A stretch of 64,000 bases of DNA from Macrostomum lignano (Eukaryota). The stretch is from positions 62,001 to 126,000 of the forward strand of contig NIVC01000740.1 in assembly GCA_002269645.1 (NCBI GenBank). Reading direction: 5' to 3'. Both the position numbers and the translations under genes were made by a program. Below the pieces are notes generated by a model. It had not been told where the DNA came from, made no database searches, and saw only the letters and a program-made list of their open reading frames with translations. Shown piece by piece: positions 1 to 64,000 of the stretch (its first letter is position 1; each line of letters opens with the position of its first letter).

Positions 1-870
1 CCAGATCCCTAAAATCCTAGATACTCTTAGATCCCTAAAATCCTAGACATTCCCAGATCCTAAAAATCCTAGACATTCCCAGATCCCAAAAATCCTAGAC
101 ATTCCCAGATCCCTAAAATCCTAGACATTCCCAGATCCTAAAAATCCTAGACATTCCCAGATCCCAAAAATCCTAGACATTCCCAGATCCCTAAAATCCT
201 AGACATTCCCAGATCCCTAAAATCCTAGACACTCTTAGATCCTCAAAATCCTAGATACTCTTAGATCCCTAAAATCCTAGACATTCCCAGATCCCAAAAA
301 TCCTAGACATTCCCAGATCCCTAAAATCCTAGACACTCTTAGATCCCTAAAATCCTAGATACTCTTAGATCCCTAAAATCCTAGACATTCCCAGATCCTA
401 AAAATCCTAGACATTCCCAGATCCCAAAAATCCTAGACATTCCCAGATCCCAGATCCCGAAAATCCTAGATACTCTTTAGATCCCTAAAATCCTAGACAT
501 TCCCAGATCCCTAAAATCCTAGACATTCCCAGATCCCTAAAATCCTAGACAATCTTAGATCCCTAAAATCCTAGATACTCTTAGATCCCCAAAATCCTAG
601 ATACTCTTTAGATCCCTAAAATCCTAGATTCTCTTAGATCCCTAAAATCCTAGATACTCCTAGATCCCTAAAATCCTAGACATTCCCAGATCTCAAAAAT
701 CCTAGATACTCTTAGATCCCAAAAATCCTAGACATTCCCAGATAACAAAAATCCTAGATACTCTTAGATCCCAAAAATCCTAGACATTCCCAGATAACAA
801 AAATCCTAGATACTCTTAGATCCCTAAAATCCTAGACATTCCCAGATCCCTAAAAACCTAGACATTACAA
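1..870. repeat. ~26-bp minisatellite (AGATCCCTAAAATCCTAGACATTCCC variants)
   Basis: Period of 26 read directly (AGATCCCT at 3 and 29); runs off the window start. Confidence 0.95.
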
Positions 871-1012
871 GATCGCCTGAAAGATTACCTGAAACCTACT
901 ATATTCTCGAAATCCCTAAAATCCTCTTCTCTCTCTCTCTCTCCCTCCTCAAATAGGCAGATCGGAGTGAAAAAGGAACAAGCAATAGGCATTAGTCTCA
1001 CCTGGTCATTCT

Positions 1013-2804
1013 TCATCTGAAAGTTAACCCTGGCCCCCGTTCGCACAGGCACCTGAGAGCGGACATGAACCCGGGCCGCAGCTCTTCGTACTGAATCGGA
1101 CTGATGTTCAATATGCCATTGAGCAGCACCTTAATTGGCATCTGGCCGCTGAGTATGGGCTCGTTGGGACACGAACCAGCGGCCAGCAGCATGTCCATTG
1201 ACTGGGCTAGAACGGACATGTCGAACACGTACAGATATGACAGCGGGTCCGCGAAGTTCGGCTCAACATTGAAAGTGAGGAATGTATAGAAGCTGGACAG
1301 CAACTGGCCGAACGGTGTGTCACCCTGATGAGGAACAAAACAATGCGTTAATAATTGGCTTCACTTAAAAAAGCTCCTTGCCGACTACCAAAAATACTGT
1401 AATCCCATCCTTTAGAGTCTAAGATCCCATTCAAATTCTAAAGAAACTAGAATTACATCACCAAAAACCCAGAATCCCATCTCCCCAAACCCAGAATCCT
1501 ATCTCCCCAAACCCAGAATCCCACCTCTCAAACCCAGAATCCCACCCCCCCAAACCCAGAATCCCATCTCCCCAAACCCAGAATCCCACCTCTCAAACCC
1601 AGAATCCCATCTCCCCAAATCCAGAATCCCATCTCTAAAACCCAGAATCCCATCTCCCCAAACCCAGAATCCCATCCCCCAAAACCCAGAATCCCATCTC
1701 CCCAAACCCAGAATCCCATCTCTCAAACCCAGAATCCCATCTCCCCAAATCCAGATTCCCACCTCTCAAACCTAGAATCCCATCTCCCCAAACCCAGAAT
1801 CCCATCTCCCCAAATCCAGATTCCCACCTCTCAAACCTAGAATCCCATCTCCCCAAACCCAGAATCCCATCTCCCCAAACCCAGAATCCCATCTCCCCAA
1901 ACCCAGAATCCCATCTCCCCAAACCCAGAATCCCATCTCTCCAAACCCAGAATCCCATCTCTCCAAACCCAGAATCCCATCCCCCAAATTCCAGAATTTC
2001 ACCCCCCCCCAAAACCCAGAATCCTATCCCCCCAAAACCCATAATCTCACCCCCCCAAAACCCATATTCCCATCCCCCAAAACCCAGAATCCCATACCCC
2101 AAAACCCATATTCCCATCCCGCAAAAACCCAGAATCCCATTCCCCGAAACACCCAGCATCCCATCTCCCAAAAAACCAGGCCCACACGCACCTTATCATT
2201 GGCCAGCCTAGGATTGCAGTTGTGGCTGAGCACCAGTCTCATGCAGTCCAGCACGTCCCTCTGGTACTCGGCCTGCTGCCGAGCAGACGCATCCCCCAGT
2301 CTGGCGATGACCAGCACAGAATCGAAGTCAATGTACCGGACATTGTTATTAACATGCGACACCAGATGATGGAGCACCGTATTACCATCCGTATCCTGCT
2401 GGTCGATAATCTCTTCTAACCCGCTGCCCAGAGCTAAGCGGACTTTGTCTACCATGCGATCCACTCGGCTGAGATTGCGGAACAGCACATGCAAGACGCA
2501 CTCATCTCTGGCTGAGAGCTGCGACACGGAGGCGCCAGACTGCAGCAGGAGGCTGAACAGATCGAAGCTGCTCACGGCTGCGTGCATCAGCGGGGTCAGC
2601 CCGTCCTCGTCTGGCTCGTTCAGCCGGATCTCCTGGACTGACGGGCGGCTCTGCTGACTGCTGGGTTGGAGAGGTTGTGAAACATACAGTTGCAATTGCT
2701 GTGTACTCATTGTCTCTGATACTACACATTAGATTTTGAAGTTATTCGTCAGTTTAAGGGTGGATAATGCAAAAACAGGAAAATAGACAAATGGACAGAC
2801 AGAA

Positions 2805-2861
<57 letters not shown>

Positions 2862-2878
2862 GGCAGACAGAGAGACAA

Positions 2879-2959
<81 letters not shown>

Positions 2960-2974
2960 TAGACAGACAGACAA

Positions 2975-3059
<85 letters not shown>

Positions 3060-4613
3060 AAAAGCGGCCTCGCACCCAGAGAAGCCGGGAAAAGCTGGCA
3101 TGGCGAAGGTCGGCGTAGGCTCCGGCAGCCTGTCGGAGACGCTGGCAGCCCTCGACAGCAGCAGGCGGGCGCAGTTGAAGGCACCGGCTCGGCACGCTGC
3201 AATGAACAGCGACTGCATCGACATTTGTTGTTGCCATGCCGTTGCCAGGGGCTCGTCAAGTAGCAATTCGAGCCAGTCTGATTGGTCAGATTCAAGCAGC
3301 AGCTCGACTGGCAGCTGGGGTCGGTCGCGACACCTGCGGATAGGGCGACGTAGCGATACGAGACTGACGTCAAACAGCTGCAGGCTTTTTGTAAGAATAT
3401 TTGTAAATTGAACCCATCTGTGCTTGATTGGCTACAAAAATTAGCCAGCCAGAAAGACATCTCCTGCATTCAAAGGACACACCGTCACTAAGACATCTGC
3501 ATCCAAAGGACACACCGTCACTAAGACATCTTCTGCATCCAAAGGACACACCGTCACTAAGACATCTCCTGCATCCAAAGGACACACCGTCACTAAGAGA
3601 TCTTCTGCATCCAAAGGACACACCGTCACTAAGACATCTTCTGCATCCAAAGGACACACCGTCACTAAGACATCTTCTGCATCCAAAGGACACACCGTCA
3701 CTAAGACATCTTCTGCATCCAAAGGACACACCGTCACTAAGACATCTGAACGCGTAGGAAATTCCCTCCCGAAAAGATTGCCTGCATAAGTGAGCCAACG
3801 TAGAATCTTGTGTACATTCTTCACCAAGGCAGTTAAGGACACGCTGTCATTTCGATAGCTCTCAAATTTTTTCATTCAGTTTTTTTGCATCAAAGCTGGG
3901 TGCAAGAACGCATACCTGCACGCGCTATTGCCGCCGAGCCCAATGCCTAAAATACTGACACCGCCGCCGAATGTGTGCGACACTCGACGACAAGTATCGC
4001 GACCTTCAACATCGGCATCGCTGTCTCCATCTTCTTCGTCGTCGTCTTGAGCACCGTGCGGCAAAGGAAAACAACCAGCCGAGGCGATGTCAACTCGAGC
4101 GCCTCTGGCCAGCAGCAGACGGAACAGAGGCAGGCAGCCAAGCCTGCAGGCCGTGTGCAACGGTGCGCTGCATTCAGCCGCAGACGCATTGATATCAGCG
4201 CCAGCGTCTAACAAGACGTCAACAAGCAGTTCACTCCGGGATTGCACAGCGTACTGCAGTAGAGTGTAGCCGCGCAGGCCGGGACTAAGCTTCTCGCGAA
4301 ATCTTCTATATTGACGAGGCAGGAGGCGTCGTAACTCCCGTTCGGCCGCTGCTCGCTCGCCAACGTCCGACAGTTCAGGCAATTGTCGCAGCTTATAGAC
4401 TAAGAATTCAAGATCAACCGAGGCCTCCTCTAGAGGGCCGAGACTGTCATCGTCTTCTTCGTTAGTGCTAGCCGAATTGCTTATAGTTGCCAAGGAGGAA
4501 GCATTGGACGGATTATAACGCGACTGGATGGACGGTCGACTAGAGCCCCAGGAGGACAGGCTCACCGCCATCGCGTGTAGACGATTTGTGACGTTGCCTA
4601 TAGCTGACAGCAT
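1013..4613 (-). CDS. Ankyrin-repeat protein, 4 exons: 4613-3916, 3384-3076, 2660-2192, 1324-1013 (~595 aa)
   Basis: Ankyrin motifs YTLLQYAV..LLDAGADIN, APLHTAC..LLARGA, GLTPLMHAA..LLQSGA, GNTVLHHL. The splice ANDK|GDTPF rebuilds an ankyrin junction. GT-AG sites have consistent phases (2,2,0). Acceptors at 3384 and 2660 are best guesses. The 3' end may continue past a donor at 1001. Confidence 0.8.
1463..2172. repeat. 22-bp minisatellite (AAACCCAGAATCCCATCTCCCC) in ankyrin-gene intron
   Basis: Period of 22 (AAACCC at 1465 and 1487); explains the GFW/GIL ORFs. Confidence 0.95.
2790..3060. repeat. (GACA)n microsatellite, intronic
   Basis: Direct reading. Confidence 0.97.
3452..3749. repeat. 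36-bp tandem repeat (~8 copies), intronic
   Basis: AAAGGACACACCGTCACTAAGACATCTTCTGCATCC; AAAGGAC at 3541 and 3577; no spacers. Confidence 0.95.
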
Positions 4614-4719
4614 TGTGACAGCAACGTTTAGGCTTCCGTTTGAGCATGAGTAGAGATAGGCTTTAGAGAAGGGGTGTGCATTTTGACTAATAAAACGACA
4701 TTAGTGTAGAACTCTCTGG

Positions 4720-5105
4720 TAAAAGTGGACATTGTGAATTAATCTGAGAGTGGGATGGGGTTGGCTCCGGTAGGAGTGTACATTGTGGACTGAACTGAGA
4801 GTGGAATGGGGTTGGCTCCGGTAGGAGTGTACATTGTGGACTGAACTGAGAGTGGGATGGGGTTTGCTCGGGTAGACGTGTACATCGTGGATTAAATCCA
4901 GTTGAAGTGGGGTTGGCTCGGATAGGAGTGAACATTGTGGACTGAACTGAGAGTGGAATAGGGTTAGCTCGGGTAGGAGTATACATTGTGGATTGGACTG
5001 AGTGCAATGGGGTTGGATCGGGAAGAAGTGTACATCGTGAATTAAATCCAGTTGAAGTGGGGTTGGCTCGGATAGCATAGGAGTGTACATTGTGGACTGA
5101 ACTGA
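4720..5105. repeat. ~51-bp imperfect tandem repeat between YIPF6 and the ankyrin gene
   Basis: GAGAGTGG(G/A)ATGGGGTTGGCTCCGGTAGGAGTGTACATTGTGGACTGAACT at 4747 and 4798, with further variants. Confidence 0.85.
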
Positions 5106-5470
5106 GTGAAGTGAGTCAGTTCGGAGAGTGTAAATTGCGAGACTTGCTAATTTATTAATTTTTTTAAGTTTAGGCCAATGCCAAATAACAAAGACCAAAT
5201 GTACTATTAAGGTTATAATAAAATCACAAAAAAAGAAAATCGTAATCGTTCAAATTTTACTAAAACAGTTTACGAAATCAAAACAGTAAATGATTGCCAT
5301 TGAATCAAAGTAAAACAAAACTTCCACAATACATAAATACTTCGCATAGGTAACAAAATTAAAAATATTGATGTATAGCGAAATCGCAGCAAAAAGAATC
5401 AAAATGTATAAAAGTTATTTCTAAATTAAATCGATTTGGACCGAAGAATTACAACAATAAAAAACCGGAG

Positions 5471-7931
5471 TCAACCCGAACCCGACAGAACTAGCCAAGC
5501 GAGCACAATGTAAAACAGACCAATTGGATACGCAACCAGGAATCTGCGATTAGCAAACAGCACTCGCTGTTGAGGATTTGACGCGGCATCAGCTTCTGCT
5601 GCTGCTGTTGCAGACTCTGCCACAGGTAGAAATGCTACAGAAGCTGAATAAACTGACCAGACTAAACTGGCCGCGGTGAACAGGCAGCGCAATATGAAAC
5701 TGACTAAGAAAGCGCCGCTAGGAATCACTAGAACCGCTAGCTGACTGAAAATCAAGGCTAACAACAGAGGCAGAACGCAGTAGCCCAGCACGCAGACGGA
5801 CTGCAGAAAGCCTGGCGGCCTTTGCGATGGCGCAGGTTTTGTGCCCCGGCTGCTGCTCTGACTGAGCAGTTGAGCGTTCAGAGTCACGGCAGCTGCGCCT
5901 GCCCAGTAGATGATGAACACCTGGGCGAACTGTGGGCCACCATCGTGGCTTGCGCTGCTGCTGCTGCTGCTGCTGTGACCTTGGAGCAGACTTTAAAGAG
6001 AGAATGAAATAAGAAATAACAAAGTTAATCAATACCGATCTAGCCCGATAAAAATCGTACCTAGCCCAAGAAGCGTCCCTTAGTCGTTGCAGGTAACACA
6101 GGTTAAATAGGGAAGTGAGTCAATACGACTTTAAAACGACGAGAGTCGCCAAAGAGTCACCCAAGTGTCAATTTGAGGCGTTTTATTGTCTGCGACTCTG
6201 AAATGACACTGGGGCGATGCAAGCAACTCTGGGGCAGTAGTCGTATTTGAGACATGCTGGAGTCGCTGTGGAATCACTGAGTTGCAACTAAAGTGCATCT
6301 GCGTTATTCTATAAAATAGAATCACATTTCGCAATTATAACAATTCTATTTAGTCTAGTCAACTAAAGCGCTAACACATCGACTCTTAGACTGGGTTTTT
6401 TGTGTCATAGGCATGCCATGAAATTAAAAAATGGCCAAATCCAAAATTCAGTTTTGCTTTTAAATTTGTTCAAACATTACCTTGTTTGTCGTGACAGTTG
6501 CATGACTTACAGATTGCACTTTACGATCAAAGGCAAGTTGCATGTCGAAATTAAAAAATGGCCAAATCCAAAATTCAGTTTTGCTTTTAAATTTGTTCAA
6601 ATATTACCTTGTTTGTCGTGACAGTTGCATGACTTACAACTTGCACTTTACGATCAACCGCAAGTTGCATGTCGAAATTAAAAATGGCTTAACGATCTTG
6701 ACGAAAAAAAACCAGCTCTTAGATGGCCCTTTGCAACTCTTTACGATTCTACAACTCACTTGATGCATTCGTGACTCAATAGTCACATTATAGTTGTTTG
6801 AGTCAAAAAGTTACAACAAGAGTCGTCCAGAGTCACTAGTGAGCTGTTTGCAATGATTCTTGAGCGATTCTTATCACGGTAACGCTTTCAACGGGTAATG
6901 TATGACAACGCCAACAGTGTCAGTCCCTGCCCTCTACGGATCCGCACTGCTAATCATGTACAATGAGGCTTCTTTTGTCAGAATTAACTGAAACTTCGAC
7001 GCCAAAATAAAACTCTGCATCAGTTGGCATCACAGCCATTCAGGTTTTTTGTGTCAGCGTGATTAATGACACATCAAGTTCACCAACATAAAATTTGGCA
7101 TTCTAATATTTAGTTAAAGTTCCACATTCTCTATAATTATTGTTTCATTTGACACAAATTATTATTTTTTAACTTTTGGGACTTTTATGATTTCTAAAAC
7201 CCCAGAAAAAACCAGCAAAACAGAATACAAGTACACCACTTATGTATATTGAAGCTATAGGCCATAGGCACTAACTCAAGATATGTACAATGTACATCGC
7301 AGACTAATATGCCCCCCAATTGCCTAGGAAATTAATTAGCAGAACAAATCGTTACAATTAAAAAATACTTACAGTGCAAGAATTGTGCAAAGGATTAGCG
7401 GCCCCCACAGGTCCCCTGGAGTAAAAGCAGCACAACAGGATTAGTGCTTGTGATTCTTCACAAATAGACCTGCACCAAATATAACAGGCAACTTACAGTC
7501 TTTGATCAAAGCGCGACTGGATCTTGGCACAAATACTAGTAAAAACTTGTTTCCAATAGCTTTCACATCGCGCAATATTGTGGCTCTAACTGGCTCATCA
7601 ATAGTAGATGGTTCTGTATCGATATTAGCGCTAATTGAACTTGAGCTTTGCACTGTTGAGGCGACACTAGCACTACTCAAGATGCCTTCCACAGGTAAAG
7701 AGGCCTAAAATTTAAGCACAAGAATCTTAAATAGAAGCAAGGTATGAAAATGTATTTAATTATGTTACAATTGCCCAAGACTTTACAATGGTTAAAATTT
7801 ACACTTATTAGATAATTTAAGATATGCAACAGAAATCAATGATTAAAAAATTGTTCCTTGCATAAACTACTACTTACATGGTCAGACTGATGAAAATCAA
7901 TAGAAATCTGCTCTTTGACATTGTCATGCAT
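5471..7931 (-). CDS. YIPF6: Yip1 domain family member 6; exons 7931-7878, 7704-7497, 7415-7373, 5990-5471 (274 aa)
   Basis: The spliced product contains LPVEG, STIDEPVRATILRDVKAIGNKF, W|DLWGPLILC, DGGPQFAQVF, LQSVCVLGYCVLPL and NRRFLVAYPIGLFY, all characteristic of YIPF6. Splice phases (0,1,2) fit. AATAAA on the minus strand at 5151-5156. Confidence 0.92.
6414..6690. repeat. 127-bp tandem duplication (~2.1 copies) in YIPF6 intron
   Basis: AAATTAAAAA(A)TGG recurs at 6421, 6548 and 6675. Confidence 0.9.
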
Positions 7932-10708
7932 TATTAGATAAATTCAGTTAAAAAAATAAGCTGTAATGAAACATGACAGTTGAGCAATTTTATTAGCATT
8001 GATTTTTGCACTTGATTTTTCTTAGCAAAAGGATATCATTTGAAGTGTAGAATATAGGAATATATAATCAGTGAAAAATATATTTGGTCAATTTGTTTCT
8101 TTTTTATATTTTTAATAATGATGGCATACTTAAGTGGTAGGTTTAACCAGCTTTGTAGCTAGGTAGTTCTCGAAAATCCTCAATTATAGTGCATAGGCAT
8201 TTCAGCAAATGACATCTGGTAAAAATCAACTAGTATCAAGGTAGTGGCACAATACAACAGTGTGGCATAGTGCAGCAAAGAGATATAGCAAAAAAAATTG
8301 CTGCATAATATTATAGTATAGAAAAATATAGTGACAGACAAAGCAAGGAGAGATGTAGCTAAGGCTTAGCCATCAAATGACATTCTTTTTGCTTATGTTA
8401 TGTATGCAGCTAAGGTCTAAACTGCACCAAATATCCCCTTTTCCCATGCCAATGCCAAAATACACCAGTGCACTAGACTATGCCTGTATTACTAGAGGCC
8501 AATTCACACTACAATGGGTTATACCTACAATAATTTATCAACATCTTTTTGTCAATAGGCCAAAAATATAAACAATTGACAAAAGTCAAATTTGTCAATA
8601 TTAAAAACAAGCTGAGAAAATTCATTAACAATAAGGCTGACTTACTTAACATTCTTTTGTAATTCAATAATGTAAAATTTCTTTAACTTAATGAGCAAAA
8701 TATAGTTAGACCTCAATATGATTTTGTGAATGTATATGCAATAAAAATTGGGCAGTTGTTGCTATGTACATAATACTATATTGTACTGGTACATAATTGA
8801 AGGTTTAGTATCAAGATATTGTGAAGGCCCCTCTCATTTTATGCACAAATTCATATAATAGTATGCATTTTAAACTTGCACAAAATATCTAAGAAAAACT
8901 TTTTGTTTTGCTATTTGTATTTTCCAAAATATTTTACTGAATTATTATTTTGTTTAAATTTTCATGAAAGTAAGTATAAATAGACAAGTTTTTGGAGCAA
9001 GAGAATGCTCCAAACGATTTCCAAATCGTTACAGATTGGCGCAGGGTTACAGGAGTTAAGCATAAAATTACAGGTGCACATTAGATCACAGAAAGGCTTC
9101 AAATTACAGATTTTTGAAAACCCCTTTGATTGTGCCTACTGCTATAGATCTATCACATACTGTAATTTAATATCATAGTTGCATTTTATTCAAAAGATAT
9201 AGGAATTTTTAGCTTCTGTCTTCAAATTAAAGATGAGCACCAGATTACAGGCATCAAAGTACAGAAAGGCATTAATTTACCGGAATTGGGTAAATTCTGG
9301 TAACTGAAACTTGTACTTGATTTTATATCAGTTTAATTTACAAAATGAAATGCAATATATGCAGTAGTAATTGCAGTTATATATATACCAAATTGGCAGA
9401 ATGGTTTCTTCCATGTTTGCTTAATCAAAACAATAAAATCCAAACAAAATTTGTATTGTGATAGCTTATTTAATTCTATAGTTTTAGTTAATACCACAGA
9501 GTGACAACTAGAATTAATAGTGGATTCAGTGAATTTAAATATAGCTGCATATTCGACTAGACTAATATAAATTACAAGAATGTATGCCCACTGCCCACTG
9601 ACCCTATGTGCGTAACTGTGTGTACTAGTTCTTCATAAAAAGAAAAAAGTTTCATTTTGATTTCGAACTACATTAAGCCTTAATATTTAGGCACTAAAAT
9701 GGTTCTGACAGGTTGCTCATTTAATCTTTTCTTTCATCTTAACCACGACCTTATAAATTCATTACCATTTAATTTTTTTTTCAAATCAGTTAGAACCAGA
9801 TAAAGCAAAGCGATGACATCAATTACAATTATATATTAATCTTATCTACAATAAGTAGATAATTAGATATTAAGAAAATTAAATAGCGGTAGCGACAAAT
9901 ACAAACAGTGTGACCGAATAAGCTTTTGGAAAAAAAGAATATTATATTATATTAAAGAAAAAGGTTATTTTCTCTGGATGAAGATCAATCAGTTAAATTA
10001 AGAATCTTTATCCAACATTTGTTCTAATGAGAACTATCAGATTAGCTAGAATAGACTGACCTAAAAATTTTTAAATTAAAATTTCTTTTGTTTATTCTTA
10101 TTTGCTGCCATTTGGTAGACAAGTTTTCACTTGCAGATTTTATCTAGAACATGAACACTAGTCTACAGGCTAGTACCTAATTGTGAAGCAATTCGATCCT
10201 AATAGGATAAAACAATGGCTCATCGCCATAAAACATGAGTTTTAGTTTACTGGCAGGACCAAACTGAAGGTGAATGCCATTATGTGTTTAAAGAGGATTT
10301 GCAAATCATTCCAGGGTCAGAAAATGAAAGTAGGAAAATCAAGAAAGGTGCATTTGTCATGTACAATGACGAAAATGGCAAGTCATGGATTGGTTGTGTT
10401 GGCAAGTAAGTATTCCTTCTTTCTATTTTATATTCTGAAATTTAGCATTAAATTGGGCATAGGCATGAGTTAAGGCTTAAGATTTTCACTGCAAATTATG
10501 TCACATGGCATCATTGCACCTAATGTATAATGCCATTTTGGACTTTATGATGCATAAACTGATCTCTACTAAATGCAACTTGTATAAGGTGACTAAGATA
10601 GATAAGCACCACTATGTCTATGGCTATGCAATGCAAGTCAATAGATTTTAAATGTCCTATATAACTTCACATTTTAGAAAGGTCTTGTCTACTACTTCTA
10701 CTATCTGG

Positions 10709-11283
10709 NNNNNNNNNNNNNNNNNNNNNNNNNNNNNNNNNNNNNNNNNNNNNNNNNNNNNNNNNNNNNNNNNNNNNNNNNNNNNNNNNNNNNNNNNNNN
10801 NNNNNNNNNNNNNNNNNNNNNNNNNNNNNNNNNNNNNNNNNNNNNNNNNNNNNNNNNNNNNNNNNNNNNNNNNNNNNNNNNNNNNNNNNNNNNNNNNNNN
10901 NNNNNNNNNNNNNNNNNNNNNNNNNNNNNNNNNNNNNNNNNNNNNNNNNNNNNNNNNNNNNNNNNNNNNNNNNNNNNNNNNNNNNNNNNNNNNNNNNNNN
11001 NNNNNNNNNNNNNNNNNNNNNNNNNNNNNNNNNNNNNNNNNNNNNNNNNNNNNNNNNNNNNNNNNNNNNNNNNNNNNNNNNNNNNNNNNNNNNNNNNNNN
11101 NNNNNNNNNNNNNNNNNNNNNNNNNNNNNNNNNNNNNNNNNNNNNNNNNNNNNNNNNNNNNNNNNNNNNNNNNNNNNNNNNNNNNNNNNNNNNNNNNNNN
11201 NNNNNNNNNNNNNNNNNNNNNNNNNNNNNNNNNNNNNNNNNNNNNNNNNNNNNNNNNNNNNNNNNNNNNNNNNNNNNNNNNNN
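10709..11283. other. Assembly gap (575 N)
   Basis: Run of N. Confidence 1.
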
Positions 11284-12375
11284 TTAATTACTAGAGCAGA
11301 ATCAGCTGCAGAATCAAACATTTTGTCCAACGACATCATTGTTGGCATCACCACTTCAATGTGCTTCTCGAATGGCGATGCCAGTAGGCTGGACATTCTG
11401 ACTAATGCAACCATTGAGGAAGGCCTTGAGTGGCTGACTGATCAGAAGAGCGAATTTTTCGTTAAAGAGCACAAGACATCCAACATGTATGGCGCCTGTA
11501 GAGTTGCGGTCGACAGCGTGCCGAAATTCTCGCGAATTACATTCAAGAGAGAGCAAAGACGGCCTCACCAACTGACAGGCTCTTCCCACTTGCATGGGTG
11601 GCTTTGCGAGGGTATGGACAAGGAGCGAGCACAGAATTCGAAAATCGAGCATGTGACTAATACAGCCTATCAGAAATTCATTGAAACGTACTCCGCAATG
11701 TACCTAGACGAAAATCAACAAAAGGCAAGTATTGATCCGATTGTGCCACAAACCCAATGTTGCACGCCAGTTGTACCAAGCTACAATGAAGTCAATGAGC
11801 ATGGCTGCACGATTTGTGATTGTGGCATCATTTCTGGTCTGGCCAACATGCAGCAACCGGACATTGTTGGACCGGAGGCATTCCTTGCTTTTGTCCGAGG
11901 TCCAGCGGCAGCATCTCACAAGTCAAACACAGTGAATCCAGCGAAGAGTCGACAGGCGGCTGCAGCAAAGAAACGCAAGGCTGAACAGCCATCGATCAAG
12001 CGAAAGCAAACCCAGCGAAGAGTCGACAGGCGGCTGCAGCAAAGAAACGCAAGGCTGAAACAGCCGTCGATCAAGCGAAAGCAAACCCAGCAAAGAGTCG
12101 ACAGGCGGCTGCAGCAAAGGAACGTCCCACTGAAACAGCCGCCGATCAAGCGAATCCAGCGAAGAGTCAACAGTTGGCTGCAGCGAAGAAACGCCAGGCC
12201 GAAACAGCCGGCGGCAGTCGGCAGTCAAAGTGAAAGCCTACGAATTGCCCTTGATATTGTTGGTTCTGTTCTTCATTTTACAGCAGGCATTCTAAATAGC
12301 AGGGTTGGTATTGGCATTTATAGCAAGTCCTTCATTTTACAGCTCAGACATTCAAATTGCTGGGATGACATTTAG
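11284..12375 (+). CDS. Orphan ORF, open into the gap; probable true stop at 12231-12233 after a 1-bp indel; HUH-like motif and Ala/Lys-rich C-terminal repeats
   Basis: The frame is open from the gap edge (LITRAESAAESNILSND...). It is a GC-richer island in AT-rich DNA. It carries RRPHQLTGSSHLHGWL and ~75-bp repeats at 11941, 12015, 12090 and 12159. Confidence 0.5.
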   Translation, partial: LITRAESAAESNILSNDIIVGITTSMCFSNGDASRLDILTNATIEEGLEWLTDQKSEFFVKEHKTSNMYGACRVAVDSVPKFSRITFKREQRRPHQLTGSSHLHGWLCEGMDKERAQNSKIEHVTNTAYQKFIETYSAMYLDENQQKASIDPIVPQTQCCTPVVPSYNEVNEHGCTICDCGIISGLANMQQPDIVGPEAFLAFVRGPAAASHKSNTVNPAKSRQAAAAKKRKAEQPSIKRKQTQRRVDRRLQQRNARLKQPSIKRKQTQQRVDRRLQQRNVPLKQPPIKRIQRRVNSWLQRRNARPKQPAAVGSQSESLRIALDIVGSVLHFTAGILNSRVGIGIYSKSFILQLRHSNCWDDI

Positions 12376-14344
12376 GGCATTCAGTGTGCTTTAAGACTAT
12401 TGTGCTGATTTTCTATGGTCATTTTATTAGCACTTTGTTTGGCATGCTACTATGCTTTAATGGCTTTGAATACAATACCTTGAAACTGTTTGCTTTTTCT
12501 TAAGCTACTTATTTACCACCAATTGTTTAACATTGTGCGATTTATTCTACAACCCCTGTCTGTTGCAGAATTTCTGCATTTTTCAGCAAAGTACTTTTAT
12601 ATGCTGGTCAATTGAAACTGTTCTATGTTTTCTCTTTATCTTAGCTGCTACACCACTTTGAAGCCAAATTGACTTGTGTTCTAAATTTTAAAGCTGGTTA
12701 AAGCTTTAGTTTGGTTCATTTTTGCCAAATATCTCTTTTCTGTCAGCATTTTATCGTATATAAATATTACATATTCATCAGATTGATAGGTGAAGTCCTT
12801 TATTTTACAGCATTCAAATTGCATGGGGTAGTATTTATAGTAAGTTCTTCATTTTACAGCTCAGCCATTAAAATTGCATTAGTTAGTATTTATGCAGTTA
12901 CAGCAAGTTAAATTTTTCTTTGAATCTATTTTGAACTTCTCCATTTTTTTAATTCAAAGTTTGCCAATAGTCTAGCTGTTCTAATTTTCAATGATTTGAA
13001 CCCTTCAAATTTTTTTCCGAGTTGGTTGTTGAAAATAAAAAGACTTTTAATTAACTTTTATCACTTCTTTATCACTATTTATTATTTTAGACTTTGTATA
13101 CATGCTATCTTTTAATAGTTAAAATAAAAATACACCTCTAAGCTGTTGTAGTTTTGTTCACAGTTAAAAATTGCTACTTAAACTTAAACATAACTTATAG
13201 GAGTAGGACAGCATAAATAATGTATATATATGACAAAGCGCAACTACATATTTTCAAACTAAATTAATCATGGTTGGACATTGTATCGATTTGTGGCATT
13301 CCATAAGCAATTTTGAGGATTTGTACCACATTTTGAATAGGCTTGCAATCAAATTAGCTATTTTACAAATTTTTGGTTTTTTGTCATTTCTGAAGCACAC
13401 AATTTTTTGGGAAAATGCTCCTGCAATATGATGACCTGTAACTTAGTGTTTTCCTGTAATGGAAAAGCCCCTAGTGAGTTTTTCAAGAAATATTCAAGAA
13501 GTGTTTTCTGAGTTAAGTAGAAAGAGGTGCTAATTTCTCTATCAATTTCTAATTAATACCTCTACCTTAAAAATCTTATTCTCTATGCTAATTCTATAAT
13601 ACGAGTAGTTGGTTTTAAATTAGATTAAAACATGTCTTACTCCACGCATTAAAGCTAGTTATTCAAGATTAAATCTTTGCCTGGCAATTTTGAAATAGAA
13701 AGTTGTGTACAATTTACAAATCCATATACTAAAAATTTTGCTCTAGTTTTGTACCTAGCCTATATAGCATGCAAGTTTTTTGGCACTTGACTTTTATTAG
13801 AAAGTTTTATGTTTTTCTATGCAAATTTTTAATGAATACCTAAAAATTATATAATTCCCATACTCCAGAAAGCATACATCATGTGGGAAAATTGTGGCAT
13901 GTATTTTGTTTGCCCTAAAAATTGTGGCATGCTATGGCATGAAATAGCTAGCGTAGAATGTGGCCTAGCATAATAGTTGGGCATGTTTTGTTGAGACAAA
14001 AGTTGTGAAAAGACATGTTATTGTAAACTGTAAAGAGATAAATTCATACTTAATTTTATTGCCAAATGACAAATAAATTTTAATGTGCCAAAAAGAAACA
14101 TTGTATATTTGCATGCTACAAAAGTTTTTAAAAATATTAAAGACAGTTTTTTGAACTTCATTTTTTAAATGTAAAAAGTTGCATGTTTTTTCTGTAACAT
14201 ATTAGTTTGGCACGCTTTTGCTTAAAACTAGCATGCATCTATTCCCTATTGGAAAAATGTTGAAAACCCTTTAGAAAAAAAATCCAAACTATTTTACTGC
14301 GCTTTAGGATTATTAGAGATGTTCTGTTTTGTCAAAATCAAAAT

Positions 14345-14435
14345 TTGCTAACTTTCCAAAATCAAAATTGAAATTTTCCAAAATCAAAATTGAAATTTTC
14401 TAAAATCAAAATTGAAATTTTCCAAAATCAAAATT
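14345..14435. repeat. 21-bp tandem repeat (CCAAAATCAAAATTGAAATTT) x4
   Basis: Direct reading. Confidence 0.85.
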
Positions 14436-14642
14436 CAGAATGAGCAATTTAGTATGAGCAACATTCACTTTTTTACTTTCAATTTACTGCTTATGCAAAA
14501 CAAAATAATGTATATATAGCAGAAATTCATTTTTTAGTAACTTTTTTAGACACTTCCAAAATTTTGACTTTAAAATTTTTTTTTAAATTTTGGAAAATGA
14601 AATTGAAATTTTGGAACCTTTCTAAGCTTTATAAATTACGAG

Positions 14643-16613
14643 TGAGGAAGGGCCTTTTAAAATACAGTATGAATGCTTTAAAACTTACTCGTGTTTCTTA
14701 GAAAGACCATTATTTGAATTCCCGCAAAATGCTAATATTTTTGTTTTAATGTTGTGAATGCAATTAATATTGTACGAAACCAAGGGTGCGTTCGAGTGAC
14801 TTAAAATGACTTAAACTGCCATTTTAACGTCCTTAGTAAAACAAATGTTAAGCAGACTAAATGTAAAAATAATCTAGGTAAATGATAGTCAAGTTACAAT
14901 TAAGAATTAATTCAATTTCTAAAACCGGTCTAAGATTAAAAAACGTCGCCTATACTTCTTCCAACTCAACCTGAACGCCTAGGCACCGTTTTAACTTCGC
15001 TCGCAATTACCACATTTAATCGTAATTGAATATTTTGTATTCTTCACCTTTGTTCTATCATTTGCTTTCACGTCCTTTTGCTCAGTTCGCTGCCCGTCAT
15101 TATAGTCTTTGAATAATTGCTTAGTACTAATATTGTTTATTTATTAATTGTTATTACGTAGTAGTTTATTTGGACTTGGAATATAGTCACTATTATTGTT
15201 GCTACTGTTATTATTTTTCTATTGGAGTTTTGTACTTTTTCAGCTTGGTTCTTATTCTTCAATATAGTATCTGAGTGAACTTCATGTTATAGTTTTGTCT
15301 TTCTATTTATTCCGTAGCTATTGTAATACCAAGGAGTTATTCACTTTGGTTAAATCATATTATTTTATTGCTATCTGGCCTATTTTTTTCTCAATGAATA
15401 GTTGACTGACTTACCTTGTTTTTTATTCTTTTGCTTGTTCGAATATAGTAATTAGCTCCTTATTTATTATCTTTATTCATCACAGTCAACTTATATAAAC
15501 CAAAAAAAAACATTTCTTTCAAATATACCTCTGCATCAATAAGTTTCATATATTTTTTGTATTTTGTGCCAATCTCTGTAAATTTGTTTACAGTTTCTCT
15601 TGTTGCATATACTCATTTTTTGCAAGTAGTGTTAATCTATTAGTACTAAGCAATTATTCAAAGACTATTATGACGGGCAGCGAACTGAGCAAAAGGACGT
15701 GAAAGCAAATGATAGAACAAAGGTGAAGAATACAAGATATTCAATTACGATTAAATGTGGTAATTGCGAGCGAAGTTAAAACGGTGCCTAGGCGTTCAGG
15801 TTGGGTTGGAAGAAGTATAGGCGACGTTTTTTTAATCTTAGACCGGTTTTAGAAATTGAATTAATTCTTAATTGTAATTTGACTATCATTTACCTAGATT
15901 ATTTTTACATTTAGTCTGCTTAACATTTGTTTTACTAAGGACGTTAAAATGGCAGTTTAAGTCATTTTAAGTCACTCGAACGCACCCCAATTTTGTTTTA
16001 AATACATAAGCCAGACTGTATAAATAGGAGCTCAGAATGGGCCACGAGGTTAACTTCTTCCTGCATGCTCAGGCAAGACAGTGACAATCAGTTCACTCGA
16101 TAAATATTCTAAAGCATTCTTGTTCGACTTATTTATTGCGACAGTATAAAGCCCCAAATTGGGAGTATTACTAAAGGACCGCTACAAAGCGAGAAACCGC
16201 CTCAGGGCAGTAATAGTAAATTCGCCTCAGGGCAGGAGAACCGCCTCAGAGCGAGGGAAAGATCGCCTCAGGGCAGAGAAAGAGCATAAGCTGTGACCCT
16301 CTGATCCAGGGAACGCCCAGGACTGAGAGAATAATATTAGGGGAAGCATAGGAATAGAATAGACAGTGCCAATAGACCGCTCAGGCCAGAAAAGTACAAT
16401 AGAAGTATATACGCTACCAATAGAAGTACATACGCTACCAATAGAAGTACATGCGCTACCAGTAGAATTACAATTAACAACCAGTAGAATTATTAAGAAG
16501 AAATAGCTTTGTGGCAGCAAGTAAGGCTAGACAAAGGATTAATTAAGAGCCTTACGACAGCTTTTGGTGGCATTGTGAGATAATTAATAGAGGCAGAAGT
16601 AACCCCTAGGACA
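14643..16613 (+). repeat. 5' LTR (interrupted by MITE)
   Basis: Nearly identical to 21032-21795 (two substitutions seen by eye); TATAAAT at 16019-16025. Confidence 0.95.
14784..15987. mobile_element. Non-autonomous DNA transposon (MITE), PIF/Harbinger-Tourist-like
   Basis: ~350-bp near-perfect TIRs (14784-15132 and 15638-15987) starting GGGTGCGTTCG. 3-bp TSD CAA at 14781-14783 and 15988-15990. The 3' LTR shows the empty site with a single CAA. Confidence 0.92.
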
Positions 16614-16617
16614 ACTT

Positions 16618-16628
16618 TGGTGGCAGCG
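16618..16628 (+). promoter_or_regulatory. Primer-binding site, tRNA-Leu
   Basis: TGGTGGCAGCG, 4 nt after the LTR end, is complementary to the 3' end (CGCTGCCACCA) of tRNA-Leu(AAG/TAG). Confidence 0.85.
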
Positions 16629-16765
16629 TAAAGGATCAGAGAAACGGCGCGAATTAGATCAGAGAAACGGCGCGAATTAGATCAGAGAAACGGCGAGATT
16701 TAGATCAGAGAAACGGCAAAAACCTTAGAAGACTAGAGAAATAGCAGAACCTGACAAGATCAGAG

Positions 16766-17353
16766 ATGGCCAACGCAAATGATGCGATTGCGATGCTAGC
16801 TGAAGAGCTAAGAAACAGGGTAGAACTAGGATCGCTGAAGCAGGTAGAAGTAGAAAAGTACACGCCTGACAATAACATCAGGCAGTGGCTCAACGCATTC
16901 GAGCAGCAATGCAGGATGCAAGGATTTAACGAAGAAAAGCGGAAGGAAGCCCTCTTCGCCAATCTGGATATCCCAGAAGGACTGAAGCGGAGGATGAGCC
17001 ATAGGAAAGATCAGCAGCATTATCAGGAGATTAGGAGGCAGATCATTGAGGAGTTTGAGCCAAAACAGCAAAACCAGAAAGGAGGAACTGAAGCCCTAGT
17101 GGAGTGCTTGGTCACCTTGATAACTATCTTCACTAGTATCAACGTGAGTTCAAACCCGGAACGGCAGAAGCAGTTTCAGCCAATGCCAAAGCCGCGTCCC
17201 CAGTTCAGGCACCGATTTAGTGGCGCCAGACCTGAGCCAAAACCCGGCCATTGCTTCTTCTGTGGACAGTCAGGACCAATTAGACCGCAGGCAGGTCACA
17301 GATGCAGAATTAACTTGGGAGAAGCCAGACAGCGAGCCCAGGAGAAAGGATGA
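16766..17353 (+). CDS. gag: Gag-like protein (195 aa, internally shortened, degenerate Zn knuckle)
   Basis: First ORF after the PBS. EKYTPDNNIRQWLNAFEQQC resembles the Gypsy capsid N-terminus. CFFCGQSGPI is a broken CCHC knuckle. Confidence 0.75.
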   Translation: MANANDAIAMLAEELRNRVELGSLKQVEVEKYTPDNNIRQWLNAFEQQCRMQGFNEEKRKEALFANLDIPEGLKRRMSHRKDQQHYQEIRRQIIEEFEPKQQNQKGGTEALVECLVTLITIFTSINVSSNPERQKQFQPMPKPRPQFRHRFSGARPEPKPGHCFFCGQSGPIRPQAGHRCRINLGEARQRAQEKG

Positions 17354-17829
17354 GAGTTGAGTCTGTAAGCGCGATTCAGTTAAGCTCAGAAAAGTGTACA
17401 TAGTATTCATAAAAATATAAAAAATTATAAAAAGCTTCGAAAAAGAAAATAAAAATGTTTGAATTAGCACTATATAACGTATAAAATGCACTTAATTGCT
17501 TACTGGAACCCTCAAAGAGGCCGTTTTGCAAACTAACCCTTAGAAGGGCCGTTTTAATGAAAAATACCTTATGCAAGCCGCTAATGCATAAGAATGTTCG
17601 ATCTAGCACTATACTATGTAAATAGCACATAAAATTGCTTAAAGTGAATACCTTAGAAGAGTCATTTTAATAATATATCTTATGGAAGCCTCAAAAAGGC
17701 CGTTTTACTAAAATTCAGATATAGGTTTAATTTGGGATAGCGAAGCTGCTTAGAAAATAGGAAGCATAACTAATTAGCCAAAGTCCTTCCAGAGTATTAA
17801 TAAAAGGCTCTGTGGAAAGAAATAATTAA

Positions 17830-19082
17830 AAATAACTCTGACAAACAGGAATATAAGCGAGATAAGAGTTGCGAAGTTGAGAAGTTTTGAAGAGAGAATT
17901 GAGACAAGAAGTGAAAATCGAAGCCAGTGTACTAGAAGCAGAGGTAGACTAGGGAAAGCCTAGCCGCACCCTCGAGATGCTGATAGGCACGAAGCTGTTG
18001 AAGAAGTGAATTCGAGAGAAGAATTCATGAGATATTGAGACGACAAGAGAATTTGAAGAAGAAAATTTGGAGAAGAGTTGAGAATTTGATTGAGAAAATT
18101 CTGATCAGCTATCTTCGTGTGTCCCTCTTTAGATAAAGACTTCATTGCTTTCTAAAAGGATGCGATAGACTGTGAAGAGCAAAAATAGAGCAGAATTTGA
18201 GAAGATTGTGTAGATAGAAGCTCGAAAATGTTAAAGGCACTACTGAGTGACCGAACTAAGTAGAGCATGATGAAAATCGTTGTGAGAAATTGGTGAAAAT
18301 ACGTAAGCGAGGAGATTTCGCATCGAGAAATTAGCAGCTAGAAAACGTTGTGTGCCACTACTGAGTAGAAATGAGAGAAAGTCGAAGTGAGAAATTGTCA
18401 GAGATAATTTAAAAGTTCTCTTTTAGAAAGAGAGATAATCCAATTAATTTGAGAAAGCCAAGAATGAAATTTCTTGATCCCGCTTAGAAAGGCATGATTT
18501 AATCATTTAAAGTCCTCTCTCAAGGATCTTGAAAGCTGAAAGAGAAATTTGATAGATGGAACTACTGAAAGAGTACTCTGTCTTATGGAGAAAGCAAGGT
18601 AGCCCATTGGCAGCCAAATTTCAGCCTGATCCTAAGAGCAGTGTATTTCGGAAGGTAGATGTTTGAAAAATTATTGAGCTAACTAACCAAATAAAGAGAC
18701 GGAACCTACAAATAGGGGAAGGCAGAGAGAACAACAGAAAAAGAGAGAGCCGAAAAATAAGGGAAGGCAACAAATTAGTAAGAAAAATCATTTAGAGCCA
18801 ATAATAGAAACTGACAGTTCGGAAGACGAAAGAATTCAGTGGAGAGCAAGAGAGATCGAGCCAATTGAGGAAGAAGTTGAGCAAGAGGAAATTGAGCAGA
18901 ATGAGATAGAAGATGAGTCAACAGACAGTGAAAGAACTGAGTTAGCTGAGGATGATGACGCATTAGAGATAGGTGAGAATGAAAGAGCCGAACAAAGACA
19001 TCAATATAATTTGAGACCCCGAGAGAACTCAGTCGCAACAGGCTTTGTTCCCCGGAGGCGTTACTCACACTACCGAAAGTGA
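17830..19082 (+). pseudogene. Decayed pol (integrase C-terminal tail) remnant
   Basis: Purine-rich coding-like sequence with stops. The last open stretch (~18761-19082) is acidic and ends QRHQYNLRPR...RK*, like the YNLRPR tail common at Gypsy pol ends. No RT/RNaseH/DDE core was seen. Confidence 0.55.
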
Positions 19083-19479
19083 TGAAGCCGAATCCATGTA
19101 AAAATGTGTAAATAGACTCAATATAAAAAACTCATAAAAAGTAAAAATCATAAAATCTATAAAAATACAAAAATATTAAATTTGCATATACAGTATTAAG
19201 TAAAAATGTTTTGCGCATTACTAACAGTGGAGTATAGAGAATTGTGCAGGTATTGTTCGAAACCCGTCCCGCATAAAAATCCTAGCAACGCTTAGTAACG
19301 GTGTGAGCCAATGAGCAAGCCCGTTAGGAATTTGCTAAACCCCCCACTCGTGCGAACACGAAGATGCGGTCCAGTTTTTCAGATACGTAATCGGACACCC
19401 ACAGCTCCCCAGACCCGTCGATCACACCTCGCCCCGCCGAGAGAATTAGTCATATATTACAAGCAATTACTGAGTCAAT

Positions 19480-20616
19480 ATGGACGATAGCCTGGACGAT
19501 TTTATTCAAGAATTATTAGGCTTAAATGAGACCATGGAGGTGGAAGCTGCGCCGGAAGCTGCACCGCCGGCAGATCAGCCACCAGCGCCGCCAGCTCGGC
19601 CTGAGAATGCGCCACCGGCAGATCCACCAGCGCCGCCAGCTCGGCCTGAGAATGCGCCACCGGCAGATCCACCAGCGCCGCCAGCTCGGCCTGAGCTCCC
19701 GCCACCAGCAGCCCAACCGACAGCTCCAGTGGCAGCACCACAACCGGGACCATCAGCAGCTCAGCCCGAGGGAGCTGCGGCGAATCAGCCAGTGGCAGCC
19801 TTAGAGGAGGCGCCGCTGAGGCTACCGACAAGGCCCAGAGCCTTGCCCGGAACCAGCAAGAGACCACCGACGATCGAGCAACCGGCAGATCGAGAGGTAA
19901 TTCCGGCTAAACGAGCTGCAATCATGGAAGCTCAGGCGAGGGCACCCATCAAATCGGTGGTGATAAAATCCTGTGCTGAGGAAGGGAGGCGCACTGTACA
20001 GCTAGTGGCGCCACACCGTCCATCAACACGGCGCCCACTGCCTCCACCTCGCGAACAGCCGCCGCCGCCGCCTCGCCGTCAACCATCGCCGCCTCGTCAA
20101 CAGCAGCCTCCGCCGCCGCTTCGTCAACAGCAGCCTCCGCCGCCGCCTCGCCGTCAGCCATCGCCGCCTCGTCAACAGCAGCCTCCGCCGCCGCCCCGTC
20201 AACAGCAACAGCCCTGTCGACAGCCCCTGCAACAATTGCCGCCCCCGCCGCAGCTGCAGCAACCGGCAAGGGATTATCAGCAGGCCGCTCTAGATCTAAT
20301 CGCGATGCACGGCGCACCGCTAGAGCGTACCACACATGGTCTGCGAAGGTATTTGCTGCAAATCGCTCACCTACGGTTAGACCAAGCGTTGCCGCAACGC
20401 GCTTACGTTTGGCCAGGGTTGAGGCAGCTGCGAGCCCGCTACTCCCGCGAGGAGGCGATCATCCTGCTGCGTCACACCGTCGGCCAGGTTCGCAGCGACA
20501 TCGATGCTGCTCGCCAGCCGATCCAGCGCCAACTTTTGGGCATCGAGATTCGTTGGCTCTTTTCGCAGCTGGGTTGGCCGGCCTTCCGCGACCTGCCTCG
20601 TGACTGCAACTTCTGA
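19480..20616 (+). CDS. Extra ORF (378 aa) of LTR element: acidic N-terminal helix, Pro/Ala and Pro/Gln/Arg repeats, ~115-aa unique helical C-terminal domain
   Basis: ATG-initiated, intact, GC-rich ORF between the pol remnant and the PPT; no signal peptide or TM segment is evident. Confidence 0.8.
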   Translation: MDDSLDDFIQELLGLNETMEVEAAPEAAPPADQPPAPPARPENAPPADPPAPPARPENAPPADPPAPPARPELPPPAAQPTAPVAAPQPGPSAAQPEGAAANQPVAALEEAPLRLPTRPRALPGTSKRPPTIEQPADREVIPAKRAAIMEAQARAPIKSVVIKSCAEEGRRTVQLVAPHRPSTRRPLPPPREQPPPPPRRQPSPPRQQQPPPPLRQQQPPPPPRRQPSPPRQQQPPPPPRQQQQPCRQPLQQLPPPPQLQQPARDYQQAALDLIAMHGAPLERTTHGLRRYLLQIAHLRLDQALPQRAYVWPGLRQLRARYSREEAIILLRHTVGQVRSDIDAARQPIQRQLLGIEIRWLFSQLGWPAFRDLPRDCNF

Positions 20617-21018
20617 ACATAAACAGTTGTAAGAACTAACTAGCATTTGAACTTTTATGCCTTAATAACAAAGCCGTACTTCCACTTTTTATTAGAAATT
20701 AACATTGTTGTATTTTGTAGCACTTTTCTAGTTATTTTGCTCCGAATCTTTGTGCAATCTTCTTAATCCAATTTTTTTTTACATATTGCGATATTCATAA
20801 ACATCTTTTTGCCGTATTAGTTTTCATGAATATGTTGCCTAAGTGCTTATACATTGTGCCAGTTTACTCTTTTGCTTATATGTACTCCCGCCATTTTCTT
20901 TTACATATGCGACATTAGAGACACTTAATAATCATTTGTTTTACTCATAGTAATAATTACCTGTATATATTTTCTCACGCACAAATTTTAGAAATATGTT
21001 TGTTCAAAAATCTATAGT

Positions 21019-21030
21019 AGGGAAGGCAAG
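21019..21030 (+). promoter_or_regulatory. Polypurine tract
   Basis: AGGGAAGGCAAG, 1 nt before the 3' LTR. Confidence 0.75.
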
Positions 21031-21031
21031 T

Positions 21032-21795
21032 TGAGGAAGGGCCTTTTAAAATACAGTATGAATGCTTTAAAACTTACTCGTGTTTCTTAGAAAGACCATT
21101 ATTTGAATTCCCGCAAAATGCTAATATTTTTGTTTTAATGTTGTGAATGCAATTAATATTGTACGAAACCAATTTTGTTTTAAATAAATAAGCCAGACTG
21201 TATAAATAGGAGCTCAGAATGGGCCACGAGGTTAACTTCTTCCTGCATGCTCAGGCAAGACAGTGACAATCAGTTCACTCGATAAATATTCTAAAGCATT
21301 CTTGTTCGACTTATTTATTGCGACAGTATAAAGCCCCAAATTGGGAGTAGTACTAAAGGACCGCTACAAAGCGAGAAACCGCCTCAGGGCAGTAATAGTA
21401 AATTCGCCTCAGGGCAGGAGAACCGCCTCAGAGCGAGGGAAAGATCGCCTCAGGGCAGAGAAAGAGCATAAGCTGTGACCCTCTGATCCAGGGAACGCCC
21501 AGGACTGAGAGAATAATATTAGGGGAAGCATAGGAATAGAATAGACAGTGCCAATAGACCGCTCAGGCCAGAAAAGTACAATAGAAGTATATACGCTACC
21601 AATAGAAGTACATACGCTACCAATAGAAGTACATGCGCTACCAGTAGAATTACAATTAACAACCAGTAGAATTATTAAGAAGAAATAGCTTTGTGGCAGC
21701 AAGTAAGGCTAGACAAAGGATTAATTAAGAGCCTTACGACAGCTTTTGGTGGCATTGTGAGATAATTAATAGAGGCAGAAGTAACCCCTAGGACA
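21032..21795 (+). repeat. 3' LTR
   Basis: TG...CA, 764 bp, matches the 5' LTR. Confidence 0.95.
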
Positions 21796-24700
21796 CGAGT
21801 GTATAGGCCCCTCTCACAGAGGTATTAGACCCCTTTCCATGTATATATATTTTTGCTACTAGAGCAGCAGCCAGCAGAAAAGGGTAGCGTGCGCAAGCTG
21901 CCTGTCTGTGCGCACTATGCTTTTAAAAAAAAATAAAAAAAGTGTGCAAGACGCCGTCTGCGGTTTTACAACTTTTTCCCATAGGGCATCTACTTGGCAC
22001 TAGCTAGAGTGCATCTACTTGGCACTGGCAGGCATTGGTTTAGAGCATTCCAGCATGCACTCAACATCCTGGATGGAATTCTTGCAGAAAAATCACAACG
22101 TGTTATGCGATTGCGAGAAAAAAATGCGATTTTGCGTCAAAAAATCCGGAAAAAATGCGTCGCAGAATTTCAGACAAAATTGCTAATTCTTAATATATGC
22201 AAAAGTGCGCTTGAGATATTGGATTTTGCAAAAGATAATCCTGCTAGCTAAGATCCCGAAGAAAAAAAGAATAAAAAGTAAAAACTAAATAAGACACAAA
22301 AGTAAAAATTTGAAAAAATTCTATAAAAAGTAGAAACTCGTAACATTCTCTAACATACGTATTTGGACGTAAATTCAAATCACTACATTTTCTTAGAATG
22401 CATTTTTCATTATTGTCTCGTTATTTCGTTATTTCGTTATTTTGCGACGTGCTAAGTACCAAAATAAAAAATGCGACCAATAAAAAATATTTTGCGCGCC
22501 ATAAAAAAATCGCACAATTCCGTTTGACTTAAGAAATACAAGAATTCCATCCTGGCTCAACATGATTTGGACTAGGCCTATGGTATAATCCTTTCTTTAT
22601 TATTAGTATAATACCTAGTAATTTTGCTTTTAAATGCAATAAAATTTTTCATGCATAAAAAGTTTGATACCAATATGCCAGGATGAAATTTTTGTACAAA
22701 ATCCTGGATGCCTTCTGTGCATACAAACAAAAACTTGCGCACTTGCACACACATTTCTAGCAAACTTGCACAACTTGAAAAAGCTTATGTGCGCGCAGCT
22801 TAATATTCTAAGAAATCTTGCATAATTTCATTTAAATTTTAAATATTGCACTTGTTACAGTAAAACAAAGTTATTACAATTTTAAAAACAAAGCTACTGG
22901 GAACTACAATAAACTAAAAAAGAATAATATTTTTAAAGATTTATTTAAACTTTAATAAAACATTGTAAAAAATTTGCTAAGAAATTCAAGTGGAAAAAAC
23001 TTGCACATTCACAGGTAAAAAAACTTGCGCGAAAAAATTTTTGTTCCTAACTTGTCATGCAAAGATTCCATCCTGGCCAATATGTAATAATAACAATTAT
23101 ATTTTCAAATGAAATCATACAACCTTTTTTGCAATTGCAAAAAACCTTGCAACCTGCAACCTGCCACCTGCAACCTGCATACATAAACCTCTTGAAGTTT
23201 TTTTGAAACCTCTTGAAGAAAAAGTTTTTGTCAGCACACATGGTATAGAATGCATCCTAAAAATTCTATCTTGGATAGAATCCAATGTCACTAGACCTAG
23301 AACTATTGCATATACAATAAAAGGGTAAAATTGAATTATGTCATTTGAATTTTATGTTAATAATGCCCAAGTAAACTTATCTGTCATAATCTTCTAATAA
23401 AGAATTCTAAGATTGAAAATTTGACTACTACAACAATGATCAAGAAGCCATATAAACTTATAAACAAAATATTAAATTATCAAAAATACAATGCATAGCC
23501 AATAGCCTGAGGCTAAAAACTAGGATCAATCGCTTTAATTAACGAAATTTTAGGCGAAAAAGTTGAGATAAAAAATTCAAAACAATTATGAAAAAAACAT
23601 CACCTACAATAAAATTTCAATTGATTTTGGCTAATTGGCTTAGTAGACAATCTGATAATGCGCAGAAAAGAAGTGTTCCTGATAGTCAGCTAAATTACGC
23701 AATTCAATTTCAGTATGTATGTATATGTATATATGTATGTATAGTATGTATACGTGCAGCGTGAGATAATTTTAGAGACAAATAACACTGACAGCTATAG
23801 TTTATTTGATTGATAATGATGATATGTCGAAAATGTATAATGATGTCTTATGTTTTTTGATAACGTTTCTTGGAAGAAAACCAAGTCAAATTAATTTATT
23901 TTTCAAACAAACCTAAAGGTGAACTTTTTATTCTCTCTCAGGGTCTCTAAAAACCCTACTCATTTAATACATTAAATAGATATTTTTAACATTTTTGTTT
24001 TTTTATAAAAACTTATATTATAACACCAATACTACCGGAAGAACGCTTTGGTAGCTTATTCGTTCTGGCTTATATTTTTTTGTGTAACGCACGTCAGAGG
24101 ACCTTTTTTAACTTTATTTTCTTATCAACTCGCATAAAAGTAGCAAAAATTATTTATGATTGTCGTTGGTCTTAATTAATAGCTATAATCACGACTAAAT
24201 ATAATATCCGCGTGATTGCTAATTATAAATCGAGTAGTATGCATCAATATGCATACTACTCGATATATAATAGCGCTGTTGAGTATTTGACCCAGTTTGC
24301 TCCCAGTGACCTTTATACTTATTCAGGTACATATTCAGGTCTCGCTTTTAAGACATTTGCGAAGAAAAAACTTTTTGCGCTAAAAATTACCAAATAATTC
24401 ATTTGCTCGTAACCGCACACACTATACTATATACGGACTCTGAATTTTTGGCGCCGCGGACACTCATTTTGGCGCCGCAGGCGCTTTATTTTGGCGCACT
24501 TGAAGCAAATATTGATTTTCACAACAGTCCACAACAGTTCGGGGGAAGCTTGGGACAAAGCATGCTTGCATGTGATCAAAAACATTAAAAAGTCGTCACC
24601 TTTGAGAGTGCGCACTAAATTCTAGCTGAGTATTGACTTTTGAGTGACGCAACTTGCGCCATGCGAAGCAGAGTTGGGCTGAGTGAGGGGGGATTTGGAG

Positions 24701-27700
24701 CAGCAGATGGCGAAGATTGGACGGATTATTCTGACACTCACTCTGACACCCTCACTCTGACTTGAAGCATCCGCCCCGTTTTTTATTCTTTTTTCAAGCA
24801 TTTTTTAGTATCAAAATGGTCGGCCAGGTGATAGACGCTGGTCGAAAGACACTGCTCACTGGGGCAAAGGGTGACGGCTTTTCAGTGTTGCTGAGTATGT
24901 CACCGGTCTACCCCAATAGCTTTTTCTGGCGACGCGGCCCTGTCTGGCAAAATAACAATGTAGTAGTGATCACAGAATAGAAATGTCTAAAAATTTTATA
25001 CATTTCAACAATGTTACTTTTAGTAGGTTGAATCTCGATCCTGCGAATCGGCTGCGATTGTATAATGTGCAGTCAAGACTCAAGTCACATCACTACTGTT
25101 GCTGTACTAACTTACAACTAGTGAACTAGTGAGTCACTAGTTCGCTGCTGGTATGTTGCCATTGCCAAGCTGTGATAACAAGGAGTGCGAGTCGTGTGAG
25201 AGTCAGTTGAGAAAGTGAGACTGTTGCAGTGCTGTGCCGAGTGCTGAGATGTCTGAGAGACGGAGCGAACTGAAACTGTTAGCTGAACTGAAGCGAAGGG
25301 AGCGGAGTGGAATCAAGAGATGAGAATGAGATTGAGTTTAGATAAGGCTTCAGACGACTCCCCGCGTTTTTTGAAGTTTAGTTTCCCGGGCCCCGGGCCT
25401 ATCAATCATTGCAGACTTCAAAAAAAATTATTTTAACTTCCTATATACTAAAAATGAGTTATGCGATAGTTTTCAGAAAATCTCGTTCTCATTTTTACTC
25501 TAATGCATGCTCATGCCCGAATGCAATTCTATGAAAAGCAGTTCTCTGCCTGTCTGACTGACTAACTACTTACTGAATACTGACTAAGTTGCACTGGCAT
25601 TTGCAAGGGCTTCAATTTGCTTTGCTGGTTTGGCCAAAAATAAGTGTACAATTTAGTGTACAATGTACATGCAGAGACAGACATCTCGTTTTCTTGCCCC
25701 TCTTTCCTTTTTTTCAACTTGAGCGTGGACATTAGTCTTCTCTCTCCCCCAAGGCCCCGACCCCCACCCAAGCCTGGCTCTTTCCCTTCACAAGCTCTCT
25801 CCCTCCACACATGGCCGACACAGTGGGTCCGCGGGGGAGGGGTGAAAGCCCTCTCTGCGTGTACATTAATTTCACGCGCTTAAATCGATAATTTCTTACC
25901 CTCCACGACTTTGTACACAAAGCGTTGGCAATAGCAACCTCATATACCGCTCTTGTGCCTAAGAGCTTTACTATTGATTTCAGCGAGTTAGTAGCCTGGC
26001 CTCACCAACCACCCCTTTAACCCCTCCCTTTTTACTGCCGGCGCGCCCTGATAGCTGAAGGAAAGCTCTGTTGGATCTAAGCTGGAATTTGCAAGCTTGC
26101 TTTGAAAATGCACACGGCTCTCTTGCCTATCTTTTGCGTCCCAACCCAACAACACGTTTACAAGCGCGTCGAAAATTTCTTGTTTTCGCGGTCCGTCTTC
26201 AAGTTTCCCGAACAGTGTCTGTCTACATGGTGACTTATTGCTTAGATAGAATGACAATGATCTCTTAATTAAGAGAGCATTGGGAATGGATTTTTATGAA
26301 ATGGATTTGATTCAAAGTTAAGGCGTTTTAAGTTGGTTAGAATGCATCAATCTACTCCAGCTTCCCACAACTACGGCAGAGATTTACTTCATCTGAGATG
26401 GTTTGAGACTGACAAGTGACAAGTCTTTAAATTAGGTTCAGTTCAGTTTCAAGAGTCGAAATCTGCTTTCGTAGGTCCCGTTACCCATTGCCCTTAGACA
26501 GTGTTTCAATGAACTGCATTTCATTCGAATTCTCAGGCTAATGATTGAAGTCTGGAGAGTTTAGCAGGTGTCATGCTAACCCCATTTTGTCCAATGGGCT
26601 TAGAATGACTTTAAGATAGAACTGTTGGATTATGACTGTTACAGCCAATGAGTCCAGTGAATTTAGTAGAGAATAGAGCTTCGACCCTAGACTAGACCAA
26701 GGAGTACAGAGTAGTAATCCATGGCTTAGTCTTAAGATTCAGACTCTAGGTCTTTCTTGGGTGGAATAGATATTTTTTAGTCTCCTTCCTTTCCTAGTTT
26801 TCTCTAAGTTTTTTAACTCCGAATACATGGTAAGTGAATCCCACGAATCCTGAAGAATTTAGCTTACAATTACAACCTGCTTATCAGTATTACAATTGTA
26901 TGCGTAATGTATATATCCGCAGTAGTTAGCTAGCTGCTGTTTGTTTGGTTATGCTGTTTGCATAGACAGTAAGTGCTACCAGCTACCAGAGTATTGCAAA
27001 TCTAGTGGTATTTTCTAGCTCATGATAAGTAATAGACATGGTTAAATTGAAAACAAACGAATACTTGAGTAATGCAAGCGTTTTAAGGACATTTTCTGTA
27101 AGATTAGTGTCATAAGCTCAAATGTGTCTACTTAGTGACAGTAGTAGTATGTGGATAGATTCATAAAATTTGAATAAAAGCATTCGTTTGTTTACTTAAA
27201 AAATTTAACGACAATCTTTTCAGCATAGCTTTTTATCGATTTTTACCATAGACTATTCTAGAACGAAAGCTGACGTGGCACTTAAGTCTCTAGCTCTAGA
27301 CTTTCCCTCGTCCCTCCCCTTCCTTCCCGCACTAGTGCATCCTTCAGTCCACTAAGCTAAGTTTTTTCTTCTCTGCTTAAAACACAAGAGCCGAGGCCAA
27401 GCAACTGTCAAGTTTTTTTTAAATCTGTCAGACTTAGCATTGCAGCTCCTCTTTTCCAACTTTCAACACGGTACAAGTAACCAAGCGTAGCGGACAAAAA
27501 GAATGCAGTTGGCAAGACTTACTGTTAGCTAATAAAAAGAATGTTCACATGGTAAAATTGTGTCCGAGGGTTCGTTCGCCAAAATTTTAAGTCACCAGGT
27601 TCTGTTTTAACAAACCCGATCTCCCTGTGACCCGAGCCGTCGTGCAGCGTTTCAATTCAACAGTGCACCGTCTGCAACCAAAACTAACATTGGCCATTCG

Positions 27701-28451
27701 GGACGGCATAGCAACAAGAGGACGCCCGGCGCGTTTGTATTTGATTTTATATTGCAGGCAACGTGTGATGCGTATTATGTAAATTAATGATCTTATGGTG
27801 AATATTATTAAGTTAACTTATTGCTCTAAGTACTTCTGAATTCCATTCAACTCTAATATTCCCCCTTGCCTACTCTGAGTACTTTCAGTATCATCCTATC
27901 ATGATGTCATTGATTCATCAATAATCCTCTCTTAAGCTCTTCCAGTTCCCGTCTTTGAATGAATATAATTCATTATTGATCGAATGTTGTTTAAAATTTA
28001 AGCTTGAGCTAATTTTAGAATCTCGAAATTAGATAACAGCACTATTTCTTGCAAAGCTCATCTCTTCTCTCGAATCTCCGTACACTTCTCTGAGTCTCTC
28101 TCGTCTGTCCCTCTCTCGAATTTGAAATTGACCCCTGTACGTGTCTGAATTGGAAATGTCTATTTGGTAGCATGCCATGTATAACAACCATAAGTTAAGT
28201 AGACACAGTATAGCTACTGGCGCCATCTTGGAAATGTATTGTGCAAGTGTATAGGTATCTTGACTTTATCGAGCAGTTTGGATAGACTTGTAAATGTTAT
28301 TATTTTACTGATAGTAGGATATCAATCATAGATAGTTAAAGATGTCGCATATGAAATTTATCTATGAGTTGTGTCGGTGTAAGTGGCTTAATTATTGATC
28401 AAATGTTGTTCATACTTTAAGCTTGAGCCAGGCTTGTAAGCTATACGTGGC

Positions 28452-29345
28452 TCTGAAGCCACCTCAGACCTTCAGGCTCTGAAGGCACCTCTGATCATCA
28501 GGCTCTGAAGCCACCTTCTCTGATCCTCAGGCTCTGAAGCCACCTTCTAAGATCCTCAGGCTCTGAAGCCACCTTCTCTGATCCTCAGGCTCTGAAGCCA
28601 CCTCTGATCATCAGGCTCTGAAGCCACCTCTGATCATCAGGCTCTGAAGCCACCTTCTCTGATCCTCAGGCTCTGAAGCCACCTTCTCTGATCCTCAGGC
28701 TCTGAAGCCACCTTCTAAGATCCTCAGGCTCTGAAGCCACCTTCTCTGATCCTCAGGCTCTGAAGCCACCTCTGATCATCAGGCTCTGAAGCCACCTCTG
28801 ATCATCAGGCTCTGAAGCCACCTTCTATGATCCTCAGGCTCTGAAGCCACCTTCTCTGATCCTCAGGCTCTGAAGCCACCTTCTAAGATCCTCAGGCTCT
28901 GAAGCCACCTTCTAAGATCCTCAGGCTCTGAAGCCACCTTCTAAGATCCTCAGGCTCTGAAGCCACCTCTGATCATCAGGCTCTGAAGCCACCTCTGATC
29001 ATCAGGCTCTAAAGCCACCTCTGATCATCAGGCTCTGAAGCCACCTCTGATCATCAGGCTCTAAAGCCACCTCTGATCATCAGGCTCTGAAGCCACCTCT
29101 GATCATTAGGCTCGGAAGCCACTTTCTCTGGTCATCAGGCTCTGACTGAAGCCTTTTTCTCTGATCATCAGGCTCTGAAGCCATCTTCTCAGATCCTCAG
29201 GCTCTGAAGCCACCTTCTAAGATCCTCAGGCTCTGAAGCCACCTTCTCTGATCCTCATGCTGAGAAGCCACCTTCTAAGATCCTCAGGCTCTGAAGCCAC
29301 CTCTGATCATCACTCCCTGAGCCACCTCACATTTTCATGCTCTAA
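28452..29345. repeat. 26-29-bp minisatellite (TCAGGCTCTGAAGCCACCTTCTCTGATCC variants)
   Basis: Direct reading; lies ~250 bp upstream of the ZC3H4-like ATG. Confidence 0.95.
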
Positions 29346-29595
29346 AGCCACCTTCTCTGATCCTCTCGGGCTCTAAAGCCACCTTTGAGATTTTCATGCT
29401 CTGTATAGCCATCATACTAGATCTTGAGGCCCCGAAGCAACTCAAGCCACCCATAATTTGTTTTGGTTTGTCATATATTTTTGTTACTTAACAATGATAT
29501 TATTTCTAATGCTCCTAATTTTAATAAATACGAAAATTACTACGTGGTATGCATTAACGTTTCAGGCCAAGCTGTTAATTTTGTTTCAATAAAAG

Positions 29596-32500
29596 ATGAG
29601 TAAAACAGAGGACCAGGAATCTGCAGTCGACTATGAGGAAGGCGAAATCAGCGACGACGGCGAGGATGAGACTGCAGTAGCGCCAGAGTCTGCGGCTAAC
29701 GTCAGAGAAATGCCTGCTACTCAACCTGCCCAAGCTGATCTAGAGACTGCGACATCGGTCGCTCACGGAATCGCTTCGCCCGGCTCGCAGGCTGCCTCAA
29801 CAGCTAAAGGATTCGACGACACCGAGAAGCGTCGTCATCATAAAAGCAGCAAACGGAAGAAGAAACAGCACAGGCGTCGGCATTCTAGTAACGACAGCGA
29901 AGCGGATAGACCGGCCTACGATGGGCATCAAGTGGTGCCTACGAAAAGAAGAAAGGTACGAAGTGCATGTAAAAAGGTTTTGTGTCATTTGAACTTAACT
30001 AAGCATGCTACCCTCACCCAAACGCAGAGAAAACACGCAGCGTACGTTGATCATGACATGCCGCAACTGTCAGAAGATTTTGCCAACGAGAATTCGCCGC
30101 TAGATAACGACTACTTCAGTCCGACGTCAGGTTCAGTATACGATCGCTACTCACCGGAGCAGCCGCAGTACGACAGCATTAACAGACCGCCAATAGGCGC
30201 TATGCAAAGTTCTCAAGCGCTATTATCTTCGTCAGGCGGTGACAGCGAATCGATGCGTCGCCGTATGATGATGCTACCTAGAAGACCGCAGCATCACCCG
30301 AACGGTGCTAGTAATGCGACTAACATCTACGACCAACCGGATGTTGATGATGTACGCGTCAACGACGCGGCGTCTCCAGGCGGCGTGGAGGCGGATGACG
30401 GCAACGGCGTGGGAGATGGCGTCGACTATTACTACGACGATGCCAACGAAGAATTCGGCGTCGGCGGTAGGCAGCAGAATTTTGCTCATCATCAGCGTCA
30501 GCACGGCTTACACAGTCAGTCGGCATATTCGTCGGGCAAACGTGGCAAACAGCGAGGCGGTGGTGGTAGCCGCCGGGGTCATCAAGCTACCGGACCGTGG
30601 CAGCAGCAGCAGCGGCAGGATCAGCAGCAACAATTGCTAGATGCCGATCCCGAGGATCAACAAGCCGAAAAGCCGCGTTGCAAATACTATATGGAGGGTC
30701 GCTGCGGCAAGGTAATTCATTTTGATTGACAAAAATTAAGCTTAGCTCCAGTGCATTCCGCTGTGTGCTGTATCAGACTCGGACATGTTTTTTACTCGTA
30801 TTATTATAAAATCAGCACTATGCATTTATGTGCATTTAATATATATATTTACACACTTTAATTATTGACAGGGCAATCTGAATCACTCTGTTTTTGTTGT
30901 TCTACCTTACTTTACAGTCCGACAACTGTCCGTTTAGTCACGACTTCAAGCCGCCGCGGAAACGCGAAGTATGCAAATTCTACGCCTTGTCCAGCTGTCT
31001 AAAAGGGGAATATTGCTTATACATGCACGACGATTTTCCGTGCAAATTCTATCACATGCACAACTCGTGCAAGATGGCGGCCAGTTGCAAGTTTTCGCAC
31101 GATCCTCTAACTAATGAGACTAAAAATATTCTGCATCGATTTGTGGAGGAACAGGTGCGTTATAGATCACTGGTGATGTCTAAATCCAGATAAACTTATG
31201 AGGCATGGCTTACTAAGAGCTTGATGAAATTTAGTCACTTTTAAGAGAAGCAGTATGAATTCAAGTAAGTTATAGACAGCTATCTAGCGGTTTCAGGGAG
31301 TGTATTTCGATCAGGCTAAAGTCTCTAATGTTTTATCTGTCACTGGGGAGGGGTATTTTTCATCAAATGCTGACCAGTGGACTCTTGATAATGAAATGGC
31401 TTTTTTCGTTGACGAATTTTATATTTTACGAGATAAGCATTTATACATGTAAGTATTTTACCCGATAATAATGGGGATTCTTGCTGTCAGCGTCGTTAGT
31501 GTAATTAAGCAGCTTAACTACTACTTTTAGACAGCCTCACGCCCGTTACTTTATTTACAAACCCTTAGATTGTTTTATCCAAGTCGCAGGTGAAAAAAAT
31601 TGATTAAAATTGCCCGTCTTGTGAGCTCTCGAGGCAAGCTCAGATTTAAGCCTGGAAGACGCGTTCTGTGACGCAGTAGCTTTTTTACTTTACCCCACCA
31701 CGAGTTTCAAATGTTGCTGTCGTTCAGGATTAAATCTGCCTATATAGAAATCACTTTAAGTAGATGGAATTATTTATTGCACCGATGTGAAAACCCATTT
31801 AATAATAAATTTATCAAGAAATATTTTGGGAAACCCAGTGTATGTGAAGTGGGGGTTCAGTTCAATTATCCAAATCACCAGTTCAAACTTTCAAAGTAGG
31901 CTTTCTAAATATTTAATTTACATAAGTAACTCCAGATCTTGTGTTAGACTTGATTTCCTTTGCATCCTAGATGAAAGTGTAGATCAGAATCTGTGATAAG
32001 CCATGCAGTTTCTTTTTAAGTATTATTAAGCTATTCAATTTCAAAGAGAATTTGAAAGATTCAGTAGCTTCTCCACTACTTCAAAACTATCCGGTTTTTG
32101 TATTCTAAAAGCTTAATTATTGATCCGATATTAAAAGTCTTATTTTAAGGTCAATAGTTTTCTTTTTAACTTTGCCACATAGTTCTCATAGTTCTCTAAT
32201 AAAAAAATTGCTTTTTCTCTTTTATAACTCGGCCATACTGCTACTGTTTTCATTACTTATTGGCTTCATGCTCCGATTAGGTGGGGGGAAGCGTATTGTA
32301 AGCTAGAAATTTCAAAACTTTGTAGCTATTGTCAAAAAGTTGCCTGTCACTTTCAAAAGCTCGAAACCTCATGTCCTTGAAGAGAAAAAGTCTTGCCAGT
32401 TACTTCACCCAGCTCACAGCATTAATTATTTCGACGATATTAAATTAACAGCTCGTGAAAGCGACCAGTAGTCACTGTTTGAGTCGAATTTACTCGAACA

Positions 32501-35500
32501 GCTTCTAAACGACTTGCAAGGATTCCTTTGATTTCAATGCTTTAAAATGGACAACGTACTAGTAACCTGGTTGGTTGAGCTGCTGCCTCTGAATCATTTT
32601 GCCAGTAATTCTGTTTTGACTTGCATTTATACTTTATAGGCGTTCTGAAATCGAATTCTGGACTTGATTTCCTGGCTCGACTTCCAAACACAGAGCTTTT
32701 AAAAAATATTAACGCAACGAATTTTACCATTTCTGTTTTCTACTCGTATTTAGCGTATCTGTCTAACGCGTCTTTGAGTCATTCTCTGTGACTCTGGCAG
32801 CGCTAGTTCAACCGTCAAACTCCAACAGTTAATTTCTATGAAGCCCTAGCTTTCTTTCTAATTCGCCCTCCCACCTGTCGCACGGAAAGGATTTCATCGA
32901 TAGCAGCGTTACAACTGCGCCAGCTGACTTTGGCACCGCCAAATTCTTGCCCGACTTCGCTTTGCGCAATGTGAGGAGAATCTTGCGGAAAAAAATTCCG
33001 ACGCAAACCAAAGTTGATTTGTTAGTTGATTTTCGTGTTAATACAGTTAGTTACCTTCCAGTAAAACTTGCTAGGGCAAGCAGGAGGGCCGTAGCCTGGT
33101 GGTCTATCGCGGTCCTCTTATATGATGTGCCAGCGGCCCAGGCTCGATTCCAAGTGCAGTCGCATTAATTTGGGCCTAAACTGGAATCTCGGCTTGGCTC
33201 TGCTCATGCAATTAACGGCCTTGAGGGCCAACCCCCAAGGCACAGTGAAGTGTACATGCCTAACGATAAATAAAGTTAGGGCTGCTGTGCACTCCTGTGT
33301 GTGAGTGTGTGCCTGCGCGTATGACTGCGTACGTATCCGCGCGCTTGTGTGCCTGCTCAGGGGAGTCGGCGGAATGGGCAGTAATGCCTCTCGCCGGTTG
33401 TTTGACAATGTCGCTTAAAGTGCGATATCAGGAGCGCAGATTTTGCCTTTTGCTTCTGCATTGGGTCTTTAAAACAAACAATAAGTTCAACAGAAAGTTG
33501 ATCAGAGTATTATAGGATGAGAAATAATTTTCTAAACTAAACTTATTGTTGAGTGTTTATTAAAGGTTTTACATGTTTGCATCATAATGTTGGTTGGTTC
33601 TTGCTATTAGAAGTAATCGATGCCTTGATCTGTCTTCTATCTATCTAACTCGTTATTCCCCGCCGTCAAATAAATTGCTTTACAGCCATTCGCACTTAAC
33701 GAGGATGACAAGGAGGAATTGGCGCATCAGCACAGTCTAGCCGAAGCTGAACGATTCAAAAGTTTGCTTGGTAAGTTGTGTGCCTCTTGCGTGCTGTTTG
33801 TGATTGACTTGTATAATGTTTGCGTGTGTGACGAGTGATCTCTGAAGACCGAACTAAATGCAGGTGTAGTGGTTGCTGTCGTGGAATGAAACTAAAATGC
33901 TGCCAAATGAGCTTTTAGAAGCAAAGAATATTAAATAATATTTTCACTTTCTCCAGGTGTGCCAACTTCATCGGCGCCGAACTCCAGTCAATCGCATCAC
34001 CATCAGCAGCCGCCAGTATCAATACTTAGTCAGCAACAGCTGGGCAGCAGCTCAAATGACGCTGGCGGGGCAGCCACTTTCAGGTGAGAAGGAATGCATC
34101 TCATGCATTAATTTAGCCTGCAATTTAATGAACAATCGGTGCCTTGGGGGTAATGGTTAGGGATAAAGGAGGGTATTATAGCTTAAAACGCCAAGTGAAG
34201 ACTGAATGCTGGTATATGTCAAGATAATAATTTGTTTTCCAGTCTGGAGTGGAAAGCCTTTGTAGTTTTCTATGAATATGACATATGATTATACTGTTTT
34301 TCGAATCATTCTCATTGCAAATTGGAGCTTTGAAGCCTCTTTGTCCAGGCAACCCTCCCATTCACCATAACCTGTGCGGCTGTTGCTGTGCGGAAGTGAA
34401 AATCCTGCAAAGGCCCAATAGATCTAGCAGCAGTGAATCAAAAGCAGTGCACAGATGAATGTTAATCAATGCCCATCATATATGGTCTGGCCTAGAGTTT
34501 GTCTATTGATTTAAGAAAGAACAGCCATAAGCCGCGCAACCTTCTATCTTTGTTCCGGCAGAAGTTCATTATAAATTTTCTGACTTTAAAAGACAAAAAA
34601 GTCTTTAATCTTCTGCGTCCCGATTTTTTAAATCTTCTTTTGATTGACGAAGCAAAGTTTCTCCATTGGATTAATCTCCTTCATTTACTAAAAGCAACCT
34701 TGGAAGTTGCGTCGCCCAGCAACTAAACCAGCAGCCGCCTGTAGGAGGAATGTCCGAAGTTGATTCAAATAGCAGCAGAGTCGCTATTTGTGGCGCCGAA
34801 ATTTTATCTGAGTCGAATTGGCCAAGGCCCATGCAGCTGCATTCGGCGAGGGGCCTGCCTATCCGTATGCCCCCTGCGCCCCCTCTGCCCCCCGCGCCTC
34901 TGATCCGCCCGCTCATGATGCTAGTGTGAGGATGAAGAAAAGATTTACATTGTTATTTGTGTTCTTGAAGTTAAAAATATGTTAACGTTTCTCTGTTTAA
35001 TTATCATATACCAGTTGACGCTTTTGAAGGTTCATTTCTCATCATGGGCGCTCCGTCTGAGTTGCAGGCTTTTTACTAAACCTGTCTCCATTCTGCCATT
35101 TAACTCGCTGCTCTTCACTCACCTCACTCCTTCACCAACTCGATCCTCACCGACTCATTCACTCACCTCACTCCTTCACCAACTCGATCCTCACCGACTC
35201 ATTCACTCACCTCACTCCTTCACCAACTCGATCCTCACCGACTCATTCACTCACCTCACTCCTTCACCAACTCGATCCTCACCGACTCATTCACTCACCT
35301 CACTCCTTCACCAACTCGATCCTCACCGACTCGTTCACTCACCTCACTCCTTCACCAACTCGATCCTCACCGACTCGTTCACTCACCTCACTCCTTCACC
35401 AACTCGATCCTCACCGACTCATTCACTCACCTCACTCCTTCACCAACTCGATCCTCACCGACTCATTCACTCACCTCACTCCTTCACCAACTCGATCCTC

Positions 35501-36174
35501 ACCGACTCATTCACTCACCTCACTCCTTCACCAACTCGATCCTCACCGACTCATTCACTCACCTCACTCCTTCACCAACTCGATCCTCACCGACTCATTC
35601 ACTCACCTCACTCCTTCACCAACTCGATCCTCACCGACTCATTCACTCACCTCACTCCTTCACCAACTCGATCCTCACCGACTCATTCACTCACCTCACT
35701 CCTTCACCAACTCGATCCTCACCGACTCATTCACTCACCTCACTCCTTCACCAACTCGATCCTCACCGACTCATTCACTCATTCACCGACTCATTCAATT
35801 TTGCATTTCAGGCCGCCGCATCAGAATCCGCCGCATACGTCGACAGCACTGCTAGGCAGCTTCTCACAGCCGCCGCCGCCGCCGACACAGCCGCATCCGC
35901 AGCCACCGCCGCTCATTCCGCCTTCATCGATTCACCAGCAACGGCCGCCGCCGCCGCAGCCGCAGCCGCCAGCAATCGGCAGCCTATTTGCGCCCAACCG
36001 GATGCAATACTTCCGCAATGTGCCGCCGCCGCCAATGGCCGGATCTGGCGGCGGTTTGCCTCCAATCGGCCTGTCCGGCTTTCATCCGAATCCGCTGATG
36101 CCGCATCATCAGCGAGCTCAAATGCCGCCGAATCATTTTGGTCACCCACCTCCGCCTCCGCCAGGCGCTTACAT

Positions 36175-36206
<32 letters not shown>

Positions 36207-39200
36207 CTTCCACCCCGTCTGGTGTAAGCGGCATGACCGAAGACGCCGCTTTGAATGCCGTTGCCAGCTTGCTCAAAGACATGATCAAAGGCAACGCAAC
36301 CGTCTCTTCAAGCGCGGCCGACAGTGAAGTGTCTGATCGAGCTGCAGCGGATGCCGCCGATCTGTTTGAGCTCAGCGAGTTTCGTCGGCCGCCGCCACCA
36401 GCTAGCGCTGCGGTGAGGCTTGATCTGTTGCTGCACAACTTTCCCCCAGGCACACTGATATATCGATCCCTTCATCCTCCACTTCTACTCCTGCACCAAC
36501 TTCACTTCTCTGCACCCGCCTCACTCCTCTGTACCCACCTCACTCCCCTGCACCCATCTCACTCCCCTGCACCCATCTCACTCCCCTGCACCCACCTCAC
36601 TCCCCTGCACCCATCTCACTCCCCTGCACCCACCTCACTCCCCTGCACCCACCTCACTCCCCTGCACCCACCTCACTCCCCTGCACCCACCTCACTCCCC
36701 TGCACCCACCTCACTCCCCTGCACCCACCTCACTCCCCTGCACCCGCCTCACTCCCCTGCACCCACCTCACTCCGCTGTACCCACCTCACTCCCCTGCAC
36801 CCACCTCACTCCCTTGCACCCACCTCACTCCCCTGCACCCACCTCACTCCCCTGCACCCACCTCACTCCCCTGCACCCACCCCACTCCCCTGCACCCACC
36901 TCACTCCCCTGCACCCACCCCACTCCCCTGCACCCACCTCACTCCCCTGCACCCACCTCACTCCCCTGCACCCACCTCACTCCCCTGCACCCGCCTCACT
37001 CCCCTGCACCCACCTCACTTCGCTGTACCCACCTCACTCCCCTGCACCCACCTAACTCCCCTGCACCCACCTCACTCCCCTGCACCCACCCCACTCCCCT
37101 GCACCCACCTCACTCCCCTGCACCCACCCCACTCCCCTGCACCCACCTCACTCCCTTGCACCCACCCACTCCCCTGCACCCACCCCACTCCCCTGCACCC
37201 ACCTCACTCCCTTGCACCCACCCCACTCCCCTGCACCCACCTCACTCCCCTGCACCCACCCCACTCCCCTGCACCCACCTCACTCCCCTGCACCCACCCC
37301 ACTCCCCTGCACCCACCTCACTCCCCTGCACCCACCCCACTCCCCTGCACCCACCCCACTCCCCTGCACCCACCTCACTCCGCTCCGTGGTATACGCTTC
37401 CGACTCTTGCGTCACGACGTGCGGTTCACTCCTATTGAAGGCCATCCCCAAAGCACAGTAGATTGTACATGCCTGACGATTTGAAAGTCGGGGCCGCTGT
37501 GCCTGTACACAGTGATGGTGCGCTTGTATGTTCTCAGGAATGGGCAGAATTGCCTCAGCACTGGCAGTGGTACGATTCCGCCAATTTGAAATCGTTGCGT
37601 CAGGGTGCGTTCGCGCAGCCCTTCTGTAAAAGTTTAGAATTTACTTGATATAACCTGGACTTTCCTTCAATATCTCACTCATTCTCAGTCTCTAATGATG
37701 CAGCTTATTGCCTCTTATTATTAGTTACCGAGCTTCGAAGTCCAGCCTCCCCTTTTACTCTGCTTGCGTTCCGTTTTATCTTTAAAAAATTTGCTTCCTG
37801 TTTAATTATTTCATCAAAATCTGAGCTGGCGCAGAAAGGCCAGCCACCTGTGGCTTCCGCTTGGCTGCCCCTGTTTGGACAATGCGATGCATATTAGTCA
37901 ATAATTTGCTTGCCCCGGGAAGACTGGGGAAAGGGAAATGATCTTTCTCCTCTCTTCCTCACGATCGGCTTTACAAAGTCTCCAAAAAAATGCTTCTTTT
38001 TTGCAGAAAAACCCCAGCCCATTCAGCCAGAATCAGCAGCTGCACACCGCGCAGTCCGCGTCTGCCGGCTCTTCAATGACCGGAACTGGACCGGAAGTGA
38101 CTGCCGCACCTGCCGCCTACAGACCCTCGGTGAGTGCAGTGCTTGTTTTTTATAGCCAAGTGTCCAGATGTTATGTCGATACGCCCCAATGCCATGTACT
38201 TTCAATCCCAATCTGAGTTTCTAGATCATGGCTTCCATATTAGAAACCCCATTCCCACATTAGAAACCACATTCCCACATTAGAAATCCCATTCCCACAT
38301 TAGGAATCCCATTCCCAGATTAGGAATCCCATTCCCACATTAGAAACCCCATTCCCACATTAGGAATCCCATTCCCACATTAGAAACCCCATTCCCACAT
38401 TAAAAATCCCATTTCTGTATTAGAAATCCCATTCCCACATTAGGAATCCCATTCCCACATTAGGAACCCCATTCCCACATTAGGAATCCCATTCCCACAT
38501 TAGAAACCCCATTCCCACATTAAAAATCCCATTTCTGTATTAGAAATCCCATTCCCACATTAGGAATCCCATTCCCACATTAGGAATCCCATTCCCACAT
38601 TAGGAATCCCATTCCCACATTAGAAACCCCATTCCCACATTAAAAATCCCATTTCTGTATTAGAAATCCCATTCCCACATTAGGAATCCCATGCCCACAT
38701 TAGGAATCCCATTCCCAAATAAGAAATCCCATTCCCACATTAGGAATCCCATTCCCACATTAGGAATCCCATTCCCACATTAGAAATCCCATTCCCACAT
38801 TAGGAATCCCATTCCCACATTAGGAATCCCATTCCCACATTAGGAATCCCATTCCCACATTAGGAATCCCATTCCCACATTAAAAATCCCATTTCTATAC
38901 TAGAAATCCCAATTCTTGACATTCAAAAGCCCAGTTTTTACATTCAAAATCCCTATAATATTTGCTTAATTTGCCCATTCACCAAATGCAGCTGCAGCCT
39001 CCCACGGCCGAATCTGCCCAGTCTCCCCAGTCTCAGCCTGCGTCTCCGCCGCCGCCGCCGCCGCCGCAGCCGCAGCCACAGCAGCAGCAGCAGCAGCAGC
39101 AAAAGCCTCCTTCGCTACTCAGCCGGCAATTCTCGCGCCCCTACAAATGGAAGCTGGTGCCAATCGATGCACTAAAAAAGGTGCCGTACCCGTTGATGAA

Positions 39201-39684
39201 GCTGCCAACTGACCTGCCTCATCTGGCCAACGATCCCCGGCTTCGAGGCCAATTAGCGGCGCCTTTGAAGTCGCCAGAAGCTGGCGCTAAAAATGCTCAG
39301 AGATTTTCTTCGGCCACTTCGCCAACTGGCCAGCAGCAGCAGCAACAGGAGCAGAAAAACTCGGGTGCCCCCCCGCTGCCAGAGGCTCTGCTTCACCCGC
39401 CTTCGTCATCAAGTTTAGCCTCGCTGCCAGCGCCAACAGCTGGAAAGCTGTCTTCGAAATCCGCCAAGCTGCAGTTGAACGAGCGCTCAGCTGCCCTGGT
39501 TGATGAGGCTTCAACAGTGCCGGCCTCTGCGGCCTCCGCCGCCGGTGCCCCGTCTGCCGCCTCTGCCTCCGCATCGGACGGTCGCGGCGGTCTGGAGAAT
39601 CGGTCCTACATCAACGATCCCCGATTTCGTAGAAAGAAACGACAACAACAGCAGCAGCAGTCAGCAGCAGCGGCTGACTCGTGA
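29596..39684 (+). CDS. ZC3H4: CCCH zinc-finger protein ZC3H4/ZC3H6 (Su(s))-like; exons 29596-29955, 30028-30711, 30918-31154, 33686-33770, 33957-34083, 34695-34925, 35812-36412, 38007-38129, 38992-39684 (~1046 aa)
   Basis: N-terminal EEGEISDD. Three tandem CCCH fingers (CKYYMEGRCGK|SDNCPFSHD..KREVCKFY..CLYMHDDFPCKFYH..CKFSHDPLT) match the ZC3H4/6 pattern. Pro/Gln-rich middle region and C-terminal DPR motifs. All splice phases are compatible. ZC3H4 versus ZC3H6 cannot be resolved. Confidence 0.85.
33086..33300 (+). mobile_element. tRNA-derived SINE
   Basis: A-box TAGCCTGGTGG (33092-33102) and B-box GGCTCGATTCC (33141-33151). The body motif TGAGGGCCAACCCCCAAGGCACAG..TGTACATGCCT is shared with 37380-37510 and 49020-49090. 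Confidence 0.65.
35114..35790. repeat. 44-bp minisatellite (~15 near-identical copies), intronic
   Basis: AACTCGATCC at 35401 and 35445. Confidence 0.97.
36525..37382. repeat. 19-bp minisatellite (CACCCACCTCACTCCCCTG), intronic
   Basis: Period of 19 read directly. Confidence 0.95.
37380..37510 (+). mobile_element. Second SINE copy (5' end lost in the 19-bp array)
   Basis: B-box-like CGGTTCACTCC followed by GGCCATCCCCAAAGCACAG..TGTACATGCCTGACGAT..AAAGTCGGGGCCGCTGTGC, which aligns with 33221-33290. Confidence 0.55.
38238..38905. repeat. 20-bp minisatellite (TAG(A/G)AA(C/T)CCCATTCCCACAT), intronic
   Basis: Direct reading. Confidence 0.95.
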
Positions 39685-39882
39685 ACTAAAAATTAGCATT
39701 GATTTTGTTTGAATTTGTTGTCAATGTTTTCCAAATTAACTATTCATTTTTGTTGACTGCGCGGCAGAGATAGATATTTAAATTTGCTCTGCAATCTGAA
39801 TTCTAATGATGAGATTTAAATGTTTACTTAGCACTGCACGGTGCGATTACTGCAGTTACTTGGCTAATCTTAACGGTGAGAT

Positions 39883-40295
39883 TTCTAGGCTTCACTTTAG
39901 TATCTCAAGGGTGAGCATTCTAGGCTTCACTTTAGTATCTCAAGGGTGAGCATTCTAGGCTTCACTTTAGTATCTCAAGGGTGAGCATTCTAGGCTTCAC
40001 TTTAGTATCTCAAGGGTGAGCATTCTAGGCTTCACTTTAGTATCTCAAGGGTGAGATTCCTTGGCTTCACTTTAGTATCTCAAGGGTGAGCATTCTAGGC
40101 TTCACTTTAGTATCTCAAGGGTGAGATTCCTTGGCTTCACTTTAGGATCTCAAGGGTGAGCATTCTAGGCTTCACTTTAGTATCTCAAGGGTCAGATTCC
40201 TTGGCTTCACTTTAGTATCTCAAGGGTGAGCATTCTAGGCTTCACTTTAGTATCTCAAGGTTGGGATTTCTAGGCTTCACTTTAGTATCTCAAGA
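39883..40295. repeat. 35-bp tandem repeat (~12 copies)
   Basis: TATCTCAAGG at 39901 and 39936; no spacers. Confidence 0.95.
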
Positions 40296-40856
40296 ATTAT
40301 ATTATAGTATTTAGTTTGGTATCTCAAGGTTGAGGTTTGTAAGACTCAATCTATTATCACCTTGGTAAATATTTCAAGATTAACAAAATAATTTGAACGC
40401 TAGACCAGTAGCAATAAACTTTTACATTCCTATGTACCCTAAACTCGTCTCACCTGGTCATTCTGTGTACAAAAGCAAAACCGTGAGCAAACCTCAGTCT
40501 GCCCAGGGCACCGTGTACCTGCTCATCAATACGCTCGTATATCATCTCTATTCCTCCTCTGCATTGAACATGCATGCATCAAATTGCGCTCACTAGCAAA
40601 TGTACGACCCTGTCCATACTGTCTGAAAAGTGGCACATATTTGCATTTTTATTTATACACGAATTGAATTTAACTAAGAGTATTGAAATTAAATTAAATT
40701 AAATACCGTGTTTCATTGTGCGCTTGCTCTGCAAAACCCTCTACACGTGTGTTGTTGAAGTGTGAAAATAAAATCCTGCTACTGTTAAAACAAATTTGAA
40801 AAATTTCTCCTTTTAGCTCGCAGTTTATTTCTTGTGCTCTTTTAGAAATGCGTGAG

Positions 40857-40933
<77 letters not shown>

Positions 40934-40958
40934 CATCTATCTATCTATCTATCTATCC

Positions 40959-40989
<31 letters not shown>

Positions 40990-41010
40990 CATCTATCTAT
41001 CTATCAATCA

Positions 41011-41041
<31 letters not shown>

Positions 41042-41162
41042 CATCTATCTATCTATCTATTTATCTATCTATCCATCTATCTATCTATCTATCTATCTAT
41101 CAATCTATCTATCTATCTATCTATCTATCCATCTATCTATCTATCTATTTATCTATCTATCC

Positions 41163-41261
<99 letters not shown>

Positions 41262-41286
41262 CATCTATCTATCTATCTATCTATCC

Positions 41287-41333
<47 letters not shown>

Positions 41334-41390
41334 CATCCATCTATCTATCTATCTATCCATCTATCTATCTATCTATTTATCTATCTATCC

Positions 41391-41469
<79 letters not shown>

Positions 41470-41470
41470 C

Positions 41471-41506
<36 letters not shown>

Positions 41507-41530
41507 GATCATCTATCTATCATAATCTAT
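40857..41530. repeat. (ATCT)n microsatellite
   Basis: Direct reading. Confidence 0.98.
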
Positions 41531-41876
41531 CTGACTTTCCAAGGTGCTTTCCATCTAATTCCAATTCCGATTTTCAGCACTGCCCCCAGTTGTCGCCTGT
41601 GATTAAAAAGCTTAGGCAAGGATTCAACCATGCAAGCTCGCTAATTAGTTGCACCAAAATATGCCCCTTATTCTTGCATCTTATTCGTATGAAGTGTCAC
41701 ACCTGATGCGCGCGAACTGCATACCAAATTAGGAAATTCCACATGGCAGTGGGGCATGCTCTTAAACTGTGTAGTTTTTAACTGGATTAAAATAGACATG
41801 ATATTTCCTTGATGAAAGCATACACAATTTGAGCAATAGAAATGGGCGATGGCTAAAAAAGTACACCGATTCCCAT

Positions 41877-42895
41877 AGTTGCTGGGCCGGCTTCCAAGAT
41901 CCTCAGCTGCTGGGCCAGCCTCCCATATCCTCAGTTGCTGAGCCAGCCTCCCAGATCCTCAGTTGCTGGGCCAGCCTCCCAGATCCTCAGTTTCTGGGCC
42001 AGCCTCCCAGATCCTCAGCTGCTGGGCCAGCCTCCCAGATCCTCAGTTGCTGGGCCAGCCTCCCAGATCCTCAGTTGCTGGGCCAGCCTCCCAGATCCTC
42101 AGTTGCTGGGCCAGCCTCCCAGATCCTCAGTTGCTGGGCCAGCTTCCCAGATCCTCAGTGGCTGGGCCAGCCTCCCAGATCCTCAGTTGCTGGGCCAGCC
42201 TCCCAGAGTGTCAGTTGCTGAGCCAGCCTCCCAGATTCTCAGTTGCTGAGAGCCAGCCTCCCAGATTCTCAGTTGCTGGGCCAGCCTCCCAGATTCTCAG
42301 TTGCTGGGCCAGCCTCCCAGATTCTCAGTTGCTGGGCCAGCCTCCCAGATCCTCAGTTGCTGGGCCAGCCTCCCAGATCCTCAGTTGCTGGGCCAGCTTC
42401 CCAGATCCTCAGTTGCTGGGCCAGCCTCCCAGATCCTCAGCTGCTGGGCCAGCCTCCCAGAGTGTCAGTTGCTGAGCCAGCCTCCCAGATTCTCAGTTGC
42501 TGAGAGCCAGCCTCCCAGATTCTCAGTTGCTGGGCCAGCCTCCCAGATTCTCAGTTGCTGGGCCAGCTTCCCAGATTCTCAGTTGCTGGGCCAGCCTCCC
42601 AGATCCTCAGTTGCTGGGCCAGCCTCCCAGATCCTCAGTTGCTGGGCCAGCTTCCCAGATCCTCAGTGGCTGGGCCAGCCTCCCAGATCCTCAGTTGCTG
42701 GGCCAGCCTCCCAGAGTGTCAGTTGCTGAGCCAGCCTCCCAGATTCTCAGTTGCTGAGAGCCAGCCTCCCAGATTCTCAGTTGCTGGGCCAGCCTCCCAG
42801 ATTCTCAGTTGCTGGGCCAGCCTCCCAGATTCTCAGTTGCTGGGCCAGCCTCCCAGATTCTCAGTTGCTAGGCCAGCAGCCTCCCAGATCCTCAT
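41877..42895. repeat. 28-bp minisatellite (CCTCCCAGATCCTCAGTTGCTGGGCCAG) with a ~254-bp higher-order block
   Basis: AGCCTCCC at 42001 and 42029. The variant block GAGTGTC..GCTGAGAGCC recurs near 42207, 42461 and 42715. Confidence 0.95.
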
Positions 42896-43564
42896 GCAGG
42901 AGTACATTCGGTGACCCTGCACTGTCTGCACAGCTGGGAATTTTCTTAATTTTATGGGGCATAAAACTCAATGTCGTGTTCTCATGCATGCTTATCTCAC
43001 GTATTCAGGCTCTCTCGCGGTGCATGCAGAGTGAGCTGGTGCCCCACAGCATCTTCTCTATCAGCTGGGTCTTCCCGGATCTGGAAGGACTGGCTAGAAA
43101 ATTATAAGCCTCGATGAAACATTCATAGCAGAGTTATTAACTTTACAGGACGAATTTTTAACTATTTATAGCTTCAATATCTATAGCACAAGCCTGCAGA
43201 AAATTGAACTTCGGAGATCTGCTCCATTTGATTGCTCGCGTTTTAGCTCTTGAGCGGCTGATCCTTTTAAATCTAGCCCGTACATGAACACGTCAGCGAT
43301 TATTGTATAATCACTTACTCGTACAGTAATCAACTCGAACATTGACTTAAAATGACAAAGATAATTAGATCAGAAAGGCAATATCTGCTGCTGTGTGATT
43401 ATATAGAGTGACTAGAAAGTATGCAGAGTGATCGTGGAGTGACCAGGATGCCCGGAGTGATAGTTTAGAGTGACTAGCGTGTCCTAATTACTATAATATA
43501 GTGTCTAGGACACAGCTACTAGAGGGACTAATGAGTAGCTAGAATACTGGAGTGACCACGGATA

Positions 43565-44430
43565 GAAAAGAGTGCGTAGAGAGTTATTAGAGTGACTAGA
43601 GAGTAACTAGAGAGCGACTAGAGAGTGGCTAGACTGACTAGAGAGTGGCTAGACTGACTAGAAGGTGGCCAGAGAGACTATAGAGAGTGACTAGAGAGAG
43701 TGAGTAAAGGAGTAACTAGAGAGTAACTAGAGAGTAACTAGAGAGTGACTAGAGTGACTAGAGTAACTAGAGAGTAACTAGAGAGTAACTAGAGAGTAAC
43801 TAGAGAGGGACTAGAGTGACTAGAGTGACTAGAGTGACTAGAGAGTGACTAGAGTGGCTAGAGGGAGTGACTAAGAGAGCAACTAGTGAGTGACTAGAGA
43901 GAGGGACTAGAGAGAGGGACTATAGGGACTAGAGAGGGACTATAGTGACTAGAGAGGGACTATAGTGACTAGAGGGACTATAGTGACTAGAGAGAGGGAC
44001 TAGAGTGACTATAGAAAGTGACTACAGAGAGAGTGACTAGAGAGTAACTAGAGAGTGACTAGAGAGTGGCTAGACTGACTAGAGAGTGGCTAGACTGACT
44101 AGAAGGTGGCCAGAGAGACTATAGAGAGTGACTAGAGAGAGTGAGTAAAGGAGTAACTAGAGAGTAACTAGAGAGTAACTAGAGTGACTAGAGTGACTAG
44201 AGTGACTAGAGTAACTAGAGAGTAACTAGAGAGTAACTAGAGAGGGACTAGAGTGACTAGAGAGGGACTATAGTGACTAGAGAGGGACTATAGTGACTAG
44301 AGGGACTATAGTGACTAGAGAGAGGGACTATAGTGACTAGAGAGGGACTATAGTGACTAGAGTGACTAGAGTGACTAGAAAATGACTAGTGTGGCTAAAG
44401 TGACTGAAGAGTGACTGCAGTGGCTAGAGA
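43565..44430. repeat. GAGTGACTAGA-type short-unit satellite with a ~441-bp internal duplication
   Basis: The block GAGAGTGGCTAGACTGACTA..GAAGGTGGCC occurs at 43621 and 44062. Confidence 0.9.
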
Positions 44431-45586
44431 GTGACTGCAGTGATAAGAGTGATCGCCTATTGAATGACTAAGCTAAAAGCTAAAGTTCATTCACAGCAAG
44501 GCAATCCAGTTAACTTGGCCAACTAGAATTTATTATTGAAAATAGTTTCTTCAGGATAACTTAGGCGTCCTAACGAATTAAATATACTTTAATTTTCATA
44601 GAATAAATTAAATTTTGCATTGTCTAGGTGATTAGTAGATCAATTCAAGTTGGATAATAAAATAATTAAGATGCTTTGAATCTACTCCTCCAGTGCTCAG
44701 AGGAATAAACATCTTCTTTTCCGATTGAGCCTCCGTTTTGTGCCCATAGCTAGCCGACCAATCAGACGGGACGACCTATAGGAACTGGCTGAAGAAGACT
44801 TTTCTAATACCAAGGAACTAAGTCTCAACAGTTTTTTTAGCTATACGCATTGCTGCTACCCAGGACGGTAAGCATCTTCTGCTGCAACTGAAACCCGCTG
44901 CCATTCTGCCTTTGCATAAGCCTTCTTGCCGTTCTGGTTACATGTAAGTCCAACAAGTTTACCTGTATGTATTTATTAAATTTACTGCATTTATTGAATT
45001 TGTTACGTGCTTATATTCATCATCATTAGTAACTGCCTTTGCCATCCAAAGTTTCTTGTAAAGCCAACCACGTTTGGGAATTCCCATTTGGCAGCAGTAG
45101 ATTTGGTCTTGACCATAGACATAGCTGGGCCAGTTAATAATTCGGCCATAGACATTAGCACAAAAAGGGCTTGCCAGCAGCAACCTCTCTCTCCCAGTTT
45201 TCAAAACTGTTTGTAAACTTAAGAGCTGGTAGAAAGCATGCTTAAAAATCGACCTCGCTTTTTCTGTCTATGTTTATGTCTATGGGCAAGACCCAATCTA
45301 CTGCAGCCAAATGGGAATTCTAGCTCAACTTGGTTGGCTTGACTATCAACCTGGCTCGCAAAAGCAGTATAGAATATTTAATCAACTTTGCCTGTTCGCC
45401 TTGCCTATGTCCCTAGTGTTAAGCTCGCGGAGATTATTGGTAGCGTTAACTCCGCTACCATAGACAAACTTAAAATTGATAGTAAAACAAGAACACGTAT
45501 ATTTATTGAACGTTAAAACGGCAAACAAGCGTTTAGTCAGTTATAGTTGTTTTAGTTCGTTAGTCTACAACTTTTTATTGCTATCA

Positions 45587-46939
45587 CTATTGCATCTTGT
45601 TTGTCGGGGAACTGAAATTGATCGTGGTTGGCCCGTAGAAGTTTAGTACAGGGGCGGACCATTGTTGACTTAGAGCCAAAGCCTGCGGTCCGGAAATATT
45701 GGAGTTGCCGTTGGCAATTGCTGTTTCAACCTCACTCACGCCGCTCGTTTTGGCTGCGGCAGTGGGCTCTCCATATAGTACTGCCGACATGTTCTTCTCT
45801 GACTTACGGACGTCGATGTAGGACCTGTCAGCCTTTTCGGTAATCCTTCCAGTCTTCTGGCTTGCTATTTCCTTACTGATGCCGCCTTCCACCAACCTAG
45901 TCTTGCAGGTCCGACGCAGACTACTGTTCGTGATAGGTCCGGTCGTACTGCCGGCTTCAATCTGCTTGCCAGAGAACAGATTCTTCACGACGTTTTCAAT
46001 CGTATGCACACCCATTGGTTGACTACGATACCATATATCAGATGTCGGCGCCTTGATCGGTGTCAGATAGAACGCAGAGTGACCCTTGAGTCCGAATTGC
46101 TCCGGCCGGTGACGAACGTAGGTCTTATACATCGTGATGACACATTTGTCTGGGTCGCCATTCGAATAGATCCTGGTTGTTTTCGGCTCAACGTGTGCCT
46201 TGTGCAAACCAACTCTCCCGTTCTTCGACATTCGCTCGGTGTACACCAGACATTCAGTGTCATTTTCCTTGACGAGCACAAGCTGCGATCGCTCACCGAA
46301 TTCTAACGCGCGATGTTCAGCACTCGCTCTGAGCGATGGGTGCAGACCTAAGTGGTACAGCAGGGTAGTCACCAGCTGCGTCGGATTAGACATTCCGAAA
46401 CGTCCCTCTGCCCAGAGTTGCACTTCTTCGTCTAGGCCGATTACCCTCGCTCGCTTTGGTGTAAGATGAAAACCTGATTTGGCACTCAATTTCATGGCGG
46501 CGTCGATGCACTGCCTGGTTAGGACGAACTCGTTGTCCTTGAAGATGGACCAATCATGCAGAAACTTTGTTTGTAGGTGGAACTGGATACTGGCGACAAA
46601 ACCTTTGATCGTGGCAGGCGGGTACATATCTCCGTTGTCCTTGCGCAGTTCAAGCAGAAAGCACTGCAGCACGTAGTCCCATTCCTTCTTGCTCCACTCG
46701 AACATATCCTTCACAACTTTCAACTGAGCAGTTTGGCGCACTCGCCAGTCAGTATACCAAGCGCACAGTTTATTCCAATTGCTACGAACCTTTGTGGCCG
46801 TTGTTTTTGGAATTCGCGAGTCTCTAAATTCGGCAAGCCGGACGTTAACGTTGGTGCTAGTGCTTTGCACTGTAGACGCTTCTTCATTGGTAATCGTTCG
46901 CATCACTTCCATTACACCGTCAGCGGTTAGCTCCTCCAT
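45587..46939 (-). CDS. Crypton-type tyrosine recombinase / DUF3504 protein (450 aa, intronless)
   Basis: LELRKDNGDMYPPATI, SIFKDNEF, GLDEEVQLW, LRASAEH, VYTERMSKN..GL, DKCVITMYKTY..RP, AFYLTP, WY..QPMGVHTI, ITNSSLR, TG..SY follow the CryptonA/DUF3504 motif order. Confidence 0.85.
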   Translation of the reverse strand: MEELTADGVMEVMRTITNEEASTVQSTSTNVNVRLAEFRDSRIPKTTATKVRSNWNKLCAWYTDWRVRQTAQLKVVKDMFEWSKKEWDYVLQCFLLELRKDNGDMYPPATIKGFVASIQFHLQTKFLHDWSIFKDNEFVLTRQCIDAAMKLSAKSGFHLTPKRARVIGLDEEVQLWAEGRFGMSNPTQLVTTLLYHLGLHPSLRASAEHRALEFGERSQLVLVKENDTECLVYTERMSKNGRVGLHKAHVEPKTTRIYSNGDPDKCVITMYKTYVRHRPEQFGLKGHSAFYLTPIKAPTSDIWYRSQPMGVHTIENVVKNLFSGKQIEAGSTTGPITNSSLRRTCKTRLVEGGISKEIASQKTGRITEKADRSYIDVRKSEKNMSAVLYGEPTAAAKTSGVSEVETAIANGNSNISGPQALALSQQWSAPVLNFYGPTTINFSSPTNKMQ

Positions 46940-48345
46940 TTTGGTAAAATTTGTGGCTTGTTTATTTCACAGCTTGCTTCTCTCTTCCTAAACCATCAGT
47001 CCTCTTTGATTTAGACTTAGTATTTTACCATAGACAATACAGGGAGCGGAGATTTAAATCTCCGCCGGAGATTAACTCGTGCTAAATATAGATTGCCTCG
47101 AGGCTTACAGGCTGTTGATTAAATTAAAATAACTCTATAAGCCGCTACTCTATAGAGATACTCTATAAGCCGCTGCTGATAGAGTATCTCCTCGTTTCAG
47201 TGGTTTATTACTCCTGAGTAATTTTGCGTGTACTTTTTATCACTTTTTTCTCTCAGCAGCATGCACCTGTAGTAGAACTTCACGCGTCTCTGGGTTTAAA
47301 GGTATCGAATAGACTGTTTCTATAACCATCATGGAACTGCGAGCTCTGGCTTTCATGTTTTAGCACGTTTCATTTCAAACGGACCTGCATTGTAGTATAG
47401 TTCCGTCTTTGGTTGACCAACCCAAACCCTAAGCCAGTCATACACAGAGCCTAGACAGCAATCAGTTATTACTTATAATAAAATCGTTAAGCCTGAGACC
47501 TGCTGCTTGCAAATCGTGGAGATTAGTATTTTTTCGACTCATCTATAACAGCCATACGAAGCGAAGTAATAGAAGTTTGGTTATTTGGCTCCGAGAAAAT
47601 AAACAAATCACTTGACTTTCCTGCGCTAGCAGCAGGGACTCTTTGATCCCAGGGCATTTGTCATTCTCGGTAGGTCTTCTTTAACTTCCCTCTCCCTTCA
47701 TCCTTTGACTGTCGATTTTCCAATCTATTCACAGTCGAGTTTCAGCCGCAAACTCGCTCCCAGAAATTCAAGGGGCATGCATAGGGTAAGGGATTTCGTT
47801 GGGGTTCAGTAAGGAAGACAGATCGAACACGTTCGAAAGGGATCTTTCTATTTATAGTCACACTGATCTGAGACATGTCGCCTCTCTCTGAACCTTAGAT
47901 ACTGTAAGGCACAAAGAAATTTGAAGTGCTCTTCTTCTGGCTGGCAACTAGTTTTGGCTTTACTTATTATTGCGTAAAATTTTCTGTAGAGCTTGTCTAA
48001 AGGTCTAAATGTCTAAATGTTTGTCCAAAGGTTTGATCCTGCCCACATCGAACGCTGCTAGAAATGATTTGGTCGTATAATCTGCGTACTAATTAGCTAG
48101 TCTTTGTCTAACAACTGAAGTTGCCTGATTTGATAGCGTTGCAAACGAGCCTTAAGTTGCTCTGAAGTTTGTTTTATTTCACAGTATATCCATCCATGTG
48201 CTTGTGTGTGTTCAGGGATCAGGGGAATGAGTATGATTACCTTGTACCTGCCTCCTCACTGGCTGTGGGCCTATTGGTGCCTGAATTCGTGATGCTCAGA
48301 GCCGGTTGAAACTAGCAACCATATCAAAATTACCATTTACTCGTA

Positions 48346-50141
48346 ATGTACATGAGAAATTTTCACTATCTGGCAGACTCAAGAATGGTTCTTCCGCTGC
48401 AAGAAGACGAGCAGTCACTGTACGACAACTACGCCGAATTCCGAGCTCACAAGTGGCTTCTGGTGATTGTCAGCCCATTGCTACTGCTACTTGGCACCTG
48501 CGGAAACATCCTCAGCACCTGGGGTCTCTACAACGGCAGGAAAACGTCCAGCACCTTTGTGTACCTGATCGTGATCGGCGTAGCCGACCAGGTCACCCTG
48601 ATAACCGGTCTCGGCAGGCGGTGGGTCAACAATGTCACCGGCCTGCAGCTGGAAGGAGTTCACGTGGTAGCCTGCGCGGCGACTCATTTTGTGCTCACTT
48701 TTGCGTCCTGCATGTCGGTATTCTGCTTAGCAACCGTTGCTGTGGAACGTTTTGCTATTGTTTGGCCGTGCAAGCGGTTGCAACGAGCGATCGGACAGAC
48801 GAGGCGATGCGTACCGCTGCTGCTGATGATCTGCGTGTTGCTGAACCTGCACTGGATGCTGGTGCTCGACTTGGTGCCGTTGAGTCAGCTTCGAGGCTCG
48901 CAGGACCCGGCTGATGCTGCAAACGAGACGGTGTTTCTGTGCGATATGAGGCCGAGATTTCAAGGATTTAAGCCGCTGCTGGCCTGGTGAGATGAGACTC
49001 GGAACTAGGCTTTCACAGATGAGGGCACATGAGGGCAACCCCCAAGGCACAGAGGCTGTAAACTGCCTGATAATGAGAGAGTCAGGGTCGTTCTAACACC
49101 GTCTGTCGTTGAAAACCCTTCACTTGCCAGGTACGACTTCCTCCTGTACTCGCTGAGCCCGCTCTGCGTGCTGCTAGCCTGCAACTGCGTCATCCTGAAG
49201 CGGCTCCATTCGACTCGTAGATTTCTCGGCGATGCCGCGGCAGCCGCCGCCACGGCCGAGGACGCCGCCGGATCGCCAGAAGCCGCTGCCGCTGCAGCCG
49301 CCGCCGCTGAGTCGTTCCGTATGACCAGCCAGCGTCGTCGAACCACAGTCGGGGCGGTCAGGGTCGACAACAGGCGATTAATGACCCGCCAGAGCGTGGG
49401 TCAGAACTGCAGTCGGAGGCTGCTGACGACGGAGACAAAGCGTCGGGAGCAGTGGTTCCTAGAAGCGGCCAGACGCAGTCGCAGCATTCGCCAGGTGACC
49501 GTAATGCTGCTTCTCGTGTCGTTTTTTTTCTTGGCCACTTCTCTGCCAATCACCGTGCTGAAGGTGTTGATCTCGTTGATGGGCGAACGGCTGAGCGGGG
49601 CCTCCCAGGAGACCTACGTCCGGTTCCGACTGGTAAGAGTTGCGTTACTCTAGCTTCTGTCCAACAATCAATTTGTTGAACTCCTTAATGTAGTCAGGAT
49701 TTTATTTTTTCCTTGGCATTTACGTTAGTTGGTCATGGTTTAGCAACTTGTTCTTTGTCCAAAAAATAGCTAGGCATTTTTCGTGGGTCGTAATACAAAA
49801 AGGACTTCAAGGCAGCTTCTACCATCGTACATATATACAACTTTTCGCTCGAATCTCAAGGTCGTCTTAACGAGAACAATTCAGAAACTTGAAAGAAAAG
49901 TTACGAACGTATTGAAACGGAAGATAACCTCAGTACATTATTCAGTAGTTTTCGCATTGTAACCAGGCGATTTGTCATCCTAAATCGATCGTTATTCTCC
50001 AAGGTGGAGACGAGCGCCAAGCTGCTGATGTACACCAACCACTCGGCCAATTTCTACCTCTATTGCCTCGTTGGCCGGCGTTTCCGTCGGGTTCTTCACG
50101 CCAAACTTCACCGACTGGCCAACCGGCTGAGGATTGTCTGA
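48346..50141 (+). CDS. Class A (rhodopsin-like) peptide GPCR, FMRFamide-receptor-like; exons 48346-48986, 49131-49632, 50004-50141 (~426 aa)
   Basis: Seven hydrophobic segments. TM1 GTCGNIL, TM2 IGVADQ, TM3 VAVERF, TM5 W|YDFLLYSLSP, TM6 FFLATSLP, TM7 TNHSANFYLY, helix 8 RRFRRVL. Splice phases (2,0) fit. The start codon is uncertain. Confidence 0.88.
49020..49090 (+). mobile_element. SINE body fragment in GPCR intron 1
   Basis: TGAGGGCAACCCCCAAGGCACAG is shared with 33222-33245. Confidence 0.5.
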
Positions 50142-51419
50142 AAGCATTCGCGATACCGAAGCATGGACAACCAAAGTATTACATATTGGAGGCCGGTTAT
50201 ACAATTTGGAAGTTTCAAGTTCTTTTAGCACTAAATTAACAACGGGTGGTATGAATAAAAATTAGGAAAATCTTAGCAGAACTTTGTACAAGCCAAGAAA
50301 ATAAAAGAAACATCTTCTTTAACGATGATTTTTTCTGGAGTAAGTCAAGTCAAATCAAGTGAACTCAAGTCAAGAAGGCAAGTCAAAACGCAAGTCAAAA
50401 AAAATTTTTTTCTCGGCTTGCAAAACTTTCTTGCGAGATTTTTCAAAGGGAAGCGCTGTCTATGGGCCAACCATCCTGGCCGTGAATGGGCACGTGGAAT
50501 ATCGAGAGAGAAGAGCGGATTCAGAGCAGACAACTGTCGAGTACATACTAGTAAGAGAAGCAGAAGGCCAAGCTAAAAGCCGGAACACAAGCAGAGGCTG
50601 CAGAATAAGAGAGTGCAAGTGCAAAATACTGTATACTGCTGTGATGCATGCTAATCTCTTCAGCAACACTCGAATGCATGGAAGCCAGGATTGCTGAGGC
50701 AATCGAAGTGTAATCTCCCATCTTCCCTCTGGTCTTCGTTGATTGCTGGAGAAAATAGTCCATTAGAAAAGACACGTGTTCCTCAGTAAATCAGTGCAGC
50801 TGTTGATGCTTTTGCGCTCATGTTGTTAATTCTATAGCTGAGGATGCGTTAAGTTTTCTGCTTCCTACTATACTGCACACATTTTATAGACTGAGACGAA
50901 AAAAATTGCGGGTCTGAGCTCTGGAAAAATATTCTAGCGAGAAAGAGAGAAATTCAAGTGTTTATTCGGATCGAAGAAAAATCGAGAAAAATTAATTTCT
51001 TAATCATACCGCCCAATGTCTTCTCCTGGACTTCTGAATGACAAAGAAGGAAAGTTTGCGTTTTTTCCATTGCAAGTTTTCGAGGTTAAAAAATCGAGCT
51101 GTTTCTGTTGAATTTTCTATTGATATGAATTTAGTGATTAAAACCAAATTTTCGTTAAAATCACTTAATTTTAAAAAACTTTTCTCAATTAAACTATTCG
51201 GAATATACGAGCACGTATATACGTAGCATGTGATAAACTTTTGAGATATAGTTGACTTTTAACTCCGTGGATTTGAAGAGGCTTATTCATTAAAAAAAAC
51301 CTGCTGTATCCATCGCGTACTTTTTTTAACAAGACGAAAAAAATTCAATAGATTATTCTAACTGTTCCAGATTTTTTCTTTGATATAATTACCTGTTTTA
51401 ATTGGATACATAAATGTTC

Positions 51420-51578
51420 ACGTAAACAAGTGTGAACACTTATGAACACGTAACACGTAAACAAATGTGAACATGTAAACAAATGTGAACATGTAAACAA
51501 ATGTGAACACGTAAACAAATGTGAACACGTAAACAAATGTGAAAATGTAAACAAATGTGAACACGTAAACAAATGTGT
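51420..51578. repeat. 18-bp tandem repeat (GTAAACAAATGTGAACA(C/T))
   Basis: GTAAACA at 51422, 51457, 51475, 51493, 51511, 51529, 51547 and 51565. Confidence 0.9.
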
Positions 51579-53775
51579 TAATTTGATATCTCGTCTGGAA
51601 ACGATGCTTTTTAACTGTACAATATTCACTGCAAGACGTACTTGGATCTTAGCACTTTTTAAACAAATTAATAAGAGTAGCTACCAGACAAAAACAATTT
51701 TCTCACATATAGTCGTCCAAAATGTGACCCCTTTTTACACTCGTACACACTGTATACCAAGTCAGCCTCCCGGCTTGTATGTATTTTCGATGCGATTGAG
51801 AATTGTCTTGTATTCTACTATTTTTTTCGAGATTTTGTTCACTACTTTTACTAATCAATTTTAAACTAAAATAAAATTGTTTATCGAGAACGATTTTTGA
51901 TTATATTTTTTGACATGTCCTACGTTTTTGTACTCAAGACAGCTCACGTCTTATAAAGTTAAGGCTTTGAATATGCTTAAGAGTATAACTGTATATTGTG
52001 CTGTTTCAAATATACACTTAATTGTTTGTTTTCGCGCCGAGCTACTCAACTCGACTTACATTGGTTAACTTTAATTTCATCGAATTGGTAAATAATCAAA
52101 GCAATATTAAGTACTATTAGAAAATTAGTTTTTTGTTTTTATCCGGTCTAAAATCTATAGCTAGCTGTTTAATTACTTCTGCTGAAAACGGGGCAATTGT
52201 TATTGAAATTGATACCTGGAATACCATTTCAAAAGAATTAAACTGAATGAGAATATACTATTTTCAGAGCTATTTATTACAAATTAATCAACTATTGGGA
52301 TCATCGAAGGTAAATATTTTGATAATCACAAAAGTTTCTGATACATCATCAAATCAGCTGGCCAATTCAAAATCGAAGATAAATAATTCCACAGAAATAA
52401 ATTAAATCAGTCCAGAATCATTCTTCATCTTGGATAATACAATGTACGTGTAAATCCGATAGTGTTTTCTGTGCGAAGTGTCCGAAGGATTAGTCGAAAT
52501 CCTATCAGGCCCGCTGCTAATCCTCTATCAGCTAATCCTCTTGGGATCAGAAGGAATTTGCAACGAGCGGGACACAGATGCGCTCACCTCTCCCAGCTGC
52601 TACATCGAGCATATGGACTCGGGCATCGAAGAATGAGCCGCCTGAGATTAGCCATTTTTTAACTGCAAGGCCATTTGGCGCCGACCGTTGGAACGGTACG
52701 ACTTCGACTGTCTTCAGCACACGACAGCTTTTTGACACAACCGGCTAGAATTGTTTATCTATCATAAATTTTGCAATAGTGCATGATGCTAGCAGTAAGA
52801 AAAACAACTTTATCATTATCAGGGACAACCACTTTTTTTTAGTCTTAGCTACCCTTTTCTCTCTTATATTTTCGCGCGGTTTTTGTTTTACCTATCAATA
52901 CTTATCGCCTGACGATCCCACTTGTGTGGCGAAACATGTCGCTAAACAAAAAATATCGTTCACAAATATCTCGTTAGATATACTCGTAGCTTTTATTGAT
53001 AAAGTTGTTTTTCTTACTACTAATTAATATTAGGCGTAGCAAGCCTACCGTAGCTATACGATGATTGATAGCACTCCCATTCTAATCGTGTAAGAATGGC
53101 GGCAGCTTTTTCAAGCCATAATTTAAACCGGACCTGTTCGAGAAGAATTGTATGCAATTTCTCTGACCAGAAATCTAAGATCGACCGTCGGAGTCCTCAA
53201 AGTTGGTTTCGAGTATCATACAACGAAAATTGTAGCTATATATATATAGGCCGGGCTATTATTGGAAATGCGAAGCCACGAAGACCGCCATAAAATTAAC
53301 GATTTGTTTGAAAAAAAAATTTTAATCATTGAAAAAACAAGTCTTTAAAATGTATAGTTCATTTAAAATTTGCTTAGAATTTCGTGATTTTGAAAATTTA
53401 GAAGGCTTAAAAGATTTGTCAGTTGACTTTTGGCTTTGAAAACAAAGTCTTAGGATTTCATTATTTTAACAAAAAATCCTGTCACAGATTGAAAACAAGC
53501 AAAAAATAAGTATTCAAATCGTTTTTTTAACTGCTTGCTTTAATGTCTACTGCTTGTTGCTAATCTCCGGCAGCATTTTTCCCAAATTAAAGTCGAAAAA
53601 CGTGCGATCTCGGACCTATTAACGCATACCATGTACATATGTACGACGTACCTTTTTCTGCCAGGCCTGCCCAACGTGGCGCATAATTGTTGTACAGCCC
53701 CTGCTGCTCAAGGACTACTAAAGTAGAAGGACGGGAAAACTACATTTCTTAGAAATTTTTGAGGCTGGTTTTCGC

Positions 53776-54357
53776 CAGAAATACACTACATGGATAGGAA
53801 GTTTTCATTTTTTCAGCAAAAACATTGTTATTGCTTTTGATAGGACGCAGACCCAATGTTCATCTTTTGTTGTGCCTTTCTTTTAGCTCTATTGATATTC
53901 ATAAGCTTTTCGTTGAAAAAATCAGGATTCTATGTCATTTTCTATTCTACGTACTTGAATTGCATACGTCATCCTGTGCCTAAAAACCATTAAAATGGCA
54001 CGGCGATCGGCTCATTGGTTTTATGAATCTATTTTTTCATTCTTATATTAGCTGACTGTGTAACAATATGTGTAACGTACAGAGATGATAAATAAATAGG
54101 TTCATAAAACCAGTCGAGCGGTGCCATGCATTTTTATGATTGATTTCTAGGTACAGGAAATGTACGTAGAATAAAAAATTAACATACTCTTAGAATTATA
54201 ATTTTCTAAAGGAAAAGGTTTATGAATATCAATCAATATAGGGCTATCAGAGAAAGGCACATATCAAAAGATGAACATTGGGTCTGCCTCCTATCGAAAG
54301 CAATAACAGTTTTGTGCTGAGAATGAAAACTTCCTATCTCTGTTGTGTATTTTTCTG
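53776..54357. mobile_element. Degenerate fold-back / MITE-like palindrome (~580 bp)
   Basis: The left arm (GATAGGAAGTTTTCATT..CAGACCCAATGTTCATCTTTTG..TTCTACGTAC..TGGTTTTATGAA) is the reverse complement of the right arm, roughly 75-85% identical by eye, centred near 54070. Confidence 0.75.
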
Positions 54358-57300
54358 ATGGTTTAATTAGTGGCTCGCTGTTTCCTTGTCACGTGAACTC
54401 GTCACATGACAAGCCTTGTTTTCTTAGAGTCCAAAGTGCAACTTGTTTACTTGTTGCCCTGCTTTTTGGTGCCCTTGGTGCCCTTGCTTTTTAAGGCAAG
54501 TCGTTGACGTCAGTTGCCAAAAATAGACACCATGTGACTTTCTTACGTGATTTCTTTCTTTGCACTGGCCCTATATGGCGCCACAGCCGAAAAATACAGA
54601 CTTAATTCTAGCTTGTTTTCGTCAAGTGTCTTCAGAATCCTAAAAAATCCTAAAATCCTCGTCACCGCCTTCCTTTCCCTGTAACTTCTGTGTCTTCTCT
54701 GCATGTCAGCTGCCGCCTGATCCCCTGAAATTTGAGAGTCCGCCCCGAAACTAAATTAATCGCCCCGCTTAGCTTTTCAGGATCTGCTGACTACATGTAG
54801 GTCGTCTGGAGTCGCAAATCCGCACGGTGTACTCACTCTACTGAGTTTGCTCGTCTTCGTTATTTCTTCGTTCCAACTAGACCTTAACCTCACAGGAGAG
54901 TGAGTTCTGAATGAATTGGTGGCAGCACTACAACCGAAGGATTTAGATTGGAGCCACCTCAACCCACCGGACATGTCGAGTTAGCCTAGAGATACAACGC
55001 ATGTAATTAGTCTAATCCCGTTGCCCCTCCTGCATAGGGCGTGGCTTATATTAATGAGACTAAAATCATTTTACAATTTGATTCGGATGTTACAATTTTT
55101 CTAATAACACGTATAGCTTGTAATTAGCACTAATGCTCAAGAAGTACCTCCTTTGGCTAATTCACGTGACAGTAATGATGGCAAACTGAACTAGGACGTA
55201 CACTTGATTTCAGGGGGGCTTCGCCACATATGGGAACAAAGCCAAGAATTCTACATTACATGACTAAATTCCTACATGCACATTATTTTGAGAATCGGTG
55301 TTGCTAGCACTCATTTTGGCGCCGCAGGCAGGCACTATATTTTGGCGCCATGAAGGAAAATTATAGATTTCTGCAATGGGTCACAAGGTGGGGTTGGGGG
55401 ACAAAGCATTGACATGTCCTCCCATAGCTTTTGTCCCTTCCCTCCCCCCGTGGCGACGCTCCTGCTCTATTTTCTTAGAAATGAGTTTGAGGCTGGTAAA
55501 GGAACGTGTACTGGTATTTTCCGTATTCCGTGTAGTGCATTTAGCATGCAGCTCTCTAGAAAATTCAAATTTTTCGAGCGCTGATTTTTCTTCACCGAAT
55601 GTCTCTGGCGAAACCCCACGCTATGTGCTCTCTAAAGTGCACTAAGCGTACATGACCATAGACCCAGTGCAAGTATGGGATACATAATTTGCTTACATGA
55701 TTTTTCCTGGTCTATGACCGGGACAAACTGGGTAAAACCCTTTTAGGTCCTGGTTAATGGCCAAAAGTGGCAACGGAACACGGTAAAACGTTTATTTAAG
55801 CAAAAGGAAAGTGAATGGTAAAAGTCCAACCATATAGCAGAAGGATGCACGTCAGCATCGATTTGTTAGTTTAATGTCTATTCGAAAAAAATGTCAGTTA
55901 AATTCATTGCAAATCTTCTTTGTCTAACCGCAAATTTCGATGCGGTGAGTCGGTCGGTCGTCAGATAAGCTGCGTGCACCGGGACAGACTTGGCGGGCAC
56001 CGATGGTCTGGCCGAACTGATGACGTCAGTAGTAAAACCTTTCTTGCTCCACAGAAACGCCGATGCAACGCTCAACGGCTGATCGAGCTGCTTCCACCCA
56101 GACCAGCTTCTTCAGTGCGTGCCACTCGTCGAATTTCTTCACCACCCAATGCGGCCTACCTCTTGGTATTCTCCGGGTAGTTGTCTTCTATTTTCTGATC
56201 GATTTCCCCCTCCGTGGTCATTTTCTAGATGAAAATCACATGACAAATTCATATTTTTCTAGCAGAGAAGTATAAGTAGTTATTGGAGTAGAGTGGATAT
56301 ATGCGTTCCTTACCGTCCTCTAGCTCATTTCTTAGAAAATTGACTGTAGCGTCCACCTACTACAGTCGTCCATGACTAAACTCTGCGCAAGAAACGGTGA
56401 GAACATTGCTGACTAAGCATAAGCATGTGACACATTAAGGTCTCCGTCGAGGTGACCATTAAGCGCAATATTTGATGCCTGTTTCCTGATCGAGTGGAGC
56501 AAAACTTAAAAAATCTATGCGTACGATAGGTTTTTATTTTTTTTCCAATTTGCCCTTGTTCTGCTGATAAACATGTTATTAGCTTGCTTTTGATGCTCGA
56601 TTTTCTTTAAAGTATACGCCCAAATATTGCCTAATCATACCAATAGTTAGTAGTTTGTGAGAGTAAAAAACAAATAACGCGGTAGCATACAGCTATTAGT
56701 AGTTCCAGAAGTACTTCAAGGATTCGAATACAGTTTGGATAACGGCCATCGAGAGCTGAAAGGGAAAATTTTCAACACAAGCGGTACCGGAGGAACGAAG
56801 ATGCATAAATATATGCTTGGTATAGCAACGTCCATGAAAGACGAAAGATTGATCCCTAATAAAGGGCCCACTGAAGTTGGCTACCTCTCAGCAGCAAGGA
56901 TGAGGGAGCAGGACAATAAAGTGCACGTGCAACGTGAATTTCTACTTGAGTAATGCTGATCCAGAAACCAGTAGGAATCAGGGGGAGGGGTGCTGGAAAG
57001 GAAAACGGATGTCCTGTGAGCCTCGTGTCGAGCACACGAAAGGCAAGAGAAAATTCCGAGGCATATTTAAAGCCCTGCCTCGTGAAGCGATGTTGAAGCG
57101 TCGGTTCTACATGCATACTCGAAACGGTTCGCATGCATAGTTCTCAGACTTTGCGTTAACCTCTGCGACCAGAATTATCTGACAGGTAGTTATCGAAGTC
57201 AGGATGAGCCTCTATAAATAGGCATGAGAACAGCAGCCAGAACATGCCTGACGATTAGAAAGCCGGGGCCGATCTGTACGCCCTGCGCTCATGAGTCAGC

Positions 57301-58095
57301 GGAATGTGTATAATTGCCTTACTTACCGCTCGTTGTGGGTAAGATGTCGAGAGTGTTGCAATTCGGAGTGCTCACAGCCCTCCTGCAATAATAATTATTA
57401 TTATTAACTCCCATGACATTTAGTTGGTTAACTTTTGTGCTTGATGTTGGAAGGCGCGCGATTTTGGAGTTTTGGACGGTGACACTACCGAGTGAAAATG
57501 TGTAGAACGTTGTCGCTTGGTACATTGTTAATTGGATAACCCGATGTCTCATTTGATGGCGATGTAAACGATTTCTCAAGTTCTGTTTTTCGTTTATAGC
57601 GGAGTAGCTTCTTAACACTAATTATGACTATTAAATAGGCTCCTGTTTTTTCAAGCGCTTCCTTTTCTCGTGAATATTTCTGCAGAAACGAACGAGGGTG
57701 CGTCCACATGTAATTGCACGTACATTACCATGGAAGGGGTTGAAATAGCTTAACCATGTTGTCGACGTTTTGAGGCTTTTACTCAGATGTAACGCACTGA
57801 AATATATACTGACTCTGCAGATTGAAAGTTCATTCAGATCCTTATCAAAGCTAAAAGCTGTTGTTTTGAAGGCCTACCTTCTGAAAATAATTATACATAT
57901 TTTTAAGACTAGCCTAATTACTGCAAATCACTTGCATGAATTACCTTTTTATTCACTTGCTTCGTAATCAACTCCCCTGATCTTTCCAGCTAGCTTCTAA
58001 TTTAGTCATCTAATGTAGTCTTTCTTTTGATGAAAAGTGAACAAACACAAAGAAAACAACAACAAAATGCGCTGTCAGTTTGATATTAAATGCAA

Positions 58096-58575
58096 AGTTT
58101 GACAATAACAAGCACAGTTGGACAATAACACATACATTTGTACAATTACAAGCACAGTTGGACAATAACACATACATTTGTACAATTACAAGCACAGTTG
58201 GACAATAACACATACATTTGTACAGTTACAAGCACAGTTGGACAATAACACATACATTTGTACAGTTACAAGCACAGTTGGACAATAACACATACATTTG
58301 TACAGTTACAAGCACAGTTGGACAATAACACATACATTTGTACAGTTACAAGCACAGTTGGACAATAACACATACATTTGTACAATTACAAGCACAGTTA
58401 GACAATAACACATATAGTTCAATAATTACAACCACATTCAGACACTAACGCATACAGTTAAACAACAGCAAGCACAGTCGGAGAATAACACATACAGTTG
58501 AACAATAACACATACAATTGGACAACAACAAGCACAGTTGGAGATAAACACACGCTCGTAGAGTTGGACAATAAC
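58096..58575. repeat. 40-bp minisatellite decaying rightwards
   Basis: AGCACAGTTG at 58111, 58151 and onward. Confidence 0.93.
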
Positions 58576-58841
58576 ACGCACCACAACGTGTAGTTATTTG
58601 GCAAGGAAACGCTTTTCAATCGGGAATTATTGCAGGCTAATTGATCGTAGTCTATGGTAAGAACTCATTGACTTGGCTCACTTGCTGGCTAGACTATTTG
58701 ACAAGGTGTACAACCAAATGTCTATATTAGGCAACTTGTGAGACTTTAATATTCTCCTTAAGTACCTCGTTCAAGTAAAAGTCAGCTCTGCAGTTGATTG
58801 GAAGCAGCTACGAGTGTAATTTCCAGCAAAAAAGTTCAATA

Positions 58842-60355
58842 TAGCATTTCCCGGTCAATTTGGTCCTAGAATCACTCAATTTAATCCGCAATAGAGAATT
58901 CCAATTCATTCCGCCGTCACTAGAGATATGTCTATGGCCAAATATGCTGTTTCGTTCCACTCAATTTAATCCTCGGGGCACTTATTTCGCGTATTTATTT
59001 TAAAAGCTCTTACTTTTAAAGAAAAGAGATTGAAGCATTAAGTTGTTCAGAATGAAGCTGGAATAAATTTACCATAATGTAGTCGACAAAACAAAATAAG
59101 GAAAACAGTAACAGCAATAAAAAAGGAAACCTGAACAGCCATCAGAAACAACATCATAAAAGTTATAGAATGCATCTAGGGATAAAGAGCATCATTTGGC
59201 GGTCCAATCGATTCCCACGATTCGCCATTGACACAGAGTAATCTGTGGAGGTGGACCATCTAGCTCGACTTTGACTGCCGGAAGCGCCAGCTGCTGCTTG
59301 ATTGCGGCTTTTAAACAGCTGTGAGCAGATTCCACTGGGTTTACCGCCGGAATTTGAACACCGTTGTGAAATCTGGCCCCGTTACGACGTAGAACTGCTG
59401 CTGGTGACGAACATCATTGCGAGCACTGACGTTTGCGACCAATCGATCGATGCAGCCCTGAAACCTTTGAGCAGTCATTGTCTCGGCAATAATCTCATGG
59501 TGCAGTAGGCAAAGATGCGGGGATATAGCTTGAAAAATGTTCACTTGGACACCGCGTTGTGTATCAACAACTCGGCGCACTCGTTGACCCCGTCTGCTGC
59601 GGCCTTGACTACGTCGCGTCTACAGATTAAAACCTGTTTCGTCGACGTAAATCAAATGGCAATCAGCTGGCAGACCTAGAAGCCATTCGGCATGCTCACG
59701 CCTCCTTGCAATGTTTTCGGGGCTGTTCCTGGCTGCTGGCACATCTGCGTCCCTTACCAAGCACTTCATCCTAAACAATTGCTTGTCGAGCTTCCGAGCG
59801 ATCGTAATTTTGCTAACTTCCATTCCATGAGATTGTTGAAGCTCATGTTGCATTTGACTCAGCGTTAAAAGTGGATTTTCCTCCAACATTTGCAGCAGCG
59901 TGTTTGTGTGCATCTCTCCAAGTTTTTCGTGTCACAAGCCGCCTCTTGGAAGACGATTTTGGTGGCCAGTTGTTTCGTATCGCCTTCTTATTGAGTATAC
60001 CGTTCGAATTTTCATGTTTAGCCACTGAGCAATCGACGATGGAGTCTCTCCACGCTCAAGAGCTTGCACGATGAGACGGTACCTCTCATTGCCGACTTTC
60101 GCATGTGGTCCGCGCCCCTGATTTCCTTCTCCGTCAGCAGTGACAAAGCTGGCGCTACTTTTCGAGTCACTCATTCTTGCTTATTAACGGCTTTTAAAAT
60201 AAATACGCGAAATAAGTGCCCCGAGGATTAAATTGAGTGGAACGAAACAGCATATTTGGCCATAGAAATATCTCTAGTGACGGCGGAATGAATTGGAATT
60301 CTCTATTGCGTATTAAATTGAGTGATTCTAGGACCAAATTAACCGGGAAATGCTA
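58842..60355 (-). mobile_element. IS630/Tc1-mariner superfamily DNA transposon, defective
   Basis: ~166-bp TIRs (58842-59007 and 60190-60355) with only a few mismatches, flanked by TA. The exact termini are ambiguous by 2 bp. Confidence 0.88.
59190..60174 (-). pseudogene. DDE (IS630-like/DDE_3) transposase pseudogene
   Basis: HTH region (SSIAQWLNMKIRTVYSIRRRY..PRGG), LIYVDETGFNL and NPVE..CLK. In-frame stops at 59932-59934 and 59620-59622. A frameshift/deletion lies at the second Asp and a deletion before NPVE. Confidence 0.85.
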
Positions 60356-62935
60356 TATTTTTGCTCTAGCCAGAAAGTGTCACAGCTCTGCAAAAATCTT
60401 CAATTACGTAGATATGCAAGGAAATTAGTTTTCCCCATAGACTTCCTGTCGTAGGTAAAAATATTTTGTTTATGGTGTCCTTCTGTTCACCTCGTATCAA
60501 GCAGTTCTGCCTCGCACATGGGACTGAAGGATTAAGGGATTTGTCAATGCAATCAAGAAGGAATTCATGAGGAACTGATATGATTAAGCTGGGAGATTCG
60601 ATGGATAAGCATGGATTTACGCCATCAAAAAATGTCCCACTTTAGGTTACATGTACTTCGAATCATGCAAGGACTCGAGAATCGTTTTTTGCCTGCGTAA
60701 TTTAATTTGGACAGTTTAAATTCACCAAGCATACTACTTGTCCAAGGCACTCGTGTAGTAGTCTGATAAAAGTCTTACACTTATAATCTGCAATTAAGAG
60801 GAAATTGCATTGATTTCCGATTTGAAGTTAAGCAGATGTTTTAATTAAGCTAGCAAGACTCCATCAAAGTCAGGCTCTAAGGAATTCGCTGATTATAAAT
60901 CCAGCCGGATTAAACTTGATCTTTGAGGGCTTCAATTTTGCTTTTGCTTGGCAAAAAATAAGAGAGTAGCTGACCCTGACTAGGCCGAAATTCCTCGGCT
61001 CCAAGTGTCGAGAGATTTCATGTAATTATCACTTGCTTTTCGGTTCAATTAAAGCCTGCCGGGTCATGCGATCAAGGATGTAATTATCCTGATGCTGTTC
61101 AAGATCTCTTTTGTTGAGCTTCATTGAACATCTCTGAGATTTAATCTGAGATTTTTACTTCTGCTTGAACGTTTCATCGTAGCTACGGAGAGCGCATTCC
61201 ACAAAAAGTTCCAGATTTCAAAGTGAAATAATTTTTCTTTGAAGTTAATGAATTCAATTTTACCACAACATGGACACATACAGAGGATGTTTTTTACTGA
61301 TTAGAGGCTGCAATTTGTCAGTTGCAATGTTGCAGAGCAAGATTGGAATCGGTTGTGTCAGAATATGGCAAAGCTCTGCTTCCCTTTCAGTTCACCCCTG
61401 TTGGAAGGCTGCCAATCGCTTGGGAATAGCTTTGGATAAGAGTCAGTAGATTTTCTCTCCTTTTATCTCCCCCTTCTTGGTTTGCCCTGCCAGCCTCGTT
61501 GTGTCCAAATCCCATGGCTGTAGAAGAAAGAGAGGGGCCGCTTGCTCTTGACATCGCCGGAGCAGGCGTAGTCCTCTATCCTCAGCCAACCACCCCATCC
61601 TCTCCAAGTCCCTGCAGCGCGCATTTTTTCATTTCAATAATCCACTTTATCGATCTCCCCCTTTCCTCTCTTCTCTCTCCTCTCCCACCCGCTATAGGGG
61701 ATCGGACTCTCTGCCCCTGGAAGGACTCCTGCCCATGCCTATCTGTCTATCCTTCCCCATTCTCCAGTCACCCGCGCTGCTTCATGCATATCCGCGCGCA
61801 CGCGGGCCTGATAACCTATTGCTTTTTCGTCCAGAGTCTCGGCTCAGGCTTGCCTGCTAGATGCGAGGGCGGGAGAGGATGACAAGAAACATGGGAATAG
61901 TCTCAAAGTGTATGTCCGCAGTGTGTACATGTGCATTCAACCCTTGCCTTGCCCACCCTAGGGAAGCATGCGCGCGTGTACGGGACGAGAAAAGAGTCGA
62001 GGAACCTCTGCCATCGCAGGAATCCAACCCCAACTCCCTCCTTCTCTCTTTCCGTTCACCCTCCGGACCTCATCCCTTCCAAATCCTGCAGAGTACTTCC
62101 TGCTCCATCCCAGAGAGAGTGAGTGCGCGAATCCCCAGTTGCTCCGCTGCACTCGAATTTCTCCCCGCGCTGTCCCTTCGATCGGACATTAAAATCACGA
62201 GCTGAACTAATAATTCTCCCCCTTGTCTCTTGTCTAGACTCTTGTTTAGACTCTTGTCTAAACTTGTACTGCAGTCAGAGCCAAAAAATAATTGAAAACT
62301 CGTTCAATACTGAGGCAAATCGAGATCGATAGTTTTTAAACAAGGTAAGAGCTGCTTGATTAAATCAAATACCTGTACGAGGAGTCGTACATGCAGAACT
62401 AGAAGAAAGAGGCTACATTGGGTTTTTTTAGAAATAAGCTGGAGGTCGGTAGGGAACGTATGCCGGTCTCCTCAACGGTCCTTGTACCTGCATTTATTCT
62501 TTGAAAATCCAGTCAATAGTATTCACTGTAAAATTTGATTTTTGATGCGAAACGACAGAAAGAAAACTATCTAACTTATCATATTTGATCTAAACAAGCC
62601 AGGCATGGTCTGGAAACTATGTCATGCGATTCTGTAATAAATATTCTCGAGGCACTCTCTAGTCGCTAGCAAGTATATAAATAAGGGTGAAGGCGGTGTG
62701 CATTGGTGTGACTTGAGCCCGTCTTGGATTCATTTTCCATCCTTGGCTTTAACCCAGTTATTGGATAGCGGGGAGACTCATAAAGACGGAAAGCCGATTT
62801 TTCCTCATTTCCTTTTTGCTATCGGTAGCCTACGTCCTCAGATCCTTCCCTTAGCTTCTCCCACACTATTTATCACCCTTGCGATTGATTATTCCGAAAA
62901 AAATCACTTATAGTTCGCTCCAGTTCAAACGAAGC

Positions 62936-64000
62936 ATGGTGCCTCTAGGCGTTCAGCGTCTATGGACGGCCATGACCAGAACCAAACCGGTGGACCGGGA
63001 CATGATGTCCACTCCGCTGAACCGTTGCCTGAGCACAATGGATCTCATCCTGCTCGGGGTTGGAAACATGTGCGGCGCCGGTATCTACGTTCTAACAGGT
63101 ACAGTAGTGAAAAAGAAGGCCGGACCAGCCACTTTTCTGTCCTACCTGATTGCCGGGTTCACGGCTTTTCTCAACGGCCTATGCTACGCTGAGCTGGGCT
63201 CCCGCGTGCCCAAAGCTGGGAGCGCCTACAGCTACACGTATGTGGCTACCGGCGAATTTCTTGGTGAGTTGCATCAAGCTATTCGCACTCTGTTGGTAAA
63301 AGAAATATTGATACAAAGAAGACCTTAAAAGTTGGCTAATTTTCTTAATTGAAATTAGTCAAGTGCCCTCACGCGCCTCACAAAGGTTGTCTCATTCCTT
63401 TGATGGCACCCACCCTACTTCACAATCCCCTGCAGTCTCCTACCGTGGTATGACGTGGTATGTCGTCGAGCAAATATTATTTTAAGTTAGACCTTGTTGA
63501 AATTGTAAAGATACTATAAATTCCATAATCCGGCTGCATATTTGGATCATTTAGATAAAACTAGAAGCTCGCTGTTTCTTTCCACAGCCTTCGTTATCGG
63601 TTGGAGCATCATACTGGAGTACGTTCTGTCCGCAGCCAGCATCGCCCGCGGATTCAGCGGCACTTTAGACGCTCTCACTTCAGACAGCGTCAGCAACTGG
63701 ACTATCAAGCATATCGGAACATTCTACACGCAGGCACCGAACACTACCTCTGATGATTACCTAATCTCGTACTACCCGGATTTTATGTCCGTTCTACTGG
63801 TCCTAATCGTGGCCGTGATCCTCAGCCTTGGCGCCAACCTGTCCAAGCACTTTAACACGGTGACCACTTCGTTGAACGTTATAATTTTAGTGTTCACCAC
63901 CGGAATTATGTTTAGCCTGGCTAACACCGCCAATTGGAGCAGCCATGCCTTCATGCCCTACCACTTCTCCGGCGTGCTCTCAGGAGCGGCCACCTGCTTC
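62936..64000 (+). CDS. Cationic amino-acid transporter (SLC7A1-4/CAT family), 5' part; exons 62936-63263 and 63588->64000
   Basis: LNRCLSTMDLILLGVGNMCGAGIYVLTG, AGPA, LCYAELGSRVPKAGSAYSYTYVATGEF, |AFVIGWSIILEY, FMPY.FSGVLSGAATCF; the phase-1 intron fits. Confidence 0.93.

What the first reader, a model, noticed from the sequence alone, without database searches (positions are those of the whole stretch)
19480..20616. Pol-less Gypsy element carries an intact, unrecognised extra ORF
Seen: inside a bounded LTR element whose pol is deleted or full of stops and whose gag is shortened, this 378-aa GC-rich ORF is fully open from ATG to TGA. It has an acidic amphipathic start (MDDSLDDFIQELLGL), 15-aa PPADPPAPPARPENA repeats, RRQPSPPRQQQ repeats and a non-repetitive, probably helical C-terminal domain (DYQQAALDLIAMHGAP...WPAFRDLPRDCNF). 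It sits in the env position but has no signal peptide or TM helix. A CCAAT motif lies upstream (~19309), so it may have its own promoter. Known: some Gypsy lineages carry extra ORFs of unknown function. Inference: this is an accessory or cargo gene kept intact and spread by a non-autonomous LTR family, possibly a transcriptional regulator, scaffold or anti-silencing factor.
Basis: partly seen in the sequence, partly recalled or inferred. Interest (0 to 1): 0.75.

Follow-up and report, generated by a model that had tools for sequence, protein, structure and literature searches.

The report
Flatworm retrotransposon's non-envelope accessory regulator gene
A young LTR retrotransposon with no working pol gene, likely from the flatworm Macrostomum, carries an intact 378-amino-acid gene with no membrane segment and relatives only in that worm or unnamed assemblies; it likely has its own promoter and is predicted to regulate the element from the nucleus.

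Summary
19480-20616 is a fully open 378-codon ORF inside a young LTR element (764-nt LTRs, 2 mismatches; CGAG target duplication). The element has a short gag-like ORF and a stop-riddled middle region. The ORF is a real gene. It has five relatives at 34-53% identity, four named Macrostomum lignano and one unnamed. They conserve an N-terminal acidic helix, short basic motifs and a C-terminal domain that folds as a five-helix bundle (pLDDT 84). It is not env: there is no hydrophobic segment. No Pfam, PDB or significant fold match was found. About 80 nt of upstream sequence (CCAAT box, MYB-like site, initiator-like motif) is shared with a relative whose protein is only ~41% identical, which points to an internal promoter. 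Best reading (0.4): an element-borne nuclear regulator with an acidic activation helix, working like foamy-virus Tas or maize Grande gene23, with no homology shown to either. Not shown: expression of this copy, the start site, function, the Gypsy clade, or that the relatives lie in LTR elements. Relatives are listed as non-specific in body-region RNA-seq. Extra ORFs in LTR elements are well known; this protein family appears new.

The parts
14639..14642 (.). left target-site duplication CGAG
   Evidence: same 4 nt follow the 3' LTR
14643..16613 (+). 5' LTR (TG...CA), split by an inserted MITE
   Evidence: 141/141 and 625/627 identity to the 3' LTR
14784..15987 (.). MITE inserted in the 5' LTR after integration; ~350-nt terminal inverted repeats, CAA duplication
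   Evidence: TIR arms 98.6% identical, absent from the 3' LTR
16618..16628 (+). primer-binding-site-like sequence TGGTGGCAGCG (tRNA-Leu complement, recalled)
   Evidence: starts 5 nt after the LTR end; tRNA assignment is from memory and untested
16766..17353 (+). short gag-like ORF, 195 aa, with a degenerate zinc-knuckle-like CxxC
   Evidence: open frame; no significant Pfam, PDB or homologue hit; gag assignment by position and eye
17851..19079 (+). decayed pol-like region with stops in all three frames; open ~130-codon acidic tail containing YNLRPR
   Evidence: six-frame reading; no Pfam hit; protease/RT-start/integrase-tail likeness by eye only
19084..19245 (+). A-rich spacer (GC 0.23) with branch-point-like TACTAAC at 19219
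19281..19390 (+). candidate internal promoter: RFX-like half sites 19281/19292, MYB-like sites 19296(+)/19326(-), NF-Y-type CCAAT 19308-19312, initiator-like CCAGTTT 19371-19377
   Evidence: only NF-Y consensus in the element; 19311-19389 matches the annotated N-terminal extension of P0003 at 10/12 and 12/16 residues, then drops to 2/29; motif consensuses recalled
19480..19521 (+). N-terminal acidic amphipathic helix (aa 1-14), predicted activation/partner-binding motif
   Evidence: DDFIQELL / DMFIRSL / DDFLKALL in P0001, P0007, P0003; first 30 aa net charge -9
19795..20034 (+). basic middle segment (aa 106-185) with conserved EAPLRxPTRP, KRP and K[RK]AA motifs; predicted nuclear-localisation/binding motifs
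   Evidence: 20 of 80 positions identical in both P0007 and P0003, versus 3 of 85 and 4 of 77 in the flanking repeat linkers
20266..20613 (+). C-terminal five-helix domain (aa 263-378), Arg-rich, ends WPxF..LP..CNF
   Evidence: AlphaFold2 with a 6-sequence alignment: pLDDT 84, pTM 0.79; 37 of 116 positions identical in both full-length relatives
19480..20616 (+). the extra ORF, 378 aa
21019..21030 (+). polypurine tract before the 3' LTR
21032..21795 (+). 3' LTR, 764 nt
21796..21799 (.). right target-site duplication CGAG

Best explanation
The ORF is an intact, selected, non-envelope gene carried in the 3' part of a young pol-less LTR retrotransposon; it is likely transcribed from its own internal promoter and is predicted to encode a nuclear trans-regulator that boosts transcription of its LTR family. 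Shown: the element's boundaries, the open frame, a family of diverged relatives, no membrane segment, and an upstream segment shared with one relative. Predicted: a stable five-helix C-terminal domain. Inferred: the CCAAT/MYB-like/initiator-like segment starts an mRNA near 19373, whose first ATG is 19480; the basic KRP...KRAA motifs take the protein to the nucleus; the Arg-rich helical domain anchors it to LTR DNA, chromatin or a DNA-bound host factor; and the acidic N-terminal helix recruits coactivators. A pol-less copy would keep such a gene because more of its own RNA gets made and is then copied by helper elements.
For: Real gene: 5 representatives pass E<=0.001 among 1.84 billion proteins, at 34-53% identity; 4 of the 5 clusters are named M. 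lignano and one is Logan-only. Changed residues are conservative (BLOSUM>0 in 42% for P0002 and P0003, 29-30% for P0004/6/8) against 20-23% under an analytic neutral model. Repeat expansions keep frame. Confidence rose from pLDDT 48 for a single sequence to 84 with 6 sequences. The ORF is open while the neighbouring pol-like region has 13 stops in 132 codons of its best-looking frame. Mobile family: the identical P0003 protein is annotated under two different gene-cluster names, and names are shared only by transcripts clustered at 95% (PMC5730564 passages). Promoter: conservation with P0003 covers CCAAT to about 15 nt past the initiator-like motif, in two different frames, then stops; the CCAAT is 65 nt upstream of the initiator A; there is no ATG between 19367 and 19479. 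The Mlig gene models of the relatives come from an RNA-seq-built annotation. Regulator anatomy: acidic helix, basic motifs and a basic domain (pI 9.8-10.7 in 4 of 5 members). Precedent for this logic: foamy-virus Tas (internal promoter, acidic activation domain; PMC3798896 passages), Grande gene23 (own promoter, nuclear; PMC7264820 passages), and internal env promoters in Oikopleura Tor (PMC4402516 passages).
Against: No DNA-binding fold was recognised. The best structural matches are HEAT/MIF4G-like RNA-metabolism domains (Gle1 CTD, Z 9.3, rmsd 3.1, 119 aligned), below the ~13 noise level for helical bundles. The P0002 domain has net charge 0, and P0004 and P0006/8 lack the acidic helix or middle motifs. 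The 9aaTAD pattern is unspecific, with 5-7 matches in P0007 and P0003. The promoter motifs were chosen after looking (shuffle frequencies: NF-Y 0.026, MYB pair 0.086, RFX pair 0.001), and initiator-like motifs occur 4 times in 240 nt. P0003's annotated ORF begins at the ATG inside the CCAAT box, so its transcript model starts upstream of the box, which fits LTR read-through or splicing as well. Splice-acceptor-like sites at 19249 and 19382 offer other routes. Five listed Mlig entries of the relatives' clusters are 'Non-Specific' in body-region RNA-seq, with no neoblast or germline label, which does not support the gonad-type promoter the RFX/MYB/NF-Y motifs suggest. No relative could be placed in an LTR element directly.
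Confidence: 0.4

Rival explanations
1. Element-borne RNA-level regulator, like Rev or C. elegans CERV: the helical domain binds element RNA or a DEAD-box helicase and promotes export or translation of unspliced genomic RNA.
For: The top fold matches cluster among MIF4G/MA3/HEAT domains of mRNA export and translation: Gle1 CTD Z 8.5-9.3, Pdcd4 Z 7.6, eIF4G/DAP5/NOT1 Z 6.0-6.6. The surface is Arg-rich. An animal LTR precedent exists (PMC10309623 abstract). The element has intron-like AT-rich spacers and splice-like signals.
Against: All Z values are below the stated helical-bundle noise level, at 6-18% identity, and unrelated bundles score the same. The conserved acidic helix did not form a conserved leucine-rich export signal by eye.
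Confidence: 0.2
2. Anti-silencing or host-factor adaptor: the short motifs and helical domain bind or divert a host silencing factor (piRNA or chromatin machinery), protecting the family in trans.
For: Modular motif-plus-domain anatomy with rapid divergence (34-53% identity within one host species), as expected in a host conflict (inference).
Against: No direct evidence and no similarity to known anti-silencing proteins in Pfam or PDB.
Confidence: 0.15
3. Captured host gene riding as a passenger: a Macrostomum-specific host family (e.g. the short Mlig026206 type) donated promoter plus gene, and it does nothing for the element.
For: GC 0.64, unlike the A-rich rest of the element. P0006/P0008 are short, the most divergent (32-34%) and named as a g1/g2 pair, as duplicated host loci would be. 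The genomic context of the relatives could not be seen.
Against: The ORF has no introns. It stayed open with conservative change while the pol-like region decayed. An identical relative sits under two cluster names. The upstream segment has high contig depth, like the shared parts of the element (weak).
Confidence: 0.12
4. The gene is functional only in related, possibly autonomous, elements; this pol-less copy picked up the 3' cassette recently by recombination and it is open only because it is young.
For: The LTRs differ at 2 of 764 sites. Contig depth is patchy along the element, and the two A-rich spacers resemble each other, as a mosaic would give. The 5' LTR of this copy carries a MITE.
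Against: Spacers, ORF and 3' UTR show similar depth (medians 99-129), as if one sub-family carried them together. The ORF pieces shown have no frameshifts.
Confidence: 0.1
5. Envelope-like or fusogenic protein, because it occupies the env position.
For: Position between the pol remnant and the 3' LTR only.
Against: No hydrophobic segment in any of 6 family members tested (maximum KD19 0.22-0.90), and 0-3 cysteines.
Confidence: 0.02

Closest known systems
Maize Grande gene23 and Retand TRP28 ORFs (plant Ty3/Gypsy; PMC7264820 passages, PMC11963269 abstract)
   Same: Non-env extra ORF between pol and the 3' LTR; own promoter and nuclear product reported for gene23; some Retand elements are non-autonomous; a regulatory role is proposed but unproven.
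   Different: Those ORFs are antisense and in plants; this one is sense and in an animal. No Pfam match to TRP28 or any other family.
Foamy-virus Tas/Bel1 (PMC3798896 passages)
   Same: Accessory gene just upstream of the 3' LTR, internal promoter, acidic activation domain plus a separate binding domain, low sequence conservation between relatives.
   Different: Tas is in a complete retrovirus with env and its function is proven. No sequence or fold similarity was found here, and the function here is only predicted.
Oikopleura Tor3b/4b env with internal promoter (PMC4402516 passages)
   Same: An animal LTR retrotransposon whose third ORF is transcribed from a promoter after pol.
   Different: The Tor product is a transmembrane glycoprotein; this protein has no membrane segment.
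Bdelloid rotifer LTR ORF3s, including non-autonomous TelKA2n (PMC5408684 passages)
   Same: [quoted passage not shown]
   Different: Those ORF3s are env-like, GDSL esterase, DEDDy nuclease, coiled-coil or TM types; none matches this protein.
C. elegans Cer1 CERV (PMC10309623 abstract)
   Same: A novel nuclear regulatory protein encoded by an animal LTR retrotransposon.
   Different: CERV comes from a spliced mRNA of a gag-pol element and exports genomic RNA; no homology was tested directly or seen in searches.

Membership tests
LTR retrotransposon (any) | Two near-identical direct LTRs with TG...CA ends | tested here: met
   764 nt, 2 mismatches
LTR retrotransposon (any) | Target-site duplication | tested here: met
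   CGAG on both sides
LTR retrotransposon (any) | Primer-binding site and polypurine tract | tested here: met
   TGG-starting stretch at 16618 and purine tract 21019-21030; the tRNA identity is recalled, not tested
Ty3/Gypsy superfamily | RT sequence grouping with Ty3/Gypsy | not testable with these tools
   No RT core is present in this copy and no host genome was held
Ty3/Gypsy superfamily | Domain order PR-RT-RH-IN | tested here: inconclusive
   Protease-end, RT-start and integrase-tail likenesses in that order are by eye only; 0 Pfam families. Prior: 129 of 137 M. lignano families are Ty3/Mdg4
Ty3/Gypsy superfamily | Gag with capsid domain and CCHC knuckle | tested here: inconclusive
   195-aa ORF in gag position with CxxC but no regular CCHC spacing; no significant hit
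Env / env-like ORF3 | Signal peptide and transmembrane anchor | tested here: not met
   Maximum 19-residue hydropathy 0.61; first 30 aa net charge -9
Env / env-like ORF3 | Homology to a viral fusion glycoprotein | tested here: inconclusive
   No hit in Pfam, PDB or viral fold searches; absence from a list does not exclude
Foamy-virus Tas | Sequence homology to Tas/Bel1 | tested here: inconclusive
   No Pfam family matched; no direct pairwise comparison was run
Foamy-virus Tas | Expression from an internal promoter | tested here: inconclusive
   Conserved CCAAT/initiator-like segment, but no start site mapped; contig runs cannot show starts
Foamy-virus Tas | Acidic activation domain and DNA binding to LTR response elements | not testable with these tools
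   Acidic helix is conserved in 3 full-length members; activity needs an assay
MIF4G/MA3 (HEAT-like) domains | Significant structural or profile match | tested here: inconclusive
   Best Z 9.3, rmsd 3.1, 119 aligned, 10% identity to Gle1 CTD, under the helical noise level; no Pfam hit
Plant TRP28/gene23 aORFs | Antisense orientation to gag-pol | tested here: not met
   ORF is on the same strand as the gag-like ORF

The most novel reading that the evidence does not exclude
A Macrostomum LTR retrotransposon lineage independently evolved complex-retrovirus-style regulation: an internal promoter driving a trans-activator of a new protein family, which has radiated into several subtypes. Pol-less parasites keep the gene because it lets them switch on their own and their helpers' LTRs.
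Probability: 0.2. Interest if true: 0.75.

Novelty: new variant of a known kind. Interest (0 to 1): 0.5.

Why it matters
Most extra ORFs of LTR retrotransposons have no known function, and in animals the studied ones are mostly env-like or enzymes. This is a new soluble protein family with a compact, confidently predicted domain and a candidate internal promoter, in an animal with established transgenesis and LTR reporter assays (PMC12801592). That makes a standing question directly testable: what non-env accessory genes do, and why pol-less elements keep them. The published M. lignano survey started from RT, and the genome paper's LTRharvest run required target duplications of at least 5 nt. 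By inference, both would skip an RT-less element with a 4-nt duplication. The relatives are annotated as hypothetical host genes.

Tried and rejected
Host genome: none held, so no copy census, dN/dS or context of relatives was possible. Word-based homologue search with P0001 aa 255-378: 0 of 159 candidates. Profile search of longer proteins returned only P0002 and P0003 among 8000 scored. Gag-like ORF: 0 of 1114 candidates and no PDB hit. Pfam, NCBIfam and PDB sequence searches of the family: nothing significant; the best was NRD1 CID at E 0.13. ESM Atlas: no feature hit; structure rows all under the naming bar. Foldseek: best E 0.39 in PDB and 0.73 in the viral library; the first, low-confidence model gave nothing. 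No capsid structure appeared in the top 50 rows, which does not exclude one; the domain does not match the element's own gag-like ORF. Related loci: 0 of 294 metagenome and 0 of 58 viral stretches; L001 was a chance 8-residue-type match in an unrelated enzyme gene. Rfam: 0 matches. Expression: no RNA holder listed on record. Three runs guessed to be RNA have contigs over parts of the ORF, but also over spacers and the pol remnant; no silent control was laid, and contigs cannot show starts, strand or level. No splice-type joint appeared among the 15 of 33 joints shown. The variant table showed 40 of 341 places and none inside the ORF, so no synonymous/non-synonymous count was possible. Gene ids of relatives were absent from the supplements of PMC12801592, PMC5730564, PMC5816591 and PMC12896417; PMC8629364 had none readable. 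Literature searches listed no paper describing such an ORF in Macrostomum, and PMC12801592 has 0 occurrences of 'ORF', 'envelope' or 'non-autonomous'. Its ref. 16, Repbase/Dfam entries and bioRxiv supplements were not seen and may bear on novelty. A PBS motif search of papers was uninformative. Earlier scan notes: none. A testis-specific promoter was considered from the RFX/MYB/NF-Y motifs and set aside. A conserved nuclear export signal in the acidic helix was rejected by eye.

Full report
Observation. It is GC-rich (0.64) inside an otherwise A-rich element. The other five frames carry 5-17 stops. 9 of 5000 random sequences with the same dinucleotide model were fully open in any frame; the C-terminal 118 codons alone were open in 1111 of 5000. 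All 8 tandem-repeat rows in the ORF have periods divisible by three, unlike those in the LTR, leader and pol-like region.

The element. The 5' LTR runs 14643-16613 and the 3' LTR 21032-21795, with TG...CA ends, 2 mismatches over 764 nt and CGAG on both flanks, so the insertion is young. A 1.2-kb MITE with ~350-nt inverted ends and a CAA duplication sits in the 5' LTR only, so it arrived later. A PBS-like stretch starts at 16618 and a purine tract ends at 21030. Between them lie a 195-codon gag-like ORF, an AT-rich spacer, a ~1.2-kb region with stops in every frame, a second A-rich spacer, a 234-nt segment of 50% GC, the ORF and an AT-rich 3' UTR. No Pfam family matched the gag-like or pol-like parts, even read with X at stops. 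By eye the middle region resembles the end of a protease, the start of RT and an integrase tail, in Gypsy order; these motifs are recalled. 129 of 137 published M. lignano LTR families are Ty3/Mdg4 (PMC12801592 supplement 1). 'Non-autonomous LTR element' is shown; 'Gypsy' is likely but untested.

The protein family. phmmer with the C-terminal 118 aa over 1.84 billion representatives found 5 proteins at E<=0.001, with 34-53% identity. Four of the five clusters are named Macrostomum lignano hypothetical proteins and one is Logan-only, so the window is most likely from that worm (inference). The full-length members keep the same plan: an acidic amphipathic helix at the start, EAPLRxPTRP, KRP and K[RK]AA motifs in a basic middle part, and a C-terminal domain ending WP....P..CNF. 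Positions identical in both full-length relatives number 5 of 20, 3 of 85, 20 of 80, 4 of 77 and 37 of 116 along the five segments, so conservation avoids the repeat linkers. Changed residues in the domain score BLOSUM>0 in 42% (P0002, P0003) and 29-30% (P0004, P0006, P0008) of cases, against 20-23% expected without selection. AlphaFold2 gave pLDDT 48 for the lone sequence and 84 (pTM 0.79, five helices) with six sequences. No member has a hydrophobic segment, so env is rejected. No sequence library named the domain. Fold searches gave only sub-threshold helical matches, led by the Gle1 CTD (Z 9.3, rmsd 3.1, 119 aligned, 10% identity), with other MIF4G/MA3 domains and unrelated bundles close behind.

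The upstream segment. The annotated N-terminal extension of P0003 matches window 19311-19389 at 10 of 12 and 12 of 16 residues, in two different frames of the window, and then falls to 2 of 29. The window has stops before 19480 in the frame of the ORF. This is DNA-level conservation far above the ~41% identity of the two proteins. The stretch holds the element's only NF-Y-type CCAAT consensus, a MYB-like site and an initiator-like motif 65 nt downstream of the CCAAT; two RFX-like half sites and a second MYB-like site lie just upstream (consensuses recalled, chosen post hoc). A start near 19373 would make 19480 the first ATG. A start further upstream would meet an ATG inside the CCAAT box that opens a 59-codon out-of-frame ORF overlapping the main start. 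Against the promoter reading: P0003's transcript model includes the CCAAT box, initiator-like motifs are common, and acceptor-like sites exist at 19249 and 19382.

Other copies and expression. 20 of 24 listed runs hold the stretch or part of it, all under one species label; none is on record as RNA. In the DNA-type contig run, median depth was 1461 over gag, 805 over the pol-like region, 803 over the upstream bin, and 99-129 over spacers, ORF and 3' UTR. The tool warns that such depth is no copy number and cannot rank parts, so this is only a hint: this ORF version belongs to a sub-family, while the upstream segment is shared more widely. ORF pieces shown had 0-4 differences and no gaps, except one with 15 gap letters. 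None of the 12 of 67 indels shown lay in the ORF, and the tables are cut. Expression of this copy is unresolved. The relatives' Mlig models come from an RNA-seq-built annotation (PMC5730564 passages). Five entries of their clusters are 'Non-Specific' by body region with no stem-cell or germline label (PMC7336406 supplement rows; one entry is the g1 sibling of P0003's g2 model, and I could not tell whether low counts default to this class). The identical P0003 protein stands under two cluster names, as dispersed mobile copies would (inference). No relative could be placed in an LTR element directly.

Mechanism. I commit to an element-borne nuclear trans-regulator made from an internal promoter (0.4). 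That the gene is real and selected is well supported (about 0.85). The promoter is likely (about 0.6). The activator role rests on anatomy: acidic helix, basic motifs and a basic folded domain. Rivals are an RNA export or translation factor (0.2), an anti-silencing adaptor (0.15), a captured host passenger (0.12), a recently recombined cassette selected only in relatives (0.1) and env (0.02).

Comparison and novelty. Extra ORFs before the 3' LTR are a known kind: Grande gene23 and Retand TRP28 in plants (PMC7264820 passages; PMC11963269 abstract), rotifer ORF3s including one in a non-autonomous family (PMC5408684 passages), Tor env with an internal promoter (PMC4402516 passages) and CERV (PMC10309623 abstract). 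The predicted logic is closest to foamy-virus Tas (PMC3798896 passages). It may work like these; no homology to any is shown. Searches listed no description of this ORF. The M. lignano LTR paper (part 1 of 6, passages, supplement 1 and a search of its 5 supplements) has no hits for 'ORF', 'envelope' or 'non-autonomous'. Its predecessor and repeat databases were not seen. Verdict: a new variant of a known kind, with a new protein family; interest 0.5.

Noticed in passing
window 14784-15987: A 1.2-kb MITE with ~350-nt terminal inverted repeats (98.6% identical, GGG ends) and a 3-nt CAA duplication sits in the 5' LTR only; PIF/Harbinger-like from recall. It may disturb this copy's LTR promoter.
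   Followed up: partly
window 19311-19490: An ATG inside the CCAAT box opens a 59-codon frame that overlaps the main start out of frame; in relative P0003 the same ATG is annotated in frame with the protein.
   Followed up: partly
window 19219-19249 and 19375-19382: Branch-point-like TACTAAC followed by TGCAG, and a TTTTTCAG acceptor-like site, lie upstream of the ORF; cis- or trans-splicing are possible alternative routes to an mRNA.
   Followed up: partly
window 17390-17485 and 19101-19199: The A-rich spacers after the gag-like ORF and after the pol-like region align weakly with each other, hinting at duplication or recombination inside the element.
   Followed up: partly
window 16222-16283, 16397-16472, 16634-16717: Tandem arrays in the LTR (19-21 nt x3; 21 nt x3.6) and just after the PBS (23 nt x3.7); the LTR arrays vary among contigs and are candidate enhancer or response elements.
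   Followed up: no
window 45587-46939 (-): Intact 450-aa ORF with DUF3504 (E 1.9e-23) and QRICH1 domains; from recall this is Crypton-like tyrosine-recombinase territory.
   Followed up: partly
window 11359-12375 (+): 338-aa ORF with no significant Pfam match, a Cys-containing part and a repeated basic tail, next to a 575-N run at 10709-11283.
   Followed up: partly
P0005 residues 846-921: A 53%-identical fragment of the same domain lies inside a 1495-aa gene model that also has an RNase H-like part and leucine-rich repeats; probably a chimeric model over a transposon cluster.
   Followed up: partly
window 29596-30729 (+): 377-aa ORF ending in a CCCH-zinc-finger-like start, probably a host exon (by eye).
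   Followed up: no
window 34979-37438, 40848-41525, 1635-3875: Several long ORFs here are by-products of minisatellite arrays.
   Followed up: no
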